Assembly: GCA_963722305.1 (NCBI GenBank)
Contig: CAVRKE010000001.1
Location: 309,549-373,548, forward strand
Source of the DNA: Candidatus Levyibacteriota bacterium
Lineage (GTDB): Bacteria > Patescibacteriota > Microgenomatia > Levybacterales > UBA12049
Reading direction: 5' to 3'
Length of the DNA: 64,000 bases
Shown: piece after piece, positions 1 through 64,000 of the stretch
Position numbering within the stretch: the first letter of the stretch is position 1
How the letters are laid out: each line of letters starts with the position of its first letter
Program-made: the position numbers and the translations under genes
Notes under the pieces: model-generated
Databases searched by the model: none
Seen by the model: the letters and a program-made list of their open reading frames with translations, nothing else
What the model was told of the DNA's origin: nothing

Positions 1-202
1 TAAAGCCGGGTGGCTGGAGATGGGCGGCGCGGGCATGGTTCATCCGAATGTCTTAAAAGCTGGCGGCATTGACGCCAATAAATATAGCGGTTTTGCTTTT
101 GGTTGGGGAATTGAAAGAGTATTAATGATGCGCGAAGGATTAAAACTCGATGATATCCGAATTTTGTATTCGAACAATTTGGAGTTTTTAAAACAATTTT
201 AA
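1..202 (+). CDS. pheS: Phenylalanine--tRNA ligase alpha subunit, C-terminal fragment (5' end outside window)
   Basis: C-terminal motif ...[11 protein letters not shown]...[13 protein letters not shown]... is typical of the PheS class II core; the ORF is open to the window start and sits just upstream of pheT. Confidence 0.8.
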
Positions 203-211
203 TTTATGAAT

Positions 212-286
212 CCCGTTAGAAAAATATTGTTATATCAAAAGTTTGAATTTATAATTTCCATTTTTAGAAAGGAGAATTTTCTAACG
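212..286 (+). promoter_or_regulatory. 12-bp inverted repeat (cccgttagaaaa / ttttctaacggg) bracketing the pheS-pheT intergenic region and the pheT RBS
   Basis: Perfect 12-nt inverted arms at 212-223 and 275-286, which end 2 nt before the pheT ATG. Confidence 0.3.
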
Positions 287-288
287 GG

Positions 289-2235
289 ATGAATATTAAA
301 ATTTTAGACAGCTGGCTGAAGGAATATGTCAAAACTAAAGCCACTCCGCAAAAAATCGGAGAGCTACTTTCACTGTCCAGCGTTTCGGTCGAGAGAATTG
401 AACCTTACGGCAATGATTTCGTTTATGATATCGAAGTTACCACCAACCGACCGGACCTTATGAGTGTGATCGGAATTGCCAGGGAAACCGCCACCGTCTT
501 AAAACAAAACGGCATTGAGGCACAGTTCTTAGCGCCGAAATTTACCCAACCGCAAACACCAAAGAAAAGTCTAATTGAAATCAGGAACGATCCGAAGTTG
601 GTGAACCGGCTCTGTGCGGTGGTAATGGAGGTTGAAATTGGCGAAAGCCCGAAAGAAATTAAAACAAGATTGGAAGCTTCGGAAACCAGAAGTTTAAATA
701 ATTTAATTGACATTACCAATTATGTGATGAAAACCATTGGCCATCCGACTCATGTTTTTGATTTTGACAGACTAGCAACAACAGTGCTAACCATACGGGA
801 GGCAAAATTAGGCGAGGTTATTAAAACTTTGGATGAAAAAGAATACTCTTTAAACGGCGGCGAGATTGTGGCGGCTAACGACAAAAACGAAATCGTTGAC
901 CTGTTGGGAATTATGGGTTTGCAAAACAGCGTGGTGACCCAAAATTCCAAACGGATTTTATATTTTATCAATAATAACGAACCGACAAAAATCCGTAAAG
1001 CTTCGATGTCACTGGGAATTAGAACCGAAGCGGCCGTTGTCAACGAAAAAAATCTGGACCCAATACTGGCTTTTGACGCCCTTTTGTATGGGATTAAACT
1101 TTATCAACAATTTGCTAAGGGTAAAGTGCTTTCGGACATTATTGACCTTTATCCAAACAAAGTAAAAGAAAAAACTGTTGAAGTATCGCTGGAAAAAATA
1201 AATAAAGTGATTGGCGTTAAGATTGATCCGGAAAAAGCCGTGGAAGCACTTTCGGGCTTAGGATTTAAAACAAAACTGACAAACGGAAAAATACAAGCGA
1301 CAGTTCCGTCATTTAGAATCGGTGACGTTGAGATAGAAGAAGACTTAATTGAAGAAATTGCCCGAATTTACGGATACCATAATCTGCCAAGTGAGCTTTC
1401 TCCACAAACACAAATCATTCCGCACCGGTTTGCTAACGACTTTTATTGGGAAAAAAGACTAAAAGAAGCCATGAAATATTGGGGCTTTACTGAAGTTTAC
1501 ACTTATTCCATGGTCTCCGAAGGATTGTTTGAGGGTCCGCTTGAGGATGCGGTAGAAATAAAAAATCCTTTAACCCAAGATTTTGTCTACCTGCGAAAAA
1601 CCCTCGTTCCCAGTCTTCTAAAGGTTGTTTCGGAAAATAAAACTGACGAAGAAATAAAAATATTTGAAATCGCCAATATTTACAATAAGAAACAACACGC
1701 ACTCCCCGAAGAAGTTCTAACTTTTGCCGGAGTGATTAAGAAAAATAAAGTGTCTTTTTACGAAGTCAAGGGAATAATTGAACAGCTGTGTCTTGACTTA
1801 GGGATAAAACAGTTGGTTTTTAAACAATCGGAAAAATCGGGTAACGGAGCAGCCATTTTTCTGAATAAAGAATATTTAGGGGAAATTGAAGTTCTTGACG
1901 CCGACTTAATTGATTTTGAACTTAATTTTGCGCTCTTAACTTTGCATGCCACGCAAAAAAAGGTCTATAAACCATTGAATAGGTTTCCGCCGGTGGTTGA
2001 AGACTTATCAATCATTGCCGGCGCAGATGTAAAAACCGAAGATCTAATTAACGTTATTCAATCTCAAAGCAATTTAATTACTCAAGTTTCCTTAAAAGAT
2101 TCTTACCAAGACTCACGAACCTTTCATCTTAACTATCAAGATCCGGGAAAAAATTTAACCAACGAGGAAGTAAAGGAAATTAGAAAAAAAATCATTTCCT
2201 CCTTAAAACATAATTTAAACGCTTCTGTAAGATAA
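289..2235 (+). CDS. pheT: Phenylalanine--tRNA ligase beta subunit (short form, 648 aa)
   Basis: B3/4 and B5 domain-like sequence and a C-terminal anticodon-binding region; gene order pheS-pheT; RBS AAAGGAG upstream. Confidence 0.85.
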   Translation: MNIKILDSWLKEYVKTKATPQKIGELLSLSSVSVERIEPYGNDFVYDIEVTTNRPDLMSVIGIARETATVLKQNGIEAQFLAPKFTQPQTPKKSLIEIRNDPKLVNRLCAVVMEVEIGESPKEIKTRLEASETRSLNNLIDITNYVMKTIGHPTHVFDFDRLATTVLTIREAKLGEVIKTLDEKEYSLNGGEIVAANDKNEIVDLLGIMGLQNSVVTQNSKRILYFINNNEPTKIRKASMSLGIRTEAAVVNEKNLDPILAFDALLYGIKLYQQFAKGKVLSDIIDLYPNKVKEKTVEVSLEKINKVIGVKIDPEKAVEALSGLGFKTKLTNGKIQATVPSFRIGDVEIEEDLIEEIARIYGYHNLPSELSPQTQIIPHRFANDFYWEKRLKEAMKYWGFTEVYTYSMVSEGLFEGPLEDAVEIKNPLTQDFVYLRKTLVPSLLKVVSENKTDEEIKIFEIANIYNKKQHALPEEVLTFAGVIKKNKVSFYEVKGIIEQLCLDLGIKQLVFKQSEKSGNGAAIFLNKEYLGEIEVLDADLIDFELNFALLTLHATQKKVYKPLNRFPPVVEDLSIIAGADVKTEDLINVIQSQSNLITQVSLKDSYQDSRTFHLNYQDPGKNLTNEEVKEIRKKIISSLKHNLNASVR

Positions 2236-2240
2236 ACGGT

Positions 2241-4676
2241 TTATGGCGTAGGAGTTAGCGTCGGAGTAGGAGTATCTGTTGGCGTCACGCTAACGTTAGG
2301 AGTCGGTGTCGGCGTGTCTGAATTCTCCTGGTAGTCTGAAGTCTGGGTTGGCGGATAATATTCCGGATGGTCGGCCGCGTAAGTTTGTTTAATCCAGGCA
2401 TCAATTCCATCCTGCCAGCGGTTTTTACCGTCGGTGGAAATCGGATCGTCCTCTTTGAAAACAATGTAGTCTTTAGTGTCATAATCTCCGCTGTTAATTT
2501 CCGAAGCATCGGCTAATTTTCCCTGTTCGTGCTTGGAAAGTTTAATTGTTTGATAAATAAGTGATTGGGAGGTTGGTTGGGTGCCGTTAATAAAGTATTC
2601 GCTTCTGGTCGGCTGCCCCGGTCTTGGCAAACCCCCGCCCAGGGCATCAATTTGCATCGCAATTACGTCATCCGGTTTTTGCGGCGGCTCATCTTTTTTG
2701 CCTTTAATTTTTAAGACATAGCTCATGATTTTATTCCAAATCGGCGCGGCGCCGGTTATTCCCGATGCTACCTTGCTCATCGGCGTATTGTCGTTGTTGC
2801 CCACCCAAACTCCCACAACATAAGAAGGTGTATAACCAACCGTCCAGTTATCCCTGATGTCATTGGTGGTCCCGGTTTTGACGGAAACGCTGGGAAATCC
2901 GGGAATCACCAATTGTGAATAAAGGCCAAATTCCATTGACCTGGCAGTATTATCTAAAAGAATATGTGAGATTAAGAAACTTACTTCCGGAGAAAAAATT
3001 CTCTGCAGACTAGGGGGATTATATTTATACAAAACATTGCCCTTAGCGTCATCCACCTCGAGGATTGAGACCAACGGCATCTTTTCCCCAGCGTTGGCAA
3101 ACACCCCGTAAGCCTCCATCTCGTCAACCAAACGGACATCTCTTCCGCCCAAAACCAGCGAATAACCAACATCCGCCATATTGGCATCGGTCGGCTGCCA
3201 ATTATCAATTCCCATGTTATACGCATTCTGCATGACGTTCTTTATCCCCACCATGGCCAGCATTTTTACCGCCGGAATATTTAAGGAATTGGCTAAAGCA
3301 AACCTTACCTGCACCGGTCCTCGGAATTTTCCGTCATAGTTAACCGGAATATAATCTTTATCGCTGTCCTGAGCCTTGAAATTCGTCTGCGTATCCATTA
3401 AGAGAGTTGCCGCGGTGTAACCTCTGGAAAAAGCAGTGGCGTAAGTAATCGGCTTCAGTGACGAACCGGGTTGTCGGTAAGAAATCGCGGCATTAAAATT
3501 GCCGTCGTTTTTAGTATCGAAATAATCTTCAGACCCAACCATCGCCAAAATTTCGCCGGTTTTGGGAATGGTGACCATGGCCGCGCCATTTCCGACATCA
3601 AGACTTTTATCGCCGGCAATTTCTGTCTTAACAATTTGTTCGGCTTTACTTTCAATATTATAATCAAGTGTTGTTTTAACTCTTAAGCCGCCGCTTTCCA
3701 CCACTTGTTCTCCAAACTGATTAATTAATTGCTGTTTAACATACATGACGAAATGCGGAGCCTTAATGCCAATACTATTTTGGGCAAATTGCATTTTAGT
3801 TATTTCAGTCAAAGCACTGTCGGCTTGTTTTTGTGTAATATATCCGTCTCTAACCATTGATGCCAAAACCACCTGCGTCCTTTGGATATAATATTTATTG
3901 CCGCTAAACGGAGAATAAGTACTTGGGCTTTGGGGAAGACCGGATAAAAACGCGCATTGGGCCAAATCTAAAGTTTGGACATCTTTATTAAAATACAATT
4001 GGGCCGCCGCCTCAACCCCGATGGCGGTTCCGCCATACGGCACATCATTCAAATACATTTCCAGAATTTGGTCTTTGGTGTATTTTCGGTCAACCTGAAT
4101 CGAAAGCATCAGCTCTTTTATTTTTCGGGGAATTGTTTGCTCGGGCGACAAAAGCACATTTTTAACCAGCTGTTGAGTGAGAGTAGAACCGCCGGAAAGA
4201 CCCCTAAGCAACACAATATTCAGAGCTGCTCTTAAATAACCGGTTAGCGAAAATCCCTGATTGGTATAAAAATTCCGGTCTTCAACCGAAATTGTTCCCT
4301 GTTGGAGATATTTGGGAATTGTTTTTAGCTCCACGTAAGTCCGGTTTTGATTTTGGTAAACAGAGTAGAGAAGCGTACCGTTGCGGTCGTAAATTCCACT
4401 AGACTGGTTGGCCTGCGCGGCAATTAATTTTCCCGGGGTTGGCAAATCCCGTCCGTACCAGATAAATAAAACAACCATCAGAATGATTAAACCGATCAGG
4501 CCAAAAAAGGCGAACTTGGCCAGACGGCTGTATAAAACTATTCGCGGAGTAGTACTAATGCGGTTAAAGCTATTGAAATTTCTACCCAGTTGCCTGTTAA
4601 ATTTAAAACCGAAGCTGGGAAGACTCAGAATGAAGTACTTATTTCTTCTTCTAGATCTCCTCTGATAATCTAGCAT
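2241..4676 (-). CDS. Class A penicillin-binding protein (transglycosylase + transpeptidase), PBP1A-like, with a C-terminal Pro/Thr-rich tail
   Basis: N-terminal TM anchor; a GT51-like region (...RNFYTNQGFSL...TLTQQLVKN...); a transpeptidase region with a possible SxxK (SSLK) and KTGT motif; C-terminal TPTPTP repeats. Confidence 0.85.
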   Translation of the reverse strand: MLDYQRRSRRRNKYFILSLPSFGFKFNRQLGRNFNSFNRISTTPRIVLYSRLAKFAFFGLIGLIILMVVLFIWYGRDLPTPGKLIAAQANQSSGIYDRNGTLLYSVYQNQNRTYVELKTIPKYLQQGTISVEDRNFYTNQGFSLTGYLRAALNIVLLRGLSGGSTLTQQLVKNVLLSPEQTIPRKIKELMLSIQVDRKYTKDQILEMYLNDVPYGGTAIGVEAAAQLYFNKDVQTLDLAQCAFLSGLPQSPSTYSPFSGNKYYIQRTQVVLASMVRDGYITQKQADSALTEITKMQFAQNSIGIKAPHFVMYVKQQLINQFGEQVVESGGLRVKTTLDYNIESKAEQIVKTEIAGDKSLDVGNGAAMVTIPKTGEILAMVGSEDYFDTKNDGNFNAAISYRQPGSSLKPITYATAFSRGYTAATLLMDTQTNFKAQDSDKDYIPVNYDGKFRGPVQVRFALANSLNIPAVKMLAMVGIKNVMQNAYNMGIDNWQPTDANMADVGYSLVLGGRDVRLVDEMEAYGVFANAGEKMPLVSILEVDDAKGNVLYKYNPPSLQRIFSPEVSFLISHILLDNTARSMEFGLYSQLVIPGFPSVSVKTGTTNDIRDNWTVGYTPSYVVGVWVGNNDNTPMSKVASGITGAAPIWNKIMSYVLKIKGKKDEPPQKPDDVIAMQIDALGGGLPRPGQPTRSEYFINGTQPTSQSLIYQTIKLSKHEQGKLADASEINSGDYDTKDYIVFKEDDPISTDGKNRWQDGIDAWIKQTYAADHPEYYPPTQTSDYQENSDTPTPTPNVSVTPTDTPTPTLTPTP

Positions 4677-4729
4677 ATTCCTAAGTATAGCAAATTAAAG
4701 CCTTTGAACAAAATCTGGCTTGCGACCAG

Positions 4730-4744
4730 AAAATTTGCTATACT
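4730..4744 (+). promoter_or_regulatory. Extended -10 promoter (TTTGCTATACT) for tyrS; the mRNA is essentially leaderless
   Basis: TGcTATACT lies 6 nt upstream of the ATG at 4751. The same AATTTGCTATACTTA box precedes the PBP gene (minus, near 4683) and pilD (minus, near 18717). Confidence 0.45.
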
Positions 4745-4750
4745 GAGCCT

Positions 4751-5932
4751 ATGAACGATATTGACGAGCTGTTGACGCGAGGAGTCGCAAATATAATCCC
4801 AGGGAAGGATGAGCTTAGAAAACTTCTGGAATTAGGCAAAAAATTAAACGTTTATTTGGGCATTGACCCGACTTCGACCCACATTCATTTGGGTCACGCA
4901 GTGCCTTTACGAAAATTGCAAAAACTGGCCGAACTTGGCCATCATGTTACATTTTTGATTGGAGATTTCACTGCGCTGGTTGGTGACGCATCGGACAAAG
5001 ATTCCGAAAGACCGATTTTAACCTCAGATGAAATCGAAAAGAATTTTCAGACCTACAAAAAACAAGCGGAAAAATTAGTTGATTTTTCAAGAATTGTAAT
5101 CAGAAAAAACAGCGAATGGCTTTCAAAATTAGGCTACAAAGAAATTCTACAGCTGACACAAAAATTTTCCCTGAACGATTTTATCAGCCGTGAGCTAATT
5201 CGAAAAAGGCTTGATGAAGGGAAGAGAGTCAGACTTGACGAAACAAATTATCCGTTAATGCAGGGATACGACAGCTATTTTATGGACACCGATATTCAAG
5301 TTGGAGGAACAGATCAAACTTTTAACATGCAAGCAGGGCGCACGCTGCAGAAAGATTTAAGACAAAAAGAATCTTTTGTCTTAGCCACTGCCTTTTTGGA
5401 AGGAACCGACGGCCGCAAAATGAGTAAAAGTTGGGGAAATGCTATTTGGCTTGATGATGAACCCAATGATATGTACGCCAAAGTAATGGCGGTTGTAGAT
5501 GATTTAATTATTAATTACTTTACTCTTGCAACTAATTTGTCTTTGAAAGAAATAGGGGAGTATGAAAACAAATTAAAGTCCGGTGAAAATCCAATTAACA
5601 TTAAAAAAGAATTAGCACATCAGATTGTCAAGGAATTACATGATGAAAATGCCGCCGATACGGCCGAAAAAGAATTTGAAAAAACCGTTCAGAATAAAGA
5701 AATGCCTGACGAAATAGATCTATTTCCGGTTGGCGACTTTAATCAAACTATTTTCGAAGTCACTTCTGATTGGGCAGGCCTAAGCAATTCTGAACTTAAA
5801 AGATTAATTCAACAGCAAGGCGTAGAAGTAGATGGAAATAAAATTGATATGGAAAGTGCAAATAAAAAAGCGAAGACCGGAATGGTTATCAAAATTGGTC
5901 AAAGAAGAATTGTAAAAATATCATCAAAGTAA
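4751..5932 (+). CDS. tyrS: Tyrosine--tRNA ligase
   Basis: HIGH-type motif (THIHLGHAVPL), KMSKS motif present, C-terminal S4-like domain. Confidence 0.85.
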   Translation: MNDIDELLTRGVANIIPGKDELRKLLELGKKLNVYLGIDPTSTHIHLGHAVPLRKLQKLAELGHHVTFLIGDFTALVGDASDKDSERPILTSDEIEKNFQTYKKQAEKLVDFSRIVIRKNSEWLSKLGYKEILQLTQKFSLNDFISRELIRKRLDEGKRVRLDETNYPLMQGYDSYFMDTDIQVGGTDQTFNMQAGRTLQKDLRQKESFVLATAFLEGTDGRKMSKSWGNAIWLDDEPNDMYAKVMAVVDDLIINYFTLATNLSLKEIGEYENKLKSGENPINIKKELAHQIVKELHDENAADTAEKEFEKTVQNKEMPDEIDLFPVGDFNQTIFEVTSDWAGLSNSELKRLIQQQGVEVDGNKIDMESANKKAKTGMVIKIGQRRIVKISSK

Positions 5933-6059
5933 TAAAATAATACCTATGGAAATGTTTAGGAAGAAACAGTGGATTTGGAAAGTAATTGTCGCGATTGCAT
6001 CTGTTGCTTTAATCGCAACATCGGTTTTGGCCTTCCTTCCGCCACCATCAAAGTAAAAT

Positions 6060-8072
6060 ATGGATTTGCATTTACCGGTCAGCCAGTTTTCGAGAAGCTA
6101 TAAAATGTATGCTCGCCGTCTTGAAAAGCTTGGCATTTTAAGACTTGAAGATTTTTTATGGCATATTCCTTTTCGCTATGACGATTATTCTTTGGTTTCG
6201 GAAATTGGGCAGGTCCAGCCGGGCGAGACGGTCACAGTTAGGGGAAAAGTTGAAGAAATTAAAAACCAGTACACCAGGCGCTACAAAACACTGCAACGAG
6301 CCACTGTCAAAGACCAAACCGGCACCATCAACGTTTTGTGGTTTAACCAGCCCTTTCTGACTAAAGCCATTAGAAAAGGCGATTTACTCTCGCTCTCCGG
6401 AAAAGTCGGTCTTGAAAGAAATAAACTCGAACTGCAATCGCCGGACTATGAAGTTGTCTTTGAAAACCGGACAATTCACACCGGAAGATTAGTGCCGGTC
6501 TACCCGGAGACCAAAGGGATTTCTTCAAAATGGTTGAGGCGCCAGATTTTTAAGTTACTCGAAGCAAAAAACCAGATTAAAGAATATTTGCCCGAAAGCT
6601 TAATCAGGGAAAATGACTTAATGAAACTAAGTGACGCGATTGCCAAAATTCATTTTCCCGATAATTTAGCGCAGGCCCAAAAAGCCAAAGAAAGACTGGC
6701 GTTTGACGAACTGCTTGAAATCCAGCTGTCTTCACTTATCCGCAAAAAAGCTTGGGAAAAACATAGCCTTAAAACCCCCTGGAAAAAATTTGATGACAAA
6801 ATCCAACAGTTTATGCAAAAGCTCCCGTTTGCACTTACCGCTGCTCAATCACGGGCAATCGAAGAAATATTAAGCGATATTTCATCGCAAAAACCGATGA
6901 ACCGGCTCTTACAAGGCGAGGTTGGTAGTGGTAAAACCGTCGTCGGGGTGGTGACAATGTACGCCGCCTTTTTGAACGGCTTTCAATCCGCTTTTATGGC
7001 ACCGACAGAGATACTGGCCAAGCAACACTTTAAGACAATTTCTACCTTACTTAAACCTTTTGGAGTCAAAGTTGGCTTACAAACAGGCAACAATAAATTG
7101 ACCAAAAATGGAAAATTTGACGTCGTTGTCGGCACCCATGCTTTGGTTTATACAAAAGTTAAATTTGAAAAATTAGGTTTGGTAATTATTGACGAACAAC
7201 AAAGATTCGGGGTGGAGCAGAGGACCATTGTCCGGGAAAAAGGCGAGAACGTCCATCTTTTAACCATGACGGCAACACCAATCCCGAGAACTGTGGCCTT
7301 AACCATGTACGGCGATTTGGATTTATCAACCTTGAATCAAATGCCCAAAGGCCGCAAGGCGGTCAAGACCTGGCTGGTACCTCCGGAAAAAAGAAACGGC
7401 GCTTACAACTGGATTAAGCAACAAATTATTGAAAACAAAGACCAAGTATTTATCGTTTGTCCGTTTATCGAAGAGTCGGAAACTATGCTCACCGTCAAAG
7501 CTGCGACCAAGGAGTTTGAAAAGTTAAAAACAGAAGTTTTTCCGAACTTGCGACTTGGGCTTTTGCACGGGAAAATGAAAGCTGGAGAAAAAGATGACAT
7601 TTTAAAATCATTCCGTGACGGAAAAATTGACATTCTGGTTTCGACCCCGGTGGTTGAAGTCGGCATTGATATTCCTAACGCTACCATTATGCTAATTGAG
7701 GAAGCCGACCGCTTTGGGCTGGCACAACTTCACCAAATGCGTGGCCGTGTTGGCAGAGGTGACAAACAATCGTATTGTTTATTATTCACTTCGAGCAAAA
7801 ATGCAACCACCATTGAAAGATTAAAAGCCTTGGAAACAATGTATTCCGGCGCAGAATTGGCGGAACTGGATTTGAAACTGCGCGGCCCAGGACAAATTTA
7901 CGGCACCGCCCAACACGGAATTCCCGATTTAAAGGTTGCCAGCTTTTCCGATTTTGCCTTAATCGAGAAAACCAAGCAGGAAGCGGAAAAAATATTTCCT
8001 GAAATCGAAAAGTATCCAAATCTCAAAGAAAAAATTGACGAAATGAACCAAACACAGGTTTCTCCGGACTAA
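6060..8072 (+). CDS. recG: ATP-dependent DNA helicase RecG
   Basis: N-terminal wedge/OB region; Walker A GEVGSGKT; DEQQRFGV motif; helicase C-terminal motifs (QLHQMRGRVGRG). Confidence 0.85.
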   Translation: MDLHLPVSQFSRSYKMYARRLEKLGILRLEDFLWHIPFRYDDYSLVSEIGQVQPGETVTVRGKVEEIKNQYTRRYKTLQRATVKDQTGTINVLWFNQPFLTKAIRKGDLLSLSGKVGLERNKLELQSPDYEVVFENRTIHTGRLVPVYPETKGISSKWLRRQIFKLLEAKNQIKEYLPESLIRENDLMKLSDAIAKIHFPDNLAQAQKAKERLAFDELLEIQLSSLIRKKAWEKHSLKTPWKKFDDKIQQFMQKLPFALTAAQSRAIEEILSDISSQKPMNRLLQGEVGSGKTVVGVVTMYAAFLNGFQSAFMAPTEILAKQHFKTISTLLKPFGVKVGLQTGNNKLTKNGKFDVVVGTHALVYTKVKFEKLGLVIIDEQQRFGVEQRTIVREKGENVHLLTMTATPIPRTVALTMYGDLDLSTLNQMPKGRKAVKTWLVPPEKRNGAYNWIKQQIIENKDQVFIVCPFIEESETMLTVKAATKEFEKLKTEVFPNLRLGLLHGKMKAGEKDDILKSFRDGKIDILVSTPVVEVGIDIPNATIMLIEEADRFGLAQLHQMRGRVGRGDKQSYCLLFTSSKNATTIERLKALETMYSGAELAELDLKLRGPGQIYGTAQHGIPDLKVASFSDFALIEKTKQEAEKIFPEIEKYPNLKEKIDEMNQTQVSPD

Positions 8073-8075
8073 ATT

Positions 8076-8104
8076 ATTGACTTTCATTATCCTGCGACCT
8101 ATAA
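8076..8104 (+). promoter_or_regulatory. Sigma70-type promoter (TTGACT-17-TATAAT) for the 8115 ORF
   Basis: Consensus -35 and -10 with a 17-nt spacer, 10 nt upstream of the ATG. Confidence 0.45.
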
Positions 8105-8114
8105 TACATTCTCT

Positions 8115-8621
8115 ATGTCAGGTAATGAACAACGACCAGGAAGAAAGACTCTAGCTATAGATGCAGCAGCTGCGGCACAAGTGGCAGCTGCGGAAGCTTT
8201 ACCTCCGGTAAACCCCATTGTAGCAAAAGATTTTTTAGATTTGCTGATGACTGTCAGACAGCCTCTTAAACCCGACCGCGGATATCAATTCTTTTCCACT
8301 TCACAACTGGAAGCCAGAATTACAGAGGTTCTGAGCGCCGTAGGCGAAGCAGTGCCAGGAATTAACAGGCAAACTTTAGAGGCAATCTTAAGAAACGACC
8401 CTTGGAATTATCCTCGTTGGCCACAATCTCCAAGACGAAAGGGGGCTTTTGAAACCGACTGGACACGAGTTTTGGATTTTCCCCAGCTTGCAGCTCATTG
8501 GGAAAGCCCAGTCTACAACAGAGAAAGAACAATTGCTCAACAAGATTACGGGGTTGGAGTGCATGAATTACACTTCTTAAGATCTGTATACGAACAAATA
8601 CGCTTGCCTTCTAAAGATTAA
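8115..8621 (+). CDS. Hypothetical protein (168 aa), locally GC-rich
   Basis: Long ORF with a consensus promoter; Ala-rich N-terminus; no recognisable motif. Confidence 0.4.
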   Translation: MSGNEQRPGRKTLAIDAAAAAQVAAAEALPPVNPIVAKDFLDLLMTVRQPLKPDRGYQFFSTSQLEARITEVLSAVGEAVPGINRQTLEAILRNDPWNYPRWPQSPRRKGAFETDWTRVLDFPQLAAHWESPVYNRERTIAQQDYGVGVHELHFLRSVYEQIRLPSKD

Positions 8622-8670
8622 AACCTAATCCCCATTGCAAGCTAAATCAAAATAAAGTAAAATACAGTTT

Positions 8671-8919
8671 ATGCCGCAGGAACCAAAGAAACGACACAGT
8701 AGACAAAGACAAGGCAAAAGGAGAGCCGCAATTCACTTAGCGCTTTCTAAAACCGTTTTATGCCCAAATTGCCAGGCGCCGATTATACCGCATAAGATTT
8801 GTAAACACTGCGGATACTACAAGGGCAAGATGGTTTTGGACTTGACGAAGAAAAGTAAATTGAGTGAAACGAAATCCAGCTCTGCTGGAAAAACTGAGGA
8901 AGAGAAAAAAACCGAGTAA
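8671..8919 (+). CDS. rpmF: 50S ribosomal protein L32 with a Lys/Glu-rich C-terminal extension
   Basis: N-terminal ...KKRHSRQRQGKRRA... followed by a CPNC...CKHCGYYKG zinc-ribbon-like motif typical of L32. Confidence 0.7.
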   Translation: MPQEPKKRHSRQRQGKRRAAIHLALSKTVLCPNCQAPIIPHKICKHCGYYKGKMVLDLTKKSKLSETKSSSAGKTEEEKKTE

Positions 8920-8922
8920 GCG

Positions 8923-9270
8923 ATGAAAAACCCTCTTGATCCACGTCATAAAAAACGACAAAAAGCTGTCGAAGATCTTTTTAAGATTGACTTTAAAAGA
9001 CAAACCGTCGGTGATTACGCTAAAGCCGTCTTCTTGAAAAAAGATTTTCTTGACCAGGCAATCAGTAAAGCCGCCCCCGAGTATCCGATTGCAAAAATCA
9101 ACCGGGTCGACTTGGCAATCTTGAGACTAGCGGTTTACGAGTTACTGGTTGAAAAAAAGGAGCCGCAAAAGGTTATAATAGATGAGGCAGTTGAACTGGC
9201 CAAAGAATACGGAGGAGAAGGTAGCCCGGCGTTTGTTAACGGCGCTTTGGGAAAATTAATTGAAAAATGA
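8923..9270 (+). CDS. nusB: Transcription antitermination factor NusB-like
   Basis: About 115 aa; the N-terminal RHKKRQKAVEDLF and the overall helical pattern resemble the NusB family; 3 nt after rpmF, with a 4-nt overlap with rnc. Confidence 0.55.
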   Translation: MKNPLDPRHKKRQKAVEDLFKIDFKRQTVGDYAKAVFLKKDFLDQAISKAAPEYPIAKINRVDLAILRLAVYELLVEKKEPQKVIIDEAVELAKEYGGEGSPAFVNGALGKLIEK

Positions 9271-9956
9271 TACAGTTACCAAAATTTAAAAATAAATTAT
9301 TATTTGAACAGGCATTTACCCACAGAAGCTATTTAAACGAAACCAAGGAACAGCTTTCCTCTAATGAGCGCCTGGAATTTTTAGGAGACAGCATCGTTTC
9401 TTTTGTCGTTTCGCAGTATCTGTATCGAAGATTCCCCCAGTTTGAGGAGGGCTCGCTCACTAATATCCGCTCCCTGATGGTCAACACCAAAAGTCTGGCC
9501 GGAATTGCTCGGGAACTAAACTTCGGCAGCTACTTAAAGCTCTCCAAAGGAGAAGAGGAATCTAAAGGTCGGCAAAACCAAAGTTTGCTGGCAGATTGTT
9601 TTGAGGGTTTTATCGGTGCTTTATTTTTAGACCAGGGGATCGAAGCCGTGGCTAATTTTTTGGGTTTAGTACTGCTGCCTAAAGCCGAAGACATTATCCA
9701 AAATAAATCTTTCAAAGACCCCAAAAGCTTATTGCAGGAACTGGTGCAGTCAAGGAGACAAAACTCTCCCATGTATAAAGTGTTAAGCGAATTCGGTCCT
9801 GCCCACGCAAAAAAATTCCGAATTGGTGCATACGTTGACGGAAAAATGGTAAGTCAGGGGGAAGGAAAGTCAAAACGGGATGCCGAAGAAGACGCCGCAC
9901 AAAAAGCTTTGGACTTTTATAAGGGCGTCAGAACCCTTGAGAAGAAGCCAAAATAA
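9267..9956 (+). CDS. rnc: Ribonuclease III
   Basis: RNase III signature ERLEFLGDS; a C-terminal dsRBD-like segment (...GEGKSKRDAEEDAAQKALD...). Confidence 0.85.
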   Translation: MIQLPKFKNKLLFEQAFTHRSYLNETKEQLSSNERLEFLGDSIVSFVVSQYLYRRFPQFEEGSLTNIRSLMVNTKSLAGIARELNFGSYLKLSKGEEESKGRQNQSLLADCFEGFIGALFLDQGIEAVANFLGLVLLPKAEDIIQNKSFKDPKSLLQELVQSRRQNSPMYKVLSEFGPAHAKKFRIGAYVDGKMVSQGEGKSKRDAEEDAAQKALDFYKGVRTLEKKPK

Positions 9957-9972
9957 TGTTAAAATACAGCTT

Positions 9973-10194
9973 ATGTCATTAGTAATCAGATCATCCAGAG
10001 TCGGTAAAAAAGGCGAAAGAAAATTTCGTATTGTGGTCAAAGAAAAACGCTCCCGAAGAGATGGTGATTCCATCGAGGTTTTAGGTTGGTACGAAAAAGG
10101 GGAAAACGGCCTTAAAAAAATTGATAAAAGCCGATACGATTATTGGCTTTCGCAGGGAGCAAAACCGACTCCGGCAGTTGAGAAACTGGTGTAA
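9973..10194 (+). CDS. rpsP: 30S ribosomal protein S16
   Basis: MSLVIRSSRVGKKGERKFRIVV...; start taken as the internal ATG at 9973, because the longer ORF from 9880 overlaps rnc. Confidence 0.8.
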   Translation: MSLVIRSSRVGKKGERKFRIVVKEKRSRRDGDSIEVLGWYEKGENGLKKIDKSRYDYWLSQGAKPTPAVEKLV

Positions 10195-10197
10195 CTT

Positions 10198-10443
10198 ATG
10201 AAAGACGCTCTTTTAGACATTGTTTCAGCCATTGTGGAAAAACCCGATGAGGTAAAGATAAACGAGGAGACCCAGGAAGACGGAACCATCAATTACGTCG
10301 TGACGGTTGCCAAAGAGGACATGGGCAGGGTAATTGGTAAAAACGGTAAAGTCATCAGAGCGATTAGAACGGTGATGAAAATCCCCGCCATTAAAAGCAA
10401 CACCAGAGTTTTTGTGACGCTTTCGGAAATACCGCAAGAATAA
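10198..10443 (+). CDS. KH-domain RNA-binding protein (YlqC/UPF0109-like)
   Basis: VIGKNGKVIRAIR motif (GxxG KH loop); conserved position between rpsP and trmD. Confidence 0.7.
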   Translation: MKDALLDIVSAIVEKPDEVKINEETQEDGTINYVVTVAKEDMGRVIGKNGKVIRAIRTVMKIPAIKSNTRVFVTLSEIPQE

Positions 10444-10452
10444 ACAGGTATC

Positions 10453-11133
10453 ATGAAGATTTCGATAATTACGCTTTTCCCCGAAATGTTTGAAAGCCCC
10501 TTTGACTCTTCAATTATCAAAAGAGCAATTGATAAAAAACTGATTGAAATTGAATTTATCGATTTGAGAAGTTTCGGCTTGGGGAAACATCAGCTGGTTG
10601 ACGATACGCCATACGGCGGGGGAATGGGCATGATTTTAAGAGTCGACGTTTTAGAAAAAGCCATTGCAGCGGCAAAAGACAAAACTTTAAACTCAAATAA
10701 GCAAAAAGTAGTCCTTTTAAGCGCACACGGGAAAAAGTTTGAGCAGAAAGTTGCCAAAAGTTTTTCCAGGCTCGAACATTTAATCTTGGTTTGCGGTCAT
10801 TACGAGGGATTTGACGAAAGGGTAAAGAATTTTGTTGACGCGGAAATTTCTGTCGGGGATTTTGTTTTAACCGGCGGGGAGATACCGGCAATGTTAATTA
10901 CCGATAGTGTGGCCAGGCTGGTTGAAGGAGTAATTAAAGAAGACTCCGCTAACTTTGAATCCTTTTCGCCTTACCTTGAATATTCGCAATATACTAAACC
11001 GCAGGATTATAAAGGACTAAAGGTTCCAGGAGTACTGCTTTCCGGAAACCACCAGGAAATCGAAAAATGGAAAAAAGAGCAAAGTCTGAAAATTACCGCA
11101 AAGCTTAGACCCGACCTTTTAAAAAAGTCTTAG
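10453..11133 (+). CDS. trmD: tRNA (guanine37-N1)-methyltransferase
   Basis: MKISIITLFPEMF... N-terminus; a SPOUT-fold motif region (GGE...). Confidence 0.85.
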   Translation: MKISIITLFPEMFESPFDSSIIKRAIDKKLIEIEFIDLRSFGLGKHQLVDDTPYGGGMGMILRVDVLEKAIAAAKDKTLNSNKQKVVLLSAHGKKFEQKVAKSFSRLEHLILVCGHYEGFDERVKNFVDAEISVGDFVLTGGEIPAMLITDSVARLVEGVIKEDSANFESFSPYLEYSQYTKPQDYKGLKVPGVLLSGNHQEIEKWKKEQSLKITAKLRPDLLKKS

Positions 11134-11894
11134 AAAGGCGAAGAACCGCTTCTTATCACTGACGCTCCGGACGCCGTGGGAGAAGAAGACAACGCGGTAG
11201 GTATTAGTGGCAGCGCTACCTGAGCTTGGGCATTATTCCAGGAAGAAACAGTTTTTATCAGCGCTAAATCTTTATCGGAAAGAGCAGCTATCGGAAGCGT
11301 GTCATCAACATTTTGTGCAACAAGAGGTTTGTAGTAAAAAAATACCGTAATATCGCCTGCACCACTGTTTATTGTGATATCGGTTACTTCTGAAGCAGGC
11401 GCTGTTTTATAAAGCTCGGTAATAAATTGCATCATCGATTTAAAGTCACCGCTTAAGTTAATATCTATTTTAATCGATGGCGAAGCTGATACCCCGCCCT
11501 GCGTTGCACCAGACAGATTGCCAACGGAAAATTCAAAATCTCCGACCGAAACTCCTGTTTTGGCTGAAGCGTAGGAAATGGCATTGACAATTCCCGCAAA
11601 ATCCTTATCTGAGGGAAGAACAACAGACAAGGTTTTAAGATCTGCATTAGATTGTGAATCATCAAGATTTAGCAAAAAATTATAATTGTTTTTTAATACC
11701 TGCAGTTTTTGTGCCTCATCATTCAACTCTCGCGAAGAGATGAAATATTGCTGAAACTGGGGAATAATAATCAGCAGTAAAATTACAATACTGGCTAGAA
11801 TTATTCCAACAGGCAACAAATAGTCTTTGTAATGCCTGTATAAGGTTAACAAATTATTAAATTCGAAACTAGTTTTTTTGTTTTCAGGTTCCAT
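11130..11894 (-). CDS. Type IV pilus assembly protein, PilO-like
   Basis: Single N-terminal TM, a coiled-coil segment, and a position after pilM-pilN. Confidence 0.5.
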   Translation of the reverse strand: MEPENKKTSFEFNNLLTLYRHYKDYLLPVGIILASIVILLLIIIPQFQQYFISSRELNDEAQKLQVLKNNYNFLLNLDDSQSNADLKTLSVVLPSDKDFAGIVNAISYASAKTGVSVGDFEFSVGNLSGATQGGVSASPSIKIDINLSGDFKSMMQFITELYKTAPASEVTDITINSGAGDITVFFYYKPLVAQNVDDTLPIAALSDKDLALIKTVSSWNNAQAQVALPLIPTALSSSPTASGASVIRSGSSPF

Positions 11895-12435
11895 TTTGTG
11901 CTTTAACTATATCCGCCTCTAGGTGCAATGTGTAACTTCCGCTGGGATCTACAGACAGCCCCTGAATTACAATATTCTTAATTACTTTTCCTTGATTGCC
12001 AAGAGCAACGATGTCGTCAATAAACTTATTTATCGACACCAAAGACAATCCCGAAACGGACATATCCATCTTGCCTGTTACCACCGACAGCTCGCCTACC
12101 GACAAATCGGCCGGAACCTTGCTCAGGACTTGATTTATTTGCGGAATATAATTATCTCTTTGCGAAATTATATTGGAAATGTTGTTTACTCTGTCATTTA
12201 TTGATGCGTAAGTATAGAGCTTATTCTGCAAAAGAGAAAGTCCTGCTTTGGTCATCTGTTCATCCTTTCTGACCGAATCAAAAGGCAGCGTAACGTTTAA
12301 AATAAAAATCATTATTGCGATTAGAGCAACAACAAATAAGCTTATTACAGCTAATACTCTCACTATTCTTAACCGTCTTAATTCCTTTTCCAGTGCAGTA
12401 TTTTTATTGGAAATAAGATTAATATCGCTATTCAT
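11884..12435 (-). CDS. Type IV pilus assembly protein PilN-like
   Basis: Short cytoplasmic N-terminus (INLI...), a single TM, and a periplasmic domain; overlaps pilM and pilO as in pilMNO operons. Confidence 0.6.
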   Translation of the reverse strand: MNSDINLISNKNTALEKELRRLRIVRVLAVISLFVVALIAIMIFILNVTLPFDSVRKDEQMTKAGLSLLQNKLYTYASINDRVNNISNIISQRDNYIPQINQVLSKVPADLSVGELSVVTGKMDMSVSGLSLVSINKFIDDIVALGNQGKVIKNIVIQGLSVDPSGSYTLHLEADIVKAQNGT

Positions 12436-13468
12436 AGTCTTTCATTGCCAGCCCAACCGCAATGGTATAATCTGAGGCATTATCGAGTATGGTCTTGGGC
12501 ATCTGCTGAGACGCCAGCACTTTCCAGGGATTGGCGATGGCAGTTTCCAAACCGGAATTATTGGCAAAAAATATTTCAATTCCCGGAAGTTTAGCCGTAC
12601 CTCCCGATAAAATAATTTGTCTGATCGGGGCATCCTCTTTATATTTTTGTGAGTAGAAGGCAATCGACTTTTTAATTTCTCCCAAAATTGAATTGAGGAT
12701 TGGCTCGGTCGCTTTGCCAATTTTACCCCCTAAACTTTTACCGGAAATTCCGTAAACTCTTTTGTATTCTTCCGCTTGCTGTGGAGTTAAACCAAAGTCC
12801 GTCGCAATCGCCCTGTTTATTGCCGCACCGCCGATAGACATTGAATAGGTAAAAACCATGGCACCGCTTCTGACAATGGCAAAAGAGGTACTGATTGCAC
12901 CAATATTAACCACTAAACTGGTAGGGAAGCTGTCATCCAAAACCAATGACCTGATGGTGGCCAAAATTTCTGTTTCCATGGCGTTGACTTGGAAACCGGC
13001 TAAAGCGATTATTTTCTGGTATTTATTGATGAGCATGGTCGGCGCACCAACCATGAGGACTTGCATCTTATCGCCCTGGGCAACGTTAGCAGGTCTTTTC
13101 AAGACATTCCAGACTAGACTAATATTCGATAAAGGAACAGGAATATATTGTTCCGCTTCCCAGTAAATAGCCGACGCCAACTCTCTGTCCGATAAAACCG
13201 GCATATCCAAAACTTTAGTATAAACCTGATTTTCCGGCAAAGCGACATTTACCAATTTTGTTTCCGCTCCGGAGTCTTTAACCGCTTTGGCAATTGCCTG
13301 AGCCATTTCTTCTTCGTCCAACGGCGATTCCGACATCATCCCTTTTGCAGGCACAGGAGTAATCGAGGCAGCCTTTAACATAAAGGCACCCTTCTTACCG
13401 TCAAGAATAACCAATTTAATTGATGTCGCGCCAATATCGAGACCTAAAGCTTTTTTATTCATCTGCAA
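12428..13468 (-). CDS. pilM: Type IV pilus assembly protein PilM (actin-like ATPase fold)
   Basis: ALGLDIGATSIKLV N-terminus; the length and motifs are typical of PilM. Confidence 0.8.
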   Translation of the reverse strand: MQMNKKALGLDIGATSIKLVILDGKKGAFMLKAASITPVPAKGMMSESPLDEEEMAQAIAKAVKDSGAETKLVNVALPENQVYTKVLDMPVLSDRELASAIYWEAEQYIPVPLSNISLVWNVLKRPANVAQGDKMQVLMVGAPTMLINKYQKIIALAGFQVNAMETEILATIRSLVLDDSFPTSLVVNIGAISTSFAIVRSGAMVFTYSMSIGGAAINRAIATDFGLTPQQAEEYKRVYGISGKSLGGKIGKATEPILNSILGEIKKSIAFYSQKYKEDAPIRQIILSGGTAKLPGIEIFFANNSGLETAIANPWKVLASQQMPKTILDNASDYTIAVGLAMKDYE

Positions 13469-13474
13469 CCTAAA

Positions 13475-14383
13475 CTATGGCGAAAAAACCGTGTAAGGAA
13501 AAAGTTCGGCAGGAATTTGCGGAAAACCTTGAAATGCGGTGACTTTTCTTTGGATGTTGTTATTGTCGGCTGAGCCAACCGAAGAAATATTAGTTCCCTG
13601 ATCGGGAAGGTTCGGATCGGCAGGACCACTTTTTGAAGCGGCAATATACGAATCCGAATAAAGCGGATTAACGCTTACCAATAAGGCATTCGTCAAAGAT
13701 AGCGTTGTCTTAAATACTAGAGTAATCCCGTTGCCGACCGGATACGAGCCCAGACTAACTTTACTGCTGTCAAAACCATTGCCCCTAGCCGAAGCACAAA
13801 AATCCTCAGCGTATCTATCCAGATCGAGCTTATTCGGCGTTACGGTTGTGTCTTTGCTGATTACTGACACTTCAATGGCCGTATCCTTCGTTGCGCTCCC
13901 GCAGCCATCGTTAGAATCTCCCCAATAGATGGTTAAACTACCGGTCCAACTGCTGGCGCTTGTCCAGGAACCGACATCGGAAAAATTACTTACTTTAATA
14001 TCAGCAGGATTATCTTTTGAGACATAGCTTTGCGTATTTCCGGATTGCACTAAAAATGTGGTGCCACCGGAAACTTGAGAAATAGTAGTAGTATATTGAA
14101 TATTCGCATTACTATTTAGAGCGACGTTATTGAAGTTGGTTACGTTCGGGTTTACTCTTGTCATTGCCTGCTGTATGCCCGCTTCCGCCGCCGACAGGGC
14201 TTTTTGTGAGTTTACCTGTTCTTGTGAAGTCTTTAAATTAGTAATCGACCTTGAAGCTACCGATAGACCCACGGTCAACGCCACCACCATCACTAAAACG
14301 ACTATTAACAGCGCTTGGCCGTTTTGCTTTTTGAATATAACCATACCTAATATAGAGTAGCAGTAATTTTTAAGCTTTGTCAA
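13475..14383 (-). CDS. PilX N-terminal domain-like minor pilus protein
   Basis: QNGQALLIVVLVMVVALTVGLSVASRS resembles the PilX_N hydrophobic N-terminal segment; Ser/Thr/Asn-rich extracellular part. Confidence 0.5.
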   Translation of the reverse strand: MTKLKNYCYSILGMVIFKKQNGQALLIVVLVMVVALTVGLSVASRSITNLKTSQEQVNSQKALSAAEAGIQQAMTRVNPNVTNFNNVALNSNANIQYTTTISQVSGGTTFLVQSGNTQSYVSKDNPADIKVSNFSDVGSWTSASSWTGSLTIYWGDSNDGCGSATKDTAIEVSVISKDTTVTPNKLDLDRYAEDFCASARGNGFDSSKVSLGSYPVGNGITLVFKTTLSLTNALLVSVNPLYSDSYIAASKSGPADPNLPDQGTNISSVGSADNNNIQRKVTAFQGFPQIPAELFPYTVFSP

Positions 14384-14387
14384 CTTA

Positions 14388-14993
14388 TTAAAGATTATTT
14401 CTTAAAGTCACCGACGTCTGAAAATTTATCTGCGTTTGCTTCTCTATAACGGGTGTGATGCCCGGAGTAGTCGGTTTAGGGCTCAAGTCAAAGTTTATAT
14501 CAATGGTTGGCGGCATACCAGCGTTCGGCTGTTCGCAGGTAAAATAACAATTCGTCACTGTTGTTGTACTTGTGTTAATTAAATCGATTATCGAGGCGGA
14601 CTGGGAAGCAATCGGGTCTGGGTTTGCCGGATCGCAAATAAAAGTTGTCAGATTCTGATCAAATGATTCGATTCTCAGATAATGATACTGATGGGATCCG
14701 CTGGAAACACAACTTGTCGTATAGGTTGTTGGGTCAGTAAAACTGTCGGTATCGTTTATCCCGACAAAACTTTGTGCATAAGCAATCATTTTTGACATTT
14801 GGGAAATTGCATAATTCCCATTCTGTCTGACATCATTTGTCGACACACTTCTACTGCCACTCCTTAAAGCGGAAACTAAAATCGCAGTGATAATCGTACC
14901 AACCGCAACGAGAATAATCATTACCGCCAACAGCTCAATAAGAGTATAACCTTTATCCTTTTCTTGATTATTGTTTATTGGTTTTTGTCTCAT
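14388..14993 (-). CDS. Prepilin-type N-terminal cleavage/methylation domain protein (minor pilin)
   Basis: Leader ending ...KDKG followed by YTLIELLAVMIIL (class III signal peptide). Confidence 0.7.
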   Translation of the reverse strand: MRQKPINNNQEKDKGYTLIELLAVMIILVAVGTIITAILVSALRSGSRSVSTNDVRQNGNYAISQMSKMIAYAQSFVGINDTDSFTDPTTYTTSCVSSGSHQYHYLRIESFDQNLTTFICDPANPDPIASQSASIIDLINTSTTTVTNCYFTCEQPNAGMPPTIDINFDLSPKPTTPGITPVIEKQTQINFQTSVTLRNNL

Positions 14994-15529
14994 GGTGTCG
15001 GCACTGCATTAACATTGGCAAAACACGAATCAAGAGTGACATTGTGGCAATAATGATTACTGTCTGTAACAAGGGAAGGGCATTTTCCATCAGTCCAAGA
15101 AACCTTAACGGTGGCTTTGACATTCCCGTTGCAGGCAATATTGTCATTCGGTGGAGTCGGTGTTACATAGAGAACTTTCAAAAGAATCACTTCCCTGACA
15201 AAAAAAGGGTTGCCTTTTTCATTGTTGATGTTTTGGTTACAGACAAAATTTGTGGCTTGGGAAAAAGTGTTGCTCTGGTCAAGACACCAATAGCTATTGT
15301 TTGATGCGGAACTTCCGGCTCTTGCGTATAATGTAGTCCATGTTTGCGCTTCTCCTCTTATTATTTCCATTCCTTGCTGGGCGTACTGAGTTGCTAAATT
15401 TTGATATTTACTAAAATCCGCATTATTTACAGCTGAAATTGCCGCCACTGTGATGGCGGAAACGATGACGGCTGCCGCCCCTAAAGCGATTAGCGCTTCC
15501 ACCAAACTTTGTCCTATTTGGTTTTTCAT
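14990..15529 (-). CDS. Pilin-like protein with an atypical N-terminus (G/QSLVEALIAL)
   Basis: Short leader MKNQIG followed by a hydrophobic helix with E at +5; Cys pairs in the C-terminal domain. Confidence 0.5.
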   Translation of the reverse strand: MKNQIGQSLVEALIALGAAAVIVSAITVAAISAVNNADFSKYQNLATQYAQQGMEIIRGEAQTWTTLYARAGSSASNNSYWCLDQSNTFSQATNFVCNQNINNEKGNPFFVREVILLKVLYVTPTPPNDNIACNGNVKATVKVSWTDGKCPSLVTDSNHYCHNVTLDSCFANVNAVPTP

Positions 15530-16068
15530 TGGCTGATATTTCCTCCACTATCAACTGCTATCGTTTTTGTCGGATTCGGTGTGGTAAAAGTGCTATAGAT
15601 TACAATATTACCGCTTCCCACAACTCCACCGGTAAGAACTGGGAAAAACACATCTGTAGTGGTAGTGTTGGTTGAATCGAAATAAACACTTTTGGGCAAT
15701 GTTGTTTGAAAGGTGGTATGGGGCGATTCTGTCCCGGAGCACATAATGTAAAAGTAATAATAATTAGAGCCGGGAGGGGTAACCTCAACAATTTTTATTC
15801 CGTATCCGCCAAACGATTGGCCGACGTTGCAAGCTAAGTTATTTTCCGGATAAACCTTAACCTGTGCACCCGACAAAGATTTTGCCGTATTTAGCGCCGT
15901 TAGCAAGTCATTTTCTGCCTGCTGTAAAGTTTGAGTCTGACTGTAACTAACAAATGACGCCACGCCAATCGTTGAAATTGTCGCAATTATGGAAAAAACA
16001 ACTACCAGCTCAAGTAAGGTAAAACCCTTTGGCTGGCGTAGCAAACGGGCAGAGAAATGGTATTTCAT
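15526..16068 (-). CDS. Prepilin-type pilin (G/FTLLELVVVF)
   Basis: Class III signal peptide with a conserved Glu at +5. Confidence 0.7.
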   Translation of the reverse strand: MKYHFSARLLRQPKGFTLLELVVVFSIIATISTIGVASFVSYSQTQTLQQAENDLLTALNTAKSLSGAQVKVYPENNLACNVGQSFGGYGIKIVEVTPPGSNYYYFYIMCSGTESPHTTFQTTLPKSVYFDSTNTTTTDVFFPVLTGGVVGSGNIVIYSTFTTPNPTKTIAVDSGGNISQ

Positions 16069-16538
16069 GGGTTGGTTACTTTGTAATAATACTTGGTTGA
16101 GCAGCTGGCGGCGCCATTACAAGTACCGTCATTGTTCACGCCCTGGCTATCGGCCGTGTTTTCCAAACAAGCACAGAGTGTATAGGTTGAACCTCCACCG
16201 AAGTAATAATATGCGCCTCCATTATAATTACTGGCCACATTACCGTTTGGGTCACAGGGAATTGTTTGCATATAGACCGTAGTGCCACTACTTAAAGACA
16301 CTCCGCAACCGGCCGGATAATTTGTCCCGCTGGTAGGATATTGCCCATTGTCTGAACGGTAAATTTCCAGAGCCGCCTGAATTTGCCTGATATCCGATTT
16401 TCTTTGCGCATCCCTGGCTCTTTGCCTGACCCCGATAAAGTTGACCATTAAAAGCGTGGCTAAAACTCCGATAATGGCAATGACGATGAGCAATTCGATG
16501 AGCGTAAAACCCTTCACTGAATTTTTAATTTTTTTCAT
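16065..16538 (-). CDS. Type IV pilin / pseudopilin
   Basis: MKKIKNSVKG/FTLIELLIVIAIIGVLA... is canonical; C-terminal Cys. Confidence 0.75.
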   Translation of the reverse strand: MKKIKNSVKGFTLIELLIVIAIIGVLATLLMVNFIGVRQRARDAQRKSDIRQIQAALEIYRSDNGQYPTSGTNYPAGCGVSLSSGTTVYMQTIPCDPNGNVASNYNGGAYYYFGGGSTYTLCACLENTADSQGVNNDGTCNGAASCSTKYYYKVTNP

Positions 16539-17113
16539 GGCGACTGATTTGGGCTACAAATTCCGAAATTACAGACTGTTCCTGATCCGCTGCCACATGT
16601 TGCTCCCGACGGTCGATTGGGACAGGCTGCGCCTTTATTGCAAGTGGCCGGATCACTTCCCCTATCTAGACTAGCATAAAGACAATATCCCTGTCCATTA
16701 GCCGAATAATAAACGTAGGCCTTGGTTGGAGACGCCGGGTCTTTAGGCAATATGTTTATGTATGGTTGCCAGCTTGTTCCCCAGGCCATGTTACAAGGAG
16801 CGGAAGGACATGAGGTGTTATTTAGCGCATTGATAATTAAAAAGTTATTTGTACTGGCCGGATATCGTCCCGCATCTTGGTAGTAAGTTTCTAAAGCTCT
16901 CTGGATTTGAGCCAGGTCGGATTTTCGCCGGCTGTCGTTGGCTTTTTGGAATTGGGCTAAAGGGTCTAAAGCAGCAATAGTAATGGTAGCCATAACGCCT
17001 ATAATTGCCACTACAAGAATCATTTCTATCAAAGTAAAACCTGTCTTAATTTTTATCTTCATCATTATTTTAAGGCTGGCATGGGACAAAACATGTATTA
17101 CCATTTCCGCCAT
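16535..17113 (-). CDS. Type IV pilin; the true start is probably the internal ATG at 17062 (leader MKIKIKTG/FTLIEM)
   Basis: GFTLIEMILVVAIIGVMA motif; a Cys-rich C-terminal domain. Confidence 0.7.
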   Translation of the reverse strand: MAEMVIHVLSHASLKIMMKIKIKTGFTLIEMILVVAIIGVMATITIAALDPLAQFQKANDSRRKSDLAQIQRALETYYQDAGRYPASTNNFLIINALNNTSCPSAPCNMAWGTSWQPYINILPKDPASPTKAYVYYSANGQGYCLYASLDRGSDPATCNKGAACPNRPSGATCGSGSGTVCNFGICSPNQSP

Positions 17114-18023
17114 CTCTTATGCAATATGAACCGTTTCCGGGTCCTTCGTCTTCACAGTAAGTGCCTGGGTTACCGGGAATTTGTGGTGCATATCTTGCAT
17201 CATGGCAATAACAGCCGGGGGGAGTAGGCGTAGGATTACCGCCACCAGCTCCGCCACCTCCGCCAGCACCAGGGCTACCAGTGGGGGTGCCTCCGCCGCC
17301 GCCTGCAGGAGCACCACCTCCACCGCCTGAGGATTCAGACGGACCGGAAGGCACAGGTGTGAAACTTAGAGTGATATTACATTTTACCTCACCGGAGATA
17401 ACACAATAATTATAACCGCTCGGATTATTGCTGGGGAAACAGGATGACGAGCCGGAACCAAGTTGTTTCAAAGGACAGGCAGTTGAGAAATTAGAAGTTT
17501 TTACCACTTTTGCGTAAAGCACGTTCCACTGCGGACAACTTGAATCCACCGTATCCGGCTCATAGGCATAATTGGCCGAGCCGCCGAGCGACGGATCGCC
17601 GGGCACCTTTTCCATATAAACCGTGCCGTTGCTGCCTACCCAGGCAGTTCCGCTGTCCGGAAGGCTTTGCGGATAACAACCGGTATCGTTGTAATAAGTA
17701 TCAAGAGCGGTTTGCAACTGTTTTAAGTCCTGTCCACGCTGTGCATCCTCGCCTTTTTGGATTTGGGCTACCGGATTTAACGCGATAAGTATCACCGTTG
17801 TTAATATCCCCAGAATGATAAGCGTCACTAACAGCTCAATGAGGGTAAAACCAAACGGCGATTGAAAATTGAAAATTGAAAATTGAAAATTGTTTTTTAG
17901 CCGCCTAACAAACGAAGTACTTGGGAATAAATTAAATTTCCCCAAAAAAGACTGATGACGGCGCCCAAAACTAAGAATGGGCCAAAAGGAAGAGTGGCAT
18001 TTCTGAAACTTTTTTTCTTCCAT
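17070..18023 (-). CDS. Large pilin-like protein with a Gly-rich low-complexity linker and a Cys-rich C-terminal domain; start uncertain
   Basis: G/FTLIELLVTLIIL at residues 58-70; the ORF from the ATG at 18023 overlaps the pilD 3' end by 126 nt and contains the (ATTGAAA)4 tract; no canonical start codon between the pilD stop and the cleavage site. Confidence 0.6.
   Translation of the reverse strand: MEEKKFQKCHSSFWPILSFGRRHQSFLGKFNLFPSTSFVRRLKNNFQFSIFNFQSPFGFTLIELLVTLIILGILTTVILIALNPVAQIQKGEDAQRGQDLKQLQTALDTYYNDTGCYPQSLPDSGTAWVGSNGTVYMEKVPGDPSLGGSANYAYEPDTVDSSCPQWNVLYAKVVKTSNFSTACPLKQLGSGSSSCFPSNNPSGYNYCVISGEVKCNITLSFTPVPSGPSESSGGGGGAPAGGGGGTPTGSPGAGGGGGAGGGNPTPTPPGCYCHDARYAPQIPGNPGTYCEDEGPGNGSYCIRDGGNGNTCFVPCQP
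17861..17892. repeat. Heptanucleotide tandem repeat (ATTGAAA)x4 plus a partial unit, in the pilD-pilin junction/leader
   Basis: Units at 17861-17867, 17868-17874, 17875-17881 and 17882-17888, then ATTG; the unit length is not a multiple of 3. Confidence 0.9.
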
Positions 18024-18712
18024 ATAATTAGTATGATACCCATTAGTGCTCCTGTCAAGAAAGCCAAGTACAGGCTAACAATTATCTTCGGAAAGCCTAA
18101 GAAAAGTCCTAATAAAAAGGCCAGTTTGATGTCTCCGCCGCCCATTGCTTGTTTTTTAGTCAGGAGAGAAAATACCAGCGAAATAATCACAAAGAACAAA
18201 AATGCGCCAATTCCGGAAAGAAGATTAATGATTAAAGATTGTTGATTAAAGAATAAAAGATAACCTAGGGTAACTATCGCGGCGGGGAAGAGGATTTTGT
18301 CCGGAATAATGCCTGATTTTAGGTCGGTGAAAAAAATGACGATAAAGGATGAAATTACCAAAAGATAGTAAAATAAAGTGATTAATGATAATGGATTAAT
18401 GATTAATGAACTAAAATCTGTAATCTGTAATCTGTAATCTGTAATCATCAAGTAAGTCAGCGCAAACATTATTCCTGTTGTAATCTCTATTGTTGGATAA
18501 AAAAGTGGCAGTTGATGTTTGCAATACCGGCACCTGCCTCTTAATAAAACGAAGGAAAGTAGGGGAAGCAGGTCATACCAGCGAAGATTTTTTTGGCAAA
18601 ATTCACAATGCGAGTGGCCTTTAACCACCGTTTCGTTCCGCGGAATTCGGTCAGTTAGAACCCCCAAAAAAGAACCGACAAATAATCCTATCAGCAGCAA
18701 AAATAAAATCAT
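17897..18712 (-). CDS. pilD: Prepilin peptidase (A24 family)
   Basis: N-terminal CxxC...CxxC zinc-binding motif; multiple TM segments; GGGD(IK) catalytic region. Confidence 0.85.
   Translation of the reverse strand: MILFLLLIGLFVGSFLGVLTDRIPRNETVVKGHSHCEFCQKNLRWYDLLPLLSFVLLRGRCRYCKHQLPLFYPTIEITTGIMFALTYLMITDYRLQITDFSSLIINPLSLITLFYYLLVISSFIVIFFTDLKSGIIPDKILFPAAIVTLGYLLFFNQQSLIINLLSGIGAFLFFVIISLVFSLLTKKQAMGGGDIKLAFLLGLFLGFPKIIVSLYLAFLTGALMGIILIIWKKKSFRNATLPFGPFLVLGAVISLFWGNLIYSQVLRLLGG
18418..18445. repeat. Heptanucleotide tandem repeat (CTGTAAT)x4 inside the pilD coding sequence (encodes ITDYRLQITDF)
   Basis: Four perfect 7-nt units at 18418-18445; adjacent ATTAATG near-repeats at 18381-18408. 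Confidence 0.9.
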
Positions 18713-18746
18713 TAAATTAAGTATAGCAAATTAGTCACGTGGAAGA

Positions 18747-19325
18747 TTAGGAGTGTGTCGATGTACACCAGAAGCACCCGTCGCCGTTGTGACCTGCGCT
18801 GGAAGGTACTCCATTAGTAAACACGCAAAGATGTGTTGTCCCAGCAGTACCGTCTGATTTAAGCAATGCTATTTTTTGCTGGGATTTTGACTGAGGCTGG
18901 AAACAGGCAATGACATCGTTATTTACTGCATCATAAGTGACATAAATGTCCTGCAAATCATTTTTATCCTGTGCAAACGCCTGTTTCAACTCGTTTTCAG
19001 CAGTCAATGCGGTTACGCACGTTGCCATGCCTGGTGCTGGATCTAAAAGATTGACCGCTCCAGTGGGTGGAGTTCCACCATTGCAGCTAGCTCCGTTAGT
19101 ATCCCACGGAAAAGCATTGTGAGTAGCGTAATACCTTAATAAGGCATCGTTGAATTCAACTGCAGTATTTTTAGTGTTGGAATCGGCGGCTTTTTTAATT
19201 TGTTCAAACGGATCAATCGTGGCGACTAAGGCGGCGGCTAAAACTCCGAGGATACCGATGACGACCAACAGTTCAATCAGGGTAAAACCGCTGTTTTTCT
19301 TGAATAACTTAAGAAAACTTCTCAT
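18747..19325 (-). CDS. Type IV pilin (major pilin candidate)
   Basis: MRSFLKLFKKNSG/FTLIELLVVIGILGVLAAA; located between pilC and pilD; two Cys pairs. Confidence 0.75.
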   Translation of the reverse strand: MRSFLKLFKKNSGFTLIELLVVIGILGVLAAALVATIDPFEQIKKAADSNTKNTAVEFNDALLRYYATHNAFPWDTNGASCNGGTPPTGAVNLLDPAPGMATCVTALTAENELKQAFAQDKNDLQDIYVTYDAVNNDVIACFQPQSKSQQKIALLKSDGTAGTTHLCVFTNGVPSSAGHNGDGCFWCTSTHS

Positions 19326-19380
19326 CTATATATTAATATTACTCACATCCGAAAAAGTTTGTCAAGCCCCCAGTTTAAAG

Positions 19381-20583
19381 CTATTGGATACTGGAAATAA
19401 GGCTGTAAATCGGCGTAATTATTGAAATAATTAAAAAAGCCACGCCAATTCCCAGGACCACCATAATAAACGGTTCCATTGCCGTGGTTAAGCCCTTGAC
19501 TGTTTCGTCAACCTCCCTTTCGAAATATTCCGATGCCTTGTTTAGTGTCTCGTCAATTTTACCTGTCTGTTCGCCGATTTTTACCAGTTGAACCAGAAGA
19601 GAAGGAAAAAGCGGATTATAACTCATCGCATCACCGATAGTGACGCCTTTTTCAACCTGGCTGGAAACAGCCGTAATTGCATTTTTGTAATTAAGGTTTC
19701 CGGTTGTATCCGAAGTTTCCAAAAGCGCTTGCACGACCAGCGTTCCGGTTCCGACCAACAAACCGAAAGTTCTGGAAAACTCCGCCAAAATAGTCTTGCT
19801 GATTAAGTTGCCAAAAACCGGCAGCTTTAAAATAAAGGTGTCTAAAATTAATCTCCCGTCGGGGGTGTGTGACCACTTGCGAAAACCGAAAAATCCCAGC
19901 ACTACGGCAATTAAGACAATCGGCCAAAAAGTTACCATTGCGCTTGATATACCGATGACAATTTGTGTCGGCAAAGGGAGGGGAACATTTAAATTTTGAT
20001 AGAGTATGGACAGCTGGGGCATCACATAAACCATCATAATCATCATCACTACCACCATCAAAATAACTACTATCACCGGATACATTAGCGCCGACCTAAT
20101 GGTGCTTTTTAATTTTTCCTGTTTTTCCAGGTTATCCGCCAACCTGGCTAAAACCTTGTCCAAAAGGCCCGATTGTTCTCCCGCTTTAATAATTGAAATA
20201 TAAATCGGCGAAAAAACTTTTGGATGTTTCTCGATTGCCTGGGCCAAGGTTTTACCTTCCTCTACGTCATTAATGATGGTGGTTACAATCTCTGCCATAT
20301 GCGCATTCGGCATCTGGTCTTTTAAAATATCCAGAGCGCGCATTAAGGTCAAGCCCGAAGCAAGCATCGAGGAAAGTTGCCTGGTAAAAAGCACCAAATC
20401 GGAATTTTTGACGCTGTTAAACATCGGCAGATAATTCCAAAATTGATTATCAATTCTGGTAATCTGAATGGGGGTTAATTGCTTTGCCCGTAAATAATTT
20501 GCCGCCTCGTCAATATCTTTAGCATCTAAAAGACCTTGGGATAATTTTCCTTCTTTGGTTGCAGCTTTATATCTTAGTCTCAT
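19381..20583 (-). CDS. pilC: Type IV pilus assembly platform protein PilC (GspF family)
   Basis: About 400 aa with two GspF-type repeats and 3 TM segments. Confidence 0.85.
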   Translation of the reverse strand: MRLRYKAATKEGKLSQGLLDAKDIDEAANYLRAKQLTPIQITRIDNQFWNYLPMFNSVKNSDLVLFTRQLSSMLASGLTLMRALDILKDQMPNAHMAEIVTTIINDVEEGKTLAQAIEKHPKVFSPIYISIIKAGEQSGLLDKVLARLADNLEKQEKLKSTIRSALMYPVIVVILMVVVMMIMMVYVMPQLSILYQNLNVPLPLPTQIVIGISSAMVTFWPIVLIAVVLGFFGFRKWSHTPDGRLILDTFILKLPVFGNLISKTILAEFSRTFGLLVGTGTLVVQALLETSDTTGNLNYKNAITAVSSQVEKGVTIGDAMSYNPLFPSLLVQLVKIGEQTGKIDETLNKASEYFEREVDETVKGLTTAMEPFIMVVLGIGVAFLIISIITPIYSLISSIQ

Positions 20584-20659
20584 ATTTACTAATTTCGTTT
20601 GCTACTTTCGGATTTTATTCCTCAGTCCCTCAACCTACGGTCTCGGGATCTCACTTCGT

Positions 20660-21727
20660 TCAACCCACCATTCTTAACAGTTCTTCGGGTCTTAAGGAAT
20701 AACTTTTTGCCGTCTCAAGACTAACTGTTCCGGAGAGAACCAAAGAAGCCAAAGATGATTCAAGCGTTATCATTCCCGCGTCCTGTGAAGTTTGGATGAC
20801 CGAATCAATCAAGTGCGTTTTTCCTTCCCTGATGTTACTGGCAATAGCCGAAGTGCCAATTAATACCTCCACTCCGGGAATTCTTCCTCCGTTTATCTGC
20901 GGAATTAATCTTTGCGCAATTACTCCTTTTAAAGTCGACGACAGCTGAATCCTAATTTGGTCTTGCTGGGAAGCCGGAAATGAATCAATAATCCTGTCGA
21001 TGGTTTGCGCCGCCGAGTTGGTATGTAGAGTTGAAAACACCAAGTGGCCGGTTTCGGCAATCGTAATCGCCGCCGCAATCGTTTCCGGATCACGCATTTC
21101 TCCAACCAGTACCACATCCGGGTCTTCCCTGAGTGCACTGCGAAGCGCTAGCGCCCAAGAATGAGTGTCCAAGTCCATCTCCCTTTGCGAGATAATACTT
21201 TTGCCGGTGGAATAAACATATTCAATCGGGTCCTCAATCGTCAAAATGTGCACTGCCCGGCTTAAGTTAATCTCGTTTAGCATTGCCGCCAGAGTAGTGG
21301 ATTTTCCATGGCCGGTCGGTCCGGTCACCAACACAAATCCCTGTTTAAGCGTGGTAAAACTATGACAAATTTTCGGAAGATGCAATTCTTCTATGGTCCT
21401 AATGTTTGGTTGTAAAAAGCGGAAGGCGGCGCTTAAAACGCCTCGTTGGTAATACAGGTTCGTTCTGAACCTTCCCAAATCGCCATAAGCCCCTCCGCCA
21501 AATCCAAACGAGAAATCAATTTCTTTATTATTGATTAAAAGCTCTTTTTGTTCGGGTTTTAAGATGGAAAAAATCATCATTTCCAACTCCTGGGGAGTAA
21601 TTACTTGGTAGCTCGATAGATATCTTAGCGCTCCGTCTATCCTGATTGCCGGAGGAATTCCCGGCAAAAGGTGCAAATCCGAAGCGTTATTTTTAATTGT
21701 TAAGTCTAATAACTCATGTATTTCCAT
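20660..21727 (-). CDS. pilT: Twitching motility/retraction ATPase PilT
   Basis: Walker A GPTGHGKST; Asp box; His box (STLHTNSAAQTIDRI); 355 aa. Confidence 0.8.
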   Translation of the reverse strand: MEIHELLDLTIKNNASDLHLLPGIPPAIRIDGALRYLSSYQVITPQELEMMIFSILKPEQKELLINNKEIDFSFGFGGGAYGDLGRFRTNLYYQRGVLSAAFRFLQPNIRTIEELHLPKICHSFTTLKQGFVLVTGPTGHGKSTTLAAMLNEINLSRAVHILTIEDPIEYVYSTGKSIISQREMDLDTHSWALALRSALREDPDVVLVGEMRDPETIAAAITIAETGHLVFSTLHTNSAAQTIDRIIDSFPASQQDQIRIQLSSTLKGVIAQRLIPQINGGRIPGVEVLIGTSAIASNIREGKTHLIDSVIQTSQDAGMITLESSLASLVLSGTVSLETAKSYSLRPEELLRMVG

Positions 21728-21796
21728 AATCCTAGTTTATTAGTCACTAGTTGAGCAGTTACTAGTATCTAGTATCTAACCAACTAATAACTAGTC

Positions 21797-23545
21797 TTAT
21801 TCTTGTGCCACCCTTAGTACTTCTTCAACCGTCGTTACTCCTTGCAAAACCTTGAGGTAACCATCCTGTTTCATGGTGATCATTCCCTCCAATATCGCCT
21901 CTTTTTCAATTGTACCACTATCCGCTCGCTGCAAAACAAGACTGGCAACTTTTTCCGAAACAGGCAGGGTTTCGAAAATTCCTATCCTGCCAAAATAGCC
22001 GGAGTTGCCACATTCCGCGCAGCCTTTTCCTCGATAAAACTTCACTGTTGCATCCGGCTTTTCCGGCGGAAAATATTTACCAAGCACTATCTTCATTTCC
22101 GCCACAATCTGGGCAGGCGGGACATATTCGGCCCGGCAACTGTTGCAAACTTTTCTGACAATTCTTTGTCCTAGCACCGCATTCATGGTTGAAGCGAGCA
22201 AGAATGATTCCGCTCCTAAATCTAAAAGTCTGGGGAGCGCTCCGGCAGCATTTGAAGTGTGCAGAGTAGAGAAGACCAAATGGCCGGTTAAAGCCGCTTG
22301 AATGGCCAATTCGGTGGTTTCGTTGTCACGAATTTCGCCAACCAGAATGATATTGGGGTCCTGTCTTAAAAACGCCCTTAAACCATCCGCAAAAGTTAAG
22401 CCGACTGCCGGATTTATCTGTACCTGGTTGATGCCGGCCATCTGATACTCAATCGGGTCCTCAAGCGTCATAATGTTGACACGCGTGGTATTCAGTTTGG
22501 AAAGAACCGAATAAAGAGTCGTCGTTTTTCCACTCCCTGTTGGTCCAACGACAATAATAATGCCGTGCGGCCGAAGCATCGCCGTTTCCAAATTTCGCAG
22601 TGACGCACCGTTAAGCCCCAACTCCTGAAGTGTCGGGACTCCGCCGGATTTACGCAGGAGTCTCATCACGATTTTTTCTCCGAAAGATGTCGGCAAGACC
22701 GAAATACGCAGGTCAACCTCTTTATCTTCGACTTTAAAATTAAAACGACCATCCTGCGGAGTACGGTGTTCGTCAATTTTCATTTCGGAAAGGATTTTAA
22801 TTCTTGAGATAACCGCCTCCTGGACGCTTTTGGGCAAAGACAACCGGTCATATAAAATTCCGTCAATCCTGTACCTGACCCTAACCCGGTCTTCCTGCGG
22901 CTCAATGTGGATATCCGAAGCACGTGAGGTAACGGCGTACTCCAGAATGGTCGAAACGATTTTGGCAATCGGCGCCTCTTTGATAATCTGGGCGATTTGG
23001 GTGGTGTCGACTGTTTTTACTTTTCCGGCTTCTTCCGTTTCTTTTAAAGCCGCGCCGACTTCTCCGACAATTTCCTGCCGGTACTGCTGGTTAATGGCAT
23101 TTTCCACATCGGTGGGGGAGGAGGCGAAGGTTTTGATGTTTAACCCGGTCTTTTCCCGGACAAAAGTCACTGCTTCTAGGTCTACCGGATTACTCATGGC
23201 TACCGACAGCGTCTGGGTTTTTTCGTCAAAAGCAAAAGGAATTAGCGAAAATCTTTCGGCGACCGCCCTGGGCACATAGCCGACAGCCTGCGGTGAAAAT
23301 GAAGAGGTATCCAGCGTCATAAAAGGGATGCCGAGCAGTTTGGCTTTTTCTTCGGAAAGTTTATCGGGAGTAATAATGTTTAAGGATTCGATAATCGTTT
23401 CTTCGGAAACGCCTTTGCTGGCGCTTTTTACTTTGACATCGTCGTATTGGGTTTTGGTAATCTGCTTATCTGCCAGAAGAATATCCGCCAAAGTTTGGTT
23501 TCCTCCAGTAGTTTGAGATGACAGGTTCTGTGAATCGTCGGGCAT
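21797..23545 (-). CDS. pilB: Type IV pilus assembly ATPase PilB (GspE family)
   Basis: GspE N-terminal domain; Walker A GPTGSGKTTT; C-terminal tetra-Cys (CNSCRAEY...CAECGNSGY). Confidence 0.85.
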   Translation of the reverse strand: MPDDSQNLSSQTTGGNQTLADILLADKQITKTQYDDVKVKSASKGVSEETIIESLNIITPDKLSEEKAKLLGIPFMTLDTSSFSPQAVGYVPRAVAERFSLIPFAFDEKTQTLSVAMSNPVDLEAVTFVREKTGLNIKTFASSPTDVENAINQQYRQEIVGEVGAALKETEEAGKVKTVDTTQIAQIIKEAPIAKIVSTILEYAVTSRASDIHIEPQEDRVRVRYRIDGILYDRLSLPKSVQEAVISRIKILSEMKIDEHRTPQDGRFNFKVEDKEVDLRISVLPTSFGEKIVMRLLRKSGGVPTLQELGLNGASLRNLETAMLRPHGIIIVVGPTGSGKTTTLYSVLSKLNTTRVNIMTLEDPIEYQMAGINQVQINPAVGLTFADGLRAFLRQDPNIILVGEIRDNETTELAIQAALTGHLVFSTLHTSNAAGALPRLLDLGAESFLLASTMNAVLGQRIVRKVCNSCRAEYVPPAQIVAEMKIVLGKYFPPEKPDATVKFYRGKGCAECGNSGYFGRIGIFETLPVSEKVASLVLQRADSGTIEKEAILEGMITMKQDGYLKVLQGVTTVEEVLRVAQE

Positions 23546-23554
23546 TACTATTAT

Positions 23555-23590
23555 AGTAATTGTTTTTGCGTTATAATGTCAACAATAATG
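23555..23590 (-). promoter_or_regulatory. Sigma70-like promoter for pilB (TTGACA-18-TACTAT), near-leaderless
   Basis: Minus-strand reading ...TTGACATTATAACGCAAAAACAATTACTATAATAGTA-ATG. Confidence 0.4.
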
Positions 23591-23747
23591 TTTCAAAATA
23601 GAGCTCATAATTACGCGAATTTAATTGACCTAGAATTATTGAAATTAGAAATGGGAAGTTGAAAATTGAATCCTTGAAATCTGGAATTCTAGAAATCGAA
23701 AAATCAAAATCCAGAAAATCCAACTTCCGATATCAAGAAATCAAAAT

Positions 23748-24413
23748 ATGACACAAAGCGTTTTAATTGTCGGGGAAAAAGAAAAAGCCAGGGAGAAAGC
23801 CTTAAACATTGCCCGGGAAAATTCAATTTCCCGGTTCGACATTGAAATAATCGAAACGGAAAAAGCGGTCGGGATAGGGGACATTCGACGTTTGCAGAAA
23901 AAGATTTGGCTCAAGCCGATTAAAAGTGAAATAAAAGCGGTAATTTTGGAAGCGTTTTATGAGATGACGGTGGAAAGCCAGAATGCCTTCCTGAAAATGT
24001 TGGAAGAACCGCCTGCCAATACAATTGTGATAATTCTTGTTTCCTCTTTGGATTTTTTACTTCCGACAGTCCTCTCCAGATGCAATTTAATTAACCTTAA
24101 TCAGCTCAAGAATCTTTCAGACGAAGATATGGAAAGTAACCTGAGATTAATTCTTGACCTTAAAAACCAAGGACACGCAAACGCATTAGTGCTGACCCAA
24201 AAGAATTCAAAAGATAAAGAAACCGCCTTGCAATTTTTAGAGAATTTAATAGTGGCCGCACACCAGGCCTTAGAAAGTAATACCGCTGAATTCTCGACTG
24301 AGGATTTGCGAAAAATTCTAAAGAATTTACAGGCAACTTATACGCTGATTAAATCAACCAACGTCAATGTCCGCTTTGCCCTGGAGAATTTATTTTTGAA
24401 CTTCCTTATTTAA
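23748..24413 (+). CDS. holB: DNA polymerase III delta-prime-like subunit
   Basis: AAA+-like fold with ...AFLKMLEEPP...TIVIIL...LSRCNLINL (SRC motif) typical of HolB. Confidence 0.7.
   Translation: MTQSVLIVGEKEKAREKALNIARENSISRFDIEIIETEKAVGIGDIRRLQKKIWLKPIKSEIKAVILEAFYEMTVESQNAFLKMLEEPPANTIVIILVSSLDFLLPTVLSRCNLINLNQLKNLSDEDMESNLRLILDLKNQGHANALVLTQKNSKDKETALQFLENLIVAAHQALESNTAEFSTEDLRKILKNLQATYTLIKSTNVNVRFALENLFLNFLI
24365..24403 (+). repeat. Direct repeat, copy A (the holB 3' end); the partner is at 25886-25924
   Basis: 39 nt, 36/39 identical: CAATGTCCGCtTTGCccTGGAGAATTTATTTTTGAACTT. Confidence 0.85.
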
Positions 24414-24457
24414 AACCCATAGTTTTATTTCCCGGCTAATTTTGCTATAATCGAAAA

Positions 24458-24907
24458 ATGATTAATGGATGGATGATTGTCCCTACATCAGACGGATTTA
24501 AATTACGAACAGAAGAAGCAATCGCCGGGCGAACTAACGGTGCTATTCTTTATACTGAAACATGGGGCGAACGTGATGTTCGGACTCGATTTTCCGGAGC
24601 TTTTGATTTAGGGGAAGGAAGCAAATATTACGAATTTAGCCTTGAAATTGATCAATCAGCAAGCATAGGTTTACCCTTTTCGCAAATTCACGTAGGTTTC
24701 AATCAAGAACTTCTCGGGGCAACGGCGCTCTCAAAAAGGGCACGCAAGAAAGCAATTGAATTAGCCGCAACCCTTCCTGAGGAACTTAAAACACTAGGAT
24801 CAAGGTTAGACAAAAGAGAACTAGCGGAAGCATGGCGAAAGACACTTGAAATTTACGATGAAATACCCCATGGAGAATCTGCTTCTCCTCAAGGAAGAAT
24901 AAAATAA
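24458..24907 (+). CDS. Hypothetical protein (149 aa)
   Basis: ORF preceded by an extended -10 TGCTATAAT at 24434. Confidence 0.4.
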   Translation: MINGWMIVPTSDGFKLRTEEAIAGRTNGAILYTETWGERDVRTRFSGAFDLGEGSKYYEFSLEIDQSASIGLPFSQIHVGFNQELLGATALSKRARKKAIELAATLPEELKTLGSRLDKRELAEAWRKTLEIYDEIPHGESASPQGRIK

Positions 24908-24970
24908 GCACGATAAGTTCTAAATCTCTACAAGTAAAAGCTCACGTGTATAATCTGCTAAAATAAAAGC

Positions 24971-25873
24971 ATGAATTTATCTACAAACAGACAGGGAGAG
25001 TTATCGGTACTTTCGGAGGCTGCCCTGTGGGGACTGTTTCCGGTTGTTACCGTTTTATCGGAAGACAAGGTTGCACCGCTGGTGGCTTTGGGATTTAGTA
25101 CTCTCTTCGCCTGCATATTTTTTGCCGTAGTTTTAACCCTGAAGAAAAAATGGAAAGAGTTGCTGCAAAAATCCGCGCTTTCGGATATTTTAATTTCAAC
25201 CTTACTTCTGGGCATAATTTATTACGTTCTGACTTTTTTTGCCCTTCTGCACACCAGCCCCGGCAATGCCAGCATTATTGGGGTGGTAGAAATATTTTTC
25301 AGTTTTCTGTTCTTCCATGTATGGCGTAAAGAAGAACTGGTGAAATGGCACGTTGTCGGCGCAATCTTTATGGTAATCGGAGTCATCATTATTTTTTCCC
25401 CGAATTTTCGCCAGTTTCAAATCGGTGACTTATTAATTTTGCTGGCAACCGCAATTGCTCCTTTCGGCAATTTTTTTCAAAGAAGAGCCAGAACAAAAGT
25501 TAGCAGTGAAAGCATCTTGTTTATCAGAACTGCCATCAGCGCAGCAGTGATTTTGTTTATGGCGCTTTTACTCGGTAATTCTTTTTCGGTGCGCGGACTT
25601 TCCGACATTTGGCTGTTGCTTATTATTAACGGCGCGGTTATTTTGGGATTTTCCAAAATTCTCTGGATTGAAGGGATTCACCGCATTAGTGTTATGAAAG
25701 CTAACGCTTTGGCAACCGTCGCACCGCCCACAACTTTAATTTTTGCCTGGCTCATATTGCAAAAAGCTCCAACTATATACCAACTATTTTCCTTTGTGCC
25801 GATATTTATCGGGGTAATATTTTTAAGCATTAACAAACGGGTTTCAAAGCAGGAAGCCGAACAACACGATTAA
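24971..25873 (+). CDS. EamA/DMT-family transporter (10 TM)
   Basis: Two repeats of 5 TM helices; about 300 aa. Confidence 0.6.
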   Translation: MNLSTNRQGELSVLSEAALWGLFPVVTVLSEDKVAPLVALGFSTLFACIFFAVVLTLKKKWKELLQKSALSDILISTLLLGIIYYVLTFFALLHTSPGNASIIGVVEIFFSFLFFHVWRKEELVKWHVVGAIFMVIGVIIIFSPNFRQFQIGDLLILLATAIAPFGNFFQRRARTKVSSESILFIRTAISAAVILFMALLLGNSFSVRGLSDIWLLLIINGAVILGFSKILWIEGIHRISVMKANALATVAPPTTLIFAWLILQKAPTIYQLFSFVPIFIGVIFLSINKRVSKQEAEQHD

Positions 25874-25885
25874 ATCAAGCATTTC

Positions 25886-25924
25886 CAATGTCCGCATTGC
25901 TTTGGAGAATTTATTTTTGAACTT
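25886..25924 (+). repeat. Direct repeat, copy B (a duplicated holB 3' end)
   Basis: See copy A; it lies immediately after the EamA gene stop. Confidence 0.85.
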
Positions 25925-25955
25925 TTAGGAAAAAGGTGCTATAATCTACAATACT

Positions 25956-26225
25956 ATGAGTCGCTTAGAGAATGGGGCAACAGCGGGACATTTTTTTGAA
26001 GATGGAGAAGATAGTACCGCACTACTTGGCAGAGCAGGGCAATTGATTGAAATTGAAGAAATTCTTCAACAGGGAGGAGTTCTTCCGGCAATCGAATATC
26101 GTATCGGCACCGACGCAAATAGACTTTTAACAGCGGGCGATTTACCTCTTATCGGCGCGGCGATCGACATAATCTCTCAAACAATTGCACCATCGAGCGC
26201 TGACATTGCAGCAATTCGCTACTAA
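25956..26225 (+). CDS. Hypothetical protein (89 aa)
   Basis: ORF 13 nt downstream of GTGCTATAATCT (the same box as at 28412). Confidence 0.3.
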   Translation: MSRLENGATAGHFFEDGEDSTALLGRAGQLIEIEEILQQGGVLPAIEYRIGTDANRLLTAGDLPLIGAAIDIISQTIAPSSADIAAIRY

Positions 26226-26275
26226 TCGGATAGTGTCAGAGAATTTGTTGCTGAACAAGAAACTTTTCGGGGAAC

Positions 26276-26539
26276 TCAATGCTTAAAGTTACTATGTTCA
26301 AACTGAGCGCCGTCTTTTGTAACAATAAAGTCTACGTCCCGAGTATACGCGGGTTTATCTCCGACTGCGGGGATTTCAGTCCTGGTTGAAAACCTAACTT
26401 CTTCTTGCTCTACTCTAGAACAGATCATTACTTGCGGATTAGGCATTACTATTGGTAGAGAAGGCTCCGGAGCATGTAAATCGGAAATTTCTAAGCGCGG
26501 TGCCCTAGTGCCAGCACTGATATCTATATGAACCTCCAT
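26276..26539 (-). CDS. Hypothetical protein (87 aa)
   Basis: ORF only; about 50% GC, higher than the surrounding sequence. Confidence 0.3.
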   Translation of the reverse strand: MEVHIDISAGTRAPRLEISDLHAPEPSLPIVMPNPQVMICSRVEQEEVRFSTRTEIPAVGDKPAYTRDVDFIVTKDGAQFEHSNFKH

Positions 26540-26805
26540 CCAGTAACATCCAGGTAAGCCTCGACCAACCTTAGGGGATTTTTACCTTCACTCTTAGCTA
26601 CACTTGGTCCGTTTTGCATTAGCGGACAGGTTGCGCCGGTAAGCCGCATTATGGTTCTGACGTCATCTGGAGTTAAAGCCGATAATGGTTTAATGTCTGT
26701 AGTTCCTGCTGCTAATTCGGCAGCTGCTGTCTGATCTGGCCTTGGTGCTTCTGGTGGTCTTGCCATAATTACTTGGGGCAGAATAAAGCGATTATAAAGA
26801 GCCAA
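26524..26805 (-). CDS. Hypothetical protein (93 aa)
   Basis: ORF only; overlaps the next ORF by 16 nt. Confidence 0.3.
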   Translation of the reverse strand: MALYNRFILPQVIMARPPEAPRPDQTAAAELAAGTTDIKPLSALTPDDVRTIMRLTGATCPLMQNGPSVAKSEGKNPLRLVEAYLDVTGWRFI

Positions 26806-26827
26806 AATGCGGATGTCAAGAACAATT

Positions 26828-27268
26828 TTAGCCGATGGTTTGCTGGCCGAGGCTTTTTCTGATGGCCGACTCGATTACTCGTTGGCCGACCACAATGTCG
26901 TGTTTTGTTTGCTCGGAAAGATTTAATTTGGGAACTTGTTTAAAGCTAAACCAGGCAAACCGGCCTTCTTTGGCTAACATTTTTTTGCCGACTCTTTTCA
27001 CTTCGGCATAATAGATACTGTGGTCTTTATCCGTTCCGCTGGCATAACGCGTATAAATGTAGAAAATTTTTTTGAGGCTGATTTTTAGGTTTAAGTGTTT
27101 TGAAATTAAATCTTTGAATGTTTGTTCACCCGAAGCTTCTGCGCCAACCTCATTTTCCAGTAAGGCCCATGGACCATTTTCGTCGGCGTTATTTTGTTGT
27201 TGCAAGAGAATTTGCTGAGACAGGGGATTGTATAGAAATCCGCTTGCATAAAAATCATTATGCATCAA
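26828..27268 (-). CDS. Hypothetical protein (146 aa)
   Basis: ORF only; no clear motif. Confidence 0.35.
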   Translation of the reverse strand: MMHNDFYASGFLYNPLSQQILLQQQNNADENGPWALLENEVGAEASGEQTFKDLISKHLNLKISLKKIFYIYTRYASGTDKDHSIYYAEVKRVGKKMLAKEGRFAWFSFKQVPKLNLSEQTKHDIVVGQRVIESAIRKSLGQQTIG

Positions 27269-27367
27269 TATATTATACCACTATTTGAACCGCTTTTGTC
27301 GGGGAAAATAGAGCCAGGATTTATCTCTTATTGACAAGGTAAATCAATAACTTTATACTCCTAAAAC

Positions 27368-27577
27368 ATGAGTCGATGGATAGAAGCAGCCAAAGCGTGG
27401 AGGATAAAAGGCCAGGCCGCACAGACCGGTATTGATGCAACAGCACCTCATTTGCCTAGTTACTTAGCTCGATATGAATACGGGCAAGGTATTTATGAAG
27501 GAGTAACGATTTATATCAATGCTGCTCGTAAAGTTATTGGAGGTGTTGGAAAAGTTCTGCAAAGGCCTAAATCATGA
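27368..27577 (+). CDS. Hypothetical protein (69 aa)
   Basis: ATGA overlap with the following ORF suggests translational coupling. Confidence 0.3.
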   Translation: MSRWIEAAKAWRIKGQAAQTGIDATAPHLPSYLARYEYGQGIYEGVTIYINAARKVIGGVGKVLQRPKS

Positions 27578-27996
27578 CTGAAATAAGAAGAACCAGACGG
27601 CTTGACCACATTACTTCACCGCTACCTGATGGGGAACTGGATGACATTTTAGCTCAACTCGACACAATTTCGGCTCACTTAAGTAATCCGAAAAATCCCA
27701 CCTTAGGTAATCCAGATAATCCCGCCGGAGAAAGAGCCGTTTATGAGGCAGAACAATGGGGATGGCAAAAATACTTACAGACTTTAGGCAGAACACCACA
27801 TTTACCGCCGGCAGAACAGACCGAAAGTGCCGAAAAGCTTGTTCGCTATTTTTGCGCAATTGGAGCCTCGGGTGGAATCAATCAATATTCGCCCAGAGCC
27901 CTCAGGGAATATTTTCTGAATGTTCATTTGGACGGGTCGCTACTTATCACTGTCAATGAAAGCGCCGTTAGACGAACGGGCATCCCTCAACCATAA
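27574..27996 (+). CDS. Hypothetical protein (140 aa)
   Basis: ORF only. Confidence 0.35.
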   Translation: MTEIRRTRRLDHITSPLPDGELDDILAQLDTISAHLSNPKNPTLGNPDNPAGERAVYEAEQWGWQKYLQTLGRTPHLPPAEQTESAEKLVRYFCAIGASGGINQYSPRALREYFLNVHLDGSLLITVNESAVRRTGIPQP

Positions 27997-28044
27997 CCGC
28001 GGTAGAGATACGGAGGATTTGATTTTTAAGCCTCTAGTGATATA

Positions 28045-28374
28045 ATGCTGCGTATGCCAAAAATTACTCCAGACAGACCAAGCGCAGAGCGACAAATGGC
28101 AATCAAACTAGCAATGACGGCAGAAGCAAGACCGCTTATTTTAGATACGCTTATATCTTTCAGCCATGTTGGAACAATAACGGTACGAGCAGTTGATTTG
28201 CGCACAGAAATTCCAAATATCCTTAAAGCTGAAAAGAAAGAGGGGGAAGAACCGCCGGAAGAAATATTTTCTATGGCCCTGGATCTACTTGTAGAAATGG
28301 GCCAAGTAACCCGCGTACCACGTCCTACTACTGACGGGGGTACTGAAAACTGGTATGAACGAGTCCAACGATAG
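28045..28374 (+). CDS. Hypothetical protein (109 aa)
   Basis: Preceded by TGATATAAT at 28033. Confidence 0.35.
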   Translation: MLRMPKITPDRPSAERQMAIKLAMTAEARPLILDTLISFSHVGTITVRAVDLRTEIPNILKAEKKEGEEPPEEIFSMALDLLVEMGQVTRVPRPTTDGGTENWYERVQR

Positions 28375-28390
28375 CGCCGTTCTCTCCGGG

Positions 28391-28425
28391 AAAAATTTGG
28401 GTTTATAGTCCTGCGGTGCTATAAT
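28391..28425 (+). promoter_or_regulatory. Island promoter motif copy 1 (AAAAATTTGGGT -35 ... 17 nt ... TATAAT); transcript for the 28437 ORF is near-leaderless
   Basis: A-tract plus TTGGGT at 28397-28402, a 17-nt spacer, TATAAT at 28420-28425, ATG at 28437. Confidence 0.5.
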
Positions 28426-28436
28426 CTGTTCTAACT

Positions 28437-28997
28437 ATGAGCGGAGAAAGAGGTAGTACCGGACATGGTTCTCAAGATGATGAAAATCAGCCTGGCGCGG
28501 AAAGAGACGGACCGTTCGCACCGCTCGAGGCAATTTTCTTACTAATTCAAAAAGACTCGGACAAGAAGCATATCTCCCCAAGAGAAAATCCTACAGCTGT
28601 TACATTTGGTCTTTACGTAGACACCGAATTTCGTAAATATATCTTGCATATTAGTCCTGCACACATCGTCGATGGAGTATTTAACGAAGCCGCCTTAAAT
28701 TTATACGAAGTGCGAACTGATAAAGTCCAGGGCAAACATGGCCAAGAAGTTGTTTGGACCAGACAACATATGCAGCAATGGCTGGTAAGAACAACCTGGG
28801 TTGACGGCGAACCTAAAATTACCGACAAAGATATCGATCCTATCATAGTTCAAACCGACGGAAATATTATCGGGCTACTCCCAATCGCAGAACGAGCAAG
28901 AGAAATCCTCCAAGAAAGGGGAACGAGAACCAGTAATCAACAAGCATTCGGCGCCGTTTTTATACCAAAACCTCCCAATGTTGGTAGTATTAATTAG
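28437..28997 (+). CDS. Hypothetical protein (186 aa)
   Basis: ORF with the motif promoter. Confidence 0.45.
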   Translation: MSGERGSTGHGSQDDENQPGAERDGPFAPLEAIFLLIQKDSDKKHISPRENPTAVTFGLYVDTEFRKYILHISPAHIVDGVFNEAALNLYEVRTDKVQGKHGQEVVWTRQHMQQWLVRTTWVDGEPKITDKDIDPIIVQTDGNIIGLLPIAERAREILQERGTRTSNQQAFGAVFIPKPPNVGSIN

Positions 28998-29057
28998 TTG
29001 AGGAGAAATCCCGCGGGCCGAAGATACCCATTGAGCAAAAAATTTGAGGCGGAACCT

Positions 29058-29537
29058 TTAATGAACCCAATTAACTACTTTCGGCACTTTAGCAAGTCTT
29101 AATAAATTCTGTTCACCTACTTGCGGCACATTAGCAAGTCTGAATAAATTCCGTTGTATTTCGGCTGGTGTTAAAGGCGTATATCCTTCCGGCAAATTAC
29201 CTGCTATAAATCTTTCCATTAATCTTCCTTGCTCATCATATCGATAAATAATCGTGTTACTGGGAACCACGAACCGCTCTCCGTCAGACCCCCTGAATCC
29301 TACGTATTCTCCGTCTCGATTGTGTATCTGTACAATCGGTCTTCCGGTTTCTTTCGATGTGAATGTTCCAAACTCATAACCTAGTAGACGAGACATTCTC
29401 TCGTCTGTTTGGGCTAATTCTTGTAACTGAGCATGTCTTTCGGCCGCTTGTTCTTCTGGATTATCTCCTTCTAGCATATTACTTAAAATTATACTACAAG
29501 ATGCACCAAAAAACAAAAAAATGTAGGCCGTAGGCAC
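29058..29537 (-). CDS. Hypothetical protein (159 aa; probable start at the internal MLEGDNPEE) with a C-terminal internal repeat
   Basis: C-terminal NLFRLANVPQV / NLLRLAKVPKV, encoded by an imperfect 30-nt direct repeat at 29086-29150. Confidence 0.4.
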   Translation of the reverse strand: MPTAYIFLFFGASCSIILSNMLEGDNPEEQAAERHAQLQELAQTDERMSRLLGYEFGTFTSKETGRPIVQIHNRDGEYVGFRGSDGERFVVPSNTIIYRYDEQGRLMERFIAGNLPEGYTPLTPAEIQRNLFRLANVPQVGEQNLLRLAKVPKVVNWVH

Positions 29538-29553
29538 ACAAACGTCTAAAATT

Positions 29554-29582
29554 TGGGGTTGAAAACTTAAAGTTGTATAATA
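29554..29582 (+). promoter_or_regulatory. Island promoter motif copy 3 (TTGGGG-17-TATAAT)
   Basis: AAAATTTGGGGTTGAAAAC...TATAAT; the ORF-track TTG start at 29573 lies inside the -10 box, so the true start is probably the GTG at 29588 (leaderless). Confidence 0.5.
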
Positions 29583-30106
29583 GCCTCGTGAAAATTAATT
29601 TTTATCCCGAACAGAATAATCTAAAATTCGCAAAAGCCGCCAAAGAATACCGGATGATTTGGGGGAAAGAAGGCAAAAAAATAACCGCAACGATTGAAAA
29701 AATAAGCGGTTTAAAGTTTAAAGAAAAGATAATCAACGCCTTAATCTATGACGAAATCTCATATTCCGTACCGTTGCAACTTCAGGCCGAGATGTCAATT
29801 AAACATAAAAAGGGCACTTTGGTTCATGAGCTGTGCCACCGACTGGTGGTAGGAAACCATATTAAGCTCAAAGCCGAAAAAACCTACAACAGCTGGAACA
29901 TGGCTATTCATAAACACATTGACCTGATTCTTTACGACATTCTGGTTGAGCTTTACGGAGAAAGTTTTGCCAAAGAAGAAATAAAATATGAAATCAGCCT
30001 TTGGAACCAAAAAGGAGTTAGCCCTTATAAAATTGCCTGGGACACCGTTTTAAAAATGGCCAAAGAACAGCGCCGCCGGGAATTTCAAAAATATCTTAAA
30101 AAATAA
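29573..30106 (+). CDS. Hypothetical protein with an HExxH (HELCH) motif; the start is probably 29588
   Basis: A single HExxH at residues 85-89; Lys-rich; no other identifiable domain. Confidence 0.45.
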   Translation: MYNSLVKINFYPEQNNLKFAKAAKEYRMIWGKEGKKITATIEKISGLKFKEKIINALIYDEISYSVPLQLQAEMSIKHKKGTLVHELCHRLVVGNHIKLKAEKTYNSWNMAIHKHIDLILYDILVELYGESFAKEEIKYEISLWNQKGVSPYKIAWDTVLKMAKEQRRREFQKYLKK

Positions 30107-30379
30107 CTGCGAAAATCGAGCGAAAGTCGAGCGAAAGCGAGATGCCCTAAGACAAATAAAATTTGGGTTGCCCCATTACGGCATGTTCTAACGAAATATT
30201 TCAATATGTCTATTGACAAATAATTATTTATAGGCTATCTTGTTTAAGATAATAAAGATCCTGCCCAATATATATTATCGGCGGCAATGAAATATATTTT
30301 GAGCTTTGAAACACCCGGTTTTTAAACTTAATTCAAGTTTTAAAAAGGGTGTTTTTTTAAAAGGAAAGGAGGTGAAAAA

Positions 30380-30826
30380 ATGAAAAAAATATTACTATCT
30401 TTAGTTTTAAGCATCGCAGTTTTAAGCGTTGCTTTGGTAACAACGCCTAAAGTCCAGGCGGCAACATGCAACGGAAATCCATACATCATAACCTATGTAG
30501 GAATTAATTTTACACTAACTAGTAAAACCTGGTGCTCCACATATAATTACGAAAAGGGAGATAGTTGGTATTCAATTGCTGTAGCAAATGTGGGTGAAGC
30601 CTGGAACGACAATATAGGTTCCATAAAAATGGTCGGCTGGCCTTATGGTAGCGTACTTCATTATTATCTTGATCAAAATTACAACCTTAGTTGTACTAAT
30701 TGCATGAAACTTACGACTACGGTTAACTCAACTCCTGAGACCATCCCGAATGTTTATGCTTATCATTGGCCAACTGGTCTTGGAAATATTAACACAATCT
30801 CATCTTTTGATGGAATAAGTCCATAA
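30380..30826 (+). CDS. Small secreted Cys-containing protein (148 aa, Sec signal peptide)
   Basis: MKKILLSLVLSIAVLSVALVTTPKVQA/ATCNG; strong RBS AAAGGAGGTGAAAAAATG; 4 Cys in the mature part; terminator downstream. Confidence 0.6.
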   Translation: MKKILLSLVLSIAVLSVALVTTPKVQAATCNGNPYIITYVGINFTLTSKTWCSTYNYEKGDSWYSIAVANVGEAWNDNIGSIKMVGWPYGSVLHYYLDQNYNLSCTNCMKLTTTVNSTPETIPNVYAYHWPTGLGNINTISSFDGISP

Positions 30827-30867
30827 AAGAATGGGGGAATTATTGAAATAGAACTGGCTTTTCTTTT

Positions 30868-30912
30868 CGTTTGCCAAAGAAAGGCCGGTTTTGGGTGTTA
30901 AAAATCAATTTT
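30868..30912 (+). terminator. Rho-independent terminator after the secreted-protein gene
   Basis: GGCTTTTCTTT-tcgtttgcc-AAAGAAAGGCC stem followed by GGTTTTGGG. Confidence 0.45.
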
Positions 30913-30951
30913 AATCTCGGGTCAGAGGCGTAGAAAATTTGGGGCGGAAAA

Positions 30952-31284
30952 CTATTCAGGAATTTGCAGTCCAACGTGTTGTTCGAGACGGACGATTCTT
31001 TTTCTTTGTTGCATCTGTTCTTCGTCAAGCATCCTCAGCATTGTGCTTTGGTCGCGCTTTACCTGAGAAACATCTCTTTGAATTTTCTTAATCTGATTAG
31101 CTTCATCATCAAGCTTAATTTCAACATTTTTAGTTCTGTTATCCAGCGCACCGATATTCGCTTGAACTTGCATTCTGGATAATCTAATTTGGCTTTCCAA
31201 AGTTTGGGTTGAATCTTTAACTTCTACTTCTACCTCCTGGCGGACAACTTTTCTAATCTGATCTAAATCATTTTTCGTTAACAT
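30952..31284 (-). CDS. Hypothetical charged coiled-coil protein (110 aa)
   Basis: Heptad-like Q/E/K/R-rich sequence. Confidence 0.4.
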   Translation of the reverse strand: MLTKNDLDQIRKVVRQEVEVEVKDSTQTLESQIRLSRMQVQANIGALDNRTKNVEIKLDDEANQIKKIQRDVSQVKRDQSTMLRMLDEEQMQQRKRIVRLEQHVGLQIPE

Positions 31285-31419
31285 AGAATAAAAAGTATAA
31301 TGCTGGTTAGATAACCTGTCAATCTATCAAACATTATCAAAAAAACTGTCGAGAACCGAGAAGATTTGTGGCGGCAACAATCTCGGCGCAAATATAAATT
31401 TGATATACTCAAATAGCTT

Positions 31420-32262
31420 ATGTGGATTTTATTTACCTTATTAACAGCAGCCGTTTGGGGAGTAGGGCAGGTGTTTGCCAAAAAAGGCTTAAGTCATACA
31501 ACACCTCTTTTTAATAACCTGTTGGGAGCTTGCCTGTTTTTCATATTGGCGGTTCCTTTTGCTCTATCAAACGGAGCTAATTTTTCCGAAGTCCCACGGA
31601 TTTTTCTGCCTACCTGCGTCATTGCCGCTTTACTGCTTGTCTACTACTATGTAATAAACCTAGAAAAAGTATCTTTATCCGGTACTATACAGTCCAGCTA
31701 TCCGTTATTTACAATTATTCTGTCTTTTATCTTTTTGCACGAAAACCCAAGCCTTCTGCAAAAATTGGCTGCGTTGATAGTTTTGGCCGGTACGGTAATT
31801 TTGGCTGCCGGAGAAGACATTGTTCTCTCCAAAAGAATCCGTTTCGGCAGATGGTTTTGGATAGCGCTTGCCGGAGCGGTAATGGCAGGAACCAGTGATT
31901 TTTTCGCCAAAACTATCTTAAACCACACCAATACTTACTCTTATATCTTAACTTATGCTATCGCTTATATGTGTGTAGCTGTTCTTAGTGCTTTAATTGA
32001 CAAAAACGGCAGAAAATTACCAAAACTTAACCAAAAAATTATTCCCACATTCTTGGGCGTTTCAATGATGGAACTGGGGACAATTACATTTTATCTGGCA
32101 ATCTCTTTAGGGCTGGTTTCGGTCGTCAGTCCGGCCAGTTCGTTTTATGTCGGGATAACCGCGGTGTTAGCCTGGATTTTCTTAAAGGAAAAAGTGAATA
32201 AACTCCAAGTGTTAGGAGTAATCCTGTCGGCCATAGGCGTCATATTTTTGGGGATAATGTAG
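31420..32262 (+). CDS. EamA/DMT-family transporter (second copy in the island)
   Basis: 10 predicted TM segments; 280 aa. Confidence 0.6.
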   Translation: MWILFTLLTAAVWGVGQVFAKKGLSHTTPLFNNLLGACLFFILAVPFALSNGANFSEVPRIFLPTCVIAALLLVYYYVINLEKVSLSGTIQSSYPLFTIILSFIFLHENPSLLQKLAALIVLAGTVILAAGEDIVLSKRIRFGRWFWIALAGAVMAGTSDFFAKTILNHTNTYSYILTYAIAYMCVAVLSALIDKNGRKLPKLNQKIIPTFLGVSMMELGTITFYLAISLGLVSVVSPASSFYVGITAVLAWIFLKEKVNKLQVLGVILSAIGVIFLGIM

Positions 32263-32319
32263 CCGCGGCAAAAAATGGAAAAATTCGGGGCGGAAAGTTA
32301 TCTATGATAAGATATTTTT

Positions 32320-32574
32320 ATGACTGCGACATGGCCATTGGAATTTCCGGGCATTAGAACAACAGATAAAGTTACGCCAAAACCTGCAGCTAAAACCGCA
32401 GTAATTCCAAAAACAGATACGGCAAAAACCAATAACGCCGCCAGCGCCATGCTTGCCGCCGAAGCCGCAGTCGCTATTTCAACGGTCAGTGGAAAACGGG
32501 TTACAACCCAAGAAACGCTATCGCTGAGCTCTCTTCCTCTCCAAAAACTGGCACCGAGACGGAAAAAAATCTAG
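32320..32574 (+). CDS. Hypothetical protein (84 aa, Ala/Thr/Lys-rich)
   Basis: ORF preceded by motif copy 6 (TTCGGG-17-ATAAGAT). Confidence 0.3.
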   Translation: MTATWPLEFPGIRTTDKVTPKPAAKTAVIPKTDTAKTNNAASAMLAAEAAVAISTVSGKRVTTQETLSLSSLPLQKLAPRRKKI

Positions 32575-32594
32575 GAGAAAATTTGGGGCAGAGC

Positions 32595-32999
32595 CTATTG
32601 TCCTGTTACCAATATTGCTAATTCTCTTCTACTTCTCGTATGCGTATCAAAATTTGCATCAACCCCTTTAATTCCTCTTGTATCCAAACCAATTACCCTT
32701 GAATTGGGAAAAGATTCTCTGACTCTCTCAATCAATGTTTCTTCCGGAACAGAAAATGGGACTTGTCGAAGTGGACCGCCTAATATTACAACATCGACCA
32801 CTTCGCCTTGTTTGCTTAATTGCTGTACATGTCTTTCCGCAGCGTATGAATTAGTAGCTGCTCCCACAACCCGATGTCCTTCTCTATTTAATGCATCAGT
32901 AATACCTTTGAGGTCAGCAAAATCAGGTATTATTACCAATACTCCTGCTTCTTTCGGCATAATGGAGGGAATTATACTACAAGCTAGAAAATAAAACAA
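32595..32999 (-). CDS. Hypothetical protein, possibly a degenerate receiver/Rossmann-like fold (probable start at the internal MPKEAG at 32960)
   Basis: VLVIIPDF...VVDVVILGG alternates beta and alpha elements, but the Asp pocket of a true REC domain is absent. Confidence 0.3.
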   Translation of the reverse strand: MFYFLACSIIPSIMPKEAGVLVIIPDFADLKGITDALNREGHRVVGAATNSYAAERHVQQLSKQGEVVDVVILGGPLRQVPFSVPEETLIERVRESFPNSRVIGLDTRGIKGVDANFDTHTRSRRELAILVTGQ

Positions 33000-33051
33000 A
33001 ACGGAGAAAAACTTGGGACCAGGTTGACTTTCGCCTTCCTAATAATTATAC

Positions 33052-33390
33052 TTGCTAGCCATGTTTAGAGGAGAACTCGACGAGGCATACACTCGGCCCT
33101 TTCCGGGCAGTGATTTCTTTACAAGCGAACAGGCCAGACACATTAATGCAGCGCTTGATTTTGCCTGCGAATTCGACAATTTGCACGGGAAGCCATTAGA
33201 TAAAACAATAAAGATAAGCGCAGCGCAAAGGCGTTTAATTATGCGCGCCAACGCTCAGGTAGTCTTCCAAACAGCACTGGCGCTCGGAGAAACAATCAAA
33301 GGAGATGAAATTATGAGAATACTTGAAGTCGGCCACCCTAGAGAGATGCTTCCCATCGCCACGCGCAGCCACCTTTTTGAAAGATCCTAA
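33052..33390 (+). CDS. Hypothetical protein (112 aa)
   Basis: ORF preceded by TTGACT-17-TATACT. Confidence 0.35.
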   Translation: MLAMFRGELDEAYTRPFPGSDFFTSEQARHINAALDFACEFDNLHGKPLDKTIKISAAQRRLIMRANAQVVFQTALALGETIKGDEIMRILEVGHPREMLPIATRSHLFERS

Positions 33391-33467
33391 AACTAAATTT
33401 AACCGGGGCCAAGCGAAAGCGAGGTGCCCGGAGGCAAAAATTTCGGGCGGAAAACCCATAGTTGTAT

Positions 33468-33510
33468 AAGTTACGAAATGTCGAATATGTTTCGTAACTT
33501 ATACACTCTT
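33468..33510 (+). other. Perfect 15-bp inverted repeat hairpin (GTATAAGTTACGAAA-13 nt-TTTCGTAACTTATAC) directly downstream of motif copy 9
   Basis: Stem arms 33468-33482 and 33496-33510; the left arm overlaps the TATAAG -10 of the motif promoter. Confidence 0.7.
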
Positions 33511-33576
33511 ACCTTCTGAAACTATGATTGGGAATACGTAGAATCGTTTATCAACTTTTTGCTATAATTATCTTAA

Positions 33577-33864
33577 GTGAATATTGTACTTATTACTATT
33601 ATTGTTGGGGTTTTGACGACCATTTTGTCCGTCATTATTAAAATCGTTGGTTTTCCGGATCAGATGGTCAAAAATTTCAAGCGCAAATCCACCGAAGGAG
33701 TCTCCACCACTTTTTACGTGTTATCCGTTATCACTTATATTGTCTGGACAATTTACGGATTGTTGAGAAGTGATATTGTAGTAGTTATATCTCAAGCATT
33801 GGGAATTGTTACCACCGGCATAATTGTCTACCAGATTTTTATTTATAGAAGAAAGAAAAAGTAG
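33577..33864 (+). CDS. SemiSWEET / PQ-loop (MtN3-like) 3-TM sugar transporter
   Basis: 95 aa, 3 TM, with GFPDQMVKNFKRKSTEGVS matching the PQ-loop consensus (G.PQ....K.KS..G.S). Confidence 0.55.
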   Translation: MNIVLITIIVGVLTTILSVIIKIVGFPDQMVKNFKRKSTEGVSTTFYVLSVITYIVWTIYGLLRSDIVVVISQALGIVTTGIIVYQIFIYRRKKK

Positions 33865-33898
33865 ATTTCTACTAGAAATCTACCTCATTTTCTGCTAA

Positions 33899-35941
<2,043 letters not shown>

Positions 35942-35974
35942 ACGTGCGCAGTCCAGCAGTTAAGCAGGGCGAAA

Positions 35975-36003
35975 CATGCAAATTTAGACATTTAATTTGC
36001 ATG
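35975..36003. other. Inverted repeat CATGCAAATT-9 nt-AATTTGCATG between the two gyrB-end repeat copies
   Basis: 10-bp perfect arms. Confidence 0.6.
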
Positions 36004-36030
36004 CGCCGTGCTGACGCGAAGCGAGCAGGA

Positions 36031-36065
36031 CTAAGCACGCTAACCTTGATATATAATAGTATCCC
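36031..36065 (+). repeat. Direct repeat, copy B (a duplicated gyrB 3' end)
   Basis: See copy A. Confidence 0.85.
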
Positions 36066-36557
36066 TTGACCTTTACGTCTTATAATGTTATAATCCGCTC
36101 AACTATGGTGCCTTTCATATCGCGAGAATATCAACGACTAATTCCTACTAATCCAAATCGATGGCATAGAAAAGGGTTTGAAGATACAGATACTGCATCC
36201 GTTGAACTAGGTAGTGATACGCCACTCAGCGTTGGTGAACTGGAAGGTAGATTAAGAATTGCGGCCACCGAAATTTTTGTAAAAGGAAAAAGAACTTCTA
36301 GAGTCTCGTTTTTACCAAGGAGAGAAGGCGAACAAGCAGTGACTGTTCTTTTCCGTCCGGCTGTTGAACAAGGACAAGTGGTCCGCTTAAAAGCTGCGCC
36401 CGACGCTCTTCAAGGATTACTCCGTGTCAATTTGTCTTTGGTTAATGGAGACGGAAAGGTTGCAAGAAGAATTATTAGAGGCAATCGGATGACTTACCCT
36501 GCTTTATTAGAACGCTTAGCCGACTTGCCACAATTACAACCTGCTCCAAATCGATAA
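36066..36557 (+). CDS. Hypothetical protein (163 aa)
   Basis: ORF with TTGACC-17-TATAAT upstream. Confidence 0.4.
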   Translation: MTFTSYNVIIRSTMVPFISREYQRLIPTNPNRWHRKGFEDTDTASVELGSDTPLSVGELEGRLRIAATEIFVKGKRTSRVSFLPRREGEQAVTVLFRPAVEQGQVVRLKAAPDALQGLLRVNLSLVNGDGKVARRIIRGNRMTYPALLERLADLPQLQPAPNR

Positions 36558-36893
36558 TTTTTTTTAAATAAACTGGAAGTAATTTTCCTATCCCATAATT
36601 GTTTGACATTTCGGTTTTTATAGCTTTTGATTCCCGAAAAAGAAATCAACGGAAAAAGAATTTTTGACACCCTGGAAATTCTGGCCAAAGCAACCGTCAG
36701 AGAAATACTTTCCCAAAATCAGTCTTGAAATAAACCCTGATTGATGATTTAAGATTTATGATTTTAGAATTCTTTAATCCTTAATCATTCACCTGCCCGC
36801 ATTGCTATGCAAAGCATTGCAGACGGGTCATTAATCATTACTTTAAGCCTTGAAATAGGACTAAAACTTATTTATAATGGTTAGGTTGTCTTT

Positions 36894-38913
36894 ATGGATT
36901 TATCTTTGATTTTTCAACATAAACTAATCATTTCGCTCCTCGCCGGAGCCCTTTCCATCGCCTACGCCTTATTCTTAAGCTACAGGGTTTTATCTCATCC
37001 AAGAGGCGATGCCAAAATGAATGCTATTTCCGACGCCATTGCCGAAGGCGCCATGGCTTACATGAAAAGACAGTACACGGTTGTGGCCATTATCGGAGTA
37101 GTGATTGCGGCCATTTTGTATCTTGTTTTTGGAGCCATTACCGCTGCCGGTTTTGCCCTTGGGGCAATTTTTAGCGCGGTTGCCGGAGTGGTCGGTATGT
37201 CGATTGCGGTTCGAAGCAATATCCGCACCGCCCAGGCGGCGAAAAAAGGTTTGGGGGAAGCTTTTGGTTTAGCCTTTCAAGGCGGGACAGTGACCGGTTT
37301 AATGGTGGCGGGACTGGCTTTAATCGCCGTTTCCGGATTTTACTGGGTACTGGAAAGAGTAGCGGGCGGGAATTTACAGCCATTGATCGCGCTTGGTTTC
37401 GGCGGTTCTCTGATTTCGGTTTTTGCCAGACTCGGCGGAGGAATTTTTACAAAATCAGCCGATGTTGGAACGGATATGGTCGGAAAAATTGAGAAGGGGA
37501 TTCCCGAAGACGACCCACGAAACCCCGGCGTAATTGCCGATTTGGTAGGGGATAATGTCGGAGACGACGCCGGCATGGCCGCCGATTTATTTGAGACTTA
37601 CGTCATTACCGCGGTCGCGGCGATGATTTTGGGGCACTTAACTTTCCCGGGAAACGGTGCGGTTTTGTTTTATCCAATGTTAATCGGTGCCATCTCGATT
37701 GTCGCCTCGATTATCGGCACCTGGTTTGTCAGGATGATGGGGAAGGGCGGGGTCATGCAGGCTTTGTACCAGGGACTAATTGTGGCCATGCTGGTTTCTG
37801 TGGCCGGATTTTACCTTTTAACCAACGGCATTTTTCCGGAAGGCTTAGGAAAAATTTCCACTCTGCAGCTTTTTTCAACTTCGCTAATCGGACTGGTTGT
37901 TACTTTAGGCATGGTGATTATCACCGAATTTTATACTTCGAAAAAATTCGGCCCGGTCAAAACCATTGCCAAGGCGTCGACCACCGGACACGGCACTAAC
38001 ATTATTGCCGGCCTGGCAGTGTCGATGAAATCAACCACCGCGCCAATTATTTTAATTGCCGCTGCTATTTTTGTTGCTTATGCTTTGGCCGGACTTTACG
38101 GCGTAGCCATTGCGGCCATGAGCATGCTGTCGCTTTGCGGAATTATTGTCGCCATTGATGCATTCGGGCCAATCACCGATAATGCCGGCGGAATTGCGGA
38201 AATGGCCGGACTTGATCAGAAAGTCCGCGATATTACCGATCCGCTGGACGCGGTCGGCAACACCACCAAGGCGGTAACCAAAGCTTATGCCATCGGCTCT
38301 GCGGGTCTGGCGGCTCTGGTTTTGTTTGCCAGTTACACCCAGGAATTAAAAGTCAGTGTTTTTTCTTTGTCCGACCCGACAGTTCTCGTCGGACTATTCA
38401 TCGGCGGGGCCTTGCCGTATCTGTTTGCCAGTTTGGCAATGGAGGCAGTCGGCAAAGCCAGCGTTTCAATTGTTGATGAAGTCAGAAGACAATTTAGGGA
38501 AATTAAGGGGCTGATGAAAGGCACTGCCAAACCGGAATACGGCAAAGCGGTGGACATTGTCACCAAAGCGGCCATCAGGGAAATGATATTACCAACCGTC
38601 ATCACGGTTTTAGCCCCAATTGTGGTCGGATTTTTATTAGGGCCGAAGGCCCTCGGGGGACTTACTGATGGGCAGCATTATTACCGGTCTGTTTGTGGCC
38701 ATTTCGATGACCACCGGCGGAGCGGCCTGGGATAACACCAAAAAATATATTGAAGAAGGTGCATACGGCGGCAAAGGCGGTTTTGCCCACCAAGCGGCGG
38801 TAACCGGCGACACCGTCGGCGACCCTTACAAAGACACTGCCGGACCGGCAATTAATCCGATGATTAAGGTGTTGAATATCGTTGCTTTATTAATCGCACC
38901 CTTTCTGATCTAA
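36894..38913 (+). pseudogene. hppA: Membrane-bound proton/sodium-translocating pyrophosphatase (V-PPase) interrupted by a +1 frameshift near 38663
   Basis: The N-terminal 590 aa (36894-38735) and the C-terminal 81 aa (38668-38913, ...[15 protein letters not shown]...[18 protein letters not shown]...) are both canonical V-PPase sequence but sit in different frames; deleting one nt near 38663 restores ...LGGLLMGSII... Confidence 0.8.
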
Positions 38914-39005
38914 TTTTTAATTTAAAATTTTAAATTTTTAATCAAATCCTAATGCTTTAATCATTCATTAGAAATTAAGAATTAGAAATTAGAAATTTTA
39001 TTGTT

Positions 39006-41488
39006 ATGGCTGATATCGGAAAACTACAAAATACGGAAATTGCTTTTGAAATGAAACGCGCGTACTTCGACTACGCCATGTCGGTTATTGTTTCCAGGGC
39101 TCTTCCGGATGTCAGGGACGGATTAAAACCGGTCCACAGACGTATTCTGTTTGCAATGCATGAAATGAATTTGACCCACGCCGCCAAATATTCCAAGTCC
39201 GCCAAGATCGTCGGTGAGGTAATGGGAAAATACCATCCCCATGGAGACGTCCCGATTTACGATTCTTTGGTAAGACTTGCTCAGGATTTTTCGATGCGCT
39301 ATCCGCTTGGTTGACGGGCAGGGAAACTTCGGCTCCATGGACGGTGACCCGCCGGCCGCGATGCGTTACACCGAAGCCAGAATGGCCGCCATCACCGCCG
39401 AAATGATGCTGGACATGGAGAAAGAAACAGTCGATTACATCCCCAACTTTGACTCAACCTTAAAAGAACCGGTTTTCCTGCCCAGCCTTTTGCCAAACTT
39501 GCTGCTGATGGGTAGCGAGGGTATTGCCGTTGGTATGGCCACCAAAATTCCGCCGCATAACCTAGGCGAAGTGATTGACGCGGTCGAGTATTTAATTAAA
39601 AAAGCTAAAATTACCATTGAACCAAGATTTACCATCACTTCCGAAGTTACGGTTGACGAACTGCTGGAACTGATTAAAGGTCCGGATTTTCCGACCGCCG
39701 GCGCAATTTATGACTGGACGGAAATTAAAAACGTTTATACGACCGGCCGGGGCAGAATTATTATCCGCGGTAAAGCCGAAATTGAAGATATCGGACAGGG
39801 AAAGAGTGCCATTATCATCACCGAAATTCCCTACCAGGTCAATAAAGCCTTATTGGTGGCCAGAGTTGCGGAACTGGCCAAAGAGAAAAAGATTGAGGGC
39901 ATTTCCGACCTTCGCGATGAGTCCGACCGGCACGGCATCAGGGTTGTGGTTGAACTAAAAAGAGACAGTGCGCCGAAAAAAGTGTTAAACAATTTATTCA
40001 AATACACCGCCTTTCAGACCAGTTTTCCGGCCAACATTGTTGCTTTGGTTGACGGCACGCCGCAAACCTTGAATTTAAAAACCATTCTGGAAGAATTCTT
40101 AAAACACCGCTACCTGGTAGTCAAAAGACGCAGCGAGTTTGAATTAAGGCAGGCCAAAGCCAGACTGCACATTTTGGAAGGGCTAAAAATCGCGGTGGAG
40201 AATATTGACGCGGTAATTAAAACCATTCGCGAATCCAAAGACCAGGATGATGCCAAGAAAAACTTAATGACCAAATTTAAACTAGTCGGACCTTCAAGCC
40301 ACAGCCATCTTGGATATGCAACTAAGACGTTTGGCGGCGCTGGAACGACAAAAGATTGAAGAAGAATACCAGATGGTTAAAGAAACGATTGCTTATCTAG
40401 AAGATTTACTGGCCCATCCGGCCAAAATTTTAATTGTCATCGGCGAAGAGCTGACCAAATTAAAAGAAAAGTATTCCGACCCAAGACGCACCAAAGTCTA
40501 CAAAAGTAAAGTCGGCGAGTTTTCCGAGGAGGATTTAATTCCCAATGAACCAACCGTGGTCACTCTGACCGATACCGGCTACATTAAAAGGCAAAGTTTA
40601 AATAGTTTCCGCACCCAACAGCGGGGCGGCAAAGGCATTATCGGCATGACTACCAAAGAAGAAGACAATATTGCCGAAATCAAGTCCATCGAAACCCACG
40701 ACAACTTATTATTCTTTACCAATAAAGGCAAGGTTTACCAGATTAAAGCTTACGAAATAAACGAATCTTCCCGAACCAGCAAGGGAACCGCCATTGTTAA
40801 TCTTTTGAATATTGAGGCCGGGGAAAGAGTTGAATCTTTTGTCAATTACACGACTAAAGGCTCGGAAGCAAAATATGTTTTCCTGGCAACCAAAAACGGC
40901 ACCGTCAAAAAAAGCGTTTAAACGGAATTTGAAAATATCCGAAAAAGCGGCATCTTGGCCATCAAACTTGATAAAGACGACGAGTTGGTTTGGAGTAAAT
41001 TAACTAGCGGAAACGACGACATCTTACTGGTCACCAGAAACGGGAAGTCAATCCGGTTTTCGGAAAAATCGGTCCGCGGCATGGGCAGAAACACCATGGG
41101 AGTAAGAGGAATTTTGATTAAAAAAGACGCTAAAGACGACCGGGTTATCCAAATGGACGTTGTCGGCAAAAACTTCAAAGTTGGAAGTGTTTACAATTAT
41201 GGAAAAAGGCTTAGGCAAAAAAACTCCGGTCAACGAATTCCATCCGCAGGGCCGCGGCGGGCAGGGAGTAAAAGTGGCCGAAGTAACCGAAAAAACCGGC
41301 AAAGTGGTACTTCGCAAATCATTCCGGAAGGCTCCGAAGAAGTGATTATTACCTCGCAAAAGGGACAAATTGTCAAACTGGAGGTTGCCTCCATACCCAA
41401 ATTGACCCGAGCCACCCAGGGCGTAATTTTAATGCGCTTTTCCGATAAAACCGACCATGTTGCTTCGGCAACGTGCATTGAAAAGTAA
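39006..41488 (+). pseudogene. gyrA: DNA gyrase subunit A, disrupted by four 1-nt indels and one in-frame TAA
   Basis: Canonical GyrA segments occur in alternating frames: ...[26 protein letters not shown] / VDGQGNFGS...; ...KFKL / SDLQATAILDMQLRRLAALE...; KKSV*TEFENIRKSG...; ...EKGLGKKTPVNEFHPQGRGGQGV... / ...SEEVIITSQKG... Frame changes are at about 39304, 40296, 41170 and 41310; TAA at 40919-40921. Confidence 0.85.
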
Positions 41489-41493
41489 TTGAT

Positions 41494-42339
41494 ATGATAA
41501 TCGACGGCCGGGCAATTTCCTCTGAAATTTTAGAGGACCTGAAAAAGCGGGTCGCAAGACTTAAGCAAAAAAGCATTACCCCAATACTGGCAGTAATTTT
41601 AATCGGCGACGCCAAAGCTTCGGCTATTTATGTCCGACAGAAAGAATTAAAAGCGCACGAAATCGGCGTTGAGCCAAAAATTTTCCGTTTTGACGAAAAC
41701 GTCAGTAATCTGGAAATTGAAACGCTGGTGAAAAAACTGGATAAAGACCCCAAAATTCACGGCATAATTTTGCAGCGTCCCGCCCCACCGCAAATCAAAG
41801 TTGCAGAAATCGAAGAATTTATTTCGCCGGTCAAAGAAGTTGACGGCTTCGGTATTAATTCCATCTACCCGGTTCCGGTGGCGGCAGCAGTAATGAAAAT
41901 GATTGAGAACGCGTATGGAAATTTAAAAATTGATGTGCCCTTTATTGACTGGCTGAAAAACCAAAAAGTAGTGGTCATCGGCAAAGGTGAAACCGGCGGA
42001 AAAACAATTATTCAACTCCTTAGAAAAAATGGCATTGAACCGTTGGTGGTTGACTCAAAAACTGAAAATCCCAATGCGGAAATTAAAAAAAGCGACGTGG
42101 TTATTTCGGCGGTGGGGAAGCAGGGGATTATCACAAAAATGAATTTAAAACAGGGCACCATTCTCATCGGCGTTGGCATTTATTCCGATGAAAACGGTAA
42201 AACCAAAGGCGATTATGATGCAACTGAGATAGAAAATATTGCCAGCTTTTATTCACCTACTCCCGGAGGTGTCGGCCCGGTCAATGTTTCAATGCTGATG
42301 GAAAACGTCGTTGAAGCTTGTGAGAGTCTTTCCAAATAA
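41494..42339 (+). CDS. folD: Bifunctional methylenetetrahydrofolate dehydrogenase/cyclohydrolase
   Basis: ...AVILIGDAKASAIYVRQK... and C-terminal SPTPGGVGPVNVSMLMEN motifs; 281 aa and intact. Confidence 0.85.
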   Translation: MIIDGRAISSEILEDLKKRVARLKQKSITPILAVILIGDAKASAIYVRQKELKAHEIGVEPKIFRFDENVSNLEIETLVKKLDKDPKIHGIILQRPAPPQIKVAEIEEFISPVKEVDGFGINSIYPVPVAAAVMKMIENAYGNLKIDVPFIDWLKNQKVVVIGKGETGGKTIIQLLRKNGIEPLVVDSKTENPNAEIKKSDVVISAVGKQGIITKMNLKQGTILIGVGIYSDENGKTKGDYDATEIENIASFYSPTPGGVGPVNVSMLMENVVEACESLSK

Positions 42340-43429
42340 GAAAAACTTCTAAGCACCACAATAAAACAGCTCCGTAGAAAACATGCGACTGCAAAAGTAT
42401 TGGAACGCTACTTGGGTTTTTAAGATTGAAGGAGATTAGAACGTAAGAAATAATAAGAATGAGAATGAACTTGAGATTTTTTTTGAAGTTTTGAACATAG
42501 AACAGCGTTGCCAAAAACGGAAACAACATAAACACAAAATGGTGCTGCCAGGAAAAATTATTGACGATTAAATTTAGGCTGATTAGTAAACCCAAATGCA
42601 TATTTTGAAGCTTTTCGCTTTTGCGGTTTTTGAAAATTACCAAGAATGAAATTAAAATAAAGATCAATGATAAAGCATCTTTCAACGCTTCCCGGAAAAT
42701 TCCCGCTGGCAAACTCCTACCTAAAAATCCGGTCAAAGCCTGGTTATAATAAGCGGTTTTCCAGCCGGTCAAAAGCGTTGACAGAAAGTTTTGGTAGAAA
42801 TATAAATTGATTTTTGGTCCAACGAGAACAAACGCCAATAAACCAAACACAAGTAATGAGAGGATAAACACTGAAAGAAACCTCCATTTTTTAGTTAGCA
42901 GAAAATAAAAGGGGATAAAAGCCGGAAACAATTTAAGACTGACTGAAAGCGCAAGTAACGGCGCTGACCAAATAAAATTCTTCTTTTGCTTTAAAAAATA
43001 AATTCCCGCCACGAAAATGAGTAGAATAAAATTATTGATCTGCCCCATCCCTAAAGTAAATTTGACGGGAAAGGAGAAACAGACCAAACCTAAAATTATG
43101 CACCCAAACGTTGAGAAAAGCGGTTGTTTGTAAATTTTAAAAATCAGATACACCGAAAGAAATAAAGAAATCAAAGACAACACTGTCCAGAGCTTTTCGC
43201 TGACCACAAACGGCAGCAAAGTCAGTGAGGAAAAAATAACCATTGCCAATGGGGGATAGATGATACCATGTAGATAAGGGTTAAGGCTTTTTACACCATA
43301 ATAATACTGACTAAAATCCGGATAAAAATTTAGCAATAAACTTTTACAAAGAATCAAAAACGAACCAAGAAAAAATAGCAAAGATAAAAGCTTAATTACT
43401 TTTTGCATAAGAAACACACCTCTTGACAA
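42281..43429 (-). CDS. Polytopic membrane protein, possibly a GT-C-type glycosyltransferase-like protein
   Basis: About 11 TM helices, Phe/Leu-rich; no catalytic motif recognised. Confidence 0.45.
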   Translation of the reverse strand: MSRGVFLMQKVIKLLSLLFFLGSFLILCKSLLLNFYPDFSQYYYGVKSLNPYLHGIIYPPLAMVIFSSLTLLPFVVSEKLWTVLSLISLFLSVYLIFKIYKQPLFSTFGCIILGLVCFSFPVKFTLGMGQINNFILLIFVAGIYFLKQKKNFIWSAPLLALSVSLKLFPAFIPFYFLLTKKWRFLSVFILSLLVFGLLAFVLVGPKINLYFYQNFLSTLLTGWKTAYYNQALTGFLGRSLPAGIFREALKDALSLIFILISFLVIFKNRKSEKLQNMHLGLLISLNLIVNNFSWQHHFVFMLFPFLATLFYVQNFKKNLKFILILIISYVLISFNLKNPSSVPILLQSHVFYGAVLLWCLEVFLIWKDSHKLQRRFPSALKH

Positions 43430-43470
43430 TTTAAGTAATCCGTCCTACTATTATTATATAGTATTTATTT

Positions 43471-44247
43471 ATGGCCAGATCATTTAAAGACAAACCGCCG
43501 TTTAAATGGTTTCTTCTTTTTGCTGTTTTGTTTGCACTGCCAATCGTTGTCCTGTCTGCCAACAGCAAAACGAATATTCAGCAACACGCCGCAGCAACTG
43601 TACTTTTCACAGGAGTACTTAAAATACAAATCGTCAATAGAAGTGGCCAAATCATAAACCTTCCTCAAGGGACAGTAAACGTGGTTGGGAACAATATTTT
43701 GGGACCAACACCAACGATATTTGGTGAAATTGCATCAGGCGCAAATGGTTGGACACAAACTTTAAATGAAGGAGAATATGAAATAACAGCAGTTAATGCA
43801 TCTAGCTATAAAGTTTCATTTGCTTACTGTTTTGACTGTACGAAGATTGCGATAACGGCGGGAGGATGGGGCAATTTTCCAAGCGGATTCGCTTACAGTC
43901 CATTTGTGATGGATGGACGTACAACATTAGTATGGGTAAGCTATATGCCCAACAATCCCTGTGTTGCTAAACAATCAAATGGTAAATATTTAGTGGGAGA
44001 AGCTTGCGGAGGAAGTGTTGAAGACAATGGAACCAAGGGAACTTTGTATGATTGCAGCGGTACTGGTTATGCAGTAACCGGTAAAACACAGGTCTGCACT
44101 GACGGTTGCCAGGTCAATAAAAACGCACCAGATGCCTGTATAACCTGTGCATCCCTGGGAGGAAGTTGCAGTTATAGTGGATGCTCCGCCAATCATAAAG
44201 CCATAGCTGGAGATTGTGGCAGTGCTTATATGACATGCTGTAAATGA
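43471..44247 (+). CDS. Secreted Cys-rich protein, paralog 1 (the six-Cys module is C-terminal)
   Basis: Signal/TM segment then ANSKTNIQQHAAA; C-terminal CASLGGSCSYSGCSANHKAIAGDCGSAYMTCCK. Confidence 0.5.
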   Translation: MARSFKDKPPFKWFLLFAVLFALPIVVLSANSKTNIQQHAAATVLFTGVLKIQIVNRSGQIINLPQGTVNVVGNNILGPTPTIFGEIASGANGWTQTLNEGEYEITAVNASSYKVSFAYCFDCTKIAITAGGWGNFPSGFAYSPFVMDGRTTLVWVSYMPNNPCVAKQSNGKYLVGEACGGSVEDNGTKGTLYDCSGTGYAVTGKTQVCTDGCQVNKNAPDACITCASLGGSCSYSGCSANHKAIAGDCGSAYMTCCK

Positions 44248-44347
44248 TTTTATTCTCTGTTTATTGAAACAATACTTAAAAAGGTCGCTTGACAAGAGAA
44301 AAAATAACCTCTACATTATTAATGGACAGAATTTATCGATATTATCT

Positions 44348-44971
44348 ATGGCTAAAAATAAACAAACATCCGGGAGATTTCCACATTTTAAGCTATTCTT
44401 GTTTCTTGCCCTCGTCGTCTCACTCGGATTAACTACTTTAGCCGCAAACACTAAAACAAATATTCAACAACACGCCGCAACAAATTGCGCATCCTTAGGT
44501 GGAACTTGTTCTTACGGCTCATGCCCAACCGGACAAACAGTAATTGCCAACTCTGCAGGAACCTGCTCATCAGATTACATGGTTTGCTGTAAAAATCCTA
44601 TGCCGGCACCGACTGGTCTTAGCGTATCTTATACCTACTGTCAAGAAAAGCAACCAGCAAGCATGGACTATGCATATTATAATGCTATTGTTACTTTCAA
44701 GTGGAAAGCGGTAAGCAATGCTACAGCTTATTTAGTCACCTTGTCTGATAGCACCCCTACTTATACCGGGAGTACTTACCACTATGCGACAAAGACGCAA
44801 GGAGTAACAACACTTACAATATCAAATAATTGGAGTTTTGAGCCAGGTGATAAGCCCTATTGGCAGGTACAGGGATACAATACATATACCAAATACGGTC
44901 CGCTAAGCGCTAAACAATATATTAACTTTAAATGCAACATATGGCCATTACCAACTATACCGCCTACTTAA
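44348..44971 (+). CDS. Secreted Cys-rich protein, paralog 2 (six-Cys module N-terminal, followed by an FN3-like beta domain)
   Basis: Start moved to the ATG at 44348 (MAKNKQ...), which is homologous to the paralog 1 start; ANTKTNIQQHAAT; CASLGGTCSYGSCPTGQ...CSSDYMVCCK; TTGACA-17-TACATT promoter at 44289-44320. Confidence 0.5.
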   Translation: MAKNKQTSGRFPHFKLFLFLALVVSLGLTTLAANTKTNIQQHAATNCASLGGTCSYGSCPTGQTVIANSAGTCSSDYMVCCKNPMPAPTGLSVSYTYCQEKQPASMDYAYYNAIVTFKWKAVSNATAYLVTLSDSTPTYTGSTYHYATKTQGVTTLTISNNWSFEPGDKPYWQVQGYNTYTKYGPLSAKQYINFKCNIWPLPTIPPT

Positions 44972-45019
44972 ACACGCTCAATACGAATTGACATATCATT
45001 CTAAATTAATTAATATTAA

Positions 45020-45817
45020 ATGGTGAAAAATTTCTACGAACAGTTTAAAACCCAAATTGTTACGGTTGTCATTATTTTTGTGGCGGTTTTTCTTTACATT
45101 AAACTGGCCGGGCCGATTCCATTTTTTATTAATAGCGTTAATACCACTAAAACCGATCTCTTCTCCAGTAGCGGAGAAGGCAAAATAACCGCCGTTCCCG
45201 ACCAGGCCACGGTTGATGCCGGAGTCACTGCCCAAAGTGCCACTGTTGCCGATGCCCAAAGCAAAGTTAATCAGACTGCCGACAAAATAATTAGCGATCT
45301 TAAAAAATTAGGCCTTGCGGATAAAGACATTAAAACCACCGATTATTCCGTCACTCCGAATTATTCCAACGAGATTGTGCCAATGGGGGCTGCGATGCTA
45401 CCAGGAGGACAACAAACTATCACCGGCTATACCGTCACCCAAAATTTGGAGATAAAAGTCAAACCGCTTGAAAAAACTAATAAAGTCGTCGATACCGCCA
45501 CCGCCGACGGGGCAAACCTGGTGGGGAATGTCAGTTTTGATTTTAGCGACAGCCTGCAAAAGTCTTTGCAGAACCAGGCCACTCAACAAGCGGTCGGTAA
45601 TGCCAAGGATAACGCCCAAACTCTGGCCAATGCCTCGGGAATTCGGTTGGGAAAAATTGTGAACGTGGTGGAAAATTCCAACCAGCCGCGGCCGTTAATG
45701 ATGTCCGCCGGAATGACAGCCGGTTCCGACCAAACCGCAACTCCTCCGTCAACCAATGTCACACCGGGAGAAAATACCATCACTGTTGACGTCGTCTTAT
45801 ACTACGAAACCTACTAA
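45020..45817 (+). CDS. SIMPL/DUF541-family periplasmic protein (BP26/OMP28-like)
   Basis: N-terminal TM; ...GYTVTQNLEIKV...ANLVGNVSFDFSD...QATQQAVGNAKDNAQTLA... pattern typical of SIMPL. Confidence 0.5.
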   Translation: MVKNFYEQFKTQIVTVVIIFVAVFLYIKLAGPIPFFINSVNTTKTDLFSSSGEGKITAVPDQATVDAGVTAQSATVADAQSKVNQTADKIISDLKKLGLADKDIKTTDYSVTPNYSNEIVPMGAAMLPGGQQTITGYTVTQNLEIKVKPLEKTNKVVDTATADGANLVGNVSFDFSDSLQKSLQNQATQQAVGNAKDNAQTLANASGIRLGKIVNVVENSNQPRPLMMSAGMTAGSDQTATPPSTNVTPGENTITVDVVLYYETY

Positions 45818-46650
45818 GAATTTCCGAGTGCTTTTTCGTCGGTTAAATACTCGTAGAATCTCTCGTTTCCCGAAGCAGGATTATTGTAATTCCCTAAAGC
45901 CATAATCAAGGCCTTAGTTTTTGAAACTCCCTCATGCAGATACGTTAGCCTGTGATTGTAAAGAAACCAGCCCATGAAGGCAGCCTCACGCCAATCATCG
46001 GGGTGCCTCTGCGGATAATTCTTCAAATTCTCAAGTCCCTTTGCCGCTTTATCAACATCTGCATTTGTCCAAATATTCACATCGCGCTGCCCTAAACCGT
46101 AGTAGGCAGACTTGCGATTATCAGTATTAGGATTTTCTCCCAGATTGGTTTCGTGATAAGCAATTATCAGCAACAGCAGGGGAGGGATGTCGTATTTAGC
46201 CCCTACCGCCTCAAAAATCGGATAGTAAATTCTAAATCCCCCTATAAAGTCTTGACTAAAAAGGTCCGGTCTTTTTTCCATTTTTGCCACCAGATTATCC
46301 AGCTTTACGTAATCAATTATTGGATCGGGAGTAAGGTCAGAGGTCTGTGTAATAGGGTCGTGAGAAGATGGCTCGGCAGCTGTGATAGTACGCACAGGTG
46401 GCGATTCATTGGGGGGAGATTCTTCGTGTATTGGCGGATGGAACAATACAATCTCTCCGAGTTCTGGAAACGCAGCTTTCGGAAAATAAACCTCCCCTCC
46501 TGGGGAAAGCGCTCTTTGCGGACCCGGAGGCGGCAGAATAATGTTTTGATTAGGCACAGCTCCTCCCGGCGACACAATGCTAAGGGCCAATAGCCCTTCT
46601 CTAGCATGTCCGGCAACACGTCTAATAATACTTGGTCGTTTTCTTTCCAT
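45814..46650 (-). CDS. Hypothetical protein with a C-terminal lytic-transglycosylase-like (SLT-like) motif and a Pro-rich N-terminus
   Basis: ...AYHETNLGE...SAYYGLGQ resembles the SLT E-S/T...GLMQ catalytic motif; weak. Confidence 0.35.
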   Translation of the reverse strand: MERKRPSIIRRVAGHAREGLLALSIVSPGGAVPNQNIILPPPGPQRALSPGGEVYFPKAAFPELGEIVLFHPPIHEESPPNESPPVRTITAAEPSSHDPITQTSDLTPDPIIDYVKLDNLVAKMEKRPDLFSQDFIGGFRIYYPIFEAVGAKYDIPPLLLLIIAYHETNLGENPNTDNRKSAYYGLGQRDVNIWTNADVDKAAKGLENLKNYPQRHPDDWREAAFMGWFLYNHRLTYLHEGVSKTKALIMALGNYNNPASGNERFYEYLTDEKALGNS

Positions 46651-46743
46651 ATGATTTTAAAACTATAAAAATGAGGATAAATACGAAAATTTAGGTCTAA
46701 TGATTATAAACTTTAATTTAGAAAAATACAACCCTTTAGTCGC

Positions 46744-47718
46744 TCACTTATTTCCGGAGTGGAAATTATGGTGGACTTCGTGCAATTGTCTGTTGGTAAT
46801 GTGGGTATAAATTTGGGTGGTGGCGATATTTTTGTGTCCGAGCATTTCCTGGACCGAGCGGATATCGGCACCGTTAGTCAAAAGGTCGGTCGCAAAAGAA
46901 TGCCGGAGTGTATGGACTGTTGCATCAACGGGAATCCTCGCTTTTCGAACATATTTTTTAACTATCCTTTCAACACTTCTAACAGTCAGTCGCATCTTCT
47001 CACCGCCGTTTTCTTCGACTGTTTTTCCCGAATAGCGGATAAATAACGGCTTAAAATCATCTTTTCGTTGGTCCATATACCGTTTAATCCAATCCGCCGC
47101 CCGGTCGGAAACAAAAACAATTCTCGCTCTGCCGCCTTTGCCGATTACTCCAAATTCACGCCTTTCCAAATTTACCTGGTCGTGGTTTAATTTTGCCAGT
47201 TCGGATACGCGCAACCCGGTAGAAAAGAGTAGCTCCAAAATCGCCCGGTCCCTGAGGCCTTCTTCGGTTGAAGTATCACATGACGTAACCAAACGGTCGA
47301 CCTGCTCTTTTTCCAAGAATTTTAGACTGCGACTTTCGGTCTTGGGCAAATCGATTTTTGAAGGCTCCAGGGTCTGGTAATCATTTTTTATTAAGAAGCG
47401 AAGAAACGAACGAAGGGCAATGACGTAGTAGTTTTGCGTCACTCTTTTTAAAGTCATATTTTTTTCATCAACCCGGTTAGCCAGAAACACCCGGAATTTT
47501 CTGACCGTTTGCAAATCCAAATCTTTTAAGGATTTCCCCGGTAGGTTAGTGTCATACCATTCGTTAAAAACATCCAGATAGTGCCTATAATCGCGGATAG
47601 TGAGCTTACTGCAGTTTTTTTCAATCTCCAAATACTCGAGGAATTGATTAATAAGTTCGGAAAGATTCTGATTATTCATAGACTGTATCATTGTGTCGCA
47701 CAATTTATGACTTGTCAA
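46744..47718 (-). CDS. Tyrosine recombinase XerC/XerD family
   Basis: C-terminal R...HxxR...Y catalytic residues (VHTLRHSFATDLL...LGHKNIATTQIYTHI); N-terminal SAM-like domain. Confidence 0.8.
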   Translation of the reverse strand: MTSHKLCDTMIQSMNNQNLSELINQFLEYLEIEKNCSKLTIRDYRHYLDVFNEWYDTNLPGKSLKDLDLQTVRKFRVFLANRVDEKNMTLKRVTQNYYVIALRSFLRFLIKNDYQTLEPSKIDLPKTESRSLKFLEKEQVDRLVTSCDTSTEEGLRDRAILELLFSTGLRVSELAKLNHDQVNLERREFGVIGKGGRARIVFVSDRAADWIKRYMDQRKDDFKPLFIRYSGKTVEENGGEKMRLTVRSVERIVKKYVRKARIPVDATVHTLRHSFATDLLTNGADIRSVQEMLGHKNIATTQIYTHITNRQLHEVHHNFHSGNK

Positions 47719-47720
47719 GG

Positions 47721-47812
47721 CTTATCCTGTTAAATTGTCTTACCGAGTCAGGCTCGGATTTGTACCGGCTTCGCCACGTCAGACGTTGCTTCGACGGATT
47801 TAACAGGATAAA
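47721..47812. other. Structured intergenic element: 12-bp perfect inverted repeat (ATCCTGTTAAAT / ATTTAACAGGAT) enclosing inner hairpins (CCGAG-5-CTCGG; ACGTC-A-GACGT)
   Basis: Arms at 47724-47735 and 47798-47809; located in the divergent promoter region between the xer-like gene and the GH18 gene. Confidence 0.6.
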
Positions 47813-47853
47813 GTTGACAACAAACACAATAAAATTCATACTAAATATATACG

Positions 47854-49401
47854 ATGCGGGACAAGTATATAGAACTAATCATCGAATACATCAGAGCAAA
47901 GCCGGAATATAAAACCGTGCTTAATGAAATAAAAGCCGATGTTCTAACGGTTGGCGCTACAGAAGAGGAATTTGATGAAGCAATTAATCAAATCACTGAC
48001 GCCGAAACCGCCAAATTAATCCTAGGGGGTGCACCATCGGTAGCTCAACCCATAACTCCTGAAGCCGCAGCCGAAATACCCGGACAAACCAAAACCCCTT
48101 CCGATTATCTAAAGAAAATGACTCCGCTTATTTTGTACGTCAAAGACCACGTTCTGGCTCACAAAAAATATTATGCGGCCGCATTGGCAGTAATGGTAAT
48201 TCTTTGCCTACTGCTATTAAACTTAGGTCGAAAAGCACCAGCCAGACTGGCCCAAACCCCTCCTCCTCCCATAAAAGTGCCGATTGTAAGCGGGGGAGCC
48301 ATTCCTGTGGTTTATGCAAACACCTTAGCCGTTGATCCCGACAAAATTTTCTCCGTAAAAAGCAATAACGTCCAGCTGACAGTAACCGGAAAACCCAAGA
48401 AAGAAGTTTTGGGATTTTTCCCATACTGGATGCTGCCAAAAGAAGACCAGGTAAACCTGGCAACTCTGACTTCGGTCAGCCTATTCGGCCTGGAAGTTGA
48501 CGGCAGCGGCAATATTGTCACCAATGGTTCCGATGGTAATATTGACGGCGGTTGGGCAATGTGGAAAGACCCAAAATTAGACGACTTCCTTCGGCGCGCC
48601 AAAGCACAAGATATTAATGTTTACTTAACGATTAAATGTTTTGACAGCGGTAATATCGAAAGTCTTGCTCAGTCCGATGACGCCCAGAAAAATTTAATCG
48701 CCAACACCATGTATCTGGTTAATTCCAAAGACCTGGATGGCATCAATATAGATTTTGAATATGTCGGTGTACCAACAGACGCCGTTAGAAACGGTTTCAC
48801 CAGACTAATTACCAATCTCAATGCCGAACTAAAAAGGCAGATCCCGAACGCCGTTTTGACAATCGACACATACCTTGTTTCGGGTTCGGAAAAAGATTTA
48901 TTTGATATCCCGATGGTGGCGCAAAATTCCGACGCTTTTGTCATCATGGGCTACGATATGCATACACCTTTAAACGGACCTGGCCCGGTTTCAGCCATGG
49001 GCGGAGATACGAATATTGTCGGCTATGTCCAGAATTATTTGGAGCAGGTCGACCCTTCAAAATTAATCTTGGCCGTTCCTTATTATGGCTATGACTGGCC
49101 GGAAAACGTCGCCTCGCCCTCTGCAGACATGGTGAAAATTTTGCCTTACGCCGAAGTTGCCGACCAAAGCCAAAATTTACAGCTGAACTGGGATGATACC
49201 TCCGAAACCCCGTCTTTTACTTATACCGACGACACGGGACAAGCCAGAATTGTCCATTTTGACAACGTCCGCTCTTTAGGGATTAAATATGATTTTATCA
49301 ATAAAAAGAACTTGCGGGGTGTCGGAATTTGGGCTTTGGGCTACGACGGGCAAAACCAGGATTTGGAAAAATTGTTAATCGATAAGTTTATAAACCAATA
49401 A
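47854..49401 (+). CDS. Glycoside hydrolase family 18-like (chitinase/YaaH-like) domain protein with an N-terminal TM segment
   Basis: DLDGINIDFEYVG matches the GH18 DGxDxDxE catalytic motif; about 515 aa. Confidence 0.55.
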   Translation: MRDKYIELIIEYIRAKPEYKTVLNEIKADVLTVGATEEEFDEAINQITDAETAKLILGGAPSVAQPITPEAAAEIPGQTKTPSDYLKKMTPLILYVKDHVLAHKKYYAAALAVMVILCLLLLNLGRKAPARLAQTPPPPIKVPIVSGGAIPVVYANTLAVDPDKIFSVKSNNVQLTVTGKPKKEVLGFFPYWMLPKEDQVNLATLTSVSLFGLEVDGSGNIVTNGSDGNIDGGWAMWKDPKLDDFLRRAKAQDINVYLTIKCFDSGNIESLAQSDDAQKNLIANTMYLVNSKDLDGINIDFEYVGVPTDAVRNGFTRLITNLNAELKRQIPNAVLTIDTYLVSGSEKDLFDIPMVAQNSDAFVIMGYDMHTPLNGPGPVSAMGGDTNIVGYVQNYLEQVDPSKLILAVPYYGYDWPENVASPSADMVKILPYAEVADQSQNLQLNWDDTSETPSFTYTDDTGQARIVHFDNVRSLGIKYDFINKKNLRGVGIWALGYDGQNQDLEKLLIDKFINQ

Positions 49402-49444
49402 TTGCAAATTGACAAAGAATAGATTGCAATGATAAGCTGAAGAT

Positions 49445-50101
49445 ATGAGTGAGAACCCCTATCTACCATTAACACAGGGCAAATCGGATTTCATTCATTC
49501 GCCGGCAACCGGAACCGCGGGGGCGATGGCTGCTAAAGGTCACCGAGGTTTTGAGTCACAAGCCCATCAAAGGCTTGAGCCGGGTCCAAACGCTCTCAGC
49601 AGATTTGCGAGAAGAGTTTGGAATGGCATTACGGGAGTAAACCATGCAATAGAAAGTCGTGATAAAAGCGGCGAAAAACAAGTCGTCTTTGGCCAAATCA
49701 CGGAAATAAATGTTGCCAAGGTGTTAGCCGGATTATCAAAGCCGGGTGGAAAGATGCAGACAGAACCATTCACCAGAGATGGTGCTTTTGCCAGATTAGG
49801 TTACCTCGGCGGCGAAATGAACCGTCCCAGGGAGTATGCCGCCATGCTTTATGCGCTTGGTGAGCTAATGCGTGAAGGAGTAATTGAAGAGCAACCCAAT
49901 CCAAATTTCGAAGGGACTTATTGGTTTAGAGTAAATCCACAACGACAAATAGAACTTACTAACATCGCTAATAGACCATTGGACCAAGATAAGAGCTTAT
50001 CCCACGAACTTGCCGTGCTGCCCGGCCGCCAGCCGGAACAAGACGCGTATATTAGGGATTTCTTAGGCAAAAATGGCGTACAGCTAGATTTAGCTGCATG
50101 A
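49445..50101 (+). CDS. Hypothetical protein (218 aa)
   Basis: ORF only; GC-richer than the neighbouring sequence. Confidence 0.4.
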   Translation: MSENPYLPLTQGKSDFIHSPATGTAGAMAAKGHRGFESQAHQRLEPGPNALSRFARRVWNGITGVNHAIESRDKSGEKQVVFGQITEINVAKVLAGLSKPGGKMQTEPFTRDGAFARLGYLGGEMNRPREYAAMLYALGELMREGVIEEQPNPNFEGTYWFRVNPQRQIELTNIANRPLDQDKSLSHELAVLPGRQPEQDAYIRDFLGKNGVQLDLAA

Positions 50102-50277
50102 AACAAAACAAAAAATCTAAATGCGATTTCCCATGCCACGGAATGTTCGGCGCAGTGCTATTTGTCTTCGTCAAAAAAAATTCTTGAGCGTTTTTGACTT
50201 ACTTTGCTTCACTCCGAGGCCGGAAAGCGTCAATAGTGATAAATTTTTACAAAATTTAGCTTCATTTAGCTTCAAAA

Positions 50278-50760
50278 AATAATTATTTATCAACCCCATA
50301 GTAGGGGAGAGCAGAAATTTTAGAAACCGGTTCAAAAATAGAGAATAATTGCCAAGAAGAGAACTGCCGTTGATAGACTCTGCAAAACATAACACGAAAA
50401 ACAGCGGTTGAAGAAGCACTTCCCCCGGCTTTTGAGCCTGAGTGATGTCGTAAAAGTATTATTGTACGACGTAATCAGTTTCTCTCTTCCGGGGTATTTT
50501 GGTCACTATTTTTTTATCTACCTCTAACACGGAGAGAAATGAAGACCAAGTAATGGCATTGAGAACCGTAGCGCTACCCTCTATATCCTCCTGCAATCAA
50601 TTATTTTTGCGGTAATGATACGTTATAAGCGCCTCTCTCCCCATGGTTCCGGCTTACATTTAATTTAGAGCCTTATATCAATCTAATCGTATACTTTTAG
50701 CTTCAAAAATCGTGAGTTTAGCCAATTATGTAATCCGGATCACCAAGAGCATAGTGCTCT
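50278..50760 (-). ncRNA. Candidate structured ncRNA, possibly a divergent RNase P RNA (very tentative)
   Basis: Minus-strand UGUAAGCCGGAACCAUGGGGAGAGAGGCGC (plus 50629-50660) resembles the P4/P5 5' consensus GAAAGUCCGGGCUCCAUAGGGCAGGGUGCC; a downstream GAACCGGUUU (plus 50325-50333) can pair with UAAGCCGG as a P4 3' strand; a CCCCUACUAUGGGG hairpin plus U-tract (plus 50276-50307) would terminate a minus-strand transcript; 960-bp coding-free span. Confidence 0.3.
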
Positions 50761-51065
50761 GACCTGAAGTGGCATTCGTATTTTATTCGTATTGCCTCCG
50801 ACTATTGTTCTCAGCCTCACCCTTGAGCAGAGCAAAGCCACTGCCTATCCGTGAAAAGTAAGGTGTAAATCTCGTGAAAACTAAAAAGTTATCCACATTA
50901 GCCGTGATTAGTATCCTATAATTTTAAAATAGTTTACTATATCAAACTATATCAGTCTTATAGTTTATTTATTTCCCGACCCTAATATAGTTCCCTCCAC
51001 TTCCCTCTTCTCCAGTAAGCCGGAGGTAAAAAACATGCAGCTAAAACGGTAAATTTGAAGCTAAA

Positions 51066-51905
51066 TTATCCAAAGTTTGTAAACAGCACCAAAAAAATAA
51101 AGGAAATTGCCGTCAACCAGAAATACTCCAGTATTACTCCCCTAAACAACCGCTTCTCAAACCACGCCTGACTTAAGCCAATTAAGACATAAAAGATTGC
51201 CGATAAGAATAGCGCCAAGACAGTTGGAGAGCTGGGCCGAAACCATAAAAAGACCGCAACCTCAACTAAACAAATGGTCAAAGACAAAGTCCAGAAAATT
51301 TGTGACAAGGGGTTACGGTCAAGTGTATAAACCCAAATTGACTGCATTATAAACAGGAACGAGTAAATAAAAATTAGTAGCAGGGTGATAAAAACATTAA
51401 TGTGAAAAGAAAACACAACGTTAGAAAGAAAAAAATAGGAAAGCAGGGTTAAAACCAGTGAAACGGTTCTGGCACCCGATAAAAGAGCAATCGTTCTAAT
51501 TGCGGAAACGGTAAAAATATTCTGGCTAAGATAAAGCGAATAAAGCCCTAACGCATAAAGGCTGGTTATGCCAACCCGGGTAATCAGTCTTGCCGGCACC
51601 AACAAGTAAAAAAGCCCCATGGAAAAGCTGTAAAGAAACGGGAGGATAAAAACCTGAATATTAAAATTATCTTTTAAATCTTTTCTCAGTGCCAGGAAGA
51701 GGAAAAACGATGTCAGAACCGACAGGATAAAAACAATTGAAATCGCCGACTTCCCCAACACGTATTCTGCGCTAAAAAGACCAAGTGACAAAACAATCAC
51801 CGAGAAAATAAATTTCTGTCGTTTGCTGGTTAATACTTTCGAAATAGAACTAGATATTTTATTGACCCGCCCCCTACCGCTAGTGACTTTCTTAAAACTA
51901 AACAT
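51066..51905 (-). CDS. Hypothetical polytopic membrane protein (279 aa)
   Basis: About 8 TM helices. Confidence 0.5.
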   Translation of the reverse strand: MFSFKKVTSGRGRVNKISSSISKVLTSKRQKFIFSVIVLSLGLFSAEYVLGKSAISIVFILSVLTSFFLFLALRKDLKDNFNIQVFILPFLYSFSMGLFYLLVPARLITRVGITSLYALGLYSLYLSQNIFTVSAIRTIALLSGARTVSLVLTLLSYFFLSNVVFSFHINVFITLLLIFIYSFLFIMQSIWVYTLDRNPLSQIFWTLSLTICLVEVAVFLWFRPSSPTVLALFLSAIFYVLIGLSQAWFEKRLFRGVILEYFWLTAISFIFLVLFTNFG

Positions 51906-51907
51906 AT

Positions 51908-52630
51908 TTACCCAAGATTGGTGTAAACCTTTTGGACATCATCCAATTCTTCCAAACTACTGATAAATTCCTCGATTTTAGAAAGCTTATCCTTCTCTTC
52001 AACTTGCATCGTCACCACCGGCTCGCGGATCAGCTCCGCTTCCAAAACTTCAATCCCCAAGGCAACCAGCGCATCTTTTATTTTTGCTAAATCCGCCAAA
52101 GAAGTATAAATAAAGACCTCATCACCAACTTCTTCGATATCCTCAGCGCCCTGGTCCAAGGCGACGGAAAATAAATCATCAAAAGATTTGTTTCCCTTTT
52201 TGGCAATAATTCTGCCGATATGTTTAAACTGGTAAGCTACTGAACCGGGTTGCCCAAAAGAAGCGTTCGCCTTATGGAAAATGCTTTTTACTTCCGCTGT
52301 TGTGCGCATCGAATTATCCGTGGCCGCTTCAACTATCACCGAAACACCGCCCGGAGCAAAACCCTCATAAATGACCTCCTCAACCTCTCCCGCATCTTTT
52401 CCCGAAGCCCTTTTAATTGCCCTATCGATGTTTTCTTTGGGCATATTTTCCGCCCTGGCGGCATCAATCGCCAATCTTAACCGAAAATTGGAGTTAGGGT
52501 CGCCTATTCCCCCACCGGCTTTGACGGCAATGGTAATTGCATTACCGAGTTTGGTGAAAGTTTTTCCCCGCTTTTGGTCATTTACTCCCTTTTGTCTTTT
52601 AATTTGTGCCCACTTTGAGTGTCCGGACAT
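51908..52630 (-). CDS. yebC: YebC/PmpR-family probable transcriptional regulator
   Basis: MSGHSKWAQIKRQKG N-terminus diagnostic of the YebC family; 240 aa. Confidence 0.85.
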   Translation of the reverse strand: MSGHSKWAQIKRQKGVNDQKRGKTFTKLGNAITIAVKAGGGIGDPNSNFRLRLAIDAARAENMPKENIDRAIKRASGKDAGEVEEVIYEGFAPGGVSVIVEAATDNSMRTTAEVKSIFHKANASFGQPGSVAYQFKHIGRIIAKKGNKSFDDLFSVALDQGAEDIEEVGDEVFIYTSLADLAKIKDALVALGIEVLEAELIREPVVTMQVEEKDKLSKIEEFISSLEELDDVQKVYTNLG

Positions 52631-52752
52631 AAAAAGTAATTAGCCATTAACAATCAGCAACTAGTTTAAGAACTAAAAGCTAAACGCTAGAGGCTAGATG
52701 TTGATATTATACTGTTTCTGTATTGACTTTTGCAATAAAGATAGTGTAGAAT

Positions 52753-53502
52753 TTGTCAATCTTTTACCCCATAATGACATTAAAAAATCAAGCCATTCAG
52801 ACGGCACTCGAAGGAAACTGGCAAGAAGCAATTGCTATCAATAAATCCCTTGTGCAGGAAAATCCCGAAGACATGGATGCTTTAAACCGCTTAGCTCTCG
52901 CCTATACTATTATGGGCAAACTAAGAGAAGCCAAGTCGACTTATCAAAAAGTGCTGGACCTTGACCCGCTTAATCCGATTGCCTTACGTAATTTAAAAAA
53001 ACTCAAAGACAAAGCCCTTAATCTTTCCGGAGGAACTCCCGGTAGTTGCATTAAAAATCAATTCCTGGAAGAACCCGGCAAAACCAAAGTAGTCGAGCTG
53101 GTAAACATTGCCCAACCGACTATCGTTGAGGCCCTTCGCACCGGACAATCTTTGGAGCTAAGCATAAAAAGGTTGAAAATTTTTGCTTTGGAAGGAAAAC
53201 AATATATCGGGGTTTTACCCGATGACATTTCCAGAAGATTAATTAAGTTTATCAAAAACGGCTGTAAATATGACGCCTATGTTAAATCCGCCAACCAACA
53301 TAAGGTCACTATTTTTATTAAGGAGCTAAAAAAGACCACCAGGTATAAAGACCAACCTTCATTTACCAGTATTACCGATTCGCCACTGGCTTTAGATAAA
53401 AACGGCAAAATAAGGGCCCAGGTTGAAAGCCAAAGAATAAAGGATGCCGAAAACGAAAGTGAGAGTGAAGACGAACAGGCAGAGTATTCCGAAGAAGAAT
53501 AA
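52753..53502 (+). CDS. Hypothetical protein with an N-terminal TPR-like repeat and an acidic C-terminal tail
   Basis: ALNRLALAYTIMGKLREAKSTYQKVLDLDPLNPIALRNL TPR-like; C-terminal ESESEDEQAEYSEEE. Confidence 0.45.
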   Translation: MSIFYPIMTLKNQAIQTALEGNWQEAIAINKSLVQENPEDMDALNRLALAYTIMGKLREAKSTYQKVLDLDPLNPIALRNLKKLKDKALNLSGGTPGSCIKNQFLEEPGKTKVVELVNIAQPTIVEALRTGQSLELSIKRLKIFALEGKQYIGVLPDDISRRLIKFIKNGCKYDAYVKSANQHKVTIFIKELKKTTRYKDQPSFTSITDSPLALDKNGKIRAQVESQRIKDAENESESEDEQAEYSEEE

Positions 53503-53509
53503 GCCTGAA

Positions 53510-54310
53510 TTAGAATTTAGAACTATTCTCTTTATCCGTACCGATTGTAATTATAATATCAGCCAGTCCCCTATTATCCGACTCAACTGCCGGAATACCC
53601 AAATATTCACTTAGTTTTTTGACCGTATAGCTTTTATCTTTAAAATAAGTTATTTTTGAATTTTGCATCACATTGTCTGCGGTTGACACCAAAACCACAT
53701 TTCCTCCGATATTGGTAACTAAGGTCGCCAGCCTTGTCCCCAAACCGAAAGTGTCGGTCGCGTTAATAATTTCGATGCTTTTGTTTTCCTGGTAAACCGC
53801 CGGGTCGGTGAAAGATAGCGACAGTACCGTTGACTTTTGTGCATCACCTAAATTTTCCGAAAAATCCCTAACGCTGATATTGTTTTTGGGAACGGTTTTT
53901 GAAAAAATAAATAACCTGATGGCGTCCAGAATAGTTAAGCCGTTTACATATTTCTGCATTGAGAAGATGGAATGAAAAACAGTCGTAGGAACATCTTCTT
54001 GTCCTGAATTTACCGAAACGATTGACCCGTCGATTGGAATTTCCAGCGTTCTTGCAAAATTACCCTTGACGCTTTTATCTTCAATATTTAGCACCGACAG
54101 TGAATTATCCTGGGGAGAAAAAGCCACAATCCGACTGTTATTCCTCGCGCTAAAACTGACTATGAAGCTGTGGGTGCCGTCAAATTTACTCGTTTTGACA
54201 ACCAGCAAAAATTTAAAAACTATCGAAATAATAATCAGTCCTAAAACAACAATTAAAAAAATGCCCGCCAGCCTTAAATTGGAATTTGTACTTTTTTTTC
54301 TTTTTATCAT
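53510..54310 (-). CDS. Membrane-anchored protein with a LytR_C-like C-terminal domain (LCP-associated)
   Basis: N-terminal TM; C-terminal IEIINATDTFGLGTRLATLVTNIGGNVVLVSTAD resembles the LytR/CpsA/Psr C-terminal domain. Confidence 0.4.
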   Translation of the reverse strand: MIKRKKSTNSNLRLAGIFLIVVLGLIIISIVFKFLLVVKTSKFDGTHSFIVSFSARNNSRIVAFSPQDNSLSVLNIEDKSVKGNFARTLEIPIDGSIVSVNSGQEDVPTTVFHSIFSMQKYVNGLTILDAIRLFIFSKTVPKNNISVRDFSENLGDAQKSTVLSLSFTDPAVYQENKSIEIINATDTFGLGTRLATLVTNIGGNVVLVSTADNVMQNSKITYFKDKSYTVKKLSEYLGIPAVESDNRGLADIIITIGTDKENSSKF

Positions 54311-54381
54311 CTTCGACTAGTAATCTCTACTCGTCGCTAAAGCGCACCGCAAGACACGTCAGACGTGTTCGAACGGCAAGC

Positions 54382-54519
54382 TTAGACGGGTTTCTTTTTC
54401 TTGGTGATAATTTCCGGCATTGAAAAAACAGGAGCATTTCCGAAATTATTGCTTTTTACCTCTTTGTCTTTTTTTTGTTTCTTTTTATCCCCCTTATAAT
54501 ATCCGCCAAAGCTTCCCAT
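54382..54519 (-). CDS. Small Lys-rich protein (45 aa), missed by the 60-aa ORF track
   Basis: GGAGGTGATTTT-ATG with ideal RBS spacing; MGSFGGYYKGDKKKQKKDKEVKSNNFGNAPVFSMPEIITKKKKPV. Confidence 0.35.
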   Translation of the reverse strand: MGSFGGYYKGDKKKQKKDKEVKSNNFGNAPVFSMPEIITKKKKPV

Positions 54520-54614
54520 AAAATCACCTCCTAATAATATATGAAATCAATTTTTGGCTACCAAGTCAACCCTCGTTAAATTGTTTCACACCGGCTCTGC
54601 CGAATTTAACAGGG

Positions 54615-55358
54615 TCAATGCTGGTCCAAATAATCCAAAAAATTTTGCAGTTCGGAAGGTAGCGGACTACTAAACTCTACTCTCTGCCCTCCTTTAGGGT
54701 GATAAAAGGAAATAGTTTTGGCATGCAGAAATACTCTCGCCAAAAATTTCCGGTCGTCCCTGGCAGTTTTTCTGCCCGCATAAAGAGCATCACCAAAAAT
54801 CGGGTGACCATGGTATTTCAGATGGACTCGGATTTGGTGGGTTCTGCCGGTTTTCGGGTTTAACTCAAGAACAGTTAATGGTTCTTTCCCTTTTTTCGAT
54901 ACTTGATACTTTAAACTTAATACTTTATACTTCGTCACCGCTTCTTTGCCGCCGGCCAGAACGCCGAATCTTTTTCTGTTCCACGGCAGTCTTCCCACGG
55001 GAACAATAATTTCCCCTTCCGGTGCCTCGACAGATCCGTGTACTAAAGCGAGGTAGGTCTTCTCTACCCTTCTGTCTTTAAACTGGGCCTGCAAATTGTC
55101 AAAGCTAGTCGCGTTTTTGGCCACCAATAAAATTCCCGAAGTTTCTTTGTCAATGCGGTGGACAAACCCGGCACGCTTATAAAAATCCGCTTCCCTATTG
55201 GAGTCTAGCCATGGTTTGTGGTTAGCAAATTTTTTCTCCAACCAATCCTGCACGGTCAACTCATCCTTGGTGGTTTCAGCTTTGTTAACTGTTACTCCGG
55301 AGGGCTTATCCAAAACGAGAATATCTTCGTCTTCATACAAAACCTTAATATCATTCAT
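54615..55358 (-). CDS. RluA-family pseudouridine synthase
   Basis: HRIDKETSGILLVAKN catalytic Asp motif; 247 aa with no S4 domain. Confidence 0.8.
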   Translation of the reverse strand: MNDIKVLYEDEDILVLDKPSGVTVNKAETTKDELTVQDWLEKKFANHKPWLDSNREADFYKRAGFVHRIDKETSGILLVAKNATSFDNLQAQFKDRRVEKTYLALVHGSVEAPEGEIIVPVGRLPWNRKRFGVLAGGKEAVTKYKVLSLKYQVSKKGKEPLTVLELNPKTGRTHQIRVHLKYHGHPIFGDALYAGRKTARDDRKFLARVFLHAKTISFYHPKGGQRVEFSSPLPSELQNFLDYLDQH

Positions 55359-56038
55359 TTCTTCAGTAAAAACTTATTCATTATCTCCTGGTTTACGAGA
55401 AGTATTAAAGATGAAAATAAAACTACCAGGATTAAAATATTTTCTACATTCAAAAAGGAAAAATGAGCGATGTCCAAAAACAATTTTGTCAAAAAATACA
55501 AAAAAGAAAAAACAGCGCTATAGATTAAGCCCAAAGTTCCGTCTCTGATTTCCCCCTTGCTTGAGAAAGGATAAATTAATTTTGCGAATAACAAAAGCAC
55601 GATGATAGATAAAATAAAAATGATGTTGGAAAAAAGACTGACTTTACCAAAGCTGATTAAAAGATTCCCGATAAAACCTAGCGGCATTACCCCCATAAAA
55701 GACAACACAAACAAATCCAAGATTTTACCGGTAGGCATTTTTTTGTAGCGGGCATAAAAGAATATAAAGACCTCCGCTGCCGCTAAACCGCCGATTAAAG
55801 ACAATCCCGGAAAATAAGGGAGAGCAAAAAAACCTAACGGGCTTAAAAGCTTGGGATCTTGACTGCCTAAAACAAAGAACAATCTCGAAAAAAACAATGC
55901 CACCAATGCTGTCAGAAAAGCCAGGCTAAATAATTTTTCCATTGCAATATCTTTTCTGACAATGACAAAATCATCTCGGGAGATATAGTAGAGAATGTAC
56001 AAAAAAACAAAAAAACTGAGCAAAAGAACAATCAGCAT
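55355..56038 (-). CDS. Hypothetical membrane protein (227 aa, about 6 TM)
   Basis: Hydrophobic profile only; no Lgt signature found. Confidence 0.4.
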   Translation of the reverse strand: MLIVLLLSFFVFLYILYYISRDDFVIVRKDIAMEKLFSLAFLTALVALFFSRLFFVLGSQDPKLLSPLGFFALPYFPGLSLIGGLAAAEVFIFFYARYKKMPTGKILDLFVLSFMGVMPLGFIGNLLISFGKVSLFSNIIFILSIIVLLLFAKLIYPFSSKGEIRDGTLGLIYSAVFSFLYFLTKLFLDIAHFSFLNVENILILVVLFSSLILLVNQEIMNKFLLKK

Positions 56039-56039
56039 A

Positions 56040-57323
56040 TTAATTTCTGTCCGTTATAATCCTAATCGCGGCAATCAATAACACAACTATTCCTGTTCCG
56101 GTGATGACGGCTTTTACACCGATTAAATCAGCCAGCCCTCCGACTACGACCACCGGAATGATTGACATAATACCAATCAAGGTATTTAACACACCGTAAA
56201 CTTTACCCCTTGACTCATCACTTGTCTCTTCCTGAAGAATGGTATTGGCAGGAACAAACACTAAGGAGGTTGCAAATCCCAAAATAAATGCCAAGACAAC
56301 CATAATATGAATCATATTAATTCTTAAAAAATGTGGAAGATAAAAATTAATCAGGTGGACAATTTGTCTTGATTCAACTCTTGAACCGTAAGGCAAAATA
56401 AGAATGGAAAGTCCCATCAGGAATAACCCTATTTTGGTTAATGCTCCCCGCGATTTATGGTGCAGGAAACTGCCGATAATGATTGCGCCAATCGCCAGTC
56501 CGATAATGGCGGGTGTCACAAACAGTATCGGGAAGCTTTCAACTTTAATTCTTAGAACGTGCTCCGCGTAGCCCGGACCGATTGCGGCCAGGACGTAAAT
56601 AAGGATTTGCACGACAGTTAACGAGAAAATGGCATGGGACAAATTTTTCGTTTTGGAGATTAAACTAAGAACAAATCTGATTTCATCTTTAAAACTTAAG
56701 GCAACTTGATTTTCCTCAAGCTTCTTTGGCTCAACTTTTGCTTTATTTATTCTAATTAATGCCGCAAAAATACCGGCGATTAAAAAAAGCGTTGTTAGTA
56801 ATATAAAAATGTTTGTTTTCCCAAGCATTAGAAGTATTGGCCCGGACAATGCATAAGCCAAAAAAATTGAGGCGTATATTCCCATGCCAAATAAGGCATT
56901 TGCCGAGAGCAGCAAATCTTTTCTAACCAGAAGCGGGATAATCGGCGTTTCTGCCGGGATAAAAAACTGAGTCGCCATTGCCACACCAAAAGTTGCTAAA
57001 TAAACCAATCCTAAACTCCTATAAAAAAAAGCTAATGGTAAAACAATTAAAGCTCTTAATAAATTAGTCACTATTAGAACGCTTTTCTTATTCCACCGGT
57101 CAACCAAAACTCCTGCCAAAATTCCGAAAATTAAAGCCGGCAGAGTAAAAGCAATTACTACTCCCGATACTGCCGTATTTGAATTGGCAACACTAAACAC
57201 AACAATTAAAAGGGCGAAGTTAAACAGATTCATTGAAAACTGGGAGAAAAACTCTGCGGCAATCAAAAAAAGAAAAGGCCTGATACGAAGAGTCTTTAAA
57301 ATAAGATTATCTTTCATACACAA
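56040..57323 (-). CDS. MFS-family transporter
   Basis: 12 TM; 427 aa. Confidence 0.7.
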   Translation of the reverse strand: MCMKDNLILKTLRIRPFLFLIAAEFFSQFSMNLFNFALLIVVFSVANSNTAVSGVVIAFTLPALIFGILAGVLVDRWNKKSVLIVTNLLRALIVLPLAFFYRSLGLVYLATFGVAMATQFFIPAETPIIPLLVRKDLLLSANALFGMGIYASIFLAYALSGPILLMLGKTNIFILLTTLFLIAGIFAALIRINKAKVEPKKLEENQVALSFKDEIRFVLSLISKTKNLSHAIFSLTVVQILIYVLAAIGPGYAEHVLRIKVESFPILFVTPAIIGLAIGAIIIGSFLHHKSRGALTKIGLFLMGLSILILPYGSRVESRQIVHLINFYLPHFLRINMIHIMVVLAFILGFATSLVFVPANTILQEETSDESRGKVYGVLNTLIGIMSIIPVVVVGGLADLIGVKAVITGTGIVVLLIAAIRIITDRN

Positions 57324-57332
57324 TGTTACTAG

Positions 57333-57890
57333 CTACTGAGCTTTTTCCGTATAAGCTCCGGTTCTAGTATCGACGCGGACTTTATCTCCTGTTTTAATAA
57401 ATGGAGGCACTTTTACCGTCAATCCGTTTTCTAAAGTTGCGTCTTTAAAAACATTGGTGGCCGAATTCCCCTTAACCCCAGGGGGTGTTTCGGTAACTTC
57501 CAAAACTACTTTCGGTGGAAGCGCCACCGAAAGTGCTTCGTCGCCTAAAAAACTAATCGAATAAGTTTCGCCTTCTTTTAAAAACCGGTCGCCTTCAATT
57601 ACCTTTAAGGGGACGCTGATTTGCTCAAAAGTTTGCGGGTTCATAAAATAGGCACTCTCCCCATCCTTATATAAATACTGGTGATCTTTTTTTAAGACGG
57701 TCACATCGTTTACTTTAGCAGTGTTGATAAAACTTTTTTCTGTAGTCGAACCGCTTCTTAAATTTTTGACTTTAACTTTAATATTGGCACTTCCCCGCCC
57801 CATCTTAATGTGCTCGTAAGATAAAACCTGTAAAAGGTTTCCGTTTTCTTCAAAAATTGTTCCGGCTCTCAGTTCTTGAACTCCAATCAT
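57333..57890 (-). CDS. efp: Elongation factor P
   Basis: 185 aa; N-terminal KOW-like region MIGVQELRAGTIFEENGNLLQV; three-domain length. Confidence 0.85.
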   Translation of the reverse strand: MIGVQELRAGTIFEENGNLLQVLSYEHIKMGRGSANIKVKVKNLRSGSTTEKSFINTAKVNDVTVLKKDHQYLYKDGESAYFMNPQTFEQISVPLKVIEGDRFLKEGETYSISFLGDEALSVALPPKVVLEVTETPPGVKGNSATNVFKDATLENGLTVKVPPFIKTGDKVRVDTRTGAYTEKAQ

Positions 57891-59377
57891 GATAATAAGT
57901 TTAAAACGGTTCTCACACCGTGTCCCGTACCTCCTTTTGGCCCTAAACTGTTGGCTTTGGCGGCAAATGCCGGCCCGGCAATGTCTAAGTGCGCCCAGGG
58001 TGTATTGTCCACAAATTCTTCCAAGAAAAGCGCGGCGGTGATGGCACCGGCATATCGAGAGTTGGGAATATTGGCAATGTCGGCCACCTCACTTTTGTTC
58101 ATTTCCTTATAGTCTCTTTCCAGCGGTAATTCCCAAACTTTCTCGCCCGCCTCAAAAGCGGCTTTTTTTATTTGCGCTGTTAATTCCTGATTGTTTGAGA
58201 AAAGCCCTGAAATATCATTGCCCAGTGCCACCATACAAGCACCGGTTAACGTGGCAAAATCGATAATCTTGGTGGCTTTCTCTTTGACTGCAAAAGATAA
58301 ACTGTCCGCCATGGTCACCCTTCCTTCGGCATCCGTATCTAAAACTTCTATCGTCTTGCCGTTCATCGCTTTGACCACGTCTCCCGGCACCAGTGATGTT
58401 GCCGAAATTAAATTTGGCGTAGCGGCAATTAAACCGATTACCGGAAACTGGGGTTTAATTTCCGAAATTACCGAAAAGACGGAAAGAACAATGGCTGCTC
58501 CGGACATGTCCATTTTCATATCCTGCATATGGTCGCCGGTTTTAACGTTAATTCCGCCGCTATCAAAAGTAATCCCTTTTCCCACGAGTGCAAGTTTTTC
58601 AGATTTTGTAACTTTATCGGGTACGTATTGTAAAAAAATGAACTTCGGTTCTGTCGCGGCCGCTCTGGCTATTCCCAAGAAAGCTTCCATCCCTAATTTT
58701 CCGGCTTGTTCTTTATTGAATATCTGACATTTGATGTGTGCGGGGTCTTTCTTGGCAAGTTCTTGAGCAAGATCTGCTAAATATGTCGGGGTGGCAACAG
58801 CCGATTGTTCATTAACCAAGTCGCGGGCCAGAATTGTTGCCTCGCAGTAAAGCTTGGCTTTTTTAATTCCGTTTTGAACATCCACTGAAGTTTTACCGGA
58901 AACTATCACGGTTGATAATTTTTTTTCTGCTTTCTTTGTTTTGTATTTATTGAAGTCGTAACTGCCCAAAATCAAACCTTCGGCAATTACCTGCGCTGAA
59001 ATATTTTGCCCAAGGTTCAATTCATTTTCCGCCGGTATTTCCAAAGTAATTGCCGCAATTTTCCCTTTCGTTTTTGCAGCAAAGCTACCCAAAGCCTCTC
59101 TTAAGTCATTGGCGATAAACTCTGCCTTTTTACCCAACCCCAATAAACTGACCGATTTTGCCAGGGAATTCTCCCCAAGATAAAAATTGAGGGTTTCCCC
59201 TCTTTTAGCCGTAAATTTGGCCGTTTCAATTGCCTTGGTAATATCTGTTTGCAGCTTAGTATCGAGCTTTTTGAAGCTTAAAAACAGTTTTGGCTCTTTT
59301 GCGGTCTGAAATGCCAGAACTAAAATGGCATCGGCGGAGATTTTATCCAAAGGATGAACAGAAAATTCAAATTGCAT
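57887..59377 (-). CDS. pepA: Leucyl aminopeptidase (M17 family)
   Basis: NTDAEGR-type motif (VLDTDAEGRVTMADS) and the M17 catalytic region; 496 aa. Confidence 0.85.
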   Translation of the reverse strand: MQFEFSVHPLDKISADAILVLAFQTAKEPKLFLSFKKLDTKLQTDITKAIETAKFTAKRGETLNFYLGENSLAKSVSLLGLGKKAEFIANDLREALGSFAAKTKGKIAAITLEIPAENELNLGQNISAQVIAEGLILGSYDFNKYKTKKAEKKLSTVIVSGKTSVDVQNGIKKAKLYCEATILARDLVNEQSAVATPTYLADLAQELAKKDPAHIKCQIFNKEQAGKLGMEAFLGIARAAATEPKFIFLQYVPDKVTKSEKLALVGKGITFDSGGINVKTGDHMQDMKMDMSGAAIVLSVFSVISEIKPQFPVIGLIAATPNLISATSLVPGDVVKAMNGKTIEVLDTDAEGRVTMADSLSFAVKEKATKIIDFATLTGACMVALGNDISGLFSNNQELTAQIKKAAFEAGEKVWELPLERDYKEMNKSEVADIANIPNSRYAGAITAALFLEEFVDNTPWAHLDIAGPAFAAKANSLGPKGGTGHGVRTVLNLLS

Positions 59378-59581
59378 AAGCTCTATTGTAACATTCCGAG
59401 CTTAAAAAATAAAGCGATTTGAAGAATTTAACCACGGTAGTTTCCGTCTATTAATTGCCCGTTTTCTCCAATTGGGATAAATAATTTCTCATCAATTAAG
59501 TATTGTCCCACCCTTATTATACCCTCAAGAGGATAGTCTCCTACAATGCCTGTGTCTATCCAAACAACTGGACTACTAAAA

Positions 59582-60529
59582 TCAGTCTGTGTGGCAATGC
59601 AACCTTCCATAATATCTTTCTTTATATGTGGCCTTGTCCCTTGCTCCTTTTATTGAATCCAAGATGTTTAACTCGCCGATCAATTGCGTAACTGCCTGCT
59701 GATGGCTTGCATACCGAGCAGTTGTTTCATAGGCCAGAGTTACGGAATCAATTGCAAAACCTCTAGCATGACTATCTCTTACTAAATCGGTTGTTAACTT
59801 TAGTCGTCCCATTTCATCTATGTTTCTTATCGCTTCAAGGTCTTGAGCGAATTGATCGTCGGAAACTGTTTCTAAAGGTTTTTGTTCTGGAATTGCTGCG
59901 TTGAATTCTTCGATACGAGCTTCTGCCGGATACATTCCATCCCATCTTAAAAATGCCAAGATTATTGCATCATTGTCATCTACTGGAGAATCCGGAAAAT
60001 TCTGCCTATATGCGGCCAAAAGTACTTCTGTTTGAAGTGCTAAATTTCGCCTCTTCCAGTATGAAGTTTGAACATCACCTCTCAACCTGTTAAGTTTATC
60101 TAGAAATGCAGGAGAAGTTGGATTAACGCCAAATATGTTATTCCCTAGGTCTACCTCGTCACCGTGGTAACCAACGTCAAAAACATAAATAGGAGTATCT
60201 TCACCTATTATTTTTCTGGTCTCCTCCAATAATTCCGTATGGTGAAAACCTTCTCGAAAATTACCCGGTATAGCAAGCATTGTCAGGCAACCGTTTTGTT
60301 TTTGTTGTCTTAGAAAATCAGTTGGCTCTATCCAGGCGGCAGGATCAATCCTAATTACTCTAAAGCCTAAGTCTTGCTCGAAATAACGGGCAGCAGCTTG
60401 TTCCTCAACTTCAACATTTCCCCAGTCAAAATGGTTAAAAACAAACCCCATGCTTGGTTTTAATCCTAATTTTTCAGCTGTAGATGACATGATAAACTGG
60501 AGTATAACAGAGAAGGCTATTTTAAGCAA
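59582..60529 (-). CDS. Hypothetical protein (315 aa); possibly continued by the overlapping 60-aa ORF 59428-59610
   Basis: ORF only; the 29-nt overlap with the downstream small ORF suggests a possible frameshift or fusion. Confidence 0.4.
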   Translation of the reverse strand: MLKIAFSVILQFIMSSTAEKLGLKPSMGFVFNHFDWGNVEVEEQAAARYFEQDLGFRVIRIDPAAWIEPTDFLRQQKQNGCLTMLAIPGNFREGFHHTELLEETRKIIGEDTPIYVFDVGYHGDEVDLGNNIFGVNPTSPAFLDKLNRLRGDVQTSYWKRRNLALQTEVLLAAYRQNFPDSPVDDNDAIILAFLRWDGMYPAEARIEEFNAAIPEQKPLETVSDDQFAQDLEAIRNIDEMGRLKLTTDLVRDSHARGFAIDSVTLAYETTARYASHQQAVTQLIGELNILDSIKGARDKATYKERYYGRLHCHTD

Positions 60530-60661
60530 CTATAAGATGTGGGCGAAGAGTGCCCCAAGAGCATTTGCCACTTCGTGGCGGCAGATTCCCACCCTTCGGG
60601 TTCGAAATCTATTTCCGCCTGAAAACATTTTCCAAAGCTAAAGCTTGAAAAATCTTTTCAG

Positions 60662-60744
60662 TGGGCGAAGAGGGATTCGAACCCTCAAGACCTTGCGATC
60701 AATAGTTTTTGAGACTATCGCGTATACCGTTCCGCCACTCGCCC
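60662..60744 (-). tRNA. tRNA-Leu (anticodon CAA), class II with a long variable arm; CCA not encoded
   Basis: GGGCGAG-U-GGCGGAACGGUAUACGCG-AUAGU-CUCAAAA-ACUAU-variable arm-GAGGGUUCGAAUCCCUC-UUCGCCC-A folds into a cloverleaf with a 7/7 acceptor stem. Confidence 0.75.
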
Positions 60745-60979
60745 TAACTTTTCTATTATACCAAACTCTTACAGTTTACAACCTAAGAAAGGACACTGAG
60801 CGTAACTTGAACGGAGTGAAATACTTTACGTATTGAGCGGAGCCCGAATCGAACGAGGTCCCGAGGATATCCGAGGGTGAAATGGTCAGACGTATGTCCA
60901 ACCACACAAAAAATTATACTAATCCCTCGATTTCACTCAGGACTAGTATAATTCCTCATCAAACTTCTGCCTTGCGAAA

Positions 60980-61189
60980 TTATAATGTTGGTGTTCCTAC
61001 TGGTGCTCCCGGTTCCGGTGCTGGTGCTCCCGGCACTGGCGCTGGTTCTGGTGTTGTTGGCGTAACCGGTGGAACTGCTGGCTCTTCAACTGGCGGGACA
61101 ACTGGCGTTACCGGCTCAGTTGGTGTCGTTGGTACTCCCGTTGGTTGCATTGGGTCAGCTACTGGTGTATTTACTGTTTGATCATCCAT
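60980..61189 (-). CDS. Small Pro/Thr/Val-rich low-complexity protein (69 aa)
   Basis: Strong RBS GGAGGGGGGTGA 8-10 nt upstream of the ATG at 61189; the opposite-strand Gly-rich ORF lacks an RBS. Confidence 0.3.
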   Translation of the reverse strand: MDDQTVNTPVADPMQPTGVPTTPTEPVTPVVPPVEEPAVPPVTPTTPEPAPVPGAPAPEPGAPVGTPTL

Positions 61190-61274
61190 TAATTAAATTC
61201 ACCCCCCTCCGATTTAAGAAAATTACTCTCTTAATTAATGATAAACAAAAAGACAAGAAGAAAGCAAGACCCTT

Positions 61275-62603
61275 TTACTGTTCTACCTCTCGCTTTTTCT
61301 CGACATTGTAGAAACGGATCCTGTCGCCGCGGAATAAGAGGTCGATTTCTCCCATCGGACCGTTTCTGTGTTTGGCAATTAATAACTTGGTCGGAATAAC
61401 ATTGGAAGTAACTTCGGCATCAAGCCGGTATAAAAACATTACCACGTCGGCATCCTGCTCGATTGCTCCGGATTCGCGAAGATCTGCCAGTTGCGGCTTC
61501 CTTTCTCCGCGGTGCTCGACCGCACGGGAAAGCTGCGAGACGGCCAGCACGGGAATTTTTAATTCTCTGGCCAAATTCTTTAACCCTTGGGAAACAATCG
61601 AAACTTCCTGAACCCGGTTGTCATATCTTCTTCCCGGATCCGCCAACTGCAAATAATCAACAACTAAAAGTTTTACACCCTGTTCGAGCTGTAGTCTTCT
61701 CGCTTTGGTTCGCATTTCCGAAATGGAAATTCCCGGTGTATCGTCGATAAAAATTGGCGCGTCTGCCAACTCTCCCATTGCTTGAGATAATTTGGTGAAA
61801 TCGGATTCAACCAGTTTGCCGGTTTTTAATCTCCATGAATCAACATCCGCCTGCCCCACCAACAACCTGTCGACCAGTTCTTCCTGACTCATTTCCAACG
61901 AGAATATCCCGACCGGCGTTTTTTGTTCTACCGCCAGATTTTGGGCAATGTTCACAATCATCGCTGTTTTTCCCTGTCCCGGCCGTGCTGCCAAAACCAG
62001 CAGGTTTGAAGGCTGCATGCCGGAAAGAAGGTTATCCAAATCGGTAAAGCCTGTCTGCACTCCCCGAAAACCTCCGCCTTTTTTATGCAGTTCATCAATT
62101 CTGTCAAAACTTTCTGCCAAGCCTTCTTTAATCGCACTAAAGCCTCTGATATTGTGCCCCTGGGAAATGGCAAAAATGGAACTCTCCGCCTTATCCAAAA
62201 GCTCCGGCACTTCGCTATCTTCCTTATAGGCTTTCTCCGCTATTTGTGTTCCGATGGAGATTAAACTTCTTTTGGTCGACTCTTCTTTAATCAAATCCGC
62301 GTAGTGCTCAATGTTAGCCGCGGTCGGCACGGAATTGACGAGCTCCGAAAGGTATGAGGAATCGACTTTGTCGCCGCTTTTGCTTTTCTTTAATTTTTGG
62401 GTAAGAGTGATAACGTCGATTGGCTTTCTTTCTTCATATAACAAAAGCATCGCGTCATAGATTATTCCGTTGATATCATTATAAAAATCCTTAGGCGAGA
62501 GTATTTCGGAAACCAGTCCAATCGAATCTTTATCGATAAGCACTGCACCTAAAACGCTTTGTTCTGCTTCATCATTATGTGGAGGAGTTCTGACATCTGC
62601 CAT
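61275..62603 (-). CDS. dnaB: Replicative DNA helicase DnaB
   Basis: N-terminal DnaB domain; Walker A (ARPGQGKTA); RecA-like C-terminal domain; 442 aa. Confidence 0.85.
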   Translation of the reverse strand: MADVRTPPHNDEAEQSVLGAVLIDKDSIGLVSEILSPKDFYNDINGIIYDAMLLLYEERKPIDVITLTQKLKKSKSGDKVDSSYLSELVNSVPTAANIEHYADLIKEESTKRSLISIGTQIAEKAYKEDSEVPELLDKAESSIFAISQGHNIRGFSAIKEGLAESFDRIDELHKKGGGFRGVQTGFTDLDNLLSGMQPSNLLVLAARPGQGKTAMIVNIAQNLAVEQKTPVGIFSLEMSQEELVDRLLVGQADVDSWRLKTGKLVESDFTKLSQAMGELADAPIFIDDTPGISISEMRTKARRLQLEQGVKLLVVDYLQLADPGRRYDNRVQEVSIVSQGLKNLARELKIPVLAVSQLSRAVEHRGERKPQLADLRESGAIEQDADVVMFLYRLDAEVTSNVIPTKLLIAKHRNGPMGEIDLLFRGDRIRFYNVEKKREVEQ

Positions 62604-62661
62604 ATTATTAGTATTAAGAATTTAGTTGAAATTTATAAAATTTACAAGAAGCAAAATCAGG

Positions 62662-63511
62662 GTTCTCCTACCCTGTTGGTAAAGCATGTAGCGTGTTTTG
62701 CAAGTAATGGTAAGGAGATTTAAACATTTCCGGTCTGGAAAATCTGCAGTAAAATTCACAGACATATTCTTCAAGCTTTTCTTCACTGACATGGTGGTAC
62801 ATCCTCCGGATAAAAGTCCTTAAAACGCCAAACATTCCTTCAATTTCAGAGGTGTTGGTAAACTCAAATTTCTTGTGAATGTCTGTCATATGGAATAGAG
62901 GATAATACTTATCAATATTTTTGTAAATAGTAGAGCCATCTGTATTTAGTTGAGACTCTGGTTTAACGTAAGTTCTAACAAAATCAATTGCATCTTTCTT
63001 CGCTGGGGCATCAGAGGAGAGGATTTGATAAGCAAGCTTTCTGGTTCCTCTCTCCTTTCCCATGAGAAGTGCGGTATTACCAAATCTGCCAAAGTAGGCC
63101 TCATCAAGCTGGACAATATGCTCTAGAAGCCTCCGATCTCTTGGTAATTGTTCTCTGAACAAGTCAAAGTAATGTCTGACTCCCTTCTCAGACAAAGAAG
63201 TTAGATCTTCAGTCTGTTTAACCGGCATTTGTTTTGTCCAGCACCAGAGAATTAACCAAAATCTCTGCAAAGGAATCTTCACATTGCAAAGCCAGGTATG
63301 GGAAAACAGCGAGAACTTAATCTGACATTGTCTACATCTGTATCTTTTTTCAAAGCGAACAATATTCCAGGATTTGCACTTTGGACAGAAGATATTTCTA
63401 CCAAAAACAGTTCTTCTGAGAAACTTTTTAATCTGGGCATCCGTAGGTACTTGTTTTAAATGGTACATAATCATATTCTAACGATTTTGTACCAACAGGG
63501 TGGGATTACCC
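62662..63511 (-). mobile_element. IS1595-family insertion sequence (about 850 bp) with 21-bp imperfect terminal inverted repeats and an 8-10 bp target-site duplication (C)AAAATCAGG
   Basis: IRL GGTTCTCCTACCCTGTTGGTA at 62662-62684; IRR (revcomp) GGTAATCCCACCCTGTTGGTA at 63488-63511; direct repeats CAAAATCAGG at 62652-62661 and 63512-63521. Confidence 0.65.
62668..63474 (-). CDS. IS1595-family DDE transposase with an N-terminal zinc ribbon
   Basis: CPKCKSW...CRQC zinc ribbon; QLDEAYFG DDE motif region; 268 aa. Confidence 0.7.
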   Translation of the reverse strand: MIMYHLKQVPTDAQIKKFLRRTVFGRNIFCPKCKSWNIVRFEKRYRCRQCQIKFSLFSHTWLCNVKIPLQRFWLILWCWTKQMPVKQTEDLTSLSEKGVRHYFDLFREQLPRDRRLLEHIVQLDEAYFGRFGNTALLMGKERGTRKLAYQILSSDAPAKKDAIDFVRTYVKPESQLNTDGSTIYKNIDKYYPLFHMTDIHKKFEFTNTSEIEGMFGVLRTFIRRMYHHVSEEKLEEYVCEFYCRFSRPEMFKSPYHYLQNTLHALPTG

Positions 63512-63516
63512 CAAAA

Positions 63517-64000
63517 TCAGGCCAGGAGCATAACGTCCATTTCTTCCGGAAGTTTATCTTCCGAAAGAGAGATTTTGGAAGAAGCTAGAGCGTTTTCTTT
63601 ACCCAAAGTTTTTGCCCCTTCTTTCGCTTTAGTCCCATATAAAACTACGACATTTGGCTCCATCGCCGTGATAACACTTTGCTTTAATTCGCTATCTGCA
63701 TTTAAAATTATTATCTTGTAATCTCCAAGTTTTTCCGCGGAAAATTTCTCCAAAGAGCTCGCTCTGGCAATTAAGGCCGAGACGTTCTCCGAGGACAACG
63801 CAAACACGGTATCTTCTTCCGAAACTATGCCGGAAATTTTAAGGCCACCTACCTCATACTCCCCCGCTTGTTCAATAATCACCCGGTAATTGTTAATTCT
63901 TTGCGGGTCAAAATTTTTACTAAAGGCGATAATGGCATCTGCATCAAATTTTTGTACCGAGGACTCGGGGTCTAAAGCCAGGGTTGTTTTTTTGGTCTTA
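63517..64000 (-). CDS. Hypothetical protein, 5' end outside the window (the ORF continues past 64000)
   Basis: The frame stays open upstream of the annotated Met at 63882 (…LALDPESSVQKFDADAIIAFSKNF…); the stop lies immediately next to the IS target-site duplication. Confidence 0.4.
   Translation of the reverse strand, partial: KTKKTTLALDPESSVQKFDADAIIAFSKNFDPQRINNYRVIIEQAGEYEVGGLKISGIVSEEDTVFALSSENVSALIARASSLEKFSAEKLGDYKIIILNADSELKQSVITAMEPNVVVLYGTKAKEGAKTLGKENALASSKISLSEDKLPEEMDVMLLA

Follow-up and report, generated by a model that had tools for sequence, protein, structure and literature searches.

Introduction

In CPR bacteria, type IV pili are believed to serve in host contact and in DNA uptake, and the leaders of type IV pilins are 5-7 aa long in type IVa and about 15-30 aa long in type IVb (long-leader) pilins. 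In Actinobacteria and Deinococcus, leaderless mRNAs are common, as are promoters that lie within the coding sequence of an upstream gene. Among genes that carry short tandem repeats, the opa genes of Neisseria possess CTCTT pentamer repeats in the region coding for the leader peptide (PMC3745409), and neuO of E. coli K1 possesses an AAGACTC heptanucleotide repeat in its 5' coding region that spans 3-53 units, with 65.6% of 64 genomes being OFF (PMC13001214). An excess of heptamer repeats via polymerase slippage has also been described for many bacteria (PMC4692102), with heptameric families including the cyanobacterial STRR, GGGNATC in Xanthomonas and Nostoc, and TAACTGA in Beggiatoaceae (PMC4692102, PMC4679880). 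Searching the literature on CPR bacteria and Patescibacteria, we found nothing specific on heptamer repeats, phase variation or leaderless genes.

Evaluating a pilus locus of Levyibacteriota within a 64-kb stretch of DNA (the whole stretch analysed, hereafter the window), we found a perfect heptamer tract in the leader code of a prepilin whose only in-frame ATG lies inside the neighbouring gene, pilD. The reading that we favour, with moderate confidence, is that this ATG (18023) opens a leaderless prepilin message made from a promoter embedded in pilD, and that the tract is an in-frame microsatellite that shows no sign of use as a regular switch.

Results

A perfect heptamer tract in the leader of a pilin that overlaps pilD

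The pilus cluster of the window (11130-23545) comprises pilB, pilT, pilC, a pilin, pilD, seven pilin-like genes and pilM, with the following features at the junction of pilD and the pilin.

17897-18712, minus strand: pilD, prepilin peptidase, 271 aa (Pfam A24_N_bact 4e-30, Peptidase_A24 2e-16)
17070-18023, minus strand: prepilin ORF, 317 aa, with a 58-aa leader and a mature part from FTLIELLV; 127 nt shared with pilD, read in its -1 frame
18021-18023, minus strand: pilin ATG start, made by pilD codons ATA TGG; proposed +1 of a leaderless mRNA
17861-17892, minus strand: perfect heptamer tract (CAATTTT)x4.57 as read on the coding strand, 32 nt (TRF and exact scan)
17850-17852, minus strand: Gly(-1) codon, followed by FTLIE; prepilin peptidase cleavage before the Phe(+1) codon at 17847-17849

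The initial annotation had described a heptamer tract between pilD and the pilin, and both TRF (17861-17892, period 7, 4.6 copies, 100% matches) and an exact scan recovered it, downstream of the pilD stop and ahead of the G/FTLIE cleavage motif. The interval from the pilD TAA to the GGT of Gly(-1) is 44 nt long and consists of AAAA, the 32-nt tract and CGCCGTTT, such that the tract ends 8 nt before the Gly(-1) codon and its peptide, NFQFSIFNFQ, is part of the prepilin leader. Scanning the whole 64 kb for exact repeats (at least 3 copies, periods 4-12) revealed two perfect tandem repeats only, (CAATTTT)x4.57 and (GATTACA)x4.57, each of 32 nt, and 100 composition-preserving shuffles of the window contained no perfect repeat with a period of at least 6. 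Varying the tract in silico, we found that 2, 3, 5 or 6 units cut the product to 57-69 aa (stubs of 62 and 64 aa for 3 and 5 units), and that the frame stays open to the end with 4 units (317 aa) or 7 units (324 aa), so that the anticipated loss of the pilin frame upon gain or loss of one unit holds as a matter of sequence logic.

The pilin itself possesses a class III signal, with G(-1), F(+1) and E(+5) followed by a hydrophobic helix (SPFG/FTLIELLVTLIILGILTTVILIAL), and its Pfam N_methyl score of 20.9 bits lies just under the 21.2 cut-off, with PF07963 being present in most homologues. Its leader is not of the short basic kind (about 5-30 aa): counted from the conserved ATG it has 58 aa, and the leaders of relatives span 34-58 aa; to our knowledge, a class III leader of 58 aa exceeds that of any type IV pilin yet described.

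Heptamer tracts recur across Levyibacteriota and stay in frame

Beyond the leader tract, the pilus genes of the window carry further heptamer repeats.

18415-18446, minus strand: second perfect tract, (GATTACA)x4.57, in frame in a variable PilD loop (TRF and exact scan)
18379-18409, minus strand: degenerate CATTAAT-like tract of 4.4 copies, in the PilD loop that holds the GATTACA tract
18223-18249, minus strand: degenerate heptamer tract in a second PilD loop, where L002 and L025 have perfect tracts
16509-16538, minus strand: leader MKKIKNSVKG of a minor pilin encoded downstream, containing AAAATTA AAAATTC as a proto-repeat (unexpanded state; many relatives have +21 nt)
14960-14988, minus strand: degenerate heptamer array where a further pilin gene (ORF 14388-14993) encodes its leader

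Both perfect tracts of the window fall in pilus genes and none elsewhere in the 64 kb; once degenerate arrays are counted, there are five in pilus genes and four elsewhere, with pilus genes representing 19% of the sequence. Together, the GATTACA tract and the degenerate tract adjoining it leave the PilD of the window 14 aa (42 nt, 6 units) longer than that of the closest relative, L129.

Across 753 kb of Levyibacteriota loci, we found 45 perfect heptamer tracts, compared with one tract of period 8 and none of periods 5 and 9-12. These tracts are built from more than 25 different units, and 44 of them have 3-5 units (a class of roughly 21-35 nt, with lengths clustering at 32-35 nt). Twenty lie no more than 150 nt upstream of a prepilin cleavage motif, where 3.3 would be expected (p = 9e-12), roughly 11 lie in the two PilD loops, and around 31 are in coding sequence (about two thirds translated), with the density of tracts in leaders being ~7x that of intergenic DNA in the same loci. 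Comparing relatives, the gap between pilD and the pilin is 11, 23 or 44 nt, with the window having +21 nt relative to L049 and its tract region exceeding that of a relative without a tract by 21 nt (3 units), and orthologous minor-pilin leaders are either 10 aa or 16-17 aa long (+21 nt), with units that differ between genomes. Unrelated tracts were found between flanks that are 97% and 90% identical, and in genome pairs at 78-88% identity tracts are present or absent, or are replaced, always by multiples of 3 nt. Judged from these comparisons, the tract site appears to be a slippage hot spot, the heptamer tracts presumably form a Levyibacteriota-wide class that has arisen repeatedly, and their purity, with species-specific units, implies continuing slippage.

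The initial annotation had interpreted the tract as a possible substrate for phase variation, and several of these observations fit a contingency locus in which 4 units (ON) would exchange at high frequency with 3 or 5 units (OFF), GATTACA would do likewise for PilD, and the outcome would be phase variation of type IV pili in an episymbiotic CPR bacterium, with the first gene of the pilin operon being switched and downstream genes perhaps following by polarity. The tract is a perfect non-triplet repeat in the 5' coding part of a gene for a surface structure, where a one-unit change leaves 62-64 aa; both perfect tracts of the 64 kb belong to pilD or the pilin; tracts are strongly enriched in prepilin leaders and turn over faster than their flanks; the repeated expansions by three units must have crossed two frameshifted intermediates; and the layout resembles that of CTCTT in the leader-peptide coding region of opa (PMC3745409) and of the neuO heptanucleotide repeat (PMC13001214). 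Against this, no OFF allele was seen, since 19 of 19 translated tracts keep the frame set by their ATG, as do 29 of 29 orthologous minor-pilin leaders (p about 1e-9 if only one third were ON), whereas neuO is OFF in 65.6% of genomes and ranges over 3-53 units compared with 3-5 units here (PMC13001214); at 4.6 units, the tract is short beside neuO or hmw1A. Counting units across assemblies and relatives likewise revealed no variation: in L130, a second assembly of this organism, both tracts have 4 units as in the window, unit numbers are equal in the near-identical contig pairs L098/L103, L041/L120 and L127/L128, related genome pairs at 98.7% identity or above show no difference in unit number, and a pattern scan of metagenome contigs with exact flanks for alleles of 1-5 units returned 0 matches. 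Relatives L060 and L057, in which the tracts have decayed, keep an equal leader length, and heptamer arrays also occur in intergenic DNA and housekeeping contexts. What stands of the phase-variation proposal is thus the non-triplet perfect repeat in a translated 5' part, the loss of frame by one unit and the slippage hot spot; every test of variation itself that we made, on assemblies, metagenome contigs and related loci, was negative, and we consider a switch at this locus unlikely. A phylum-wide contingency system, in which tracts in prepilin leaders and PilD loops would switch pilins or the whole pilus in an operon driven by a promoter within pilD that makes a leaderless mRNA, seems to us doubtful as well. 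Simple tolerance of insertions does not, however, fully explain the density of leader tracts nor their purity with species-specific units, which leaves room for selection on switching.

The proposed pilin start within pilD is conserved

As the initial annotation had stated, the sole in-frame ATG of the pilin is 18023, inside pilD, and no pilin-frame ATG, GTG or TTG occurs in the 44 nt between the pilD stop and the cleavage site. The overlap measures 127 nt (to the last base of the pilD stop), and in it the 3' end of pilD doubles as code for the first 42 residues of the pilin leader. The same annotation had overlooked an in-frame TTG inside pilD that would yield a 32-aa leader. Existing gene calls differ from this arrangement, as the source record puts the pilin start at a GTG past the cleavage site (P0001, 252 aa) and pilD is not called at all in the annotation of the closest relative. 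A look-up of P0001 found it as a gene product on no contig.

Across related loci, the site of 18023 is ATG in 36 and GTG in 2. Where no nearer ATG exists, the site carries a start codon in 32 of 32 loci, and where it carries none, a nearer ATG is present in 13 of 13 (Fisher p = 6e-8). The frame is open from the site in 38/38 loci with the start codon versus 4/13 without it (p = 2e-7); these p-values, like those given above for the tracts, are optimistic because the loci are phylogenetically non-independent. The PilD Trp that provides the TG of this ATG is not retained where the ATG is unneeded. Further, G/FTLIE lies within pilD itself in 20 related loci (gap -22 to -1), so the pilin start must be inside pilD there; re-initiation after the pilD stop was rejected on the same ground. 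The idea that the ATG is linked to the pilin by the tract was not borne out, as relatives without the tract use the same conserved ATG inside pilD, and a non-canonical ATT or ATC start, which had been offered as an alternative, is disfavoured by the covariation of the ATG across relatives.

A candidate promoter embedded in pilD

Upstream of the ATG, pilD contains a pair of promoter-like elements, with a comparable arrangement at the start of pilB.

18053-18058, minus strand: -35 hexamer TTGACA in pilD codons F218-L219-T220, with synonymous sites frozen in 55 pilD genes
18030-18035, minus strand: -10-like hexamer CATACT, with a 17-nt spacer from the -35 hexamer and 6 nt before the ATG
23543-23582, minus strand: pilB start with like geometry (TTGACA 23582-23577, 18-nt spacer, TACTAT 23558-23553, 7 nt, ATG 23545)

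Of 55 non-redundant Levyibacteriota pilD genes, 49 have their synonymous sites fixed to the arrangement TTGACA-17 nt-CATACT-6 nt-ATG, and the consensus TTCTTGACAGG-N14-TCATACT is present in 49/55. By codon, L219 is TTG in 49/49, T220 is ACA in 50/51, F218 is TTC in 49/55, I227 is ATA in 49/50 and L228 is always CTN, compared with relative entropies of 0.75-0.98 in the remaining Leu, Thr and Ile columns of the alignment. In the six genes without the consensus, the pilins have their own leaders of 4-17 aa. Downstream of the ATG, the synonymous sites of pilD are unconstrained, so the pilin leader sequence itself appears to be unselected, and selection on the leader peptide was rejected for this reason.

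In a consensus scan, TTGACA/CATACT matched 10 of 12 positions and ended 6 nt before the ATG, with the -10 element being weak (4/6 matches) and the promoter rules of CPR bacteria perhaps being different. Promoter-ATG geometry of this kind followed by an ORF of at least 80 codons was found in the window only at pilB and the 317-aa pilin (0.0 in shuffles), and in the related loci a further 35 genuine gene starts show the same geometry, with a gap that is nearly always 6 nt. The conserved elements look like a promoter in pilD from which transcription would begin (+1) on the first base of the ATG, so that the pilin mRNA would be leaderless, although the frozen pilD bases could instead be a signal at the RNA level. 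The odd location of the pilin start inside pilD would be explained by the embedded promoter together with a leaderless ATG, and the recurrence of the geometry indicates that leaderless initiation is probably common in Levyibacteriota.

Translation could alternatively begin at a nearer codon, be it the TTG within pilD (32-aa leader, LGKFN...) or an ATT or ATC in or near the tract (leader of ~9 aa), which would leave ATG 18023 as a by-product of PilD coding. In many relatives, a TTG stands at the FLGKFN position, short leaders are known from some members of the family, and A/T-rich heptamer arrays lie directly upstream of start codons elsewhere (gyrA, L100, L029), recalling the TAACTGA repeats proposed as translational signals (PMC4679880). 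We nevertheless regard a nearer start as very improbable, given that 11 loci lack any GTG or TTG between the conserved ATG and the motif (L001, L002, L014, L004, L104, L010, L037, L022, L103, L062, L061), that the 20 loci with the motif inside pilD rule out a start after the pilD stop, that presence of the ATG covaries perfectly with absence of a nearer ATG, and that the promoter geometry puts +1 on the ATG.

Improbable readings: a regulatory element or an artefact

That the tract is a cis-acting RNA or DNA element, bound at its periodic sites by a translational or transcriptional regulator, has a precedent in a hypothesis put forward for the TAACTGA heptamer repeats (PMC4679880) and would fit both the clustering of tract lengths at 32-35 nt and a constant position, as 8 nt separate the end of the tract from the Gly codon in 6 cases, the window included. 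Units differ between genomes even at orthologous sites, however, leaving no common recognition sequence, and a single founder unit, with the three added units needed for frame, accounts for the length mode. Folding of 17830-18040 predicted no RNA structure (z = 0.22), and a search of the window against Rfam matched a tRNA elsewhere and nothing at the tract. The chance that the tract acts in this way seems to us slight indeed.

We also give hardly any credence to an artefact or pseudogene (an indel error near the tract, or a decayed pilin that lost its real start) or to a PilD-pilin fusion through -1 frameshifting on the A-run AAG AAA AAA AG: the window assembly does have indel errors, gyrA being broken by at least three frameshifts, the second assembly (L130) is visibly noisy, and the pilin frame is -1 relative to pilD with an A7 run after the ATG, but the ORF is intact over 317 codons and identical in that second assembly (cluster look-up: P0067, L130), its leader length and frame match relatives L054, L057 and L060 exactly, and programmed frameshifting was rejected because the A-run does not form a canonical X XXY YYZ site in the pilD frame and, unlike the ATG, lacks conservation.

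Discussion

In the favoured reading, that of a leaderless prepilin with an in-frame microsatellite, a sigma-70-type promoter would sit in the 3' coding sequence of pilD (TTGACA, 17 nt, CATACT, 6 nt, ATG), and ATG 18023 would be the first triplet of a leaderless mRNA from which the 317-aa prepilin is translated. The first ~42 leader codons would be pilD sequence read in the -1 frame, a mere spacer until PilD cuts at G/FTLIE. A long unselected leader would be tolerated by the class III signal because PilD removes it. Within this dispensable leader, the tract would be a slipped-strand microsatellite that has grown by three units (21 nt, 7 codons), so that the frame was kept and the pilin gene remained ON. 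Recurrence of tracts in prepilin leaders and PilD loops would then reflect insertion-tolerant places seeded by A/T-rich proto-repeats, with a one-unit slip presumably making a null allele and no sign of regular use for switching.

If this reading holds, gene callers mis-annotate the pilin locus, and the embedded promoter and leaderless ATG would correct the annotation of a whole family of CPR pilins; leaderless initiation in Levyibacteriota would likewise matter for gene prediction in uncultured genomes. A compact genome could fit a strong promoter inside an upstream gene, at the price of a long unselected leader peptide. The tracts in pilin leaders and PilD loops would represent either possible repeat-mediated on/off variation of pili or the record of a heptamer-slippage bias filtered by selection. 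Were the contingency system true, it would be the first repeat-based phase variation described in CPR bacteria, and it too would come with an unusual gene overlap, conserved and out of frame over 127 nt, to which a promoter within the upstream gene gave rise.

Among known systems, opa is similar in having a non-triplet repeat in the code for the cleaved N-terminal leader of a surface protein, such that unit number sets the frame of the mature part (PMC3745409). The opa tracts are longer, however, with ~1e-3 switches per generation and many OFF copies, whereas the tracts here have 4-5 units, with none of 19 (or 29) comparisons showing an OFF allele and with equal unit numbers between assemblies, and the leader in opa is a Sec signal peptide rather than a class III (prepilin) leader. 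The neuO repeat shares the 7-nt unit and the property that only every third unit number gives full-length protein (here 4 and 7), and differs in its 3-53 units with 65.6% OFF, against 3-5 units that are all ON in Levyibacteriota. With STRR, GGGNATC and TAACTGA the tracts share a lineage-wide excess of period 7 and short arrays (2-6 copies) that often lie beside start codons, for which slippage over the polymerase footprint has been proposed as the origin; those families have one or a few fixed units and are mostly intergenic, whereas the units here are site-specific and about two thirds are translated in frame in prepilin leaders or PilD loops.

With respect to its start, the pilin resembles leaderless genes in its -35/-10 pair with a predicted +1 at the A of the ATG, its lack of a Shine-Dalgarno sequence and a strong preference for ATG, and it departs from them in that the candidate promoter lies wholly inside the upstream gene and the new ORF runs 127 nt out of frame through pilD, an arrangement that yields a prepilin leader of 40-58 aa and is kept across a CPR phylum. 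As in type IVb pilins, a class III signal of G(-1)/F(+1)...E(+5) is cut by PilD and the leader is longer than in type IVa; in contrast to type IVb pilins, the leader here is 34-58 aa and would be mostly an unselected by-product of pilD coding.

Pilin-pilD overlap and the heptamer tract

Evaluating the pilin-pilD region of the window, we found two overlapping genes and two perfect heptamer tracts:

17897-18712, - strand: pilD, 271 aa (Pfam A24_N_bact 4e-30, Peptidase_A24 2e-16)
18023 to 17070, - strand: pilin ORF, 317 aa, with the G/FTLIE cleavage site at residues 58/59 and then a hydrophobic helix
17861-17892, read on the coding strand: (CAATTTT)x4.57, in the prepilin leader
18415-18446, - strand: (GATTACA)x4.57 inside pilD, 32 nt like the pilin tract

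The 44 nt from the pilD TAA to the Gly codon of the cleavage site read AAAA, (CAATTTT)x4.57 and CGCCGTTT. TRF gave 100% matches across this tract, and an exact scan for perfect tandem repeats (>=3 copies, periods 4-12) returned just these two in 64 kb, with no perfect repeat of period >=6 in composition-preserving shuffles, so that the perfect 4-unit, 7-nt tract described between pilD and the cleavage motif in the initial annotation was confirmed. Its reading of the start also held: from the pilD stop to the motif the pilin frame contains no ATG, GTG or TTG, and the in-frame ATG at 18023 lies inside pilD, 127 nt from the 3' end of the gene and in the -1 frame; an in-frame TTG would yield a 32-aa leader. 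The source record begins the pilin at a GTG past the cleavage site (P0001, 252 aa), a choice that sidestepped the start-codon problem. The 127-nt overlap at this locus (pilin ORF, window 17070-18023; 3321-4001 in L129, the closest relative) defeats automated gene calling, with pilD uncalled altogether in L129 and six further pilin family members called from within the mature protein.

Elsewhere in the window, at least three frameshifts, near 39300, 40330 and 40940, break gyrA (39007-41488, + strand) into four or more ORFs; one example is an extra G at about 39311. Indel errors of the assembly are the probable cause, and if so, further frames of the window may be unreliable too; the assembly was probably built from long reads that kept some indel errors. 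Even so, the pilin ORF, frame and leader length are supported by relatives and by a second assembly, L130 (ENA ERZ25039473), which is independent, from another sample and visibly noisy, and which carries an identical 317-aa pilin with 4 units in both tracts. Identity between its contig_140987 and window 16912-24091 is mosaic, with 5 mismatches in the pilin-pilD-pilin segment (16912-19349) and a divergence of about 8-10% in pilC, pilT and pilB, reflecting either a chimeric assembly or pilin-cassette recombination between strains. Because the segment is almost identical, we assign L130 to the same population.

Conservation of the start inside pilD

Pilin homologues occur in Candidatus Levyibacteriota and other Patescibacteria, and many open with MEEKK...SSFW...FLGKFN, the same pilD-overlapping extension. 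In a comparison set of 128 related loci plus L129, 68 have pilD directly 5' of the pilin and a recognisable cleavage motif, and in these the pilin is nearly always in the -1 frame relative to pilD. The motif itself falls inside pilD in 20 of the 68 (gap -22 to -1), so the pilin start cannot lie 3' of pilD there. The position aligned to 18023 reads ATG in 36 non-redundant loci and GTG in a further 2. Counting related genomes as independent, as throughout our comparative statistics, a start codon stands at this site in each of the 32 loci that lack a nearer ATG, and a nearer ATG is present in each of the 13 whose site is no start (Fisher p = 6e-8); the frame from site to motif is open in 38/38 loci with a start codon versus 4/13 without (p = 2e-7). 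In loci that can do without the ATG, the PilD Trp codon (TGG) contributing its TG gives way to G, A, S, L, E or F, which argues that the ATG constrains PilD and not the reverse.

A predicted promoter embedded in pilD

A consensus scan, whose consensus may not hold for CPR bacteria, placed TTGACA at 18058-18053, a 17-nt spacer, CATACT at 18035-18030 and the pilin ATG 6 nt on, so that the expected +1 would be the A of the ATG. When 55 non-redundant pilD genes are aligned by codon, synonymous sites are frozen exactly at these -35 and -10 hexamers:

Codon use at pilD columns under the predicted hexamers
F218: TTC in 49/55; elsewhere Phe is mostly TTT
L219: TTG in 49/49; relative entropy of other Leu columns 0.75-0.98
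T220: ACA in 50/51; other Thr columns about 0.93-0.96
I227: ATA in 49/50; elsewhere Ile is mostly ATT
L228: CTN always; TTA and TTG common in other Leu columns

At nucleotide level 49/55 genes share the consensus TTCTTGACAGG-N14-TCATACT, and in the remaining six the next pilin has its own 4-17-aa leader, some in another frame. Since the frozen region is 5' of the ATG, where no pilin codons are translated, the constraint is one on the nucleotide sequence as such. At pilD synonymous sites 3' of the ATG no constraint was seen in this alignment, and the leader peptide seems to need an open frame only.

Scanning for the whole geometry (-35 with <=1 mismatch, 16-18 nt, xAxxxT, 5-7 nt, ATG, ORF >=80 codons) revealed two sites only in the window, against 0.0 in shuffles: the pilin and pilB, the first gene of the cluster (ATG 23545; TTGACA-18-TACTAT-7-ATG). 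Related loci show it at 40 pilD-internal ATGs and at the genuine starts of 35 further genes, which encode other pilins, PilC, PilX-like proteins and large, roughly 715-aa membrane proteins (many reading TTGACA, 17-18 nt, TAnnnT, ATG), the gap from -10 to ATG being nearly always 6 nt. Because so many gene starts share the geometry, leaderless initiation appears to be a normal mode in the Levyibacteriota lineage, and leaderless mRNAs may be one of the main routes of gene expression in the phylum. We propose that a conserved promoter within pilD would produce a leaderless mRNA with the pilin ATG at +1, promoter activity and transcription start both being predictions from sequence; the puzzling pilin start would be better explained by this embedded promoter and leaderless start. 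Both the embedded promoter with its overlap and the concentration of heptamers in pilin leaders appear undescribed for CPR bacteria.

A degenerate array of 7-8-nt period (GATTTTC, GATTTTT, CGATTTC, AATTTTC and similar) lies 5' of the pilB promoter (23590-23750, - strand); it includes the CAATTTTCAA unit of the pilin tract and went unreported by TRF.

Heptamer tracts across the lineage

Across 753 kb of loci we counted 45 perfect heptamer tracts (>=3 copies); period 8 gave a single tract, and periods 5 and 9-12 gave no tracts. Twenty of the 45 lie <=150 nt 5' of a prepilin cleavage motif, where 3.3 were expected (binomial p = 9e-12), and two extra leader tracts (L122, L053) escaped this count through a contig end or an ATG that falls within the unit. 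Thirteen tracts end 2-10 nt before the Gly codon, with a mode of 8 nt that is also the window's value. About 11 fall in two variable PilD loops, some sharing the window's pilin-tract unit, read as NFQFSIF (L066, L068, L002), and the rest are intergenic, often adjoining start codons. Tract lengths peak at 32-35 nt, the expectation for a founder unit plus three added units under frame constraint. Heptameric repeats have been reported to be in general excess in bacteria, for which the polymerase footprint is held responsible (PMC4692102), and in Beggiatoaceae heptamer repeats abut start codons (PMC4679880).

Degenerate arrays also occur at other genes of the window:

38911-38997, + strand: two arrays, TAATTTT-like and ATTAGAA x4.4, filling the interval from the H+-pyrophosphatase gene to gyrA
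54898-54932, in ORF 54615-55358, - strand: GATACTT x5 (82% matches), in a pseudouridine synthase (PF00849) gene

The ATTAGAA array ends 9 nt ahead of the gyrA ATG (39007), and a further degenerate heptamer array lies 5' of the H+-pyrophosphatase gene; arrays at these three genes indicate that the process is not confined to pilus genes.

In two loci (L032 4992-5024, L053 1420-1446) the units contain ATG (ATGAAGC, GAATTAT+G), so that start codons recur every 7 nt and cover all three frames just 5' of a pilin or secreted-protein ORF, and slippage there would leave the frame of the last ATG unchanged. In L041/L120 (3613-3634), AAAATCA x3.1 stands just 5' of a small GIY-YIG-type ORF (MFYVYLLRS...YIGSTKDLKRR) inserted beside the pilin locus.

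Origin of the tract

The distance from pilD stop to Gly codon is 11 nt in six loci (L050, L068, L066, L052, L078, L053), 23 nt in L049, whose pilD is the most similar to the window's among metagenome-scan loci, and 44 nt in the window, L054, L057 and L060, giving the window +21 nt (three units) relative to L049 and +33 nt relative to the 11-nt state. In L060 and L057 the leader still has 58 aa, but the heptamers have decayed, and L054 shows a 14-nt period. L129 (pilin identity 64%) has a 14-nt gap and lacks the tract. The PilD loop of the window, which holds both the GATTACA tract and a degenerate one of CATTAAT, exceeds that of L129 by 14 aa (42 nt, 6 units).

The same process is plain in the leaders of the minor pilin two genes 3' of this pilin. 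Its basal 10-aa leader (window, L051, L056, L058, L003, L061) contains the proto-repeat AAAATTA AAAATTC, and most of L110, L059, L037, L028, L042, L094, L014, L070, L054 and L050 have 16-17 aa, about +21 nt; the longer leaders carry perfect or decaying tracts of differing units (AAAATTC, AAATATC, AATCAAA, AATTTCA, AATTGGA, others). A rise from 2 to 5 units in slips of one unit each has to pass through two frameshifted states. In L059 and L052, flanks are 97% and 90% identical and the tracts, 33 and 30 nt, are unrelated, so the site turns over faster than its surroundings. L010 has two tandem paralogous pilins with identical leaders, the same (CATTATT)x3.1 (4921-4942, 5523-5544) and flanks 100% and 95% identical, which points to a recent duplication or gene conversion of leader and tract.

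Phase variation or in-frame microsatellite

The initial annotation had proposed slipped-strand phase variation of the pilin. Its frame switch stood in silico, where 2, 3, 5 or 6 units give a 57-69-aa product and 4 or 7 the full pilin, but the variation itself did not appear. None of 19 translated tracts is out of frame with the upstream ATG, an outcome of probability about 1e-9 if only a third of alleles were ON (pilin frame intact); none of 29 orthologous minor-pilin leaders is out of frame; and the suggested comparison of repeat counts among related genomes found them invariant in L130 and in three near-identical contig pairs. We favour, with some reserve, an in-frame microsatellite that arose by slippage in a leader able to tolerate it and that now and then yields null mutants.

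That the tract is a regular phase-variation switch we consider unlikely. Non-triplet unit changes do break the pilin frame, and the design matches both opa, with CTCTT in the leader-peptide coding region, and neuO, whose 5' coding region carries a heptanucleotide repeat; yet every test for variation was negative, whereas neuO ranges from 3 to 53 units across 64 genomes and is OFF in 65.6% (PMC13001214).

Follow-up and report, generated by a model that had tools for sequence, protein, structure and literature searches.

In homology-facilitated illegitimate recombination (HFIR), known from natural transformation, incoming DNA is joined by homology at one end and illegitimately at the other (PMC3240628). 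The process has been invoked for the "orphaned 3′ regions" and displaced modules found downstream of conserved genes at T6SS and Rhs loci (Kirchberger et al. 2017, PMC5361080). The locus described here resembles the displacements at Rhs, CDI, and T6SS loci in that a conserved upstream gene would have been the homologous anchor for the addition of a new downstream module, the old 3′ end and the former downstream gene or genes would have been pushed down, leaving an in-frame orphan without its 5′ part, and no dedicated recombinase would be involved. It differs from them in that the anchor is a housekeeping replication gene, holB, instead of a polymorphic toxin, the orphan comprises 57 nt from a conserved gene end instead of a variable toxin tip, and the cargo is a transporter plus ORFans instead of toxin-immunity pairs. 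Moreover, we observe a single displacement and no array, in a host belonging to the CPR (Levyibacteria).

Three other kinds of locus share traits with this one. Islands inserted by tyrosine integrases in the 3′ ends of tRNA, tmRNA, or protein-coding genes also show direct repeats made of the target 3′ end, an intact target gene, and a border of accessory DNA; unlike them, our locus has no integrase, an ancestral left junction, a divergence between repeats that destroys the coding sequence, and no mobile unit elsewhere. IMEX, such as CTXphi and the gonococcal GGI, are likewise small integrase-less inserts in genomes encoding a host Xer-type recombinase. They are flanked by dif-like repeats of about 28 bp, with two partially palindromic 11-nt arms and a 6-nt spacer, whereas the repeats studied here lack the 11-6-11 dyad and lie in coding sequence near gyrB, with no recognisable dif. 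Finally, as in plasticity zones, lineage-specific small ORFs are found between strictly syntenic core genes; unlike other such zones, this one belongs to a streamlined CPR genome of ~0.6 Mb and has an interval-specific motif of ~20 nt in a single orientation.

The window, i.e., the whole 64,000-nt stretch of DNA that was analysed, comes from a Candidatus Levyibacteriota bacterium. The gene calls for holB (PF13177), a 149-aa hypothetical protein (hyp149), and a 300-aa EamA protein were confirmed. The features of the locus are as follows:

23748–24413, + strand: holB (DNA polymerase III delta′), 221 aa; PF13177 (7.6e−25), TIGR00678
24347–24403, + strand: repeat copy 1, the functional holB 3′ end, with codons I-K-S-T-N-V-N-V-R-F-A-L-E-N-L-F-L-N-F
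24414–24457, + strand: holB-hyp149 spacer with a predicted extended −10 promoter, TGCTATAAT at 24443–24451
24458–24907, + strand: hyp149, a fast-evolving hypothetical protein, 149 aa
24971–25873, + strand: EamA/DMT-family transporter, 300 aa; PF00892 (1.9e−32); its stop is the TAA of GATTAA
25868–25928, + strand: repeat copy 2, an orphaned noncoding holB 3′ fragment (IKSSISNVRIALENLFLNF plus TAG); in-frame part 25869–25928
25917–25945, + strand: predicted ORF89 promoter, with −35 TTGAAC, 17-nt spacer, and TGC-TATAAT (TGCTATAAT)
25956–26225, + strand: ORF89, a species-restricted ORFan directly 3′ of the orphan; also in L015 and L025
26276–26819, − strand: two overlapping ORFans of 87 and 93 aa, with no family matches
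26828–27268, − strand: conserved island gene of 146 aa, the first one again common to relatives

The two repeat copies align without gaps over 57 nt (24347–24403 and 25868–25924), with 49 identical positions (86%). The original prediction had described a 39-nt repeat with 3 mismatches (24365–24403 and 25886–25924). This core was confirmed at these positions, and the homology reaches 18 nt farther upstream. The core had no match in 100 dinucleotide-preserving shuffles, and a nucleotide profile of the holB 3′ end from 12 lineages matches copy 2 (E = 1e−6, profile positions 29 to 86 only). Three independent assemblies, obtained from at least two samples, contain both copies: the window, L015 (an independent Logan assembly, 100% identical to the window over 11,825 bp), and L025 (a noisy assembly of another sample, ~95% identical, with the same gene order). 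The probability that the repeat is a chance similarity or an assembly artefact is therefore practically nil, the AT-rich 3′ part of the repeat being the only point in favour. Two details of the prediction were amended. Copy 1 does match the 3′ end of holB, but it is not its last 39 nt, since the ORF extends 10 nt beyond it (CCTTATT followed by TAA, stop at 24411–24413). Copy 2 does lie at the end of the EamA gene, but instead of directly following it, it overlaps it, because it starts at GATTAA, whose TAA (25871–25873) is the EamA stop codon (junction sequence CAACACGATTAAATCAAGCATTTCC).

Most of the 316 homologues of holB that we found are from Levyibacteriota/Patescibacteria; their C-terminal motif, IK[ST]TNVxxRFALENLFLN, is almost invariant. 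Copy 1 is identical at 50 of 57 positions to holB of the closest relative, L001, and the last ~90 nt of the gene are 85 to 87% identical to it, matching the genome-wide value of ~88%, which shows that copy 1 is the vertically inherited one. The same comparison had suggested a crossover inside holB (92% aa identity in the N-terminal half and 68% in the C-terminal half), an idea that was dropped because the nucleotide profile is patchy, with no clean breakpoint, and identity over the final 90 nt is average for the genome.

Translated in the holB frame, copy 2 reads IKSSISNVRIALENLFLNF and copy 1 reads IKSTNVNVRFALENLFLNFLI, each followed by a stop. Decay has affected the 5′ half of copy 2, where the TNV motif, invariant in the family, is broken, and has spared its 3′ part: all 8 mismatches to copy 1 fall within nt 1 to 35 of the repeat, and the remaining 22 nt do not differ (post hoc P = 0.014). 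Five of the mismatches are packed in 9 nt (25879–25885), directly 3′ of an 11-nt perfect match, a cluster that fits poorly with simple independent neutral decay. Copy 2 is closer to the resident holB (49/57) than to that of L001 (43/57) or of other relatives (at most 40/57), and the two copies agree against L001 at 6 positions. All 8 differences are private to copy 2, save the pair GCT TTG, which recurs in the distant L003 and is presumably homoplasic. This indicates that copy 2 derives from an allele of its own lineage or of a conspecific and drifted later. The claim that the second copy originated from the holB 3′ end thus holds.

Among 12 lineages, the orphan is restricted to the species of the window (window, L015, and L025); the holB 3′-end profile revealed no second holB end in the 11 others, where the only copy is inside holB. 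If the repeat were instead a conserved functional element placed after both holB and EamA (a terminator, an RNA motif, or a protein-binding site), it would not be a scar at all. Copy 2 differs from its L025 counterpart by a single substitution in 61 nt and its 3′ 22 nt are unchanged, which could be taken in this sense, but the other intergenic regions are equally conserved between the window and L025. Furthermore, the repeat has no stable fold (z-scores of +1.25 and +0.66 relative to shuffles), no terminator-like hairpin in a terminator scan, and no Rfam match, and neither the tRNA scan nor the tandem-repeat scan returned anything. The sequence is merely in-frame holB coding sequence, present as a single copy inside holB in the other lineages. 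A functional element is therefore extremely unlikely.

The DNA to the right of copy 1 is informative on the origin of the segment between the repeats. Homologues of hyp149 are encoded directly 3′ of holB in L010-14 and P0242 (46% identity) and in L019/20 (43%), and a 26% homologue in L001 is located two genes downstream of holB. The order holB-spacer-hyp149 is syntenic in three Levyibacteria lineages (within L010-14 and L019/20). The spacer motif AACCYATAGTTT and the spacer length (44 to 50 nt) are common to L010/L011 and L019, and the gene of the hyp149 family that follows starts with ATGATTAAYGGATGG in L010-14 and ATGAATATAGTC in L019/20. As judged from these sequence comparisons, the holB-hyp149 junction is ancestral and is not an insertion junction. 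The L010 sequence continues for 2.4 kb beyond the hyp149 junction and carries no second holB end. The protein itself has no match in Pfam, PHROG, or NCBIfam, and its AF2 model (pLDDT of 50) is unusable. The EamA gene is new at this position: its closest homologues (60 to 63% identity) are found in other contexts, e.g., beside recA. The length of its C-terminal tail is inside the family range, and short direct repeats or similarity around EamA alone (24895–24975 versus 25850–25960) scored within the null range. Since hyp149 is a habitual neighbour of holB and the closest EamA homologues are located elsewhere, the two genes do not form a unit; their adjacency was never found elsewhere among the homologue loci compared.

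The original prediction had interpreted the duplicated gene end as the trace of a site-specific integration of the two-gene insert. An integrase-less mobile element of 1,521 bp (hyp149 and EamA) would have integrated into the holB 3′ end by means of an Xer-like host enzyme, in the IMEX style, or of an integrase acting in trans, and the copies would be attL and attR. This would account for the direct repeats flanking the segment, whose identical last 22 nt could be the crossover core, and for the regenerated gene 3′ end, as in islands integrating into tRNA genes or gene ends. The genome does encode an Xer-like recombinase, and the habitual position of the hyp149 family beside holB makes an element family targeting this site conceivable in principle. 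Yet lineages lacking attR have orthologous chromosomal DNA at the attL-side junction, and EamA and hyp149 are nowhere else found together. The repeats are also 14% diverged, with differences that break a conserved coding motif, unlike an attP arm.

The searches for the machinery of such an event were negative. No integrase or recombinase was found among the ORFs of 24458–33390 with Pfam, PHROG, and NCBIfam, where the sole family matches were two EamA proteins. The only tyrosine recombinase is the Xer-like gene at 46744–47718 (− strand; PF00589 and PF02899, TIGR02225/02224-like, 253 bits), 21 kb from the segment. In or around either repeat copy, the best dif-like dyads had 6 to 7 of 11 arm positions paired (~70 positions tested), which is ordinary given the window-wide background (3% at 6 and 0.8% at 7), leaving the IMEX idea without support. 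Inverted repeats are absent from 24404/25868, and the GC composition shows no clear break at 24404 or 25924. Neither the 1.5-kb segment nor the repeat core had a counterpart in the viral-contig, phage, and plasmid collections. The 12 lineages contained no empty site, and exact-protein look-ups with holB and ORF89 yielded none either, returning the same species only; this species is sampled by only 2 to 3 contigs, and the search for related loci with holB gave 2 useful distant loci each from metagenome and genome contigs, the peptide patterns being over-specific. Because no empty-site genome was found, integration is disfavoured rather than disproved, and we consider it quite unlikely. What is retained of the prediction is that the repeat is the footprint of a DNA rearrangement at the end of holB, with the caution that a duplicated gene end is not always an att site.

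Two further types of insertion were rejected. As to a transposon or IS, the segment encodes no transposase (the only one in the window is of the IS1595 type, at 62668–63474), terminal inverted repeats are missing, and the 57-nt duplication is far above the 2 to 14 bp of a target-site duplication. For an integron cassette array, there is no integron integrase, the repeat is unfolded, and no attC-type match was found in Rfam.

We propose that copy 2 is an orphaned holB end, the scar of two alternative downstream-of-holB modules that were stacked in tandem by general recombination, with no site-specific recombinase, and we give this reading a probability of about 0.6. The locus has the marks of such displacements, namely, a conserved anchor followed by variable content and an in-frame 3′ orphan without its 5′ part, downstream of a newer module. 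We infer two closely related parental haplotypes, one with holB-hyp149-EamA and the other with holB-ORF89 and the 87- and 93-aa ORFs, ORF89 having presumably been the immediate neighbour of holB in the latter. DNA of one haplotype would have entered a cell of the other, in either direction, plausibly by natural transformation if the cells are competent. A type IV pilus cluster (PilB/PilT/PilM/pilins) is located immediately upstream of holB. On one side, the incoming DNA would have been fixed by homologous recombination, either in holB or on the side of the shared 146-aa gene. The latter is 94% identical in aa sequence to the product of L001 11716–12156 and 55% identical to that of the gene that immediately follows holB in L023, and being common to relatives it is a possible right-hand homologous anchor. 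The 87- and 93-aa ORFans (26276–26819) form the right-hand end of the DNA missing from L001, whose homology resumes at 26819.

On the other side, an illegitimate, microhomology-type join would have linked the EamA end to holB at GATTAA, 67 nt upstream of the holB stop codon. The repeat starts at this hexamer, which doubles as the EamA stop and may represent microhomology or true homology. Alternatively, the same product would result if a circularised fragment integrated by one RecA crossover in the 57-nt repeat. Afterwards, copy 1, the functional end, would have remained under selection, and the 5′ 35 nt of copy 2 would have decayed because the displaced end had lost its coding constraint. A haplotype carrying only the second module would have the junction holB(…GAACTT)TTAGGAAAAAGGTGCTATAAT. 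Neither an orphan-free holB-hyp149-EamA nor a holB-ORF89 arrangement was found in the lineages compared or by exact-protein look-ups; both parental arrangements are therefore hypothetical. Among 1.84 billion representative proteins, ORF89 has homologues in no other species, apart from one weak local hit (26%) in a 2,168-aa protein, and this is why holB-ORF89 is never seen as a native adjacency.

The duplication could also have arisen within one chromosome, through a local template switch or slippage during replication or repair that copied 57 nt, including a −35/UP region, to the front of ORF89, with no incoming DNA and a separate arrival of EamA. Such copying would explain why the resident allele is the closest match of copy 2 and why this copy is a plausible part of a predicted promoter, and each of the other island genes carries comparable short promoter modules, which resemble duplicated units in their behaviour. 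However, it needs two independent events abutting exactly at the EamA stop codon, it leaves unexplained why the copy starts in frame 19 codons before the end of holB, beyond the useful −35 part, and no mechanism-specific signature, e.g., an inverted microhomology pair, was seen. We therefore regard local copying as unlikely.

Whichever way the orphan arose, its 3′ part seems to have been reused. The TTGAAC of the predicted ORF89 promoter corresponds to the Leu-Asn codons of the orphan fragment, within the intact 3′ 22 nt. The promoter has 10 of 12 consensus matches plus the TG extension, and the ORF89 ATG is located 10 nt downstream of it, predicting a nearly leaderless transcript. Both hexamers are kept in L025, and the upstream TG is lost (TGC to CGC). 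Promoter-like sites across the region are not in excess of shuffles (24 observed versus 22.2 expected). The same architecture is found in L021, where a −35 overlaps the holB stop and the next gene follows after a 31-nt spacer. These motifs suggest that the orphan holB end is now probably part of the ORF89 promoter. The orphan may accordingly persist in a streamlined genome of ~0.6 Mb probably because its 3′ 22 nt carry the −35 box, and a displaced coding fragment can thus survive as part of a (predicted) promoter. The 87- and 93-aa ORFans have a perfect predicted promoter, TTGACA-17-TATAAT, at 26819–26791. Between the window and L025, nonsynonymous changes are far above synonymous ones, even in EamA; since L025 is rich in homopolymer indels and probably in substitution errors, dN/dS is uninformative for ORF89, hyp149, and EamA.

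The feature is modest: one more gene end orphaned by recombination, in this case that of a housekeeping gene in a CPR (Levyibacteria) organism with a streamlined genome. Nevertheless, it pins the left border of a plasticity zone between holB and gyrB, and little is known about how these organisms exchange genes. It suggests that they do so through general or illegitimate recombination, with core genes as anchors and plausibly after DNA uptake, rather than by integrases. The anchors are syntenic (type IV pilus cluster-pilB, holB, and then gyrB), and the interval from holB to gyrB ranges from 1.8 to 10 kb, with content and length differing in every lineage sampled (L001, L003-5, L007, L010, L021-22, and L023), which makes it a zone of recombination and plasticity. 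Homology with L001 ends exactly at the holB stop codon. The variable region is therefore anchored on its left by the conserved holB, which, as predicted, marks the left edge of the variable DNA that reaches gyrB.

The interval carries a specific single-orientation motif or promoter module of ~20 nt, AGAAAATTTGGGG[CT][GT]GAAAAC. It could be a gene-cassette array with motif-marked junctions, independent of recombinases or dependent on one yet to be recognised, with the holB 3′ end as the primary attachment point. The orphan and the motif-bounded indels of the interval would then be products of one insertion/excision mechanism. The holB 3′ end (GAGAATTT-N7-GAAC) resembles the interval motif (AAAATTTGGGG) only loosely, and we deem this reading very unlikely. 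The window has a 1.96-kb block between motif copies at 29037 and 30932, in the place of which L001 has a single motif copy. Another motif-bounded indel between the two genomes is the 109-aa gene at 28045–28374, located between two promoter modules.

The window comes from a CPR/Patescibacteria genome of Candidatus Levyibacteriota, on a contig of 608 kb. The locus around holB is organized as follows.

Directly upstream of holB, minus strand: type IV pilus cluster, ending with pilT and pilB
23748-24413: holB
24458-24907: hyp149, a hypothetical gene of 149 aa
24971-25873: EamA transporter, 300 aa
Between EamA and the small ORFs of the island: orphan holB fragment (copy 2)
Before gyrB: island of about 8 kb of small ORFs without family matches, plus a second, unrelated EamA
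33911: gyrB

Both pilB-holB and gyrB were syntenic in all the relatives recovered, and the interval between holB and gyrB varied among them in content and ranged in size from 1.8 kb (L007) through about 7 kb (L001) to about 10 kb (L003). The flanks of L001, the closest relative, were about 88% identical to the window at the nucleotide level; this homology ended precisely at the holB stop codon and restarted at 26819, ahead of a conserved gene of 146 aa. This confirms the original prediction of an accessory region starting at holB. The pilB-holB intergenic region (23546-23747) spans 202 nt in the window versus only 49 nt in L001 and is rich in GAAAT/GAAAA-type units; the extra ~150 nt had no Rfam match. 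The gyrA gene (39006-41488) is broken up into four ORFs (102, 360, 203, and 177 aa; PF00521, then PF03989) that are consecutive or overlap. Since L023 has a single gyrA of 825 aa, this split reflects frameshifts, either real or due to sequencing errors. The gyrB of L001 is likewise split into two ORFs.

The 39-nt repeat of the holB 3' end, with three mismatches (24365-24403 and 25886-25924), was recovered exactly as predicted, and no second match to it appeared in 100 shuffles of the window that preserved dinucleotide composition. The homology between copy 1 (the functional holB end) and copy 2 extends, ungapped, 18 nt further upstream, for a total of 57 nt (24347-24403 versus 25868-25924). 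Read in the holB frame, copy 2 gives IKSSISNVRIALENLFLNF and then TAG, the true holB C terminus being IKSTNVNVRFALENLFLNFLI followed by the stop. A nucleotide profile of the holB 3' end, made from 12 lineages, matched copy 2 with everything from its position 29 onward (E = 1e-6). Copy 2 starts with GATTAA, whose TAA (25871-25873) is the stop codon of EamA. All eight mismatches fall within the first 35 nt, the last 22 nt being identical (post hoc P = 0.014), and five of them cluster within nine nt (25879-25885), right behind an 11-nt perfect match, a pattern that simple independent decay does not explain. The arrangement was reproduced in two other assemblies of the same species, which rules out an assembly artifact: L015, an independent Logan assembly, was 100% identical to the window across 11.8 kb, and L025, a noisy assembly from another sample, was ~95% identical, with homopolymers accounting for most of its indels.

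Copy 2 was identical to copy 1 at 49 of the 57 positions, to L001 holB at 43, and to all other lineages at 40 or fewer; copy 1 and L001 shared 50. Over its final ~90 nt, holB is 85 to 87% identical to L001, matching the genome-wide value, which identifies copy 1 as the end inherited vertically. At six informative positions separating copy 1 from L001, copy 2 has the copy-1 state, and its eight differences from copy 1 are all private. Copy 2 therefore comes from this lineage's own holB allele, or a conspecific one, after the split from L001. Coding constraint was subsequently lost, as shown by the destruction of the TNV motif, which hardly varies among 120 homologs. The presence of copy 2 in both the window strain and L025 implies that the event is older than their divergence. 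Protein identity to L001 (92% in the N-terminal half of holB and 68% in the C-terminal half) raised the possibility of a crossover in holB, which failed at nucleotide resolution.

The duplication had been interpreted as the footprint of site-specific integration of a two-gene insert (hyp149 and EamA). This interpretation is supported in part: the duplication is a rearrangement scar at the holB 3' end, on the border of a plasticity zone, but most likely not a site-specific insertion. Two further lineages, L010-14 (46% amino acid identity) and L019/20 (43%), likewise have a gene of the hyp149 family directly after holB, with a holB-hyp149 spacer of the same length (44 to 50 nt) and a common motif (AACCYATAGTTT) in the window and both lineages; the start ATGATTAAYGGATGG is common to the window and L010-14. 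No second holB end was found in L010, whose sequence runs 2.4 kb further downstream. Given this synteny and the single holB end, what follows copy 1 is the ancestral neighborhood and not the end of an element. The closest EamA homologs (60 to 63%) occur in other contexts, e.g., beside recA in L017, and never next to hyp149 or holB, which led us to reject hyp149 plus EamA as an insertion unit. The integrase expected from an integration event was not found, since the ORFs at 24458-33390 had no match to recombinase, phage, or mobile-element families; the only tyrosine recombinase of the window (Xer-like) and its only transposase (IS1595 type) are 21 kb and 37 kb from the segment, respectively. 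The lack of a dif-like dyad in the repeat also speaks against IMEX-like integration. There were no inverted repeats at the segment ends, and the repeat showed no folding, terminator-like hairpin, or Rfam match. Its 22-nt core and the 1.5-kb unit were absent from the viral contigs, phages, and plasmids searched. The ancestral left junction and the lack of a recombinase and of att/dif features thus argue against reading the two copies as att sites of a mobile element. The IS1595-family transposase (62668-63474, minus strand; DDE_Tnp_IS1595 and zinc ribbon) adjoins dnaB and lies near a tRNA-Leu(CAA) (60661-60744, minus strand).

Copy 2 is most likely the scar of a recombinational 3'-end displacement rather than half of an att-site pair. 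In the simplest history, which we infer, two alternative holB-downstream modules would have been stacked: (i) spacer-hyp149-EamA and (ii) ORF89 (an ORFan at 25956-26225, plus strand) with two minus-strand ORFans. Homologous recombination would account for one side, in holB or on the shared side of the 146-aa gene, and illegitimate joining at GATTAA, 67 nt upstream of the holB stop, for the other. Exactly the observed arrangement would result, as it would if a circularized fragment underwent a single RecA crossover within the 57 nt. We assume a competent host, with the type IV pilus cluster immediately upstream. Displacement follows the same logic as homology-facilitated illegitimate recombination, in which incoming DNA is homologous at one end and joined illegitimately at the other during natural transformation (PMC3240628). 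It also shares its logic with the "displacement" model for T6SS/Rhs loci, where orphaned 3' regions and orphan immunity genes lie downstream of conserved genes (PMC5361080). The holB scar would be a further example of this known type of feature. No empty-site or single-module strain was present among the relatives recovered, which leaves both the parental haplotypes and the direction of transfer hypothetical. The two minus-strand ORFans (93 and 87 aa, overlapping, 26276-26819) have a perfect TTGACA-17-TATAAT promoter (26819-26791), lack homologs at the locus in all the relatives, and may represent a single frameshifted gene.

The intact 3' part of the orphan contains TTGAAC (25917-25922), followed by a 17-nt spacer, TGC-TATAAT (25937-25945), and, 10 nt on, the ATG of ORF89. 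Together, these elements are predicted to form an extended -10 promoter close to consensus. A similar layout occurs in L021, where the -35 box for the gene behind holB overlaps the stop codon of holB, with a spacer of 31 nt before that gene. If ORF89 was once directly behind holB, its promoter would have needed the last codons of holB, and this predicted need would explain the survival of the 57 nt, especially the last 22. Promoter-like sites showed no overall enrichment in the region, and ORF89 had no homologs outside its own species. The 10-nt stretch from the -10 box to the ATG (25946-25955) is patch-replaced in L025 (CTACAATACT to GAGGAACACC) within nearly identical DNA, creating a Shine-Dalgarno-like GAGGA.

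A more intriguing by-product than the holB repeat is a ~20-nt motif, AGAAAATTTGGGG[CT][GT]GAAAAC, present in the majority of gaps between genes of the holB-gyrB interval, always on the plus strand, together with the promoter module that accompanies it at the edges of window-L001 indels.

Window, plus strand: 28392, 29037, 29546, 30932, 31359, 32278, 32576, 33435
L001: 12665, 13285, 13700, 13974, 15686
L003: 15465
L007: 3120
L010: 3917, 4423

Allowing up to three mismatches, there were 4 matches versus 0.11 expected. The motif was absent from the rest of the 64-kb window and present in the same interval of four other Levyibacteria lineages. Of its two subtypes, one has TAGTGnTATAAT ~11 nt further downstream, so that the two together make up an extended -10 promoter module, and the other, GGGGCGGAAAAC, sits immediately against the stop codon of genes on the minus strand. 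Two indels between the window and L001 are edged by copies of the motif or the module. In the first, two motif copies (29037 and 30932) enclose a 1.96-kb block of three ORFs, as opposed to a single copy in L001 (29037-30952 versus 13255-13310 in L001). In the second, two promoter modules flank a 109-aa gene (28045-28374), as opposed to one module in L001 (27997-28436 versus 12657-12700). Both are consistent with either the gain of a cassette with its own module or deletion between short direct repeats. Just behind two plus-strand genes of the island (30109-30156 and 33412-33438), we found a shared ~27-nt element, AGCGAAAGCGAG[AG]TGCCC..., which contains GCGAAAGC mini-hairpin units, lies in its first copy inside an 11-nt tandem repeat (three units), and may be a terminator-type intergenic module.

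Follow-up and report, generated by a model that had tools for sequence, protein, structure and literature searches.

A directional motif between the gene cassettes of the holB-gyrB hot spot of Candidatus Levybacteria, a candidate junction element

Integrons carry an IntI gene beside the cassette array, and their attC sites are imperfect palindromes of 57-141 nt that fold as single strands. The minimal mobile elements of Neisseria are alternative gene cassettes between one conserved gene pair, exchanged by transformation and homologous recombination. Among short repeats, REP/BIME sequences, MITEs and uptake sequences are dispersed over genomes and are usually palindromic or present in both orientations, and CRISPR repeats, of 24-48 nt, alternate with non-coding spacers of 26-72 nt. 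Sigma-70 promoters with an UP element and an extended -10 have an A/T tract at about -40 to -55, a TTG at -35 and a TGnTATAAT -10. The promoter-early stem-loop (PeSL) elements of T4-type phages are mobile regulatory cassettes, composite elements that combine a promoter with a stem-loop terminator, and for which mini-circles have been shown (PMC2839356, PMC4122927).

The window (the whole stretch of DNA analysed, 64,000 nucleotides) is from a Candidatus Levybacteria genome and has the gene order that is kept among its relatives, i.e. T4P genes, pilB, holB, a variable interval, gyrB, H+-PPase and gyrA. Levybacteria are ultra-small CPR bacteria. The holB-gyrB interval ranges from 0.8 to 9.5 kb across genomes, which have nearly no genes in common there, and in one Candidatus Levybacteria lineage it is a hot spot whose genes, small and mostly orphans, form a string that varies. 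Two of the relatives (L301 and L299) are 99.94% identical rightwards from 42 nt upstream of gyrB and unrelated leftwards, a case of strain-level variation of the interval. No phage similarity was found for this chromosomal locus. In the window, the locus is laid out as follows.

23748-24413, plus strand: holB (DNA polymerase III delta'), conserved, bounding the hot spot on the left
24414-28374, no strand assigned: the holB-proximal half of the variable island, with nine genes and no motif copies
28437-33864, no strand assigned: the motif-bearing half, ten single-gene cassettes, mostly orphans
Cassettes 1-5: 28437 (plus), 29058 (minus), 29588 (plus, gene H), 30380 (plus, secreted protein), 30952 (minus)
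Cassettes 6-10: 31420 (plus, EamA), 32320 (plus), 32595 (minus, receiver-like), 33061 (plus), 33577 (plus, PQ-loop)
33911-35932, plus strand: gyrB, conserved, bounding the hot spot on the right

The holB-proximal half is as variable as the motif-bearing half, yet has no motif. Within it, the holB 3' end recurs in displaced copies (25868-25924 and 26239-26256), being duplicated beyond a 1.5-kb two-gene insert; this duplication marks a homology-driven insertion within the same island as the motif array.

The motif has the core GAAAATTTGG-N4-GAAA and is an asymmetric element of about 22 bp. A first search with an exact 19-mer, allowing up to three mismatches, gave four matches versus 0.11 expected, and a local position weight matrix (PWM), made from the copies of an earlier note on this DNA, gave eight plus-strand sites at 17.9-31.3 bits versus a background maximum of 16.6 bits. 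With a cross-genome PWM made from 40 copies in nine genomes, seven window copies are clear, at 19.6-30.2 bits; the first columns of these solid copies are 28388, 29035, 29544, 30930, 32276, 32574 and 33433. Together with two weaker sites, they are listed below.

28388-28411, plus strand: motif copy 1, GGGAAAAATTTGGGTTTATAGTCC, 22.7 bits; TTGGGT at 28397-28402, TATAAT at 28420-28425, ATG at 28437
29035-29058, plus strand: motif copy 2, 20.1 bits; adjoins minus-strand gene 29058-29476 at its stop codon (29058-29060); no -10
29544-29567, plus strand: motif copy 3, 27.0 bits; TTGGGG at 29553-29558, TATAAT at 29576-29581, GTG at 29588
30154-30177, plus strand: half copy with only TAAAATTTGGG kept; 17.9 bits with the local PWM, 6.7 bits with the cross-genome PWM
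30930-30953, plus strand: motif copy 4, GTAGAAAATTTGGGGCGGAAAACT, 30.2 bits, the best consensus copy; its end overlaps minus-strand gene 30952-31284 at the stop codon
31357-31380, plus strand: possible decayed copy, CGAGAAGATTTGTGGCGGCAACAA; 8.6 bits with the local and 7.0 bits with the cross-genome PWM, without statistical support
32276-32299, plus strand: motif copy 5, 22.1 bits; extended -10 TGATAAGAT ending at 32313, ATG at 32320
32574-32597, plus strand: motif copy 6, 19.6 bits; starts at the last stop-codon base of gene 32320-32574
33433-33456, plus strand: motif copy 7, 24.1 bits; TATAAG at 33465-33470

The earlier note had counted nine copies in one orientation. The orientation is right, all window copies being on the plus strand, and seven of the copies are solid; the site at 30154 proved to be a half copy, and that given at 33004 scores 14.7 bits with the local PWM, inside the background, and -6.8 bits (at 33003) with the cross-genome PWM. 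The claim that the motif occurs nowhere else in the 64 kb stands for the plus strand, the sole comparable match beyond the island being a minus-strand site at 58681, in a coding region. The GTG at 29588 is the start of the zinc-peptidase-like gene H, and the arrangement of copy 3 and gene H is found again in three relatives (L297, L302 and L305). The half copy is located in the gap ahead of the secreted-protein gene, and the possible decayed copy sits upstream of the EamA gene, in a divergent gap. Copy 6 extends on its right into the minus-strand gene 32595-32960, ending on its stop codon. Downstream of the TATAAG of copy 7 there are just a 13-codon ORF and a 15-bp perfect inverted repeat (33463-33510), such that copy 7 and its TATAAG look like an orphan promoter remaining after gene loss.

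We scored nine related loci alongside the window; eight related metagenomic genomes have the motif and one has no copy. All 41 copies, including those of the window, lie on the gyrB strand and within holB-gyrB intervals. At 16 bits or more, the intervals of the ten loci (44.6 kb) hold 41 plus-strand and no minus-strand matches, and the flanks (188 kb) hold no plus-strand and three minus-strand matches; the confinement, which covers about 233 kb of these genomes, bears out the suggestion that the motif is island-specific. The number of copies tracks the gene number of the interval, from none in L296, one in L295 and five in L297 to six in L302, seven to eight in the window and at least eight in L306. 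Within the motif zones 40 of the 48 intergenic gaps hold a copy, irrespective of the orientation of the flanking genes (19/21 between two plus-strand genes, 8/11 from plus to minus, 9/11 from minus to plus and 4/5 between two minus-strand genes). The stop codon of the upstream gene lies -4 to +8 nt from motif column 1 in 16 of 27 cases, and that of a following minus-strand gene begins at motif column 22-24 in six of 12; cassettes are separated by a minimal space, which the element fills. In the window, the copies at 29035, 30930 and 32574 abut minus-strand stop codons, which begin at columns 24, 23 and 22 respectively, as had been noticed earlier, although the extension to every minus-strand gene of the island is correct only for its right half, the genes at 26276-27265 having no copy.

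The G positions of the motif are invariant and its GAAA block, also conserved, falls inside the promoter spacer. The least conserved part is GGGGCGGAAAAC, which the earlier note had proposed as the target of a factor and in place of which a sister clade carries GGTTTTGAAA; that proposal is not sustained. The core is conserved between clades with GyrB ~80% identical. In one more distant lineage the hot spot and gene H are present and the motif is absent. A genome-wide interspersed repeat of the REP/BIME, MITE or uptake-sequence type was rejected, the motif being limited to one interval in 233 kb and to a single orientation, as was a CRISPR array, since the copies are 300-1350 nt apart and the intervening DNA consists of genes.

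Homology between genomes begins and ends at motif copies. L305 155-742 matches L297 7113-7702 at 85.6%, exactly from motif through H to motif, with unrelated DNA on either side. Where L302 has gene A, motif and H, L297 has gene A, motif, two minus-strand cassettes, each with a motif, and then motif and H, and the homology switch falls inside the motif. Cassettes also change places: family B, to the right of H in L297, is found to the left of A-H in L302; the receiver-like gene adjoins H in L305 and is 2.5 kb from it in the window; and H has a minus-strand gene on its right in L307 and on its left in L306. The idea that the copies are cassette boundaries, raised in the earlier note, is thus strongly borne out by the relatives, in which motif copies delimit variable cassettes.

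With respect to transcription, the note had described an UP element plus -35 for leaderless genes, and its reading of four copies is accurate: TTGGGT-17-TATAAT-11-ATG at 28388, TTGGGG-17-TATAAT-6-GTG at 29544, TCGGGG-17-TAAGAT-6-ATG at 32276 and TTCGGG-17-TATAAG-7-ATG at 33433, where the ATG opens only the 13-codon ORF. Among the plus-gene copies of the nine motif-bearing genomes, 12 of 28 have TATAAT, perfect or nearly so, at a spacer of 16-17 nt and 14 of 28 have the start codon at motif column 42-50; about half of the plus-gene-facing copies have TTGGGR 16-17 nt upstream of TGnTATAAT, with the start codon 6-8 nt further on. The putative promoter activity of the motif as UP element and -35 fits these many copies, but not a general rule, as 14 to about 45 nt may lie between motif and -10, and in many cassettes a TTGACW box downstream of the motif forms a -35 of its own. 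Another 12 of 40 copies are followed by a minus-strand gene, whose 3' end they face, and have no -10, four of them being between two minus-strand genes; the antisense promoters suggested for such copies in the window find no support, a usable -10 being absent. Predicted leaderless promoters are no peculiarity of the island, being the norm across the whole window, with TTGACA-17-TGnTATAAT 6-9 nt before the ATG. A 185-nt leader starting from the half copy had been suggested for the secreted-protein gene, which instead has a predicted promoter of its own (TTGACA-17-TATCTT at 30213-30241) and a Shine-Dalgarno sequence.

We consider the chances a little better than even that the motif is a directional junction element of a gene-cassette array that doubles as an upstream promoter half. 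Nearly each cassette of the gyrB-proximal interval would then have one element at its left, oriented like gyrB whatever the direction of the cassette gene. For a rightward gene the element would supply the upstream promoter half, with its A-tract at about -40, the TTG of TTGGGR at -35 and an extended -10 (TGnTATAAT) 16-17 nt downstream; the position of this -10, 6-8 nt before the start codon, implies a leaderless mRNA. A leftward gene would have its own canonical promoter, the element merely abutting its stop codon. Otherwise unrelated cassettes have only the element in common, and recombination between its copies would therefore insert, delete and reshuffle the cassettes, most likely by homology-driven exchange, or by circle excision and re-integration, e.g. 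after DNA uptake; such exchange would parallel that at the PeSL promoter repeats in the hyperplastic regions of T4-type phages. The crossover point within the motif is not locatable, since the motif is conserved everywhere, and recombination at the motif, by whichever enzyme, is inferred from sequence comparison, as is the promoter activity. Homology of 22-45 bp is short for RecA-dependent exchange, which argues against the model, and there is no sign of ongoing gene conversion, since in the closest clade two copies of one genome resemble each other no more than do copies of different genomes. The conservation of the core across clades suggests a sequence-specific reader (a protein), which the homology model does not need. 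Also against the model stand the motif-free holB-proximal half, equally variable, and the distant lineage that has the hot spot and gene H and lacks the motif.

Alternatively, the motif might be a site dedicated to site-specific recombination, at which an integron-like system would capture cassettes by means of a recombinase encoded elsewhere (e.g. the Xer-type tyrosine recombinase at 13 kb distance, or some enzyme that escaped recognition); it would be the attachment site of this system, and a circular cassette with one copy could integrate at any copy already resident. We regard this as unlikely, despite several features that it would explain: the uniform orientation of 41/41 copies, one site per cassette in any gene orientation, including gaps between minus-strand gene pairs, the sharp right edge at column 22-24, and a core kept across clades despite complete cassette turnover. 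The clade-specific variants, which resemble the species-specific attC sites of chromosomal integrons, and the conserved Xer-like gene nearby in the window, L295, L297 and L299 are also consistent with it. However, no recombinase gene was found inside or beside the arrays of the window and the nine related loci, and the only tyrosine recombinase of the window (46744-47718) is of the XerC/D type (XerD/XerC 253/248 bits), with 113.8 bits versus an integron-integrase cut-off of 265. Nor has the motif the dyad symmetry or hairpin of tyrosine or serine recombinase or IntI sites; when eight copies were folded with their flanks as single-stranded DNA, z-scores were -1.5 to +0.8 and no hairpin was common to them. 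The same island, moreover, has an insert bounded by copies of a housekeeping-gene end, for which no special site is needed.

That the motif is a promoter element only, the main reading of the earlier note, i.e. an UP-like element with a -35, or else an operator at which a single transcription factor controls the island genes together, appears more doubtful still. It would have to treat the copies beside minus-strand genes as relics or antisense promoters, whereas these are as well conserved as the others and include the best copy of the window. Minus-strand genes make up ~32% of interval genes (about 28 genes) and none uses the motif in reverse, which has a probability of ~0.68^41 if promoters followed genes; a plain regulon, the alternative offered in the earlier note, is contradicted by this, and a single-factor operator was rejected on the 0/41 minus-strand copies and the 12 that face 3' ends. 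The variable distance to the -10 and the separate TTGACW boxes also tell against it. What it does capture is the 12 of 28 copies with a TG-extended TATAAT and a nearby start codon, the sister-clade variant AAAATTTGGTTTTGAAA, which agrees with the E. coli UP-element consensus at 15/17 positions, and a -35 (TTGGGR, versus TTGACA elsewhere in the window) that would fit activator dependence. Very improbable, in our view, is a protein-bound insulator, a hairpin-free equivalent of a terminator-promoter module at which the bound protein would block read-through from an unterminated upstream gene (roadblock termination) and aid RNA polymerase at the next promoter. The plus-strand genes of the array do end 0-8 nt before the motif with no intrinsic terminator, and eight of the 12 copies before minus-strand genes follow a plus-strand gene, where convergent collisions would be prevented; yet four copies between tandem minus-strand genes have nothing to block from the left, three convergent gaps of the motif zones have no motif, a candidate protein was not found, and the homology blocks that end at the motif are left unexplained.

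We found no description of such a motif-junction arrangement for a cellular genome in the literature. The array is not an integron, as it has no attC hairpin and no IntI, the latter absent from the window array and the nine related loci. Like sedentary chromosomal integrons, it has directly repeated sites between mostly single-gene, orphan-rich cassettes with genes in either direction, arrays that differ in content among close relatives, and lineage-specific repeat variants; unlike theirs, its sites are ~22 bp and asymmetric, with neither the R''-L''/L'-R' imperfect palindrome nor a folded strand, and lie 5' of the cassette genes on the plus strand, its gaps are often just 45-60 nt, and its cassettes have each their own promoter, whereas integron cassettes rely on Pc. 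With the minimal mobile elements it shares a hot spot set by two conserved genes (holB and gyrB), strain-specific whole-gene contents, the lack of an element-encoded recombinase and a host with type IV pilus/DNA-uptake genes, here adjoining the locus; those elements, however, have no internal repeated junction motif and usually a single cassette rather than an array of ten. All three features of UP plus extended -10 promoters occur in about half of the plus-gene-facing copies, although the invariant Gs, the GAAA in the spacer, the variable -10 distance and the copies with no -10 set the motif apart. PeSLs differ in having a stem-loop terminator, in residing in phage genomes rather than in a chromosomal locus of a CPR bacterium, and in their demonstrated mini-circles, the Levybacteria cassettes being known from sequence; here, the conserved part is the upstream 22 bp only, which also occurs with no promoter, and TTGGGR-16/17-TGnTATAAT is read in 12/28 plus-gene-facing copies, others lying upstream of a separate -35. 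The two nevertheless have in common short repeats (with a sigma-70-type promoter in PeSLs and a putative one here), in one orientation, between the small orphan genes of hyperplastic regions flanked by core genes, repeats which are the only homology of otherwise unrelated modules and in which the insertions, deletions and replacements between close relatives end.

The earlier note claimed nine same-orientation copies of an island-specific motif; the motif is an asymmetric element of ~22 bp, and the island is the variable interval between holB and gyrB. The note's 19-mer, at up to three mismatches, gives four matches against 0.11 expected. A position weight matrix (PWM) built from the nine proposed copies and scanned over the 64 kb found eight plus-strand sites at 17.9-31.3 bits, the rest of the 64 kb reaching a maximum of 16.6, and left the site at 33004 within background (14.7 bits). 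On a second PWM, made from 40 copies from nine genomes, seven of the claimed copies are secure, 30154 keeps its 5' half alone, and the 33003/33004 site is not a copy.

Motif copies in the window (position of first column; secure copies score 19.6-30.2 bits on the second PWM)
28388, plus strand, secure motif copy
29035, plus strand, secure motif copy
29544, plus strand, secure motif copy
30154, plus strand, half copy, 5' half alone retained
30930, plus strand, secure motif copy
32276, plus strand, secure motif copy
32574, plus strand, secure motif copy
33433, plus strand, secure motif copy

The copies in the window lie on the plus strand without exception, and a decayed one may be present at 31357. 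Of the ten genes in 28375-33576, three lie on the minus strand, and each intergenic gap carries one motif or a remnant. That the motif occurs nowhere else in the 64 kb holds for strong plus-strand copies, but not for the minus strand, where 58681-58704 (CCGGAAAATTAGGGATGGAAGCTT, 22.8 bits) is the sole strong PWM match outside the island; lying on the sense strand within ORF 57887-59377, it is probably a coding coincidence. Further small repeats adjoin motif copies or promoters at 30115-30156 and 33412-33438, namely tandem TCGAGCGAAAG and AGCGAAAGCGAGrTGCCC. Immediately 3' of the last copy, a perfect 15-bp inverted repeat (GTATAAGTTACGAAA...TTTCGTAACTTATAC, 33463-33510) spans that copy's -10 box and a 13-codon ORF; it could be an operator, or else a scar that the loss of a cassette gene has left.

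GyrB identifies the source organism as Candidatus Levybacteria (CPR); the identical GyrB protein is encoded on a 608-kb contig, and an identical 11.8-kb contig occurs in an independent assembly. Among metagenomic loci with related GyrB (numbered here with the prefix L) the gene order is conserved, running from type IV pilus genes, pilB and holB through the interval to gyrB, small genes, an H+-pyrophosphatase, gyrA, folD, SIMPL and an Xer-like recombinase. The holB-gyrB interval itself is shortest in L296, at 0.8 kb and one gene, and longest in the window, at 9.5 kb and nineteen genes. Conservation breaks off at the stop codon of holB on one side and ~40-60 nt ahead of the start of gyrB on the other, and the genes between are nearly all different in genomes whose GyrB proteins are 80-91% identical. 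Starting 42 nt upstream of gyrB, L299 and L301 share 99.94% identity towards the right, and to the left of this point they are unrelated; the interval therefore varies within a species.

Several other features of the region were observed. A conserved site, ACCYCTAGAAATTTGG, lies at the gyrB -35, both in the window (33861-33883), where it belongs to a 10-bp palindrome, and in L295-L305 (~40-60 nt ahead of gyrB); the strain-level breakpoint between L299 and L301 is directly adjacent to it. It was considered as a terminal motif copy and is not counted, because its conserved part, CTAGAAA at the gyrB -35, is in a different register. At the other end of the interval, the last 57 nt of holB (24347-24403) recur with 86% identity at 25868-25924, just after the EamA gene and beyond a 1.5-kb two-gene insert, with a shorter third copy (26239-26256) after the next gene; it looks as if successive insertions entered at the stop codon of holB and left 3' ends of the gene displaced. 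To the right, gyrA (39006-41488) is broken into four ORFs that overlap or adjoin one another, and the ORF of the H+-pyrophosphatase (36894-38735) is ~64 residues shorter with an odd tail, where relatives have single genes of 825 and 677 residues, respectively; these anomalies may be frameshifts from assembly errors, or pseudogenes. At ~43000-47700 the cumulative GC skew peaks and gene orientation turns from mostly plus to mostly minus; this region, which includes a XerC/D-like recombinase gene (46744-47718), may be where replication terminates, near a dif site.

The motif recurs in the corresponding interval of relatives, with one copy in L295, five each in L297/298 and L299/300, six in L302-304, two in L305, three each in L123 and L307, and at least eight in L306; the single-gene interval of L296 lacks it. 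At a threshold of 16 bits, the intervals (44.6 kb) contain 41 plus-strand and no minus-strand copies, and the flanks (188 kb) no plus-strand and three minus-strand matches, all three in coding regions, so that confinement of the motif refers to the ~230 kb examined from these genomes. GAAAATTTGG-N4-GAAA forms the invariant core; at its four variable positions the window's clade has GGCG or GACG, and a sister clade (GyrB ~80% identical) has TTTT. Relatives with GyrB at or below 70% identity (L122, L124-L201) have no motif, which confines it to a sub-lineage. Homogenisation of copies within genomes by gene conversion was rejected, as it is not significant inside the closest clade and appears only between clades. 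The matches listed for a degenerate 19-mer over a genome-contig collection are all single chance ones in unrelated phyla, and re-scanning these loci with the PWM gave no clusters; viral contigs gave 93 single matches and no cluster, BLAST against phages and plasmids no match, and Rfam no family over 24000-34500. Relatives also carry an element CCRTTCGAY...ACTCAGGATC near motif copies or promoters (L123 2380-2520; L297 9890-9960; L306 9955-9985), where it is inserted so as to separate the -10 of the promoter of H, a cassette gene, or of gyrB from the upstream promoter region, which is the motif in L306 and the -35 region of gyrB in L297.

The suggestion that the copies delimit variable cassettes is borne out by the related genomes, between which homology begins and ends at copies. 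In motif-bearing stretches, 40 of 48 intergenic gaps contain one: 19/21 between two plus-strand genes, 8/11 between convergent and 9/11 between divergent genes, and 4/5 between two minus-strand genes, three of the latter lying between tandem minus-strand genes of L306. The motif fills the minimal space between genes: of 27 preceding plus-strand genes, 16 have their stop -4 to +8 nt before column 1; among the 12 minus-strand genes that follow a copy, 6 have a stop codon beginning at column 22-24; and 14 of the 28 plus-strand genes that follow have their start at column 42-50. Alignments are correspondingly sharp. L305 155-742 matches L297 7113-7702 at 85.6% over precisely motif-H-motif, L302 7336-7589 matches L297 5975-6237 (cassette gene A plus motif), and L302 7573-8171 matches L297 7115-7720. 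In the multiple alignment L302 (A-motif-H) follows the A side of L297 up to the motif and the H side thereafter; L297 therefore carries a 0.9-kb insert, which consists of two minus-strand cassettes, each with its own motif copy. Cassette order is shuffled among genomes. One H-bearing lineage, five short contigs with an identical gene H directly after holB, has no motif, and was set aside as junction evidence for that reason.

With respect to expression, the earlier note had read the motif as the UP-element and -35 of leaderless genes. Four copies do show, as a sequence reading, TTGGGN or TTCGGG, a 17-nt spacer and a TATAAT-like box with a start codon 6-11 nt on, one of these start codons opening merely a 13-codon ORF. 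Across genomes, in 12 of the 28 copies preceding plus-strand genes TTGGGR is followed, after 16-17 nt, by a TATAAT that is perfect or nearly so (10 of the 12 with a TG extension), and the start codon comes 6-8 nt later; at the others the motif stands upstream of a separate TTGACW -35, or 14 to ~45 nt from the -10. The motif is therefore physically coupled to promoters, though at varying distance, and its conservation is equally good at sites without any promoter. Copies 29035, 30930 and 32574 end, as had been noticed, on the stop codons of minus-strand genes, which have their own canonical promoters at the opposite side (e.g. TTGACA-17-TATACT for 30952-31284). The secreted-protein gene 30380, to which copy 30157 had been taken to give a 185-nt leader, has its own TTGACA-17-TATCTT promoter and a Shine-Dalgarno sequence. 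The leaderless layout proves not to be special to the island: a TTGACA -35 with TGnTATAAT 6-9 nt before ATG is the norm throughout the window, and what is peculiar to the island is the motif, with TTGGGR replacing TTGACA. Over the whole window, most operon-first genes lack a Shine-Dalgarno sequence and carry TGnTATAAT 6-9 nt upstream of the start codon, so this Levybacteria genome seems to use leaderless mRNAs by default, gene 30380 with AAAGGAGGTG being a clear exception.

The island proteins are nearly all orphans, and PHROGs, Pfam and NCBIfam returned almost nothing for the cassette genes. Gene H (29588-30106) has 98 relatives, all in Levybacteria or Microgenomates; it is confidently predicted (pLDDT 93) to fold as a small HExxH domain, with weak similarity to the catalytic domain of M1 zinc peptidases. 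Most H relatives are on very short contigs (0.6-5 kb), as one would expect if assemblies break in a strain-variable, repeat-punctuated locus. The winged-helix-looking gene 28045-28374 has no homologues among 1.84 billion representatives and was rejected as a candidate reader of the motif, since it is not a conserved factor. Cassettes of relatives (L306 10728-11807; L302 8976-9917; L299 8703-9946; L306 8962-9840) include defence-like types, namely a TnpB-like gene (Cas12f1-like_TNB) preceded by a motif-like site, AbiTii, a HATPase_c_2 and DUF4325 pair, and DUF3800. In part, the hot spot therefore acts like a defence island.

The best-supported reading is that the motif would be a directional junction element of ~22 bp. 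When the next gene runs rightward, it would serve as the upstream half of a leaderless promoter and, being the only sequence common to the cassettes, it would permit exchange between copies, by which cassettes could be gained, lost and reordered. Homology-driven insertion has left an independent trace in the left half of the same island, namely the duplicated 3' end of holB. A promoter or regulon and nothing more would not account for the copies that face the 3' ends of genes, nor for the lack of copies in reverse orientation, of which there is none upstream of the ~28 minus-strand genes in the intervals. Insulation would explain the motif in part, accounting for the convergent gaps but not for those between two minus-strand genes.

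The main rival to a junction element working by exchange is a dedicated site-specific system with an unlinked recombinase, which the strict orientation, the sharp right edge and the core conserved across clades all favour, although the site lacks symmetry and no recombinase lies nearby. We think it rather unlikely that this amounts to integron-like gene capture of a new type, in which an unlinked recombinase, possibly the cell's only Xer-type enzyme, would recognise the 22-bp asymmetric, non-palindromic site, and single-gene circles would integrate and excise at a fixed hot spot by gyrB. As the site would supply the -35/UP half of a leaderless promoter, every captured rightward gene would be expressed at once.

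CPR bacteria (Patescibacteria), with their tiny genomes and presumed episymbiotic life, gain new genes in ways that are poorly understood. The locus is a concrete, recurrent place of orphan-gene turnover between close relatives, involving defence-like genes, transporters and a small zinc peptidase, with a simple sequence tag at the junctions. If that tag is a recombination substrate, it would represent either a cellular counterpart of the promoter-early stem-loop (PeSL) repeats of T4-type phages or a new attC-free cassette system, and would provide a handle for accessory genes in metagenomes and for assembly breaks at the locus. The motif also offers a compact natural, albeit predicted, promoter module for leaderless expression in an uncultivated phylum.

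In the literature we found no description of such an element for CPR bacteria. CRISPR is excluded by the spacing of the copies, which consists of genes, and genome-wide repeats by confinement to the one interval within the ~230 kb examined. The restriction of the motif to intergenic gaps and to a single 5-kb locus speaks against DnaA boxes, Ter, Chi, KOPS and uptake sequences, all of which were rejected. Neither an attC-like nor a terminator-like structure was obtained on folding. Unlike an integron, this array has no IntI, the sole tyrosine recombinase being Xer-like and 13 kb away; the attC-like fold of integron cassettes is missing at the motif, and each cassette here has its own predicted promoter. 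PeSL repeats are similar in lying in hyperplastic regions with breakpoints within the repeats, and in being promoter repeats, as the motif may be in part (PMC2839356, PMC4122927), but the motif lacks their stem-loop terminator and its host is a cellular chromosome with no phage similarity. The array is best classed as PeSL-like junction repeats, or as an attC-free cassette array.
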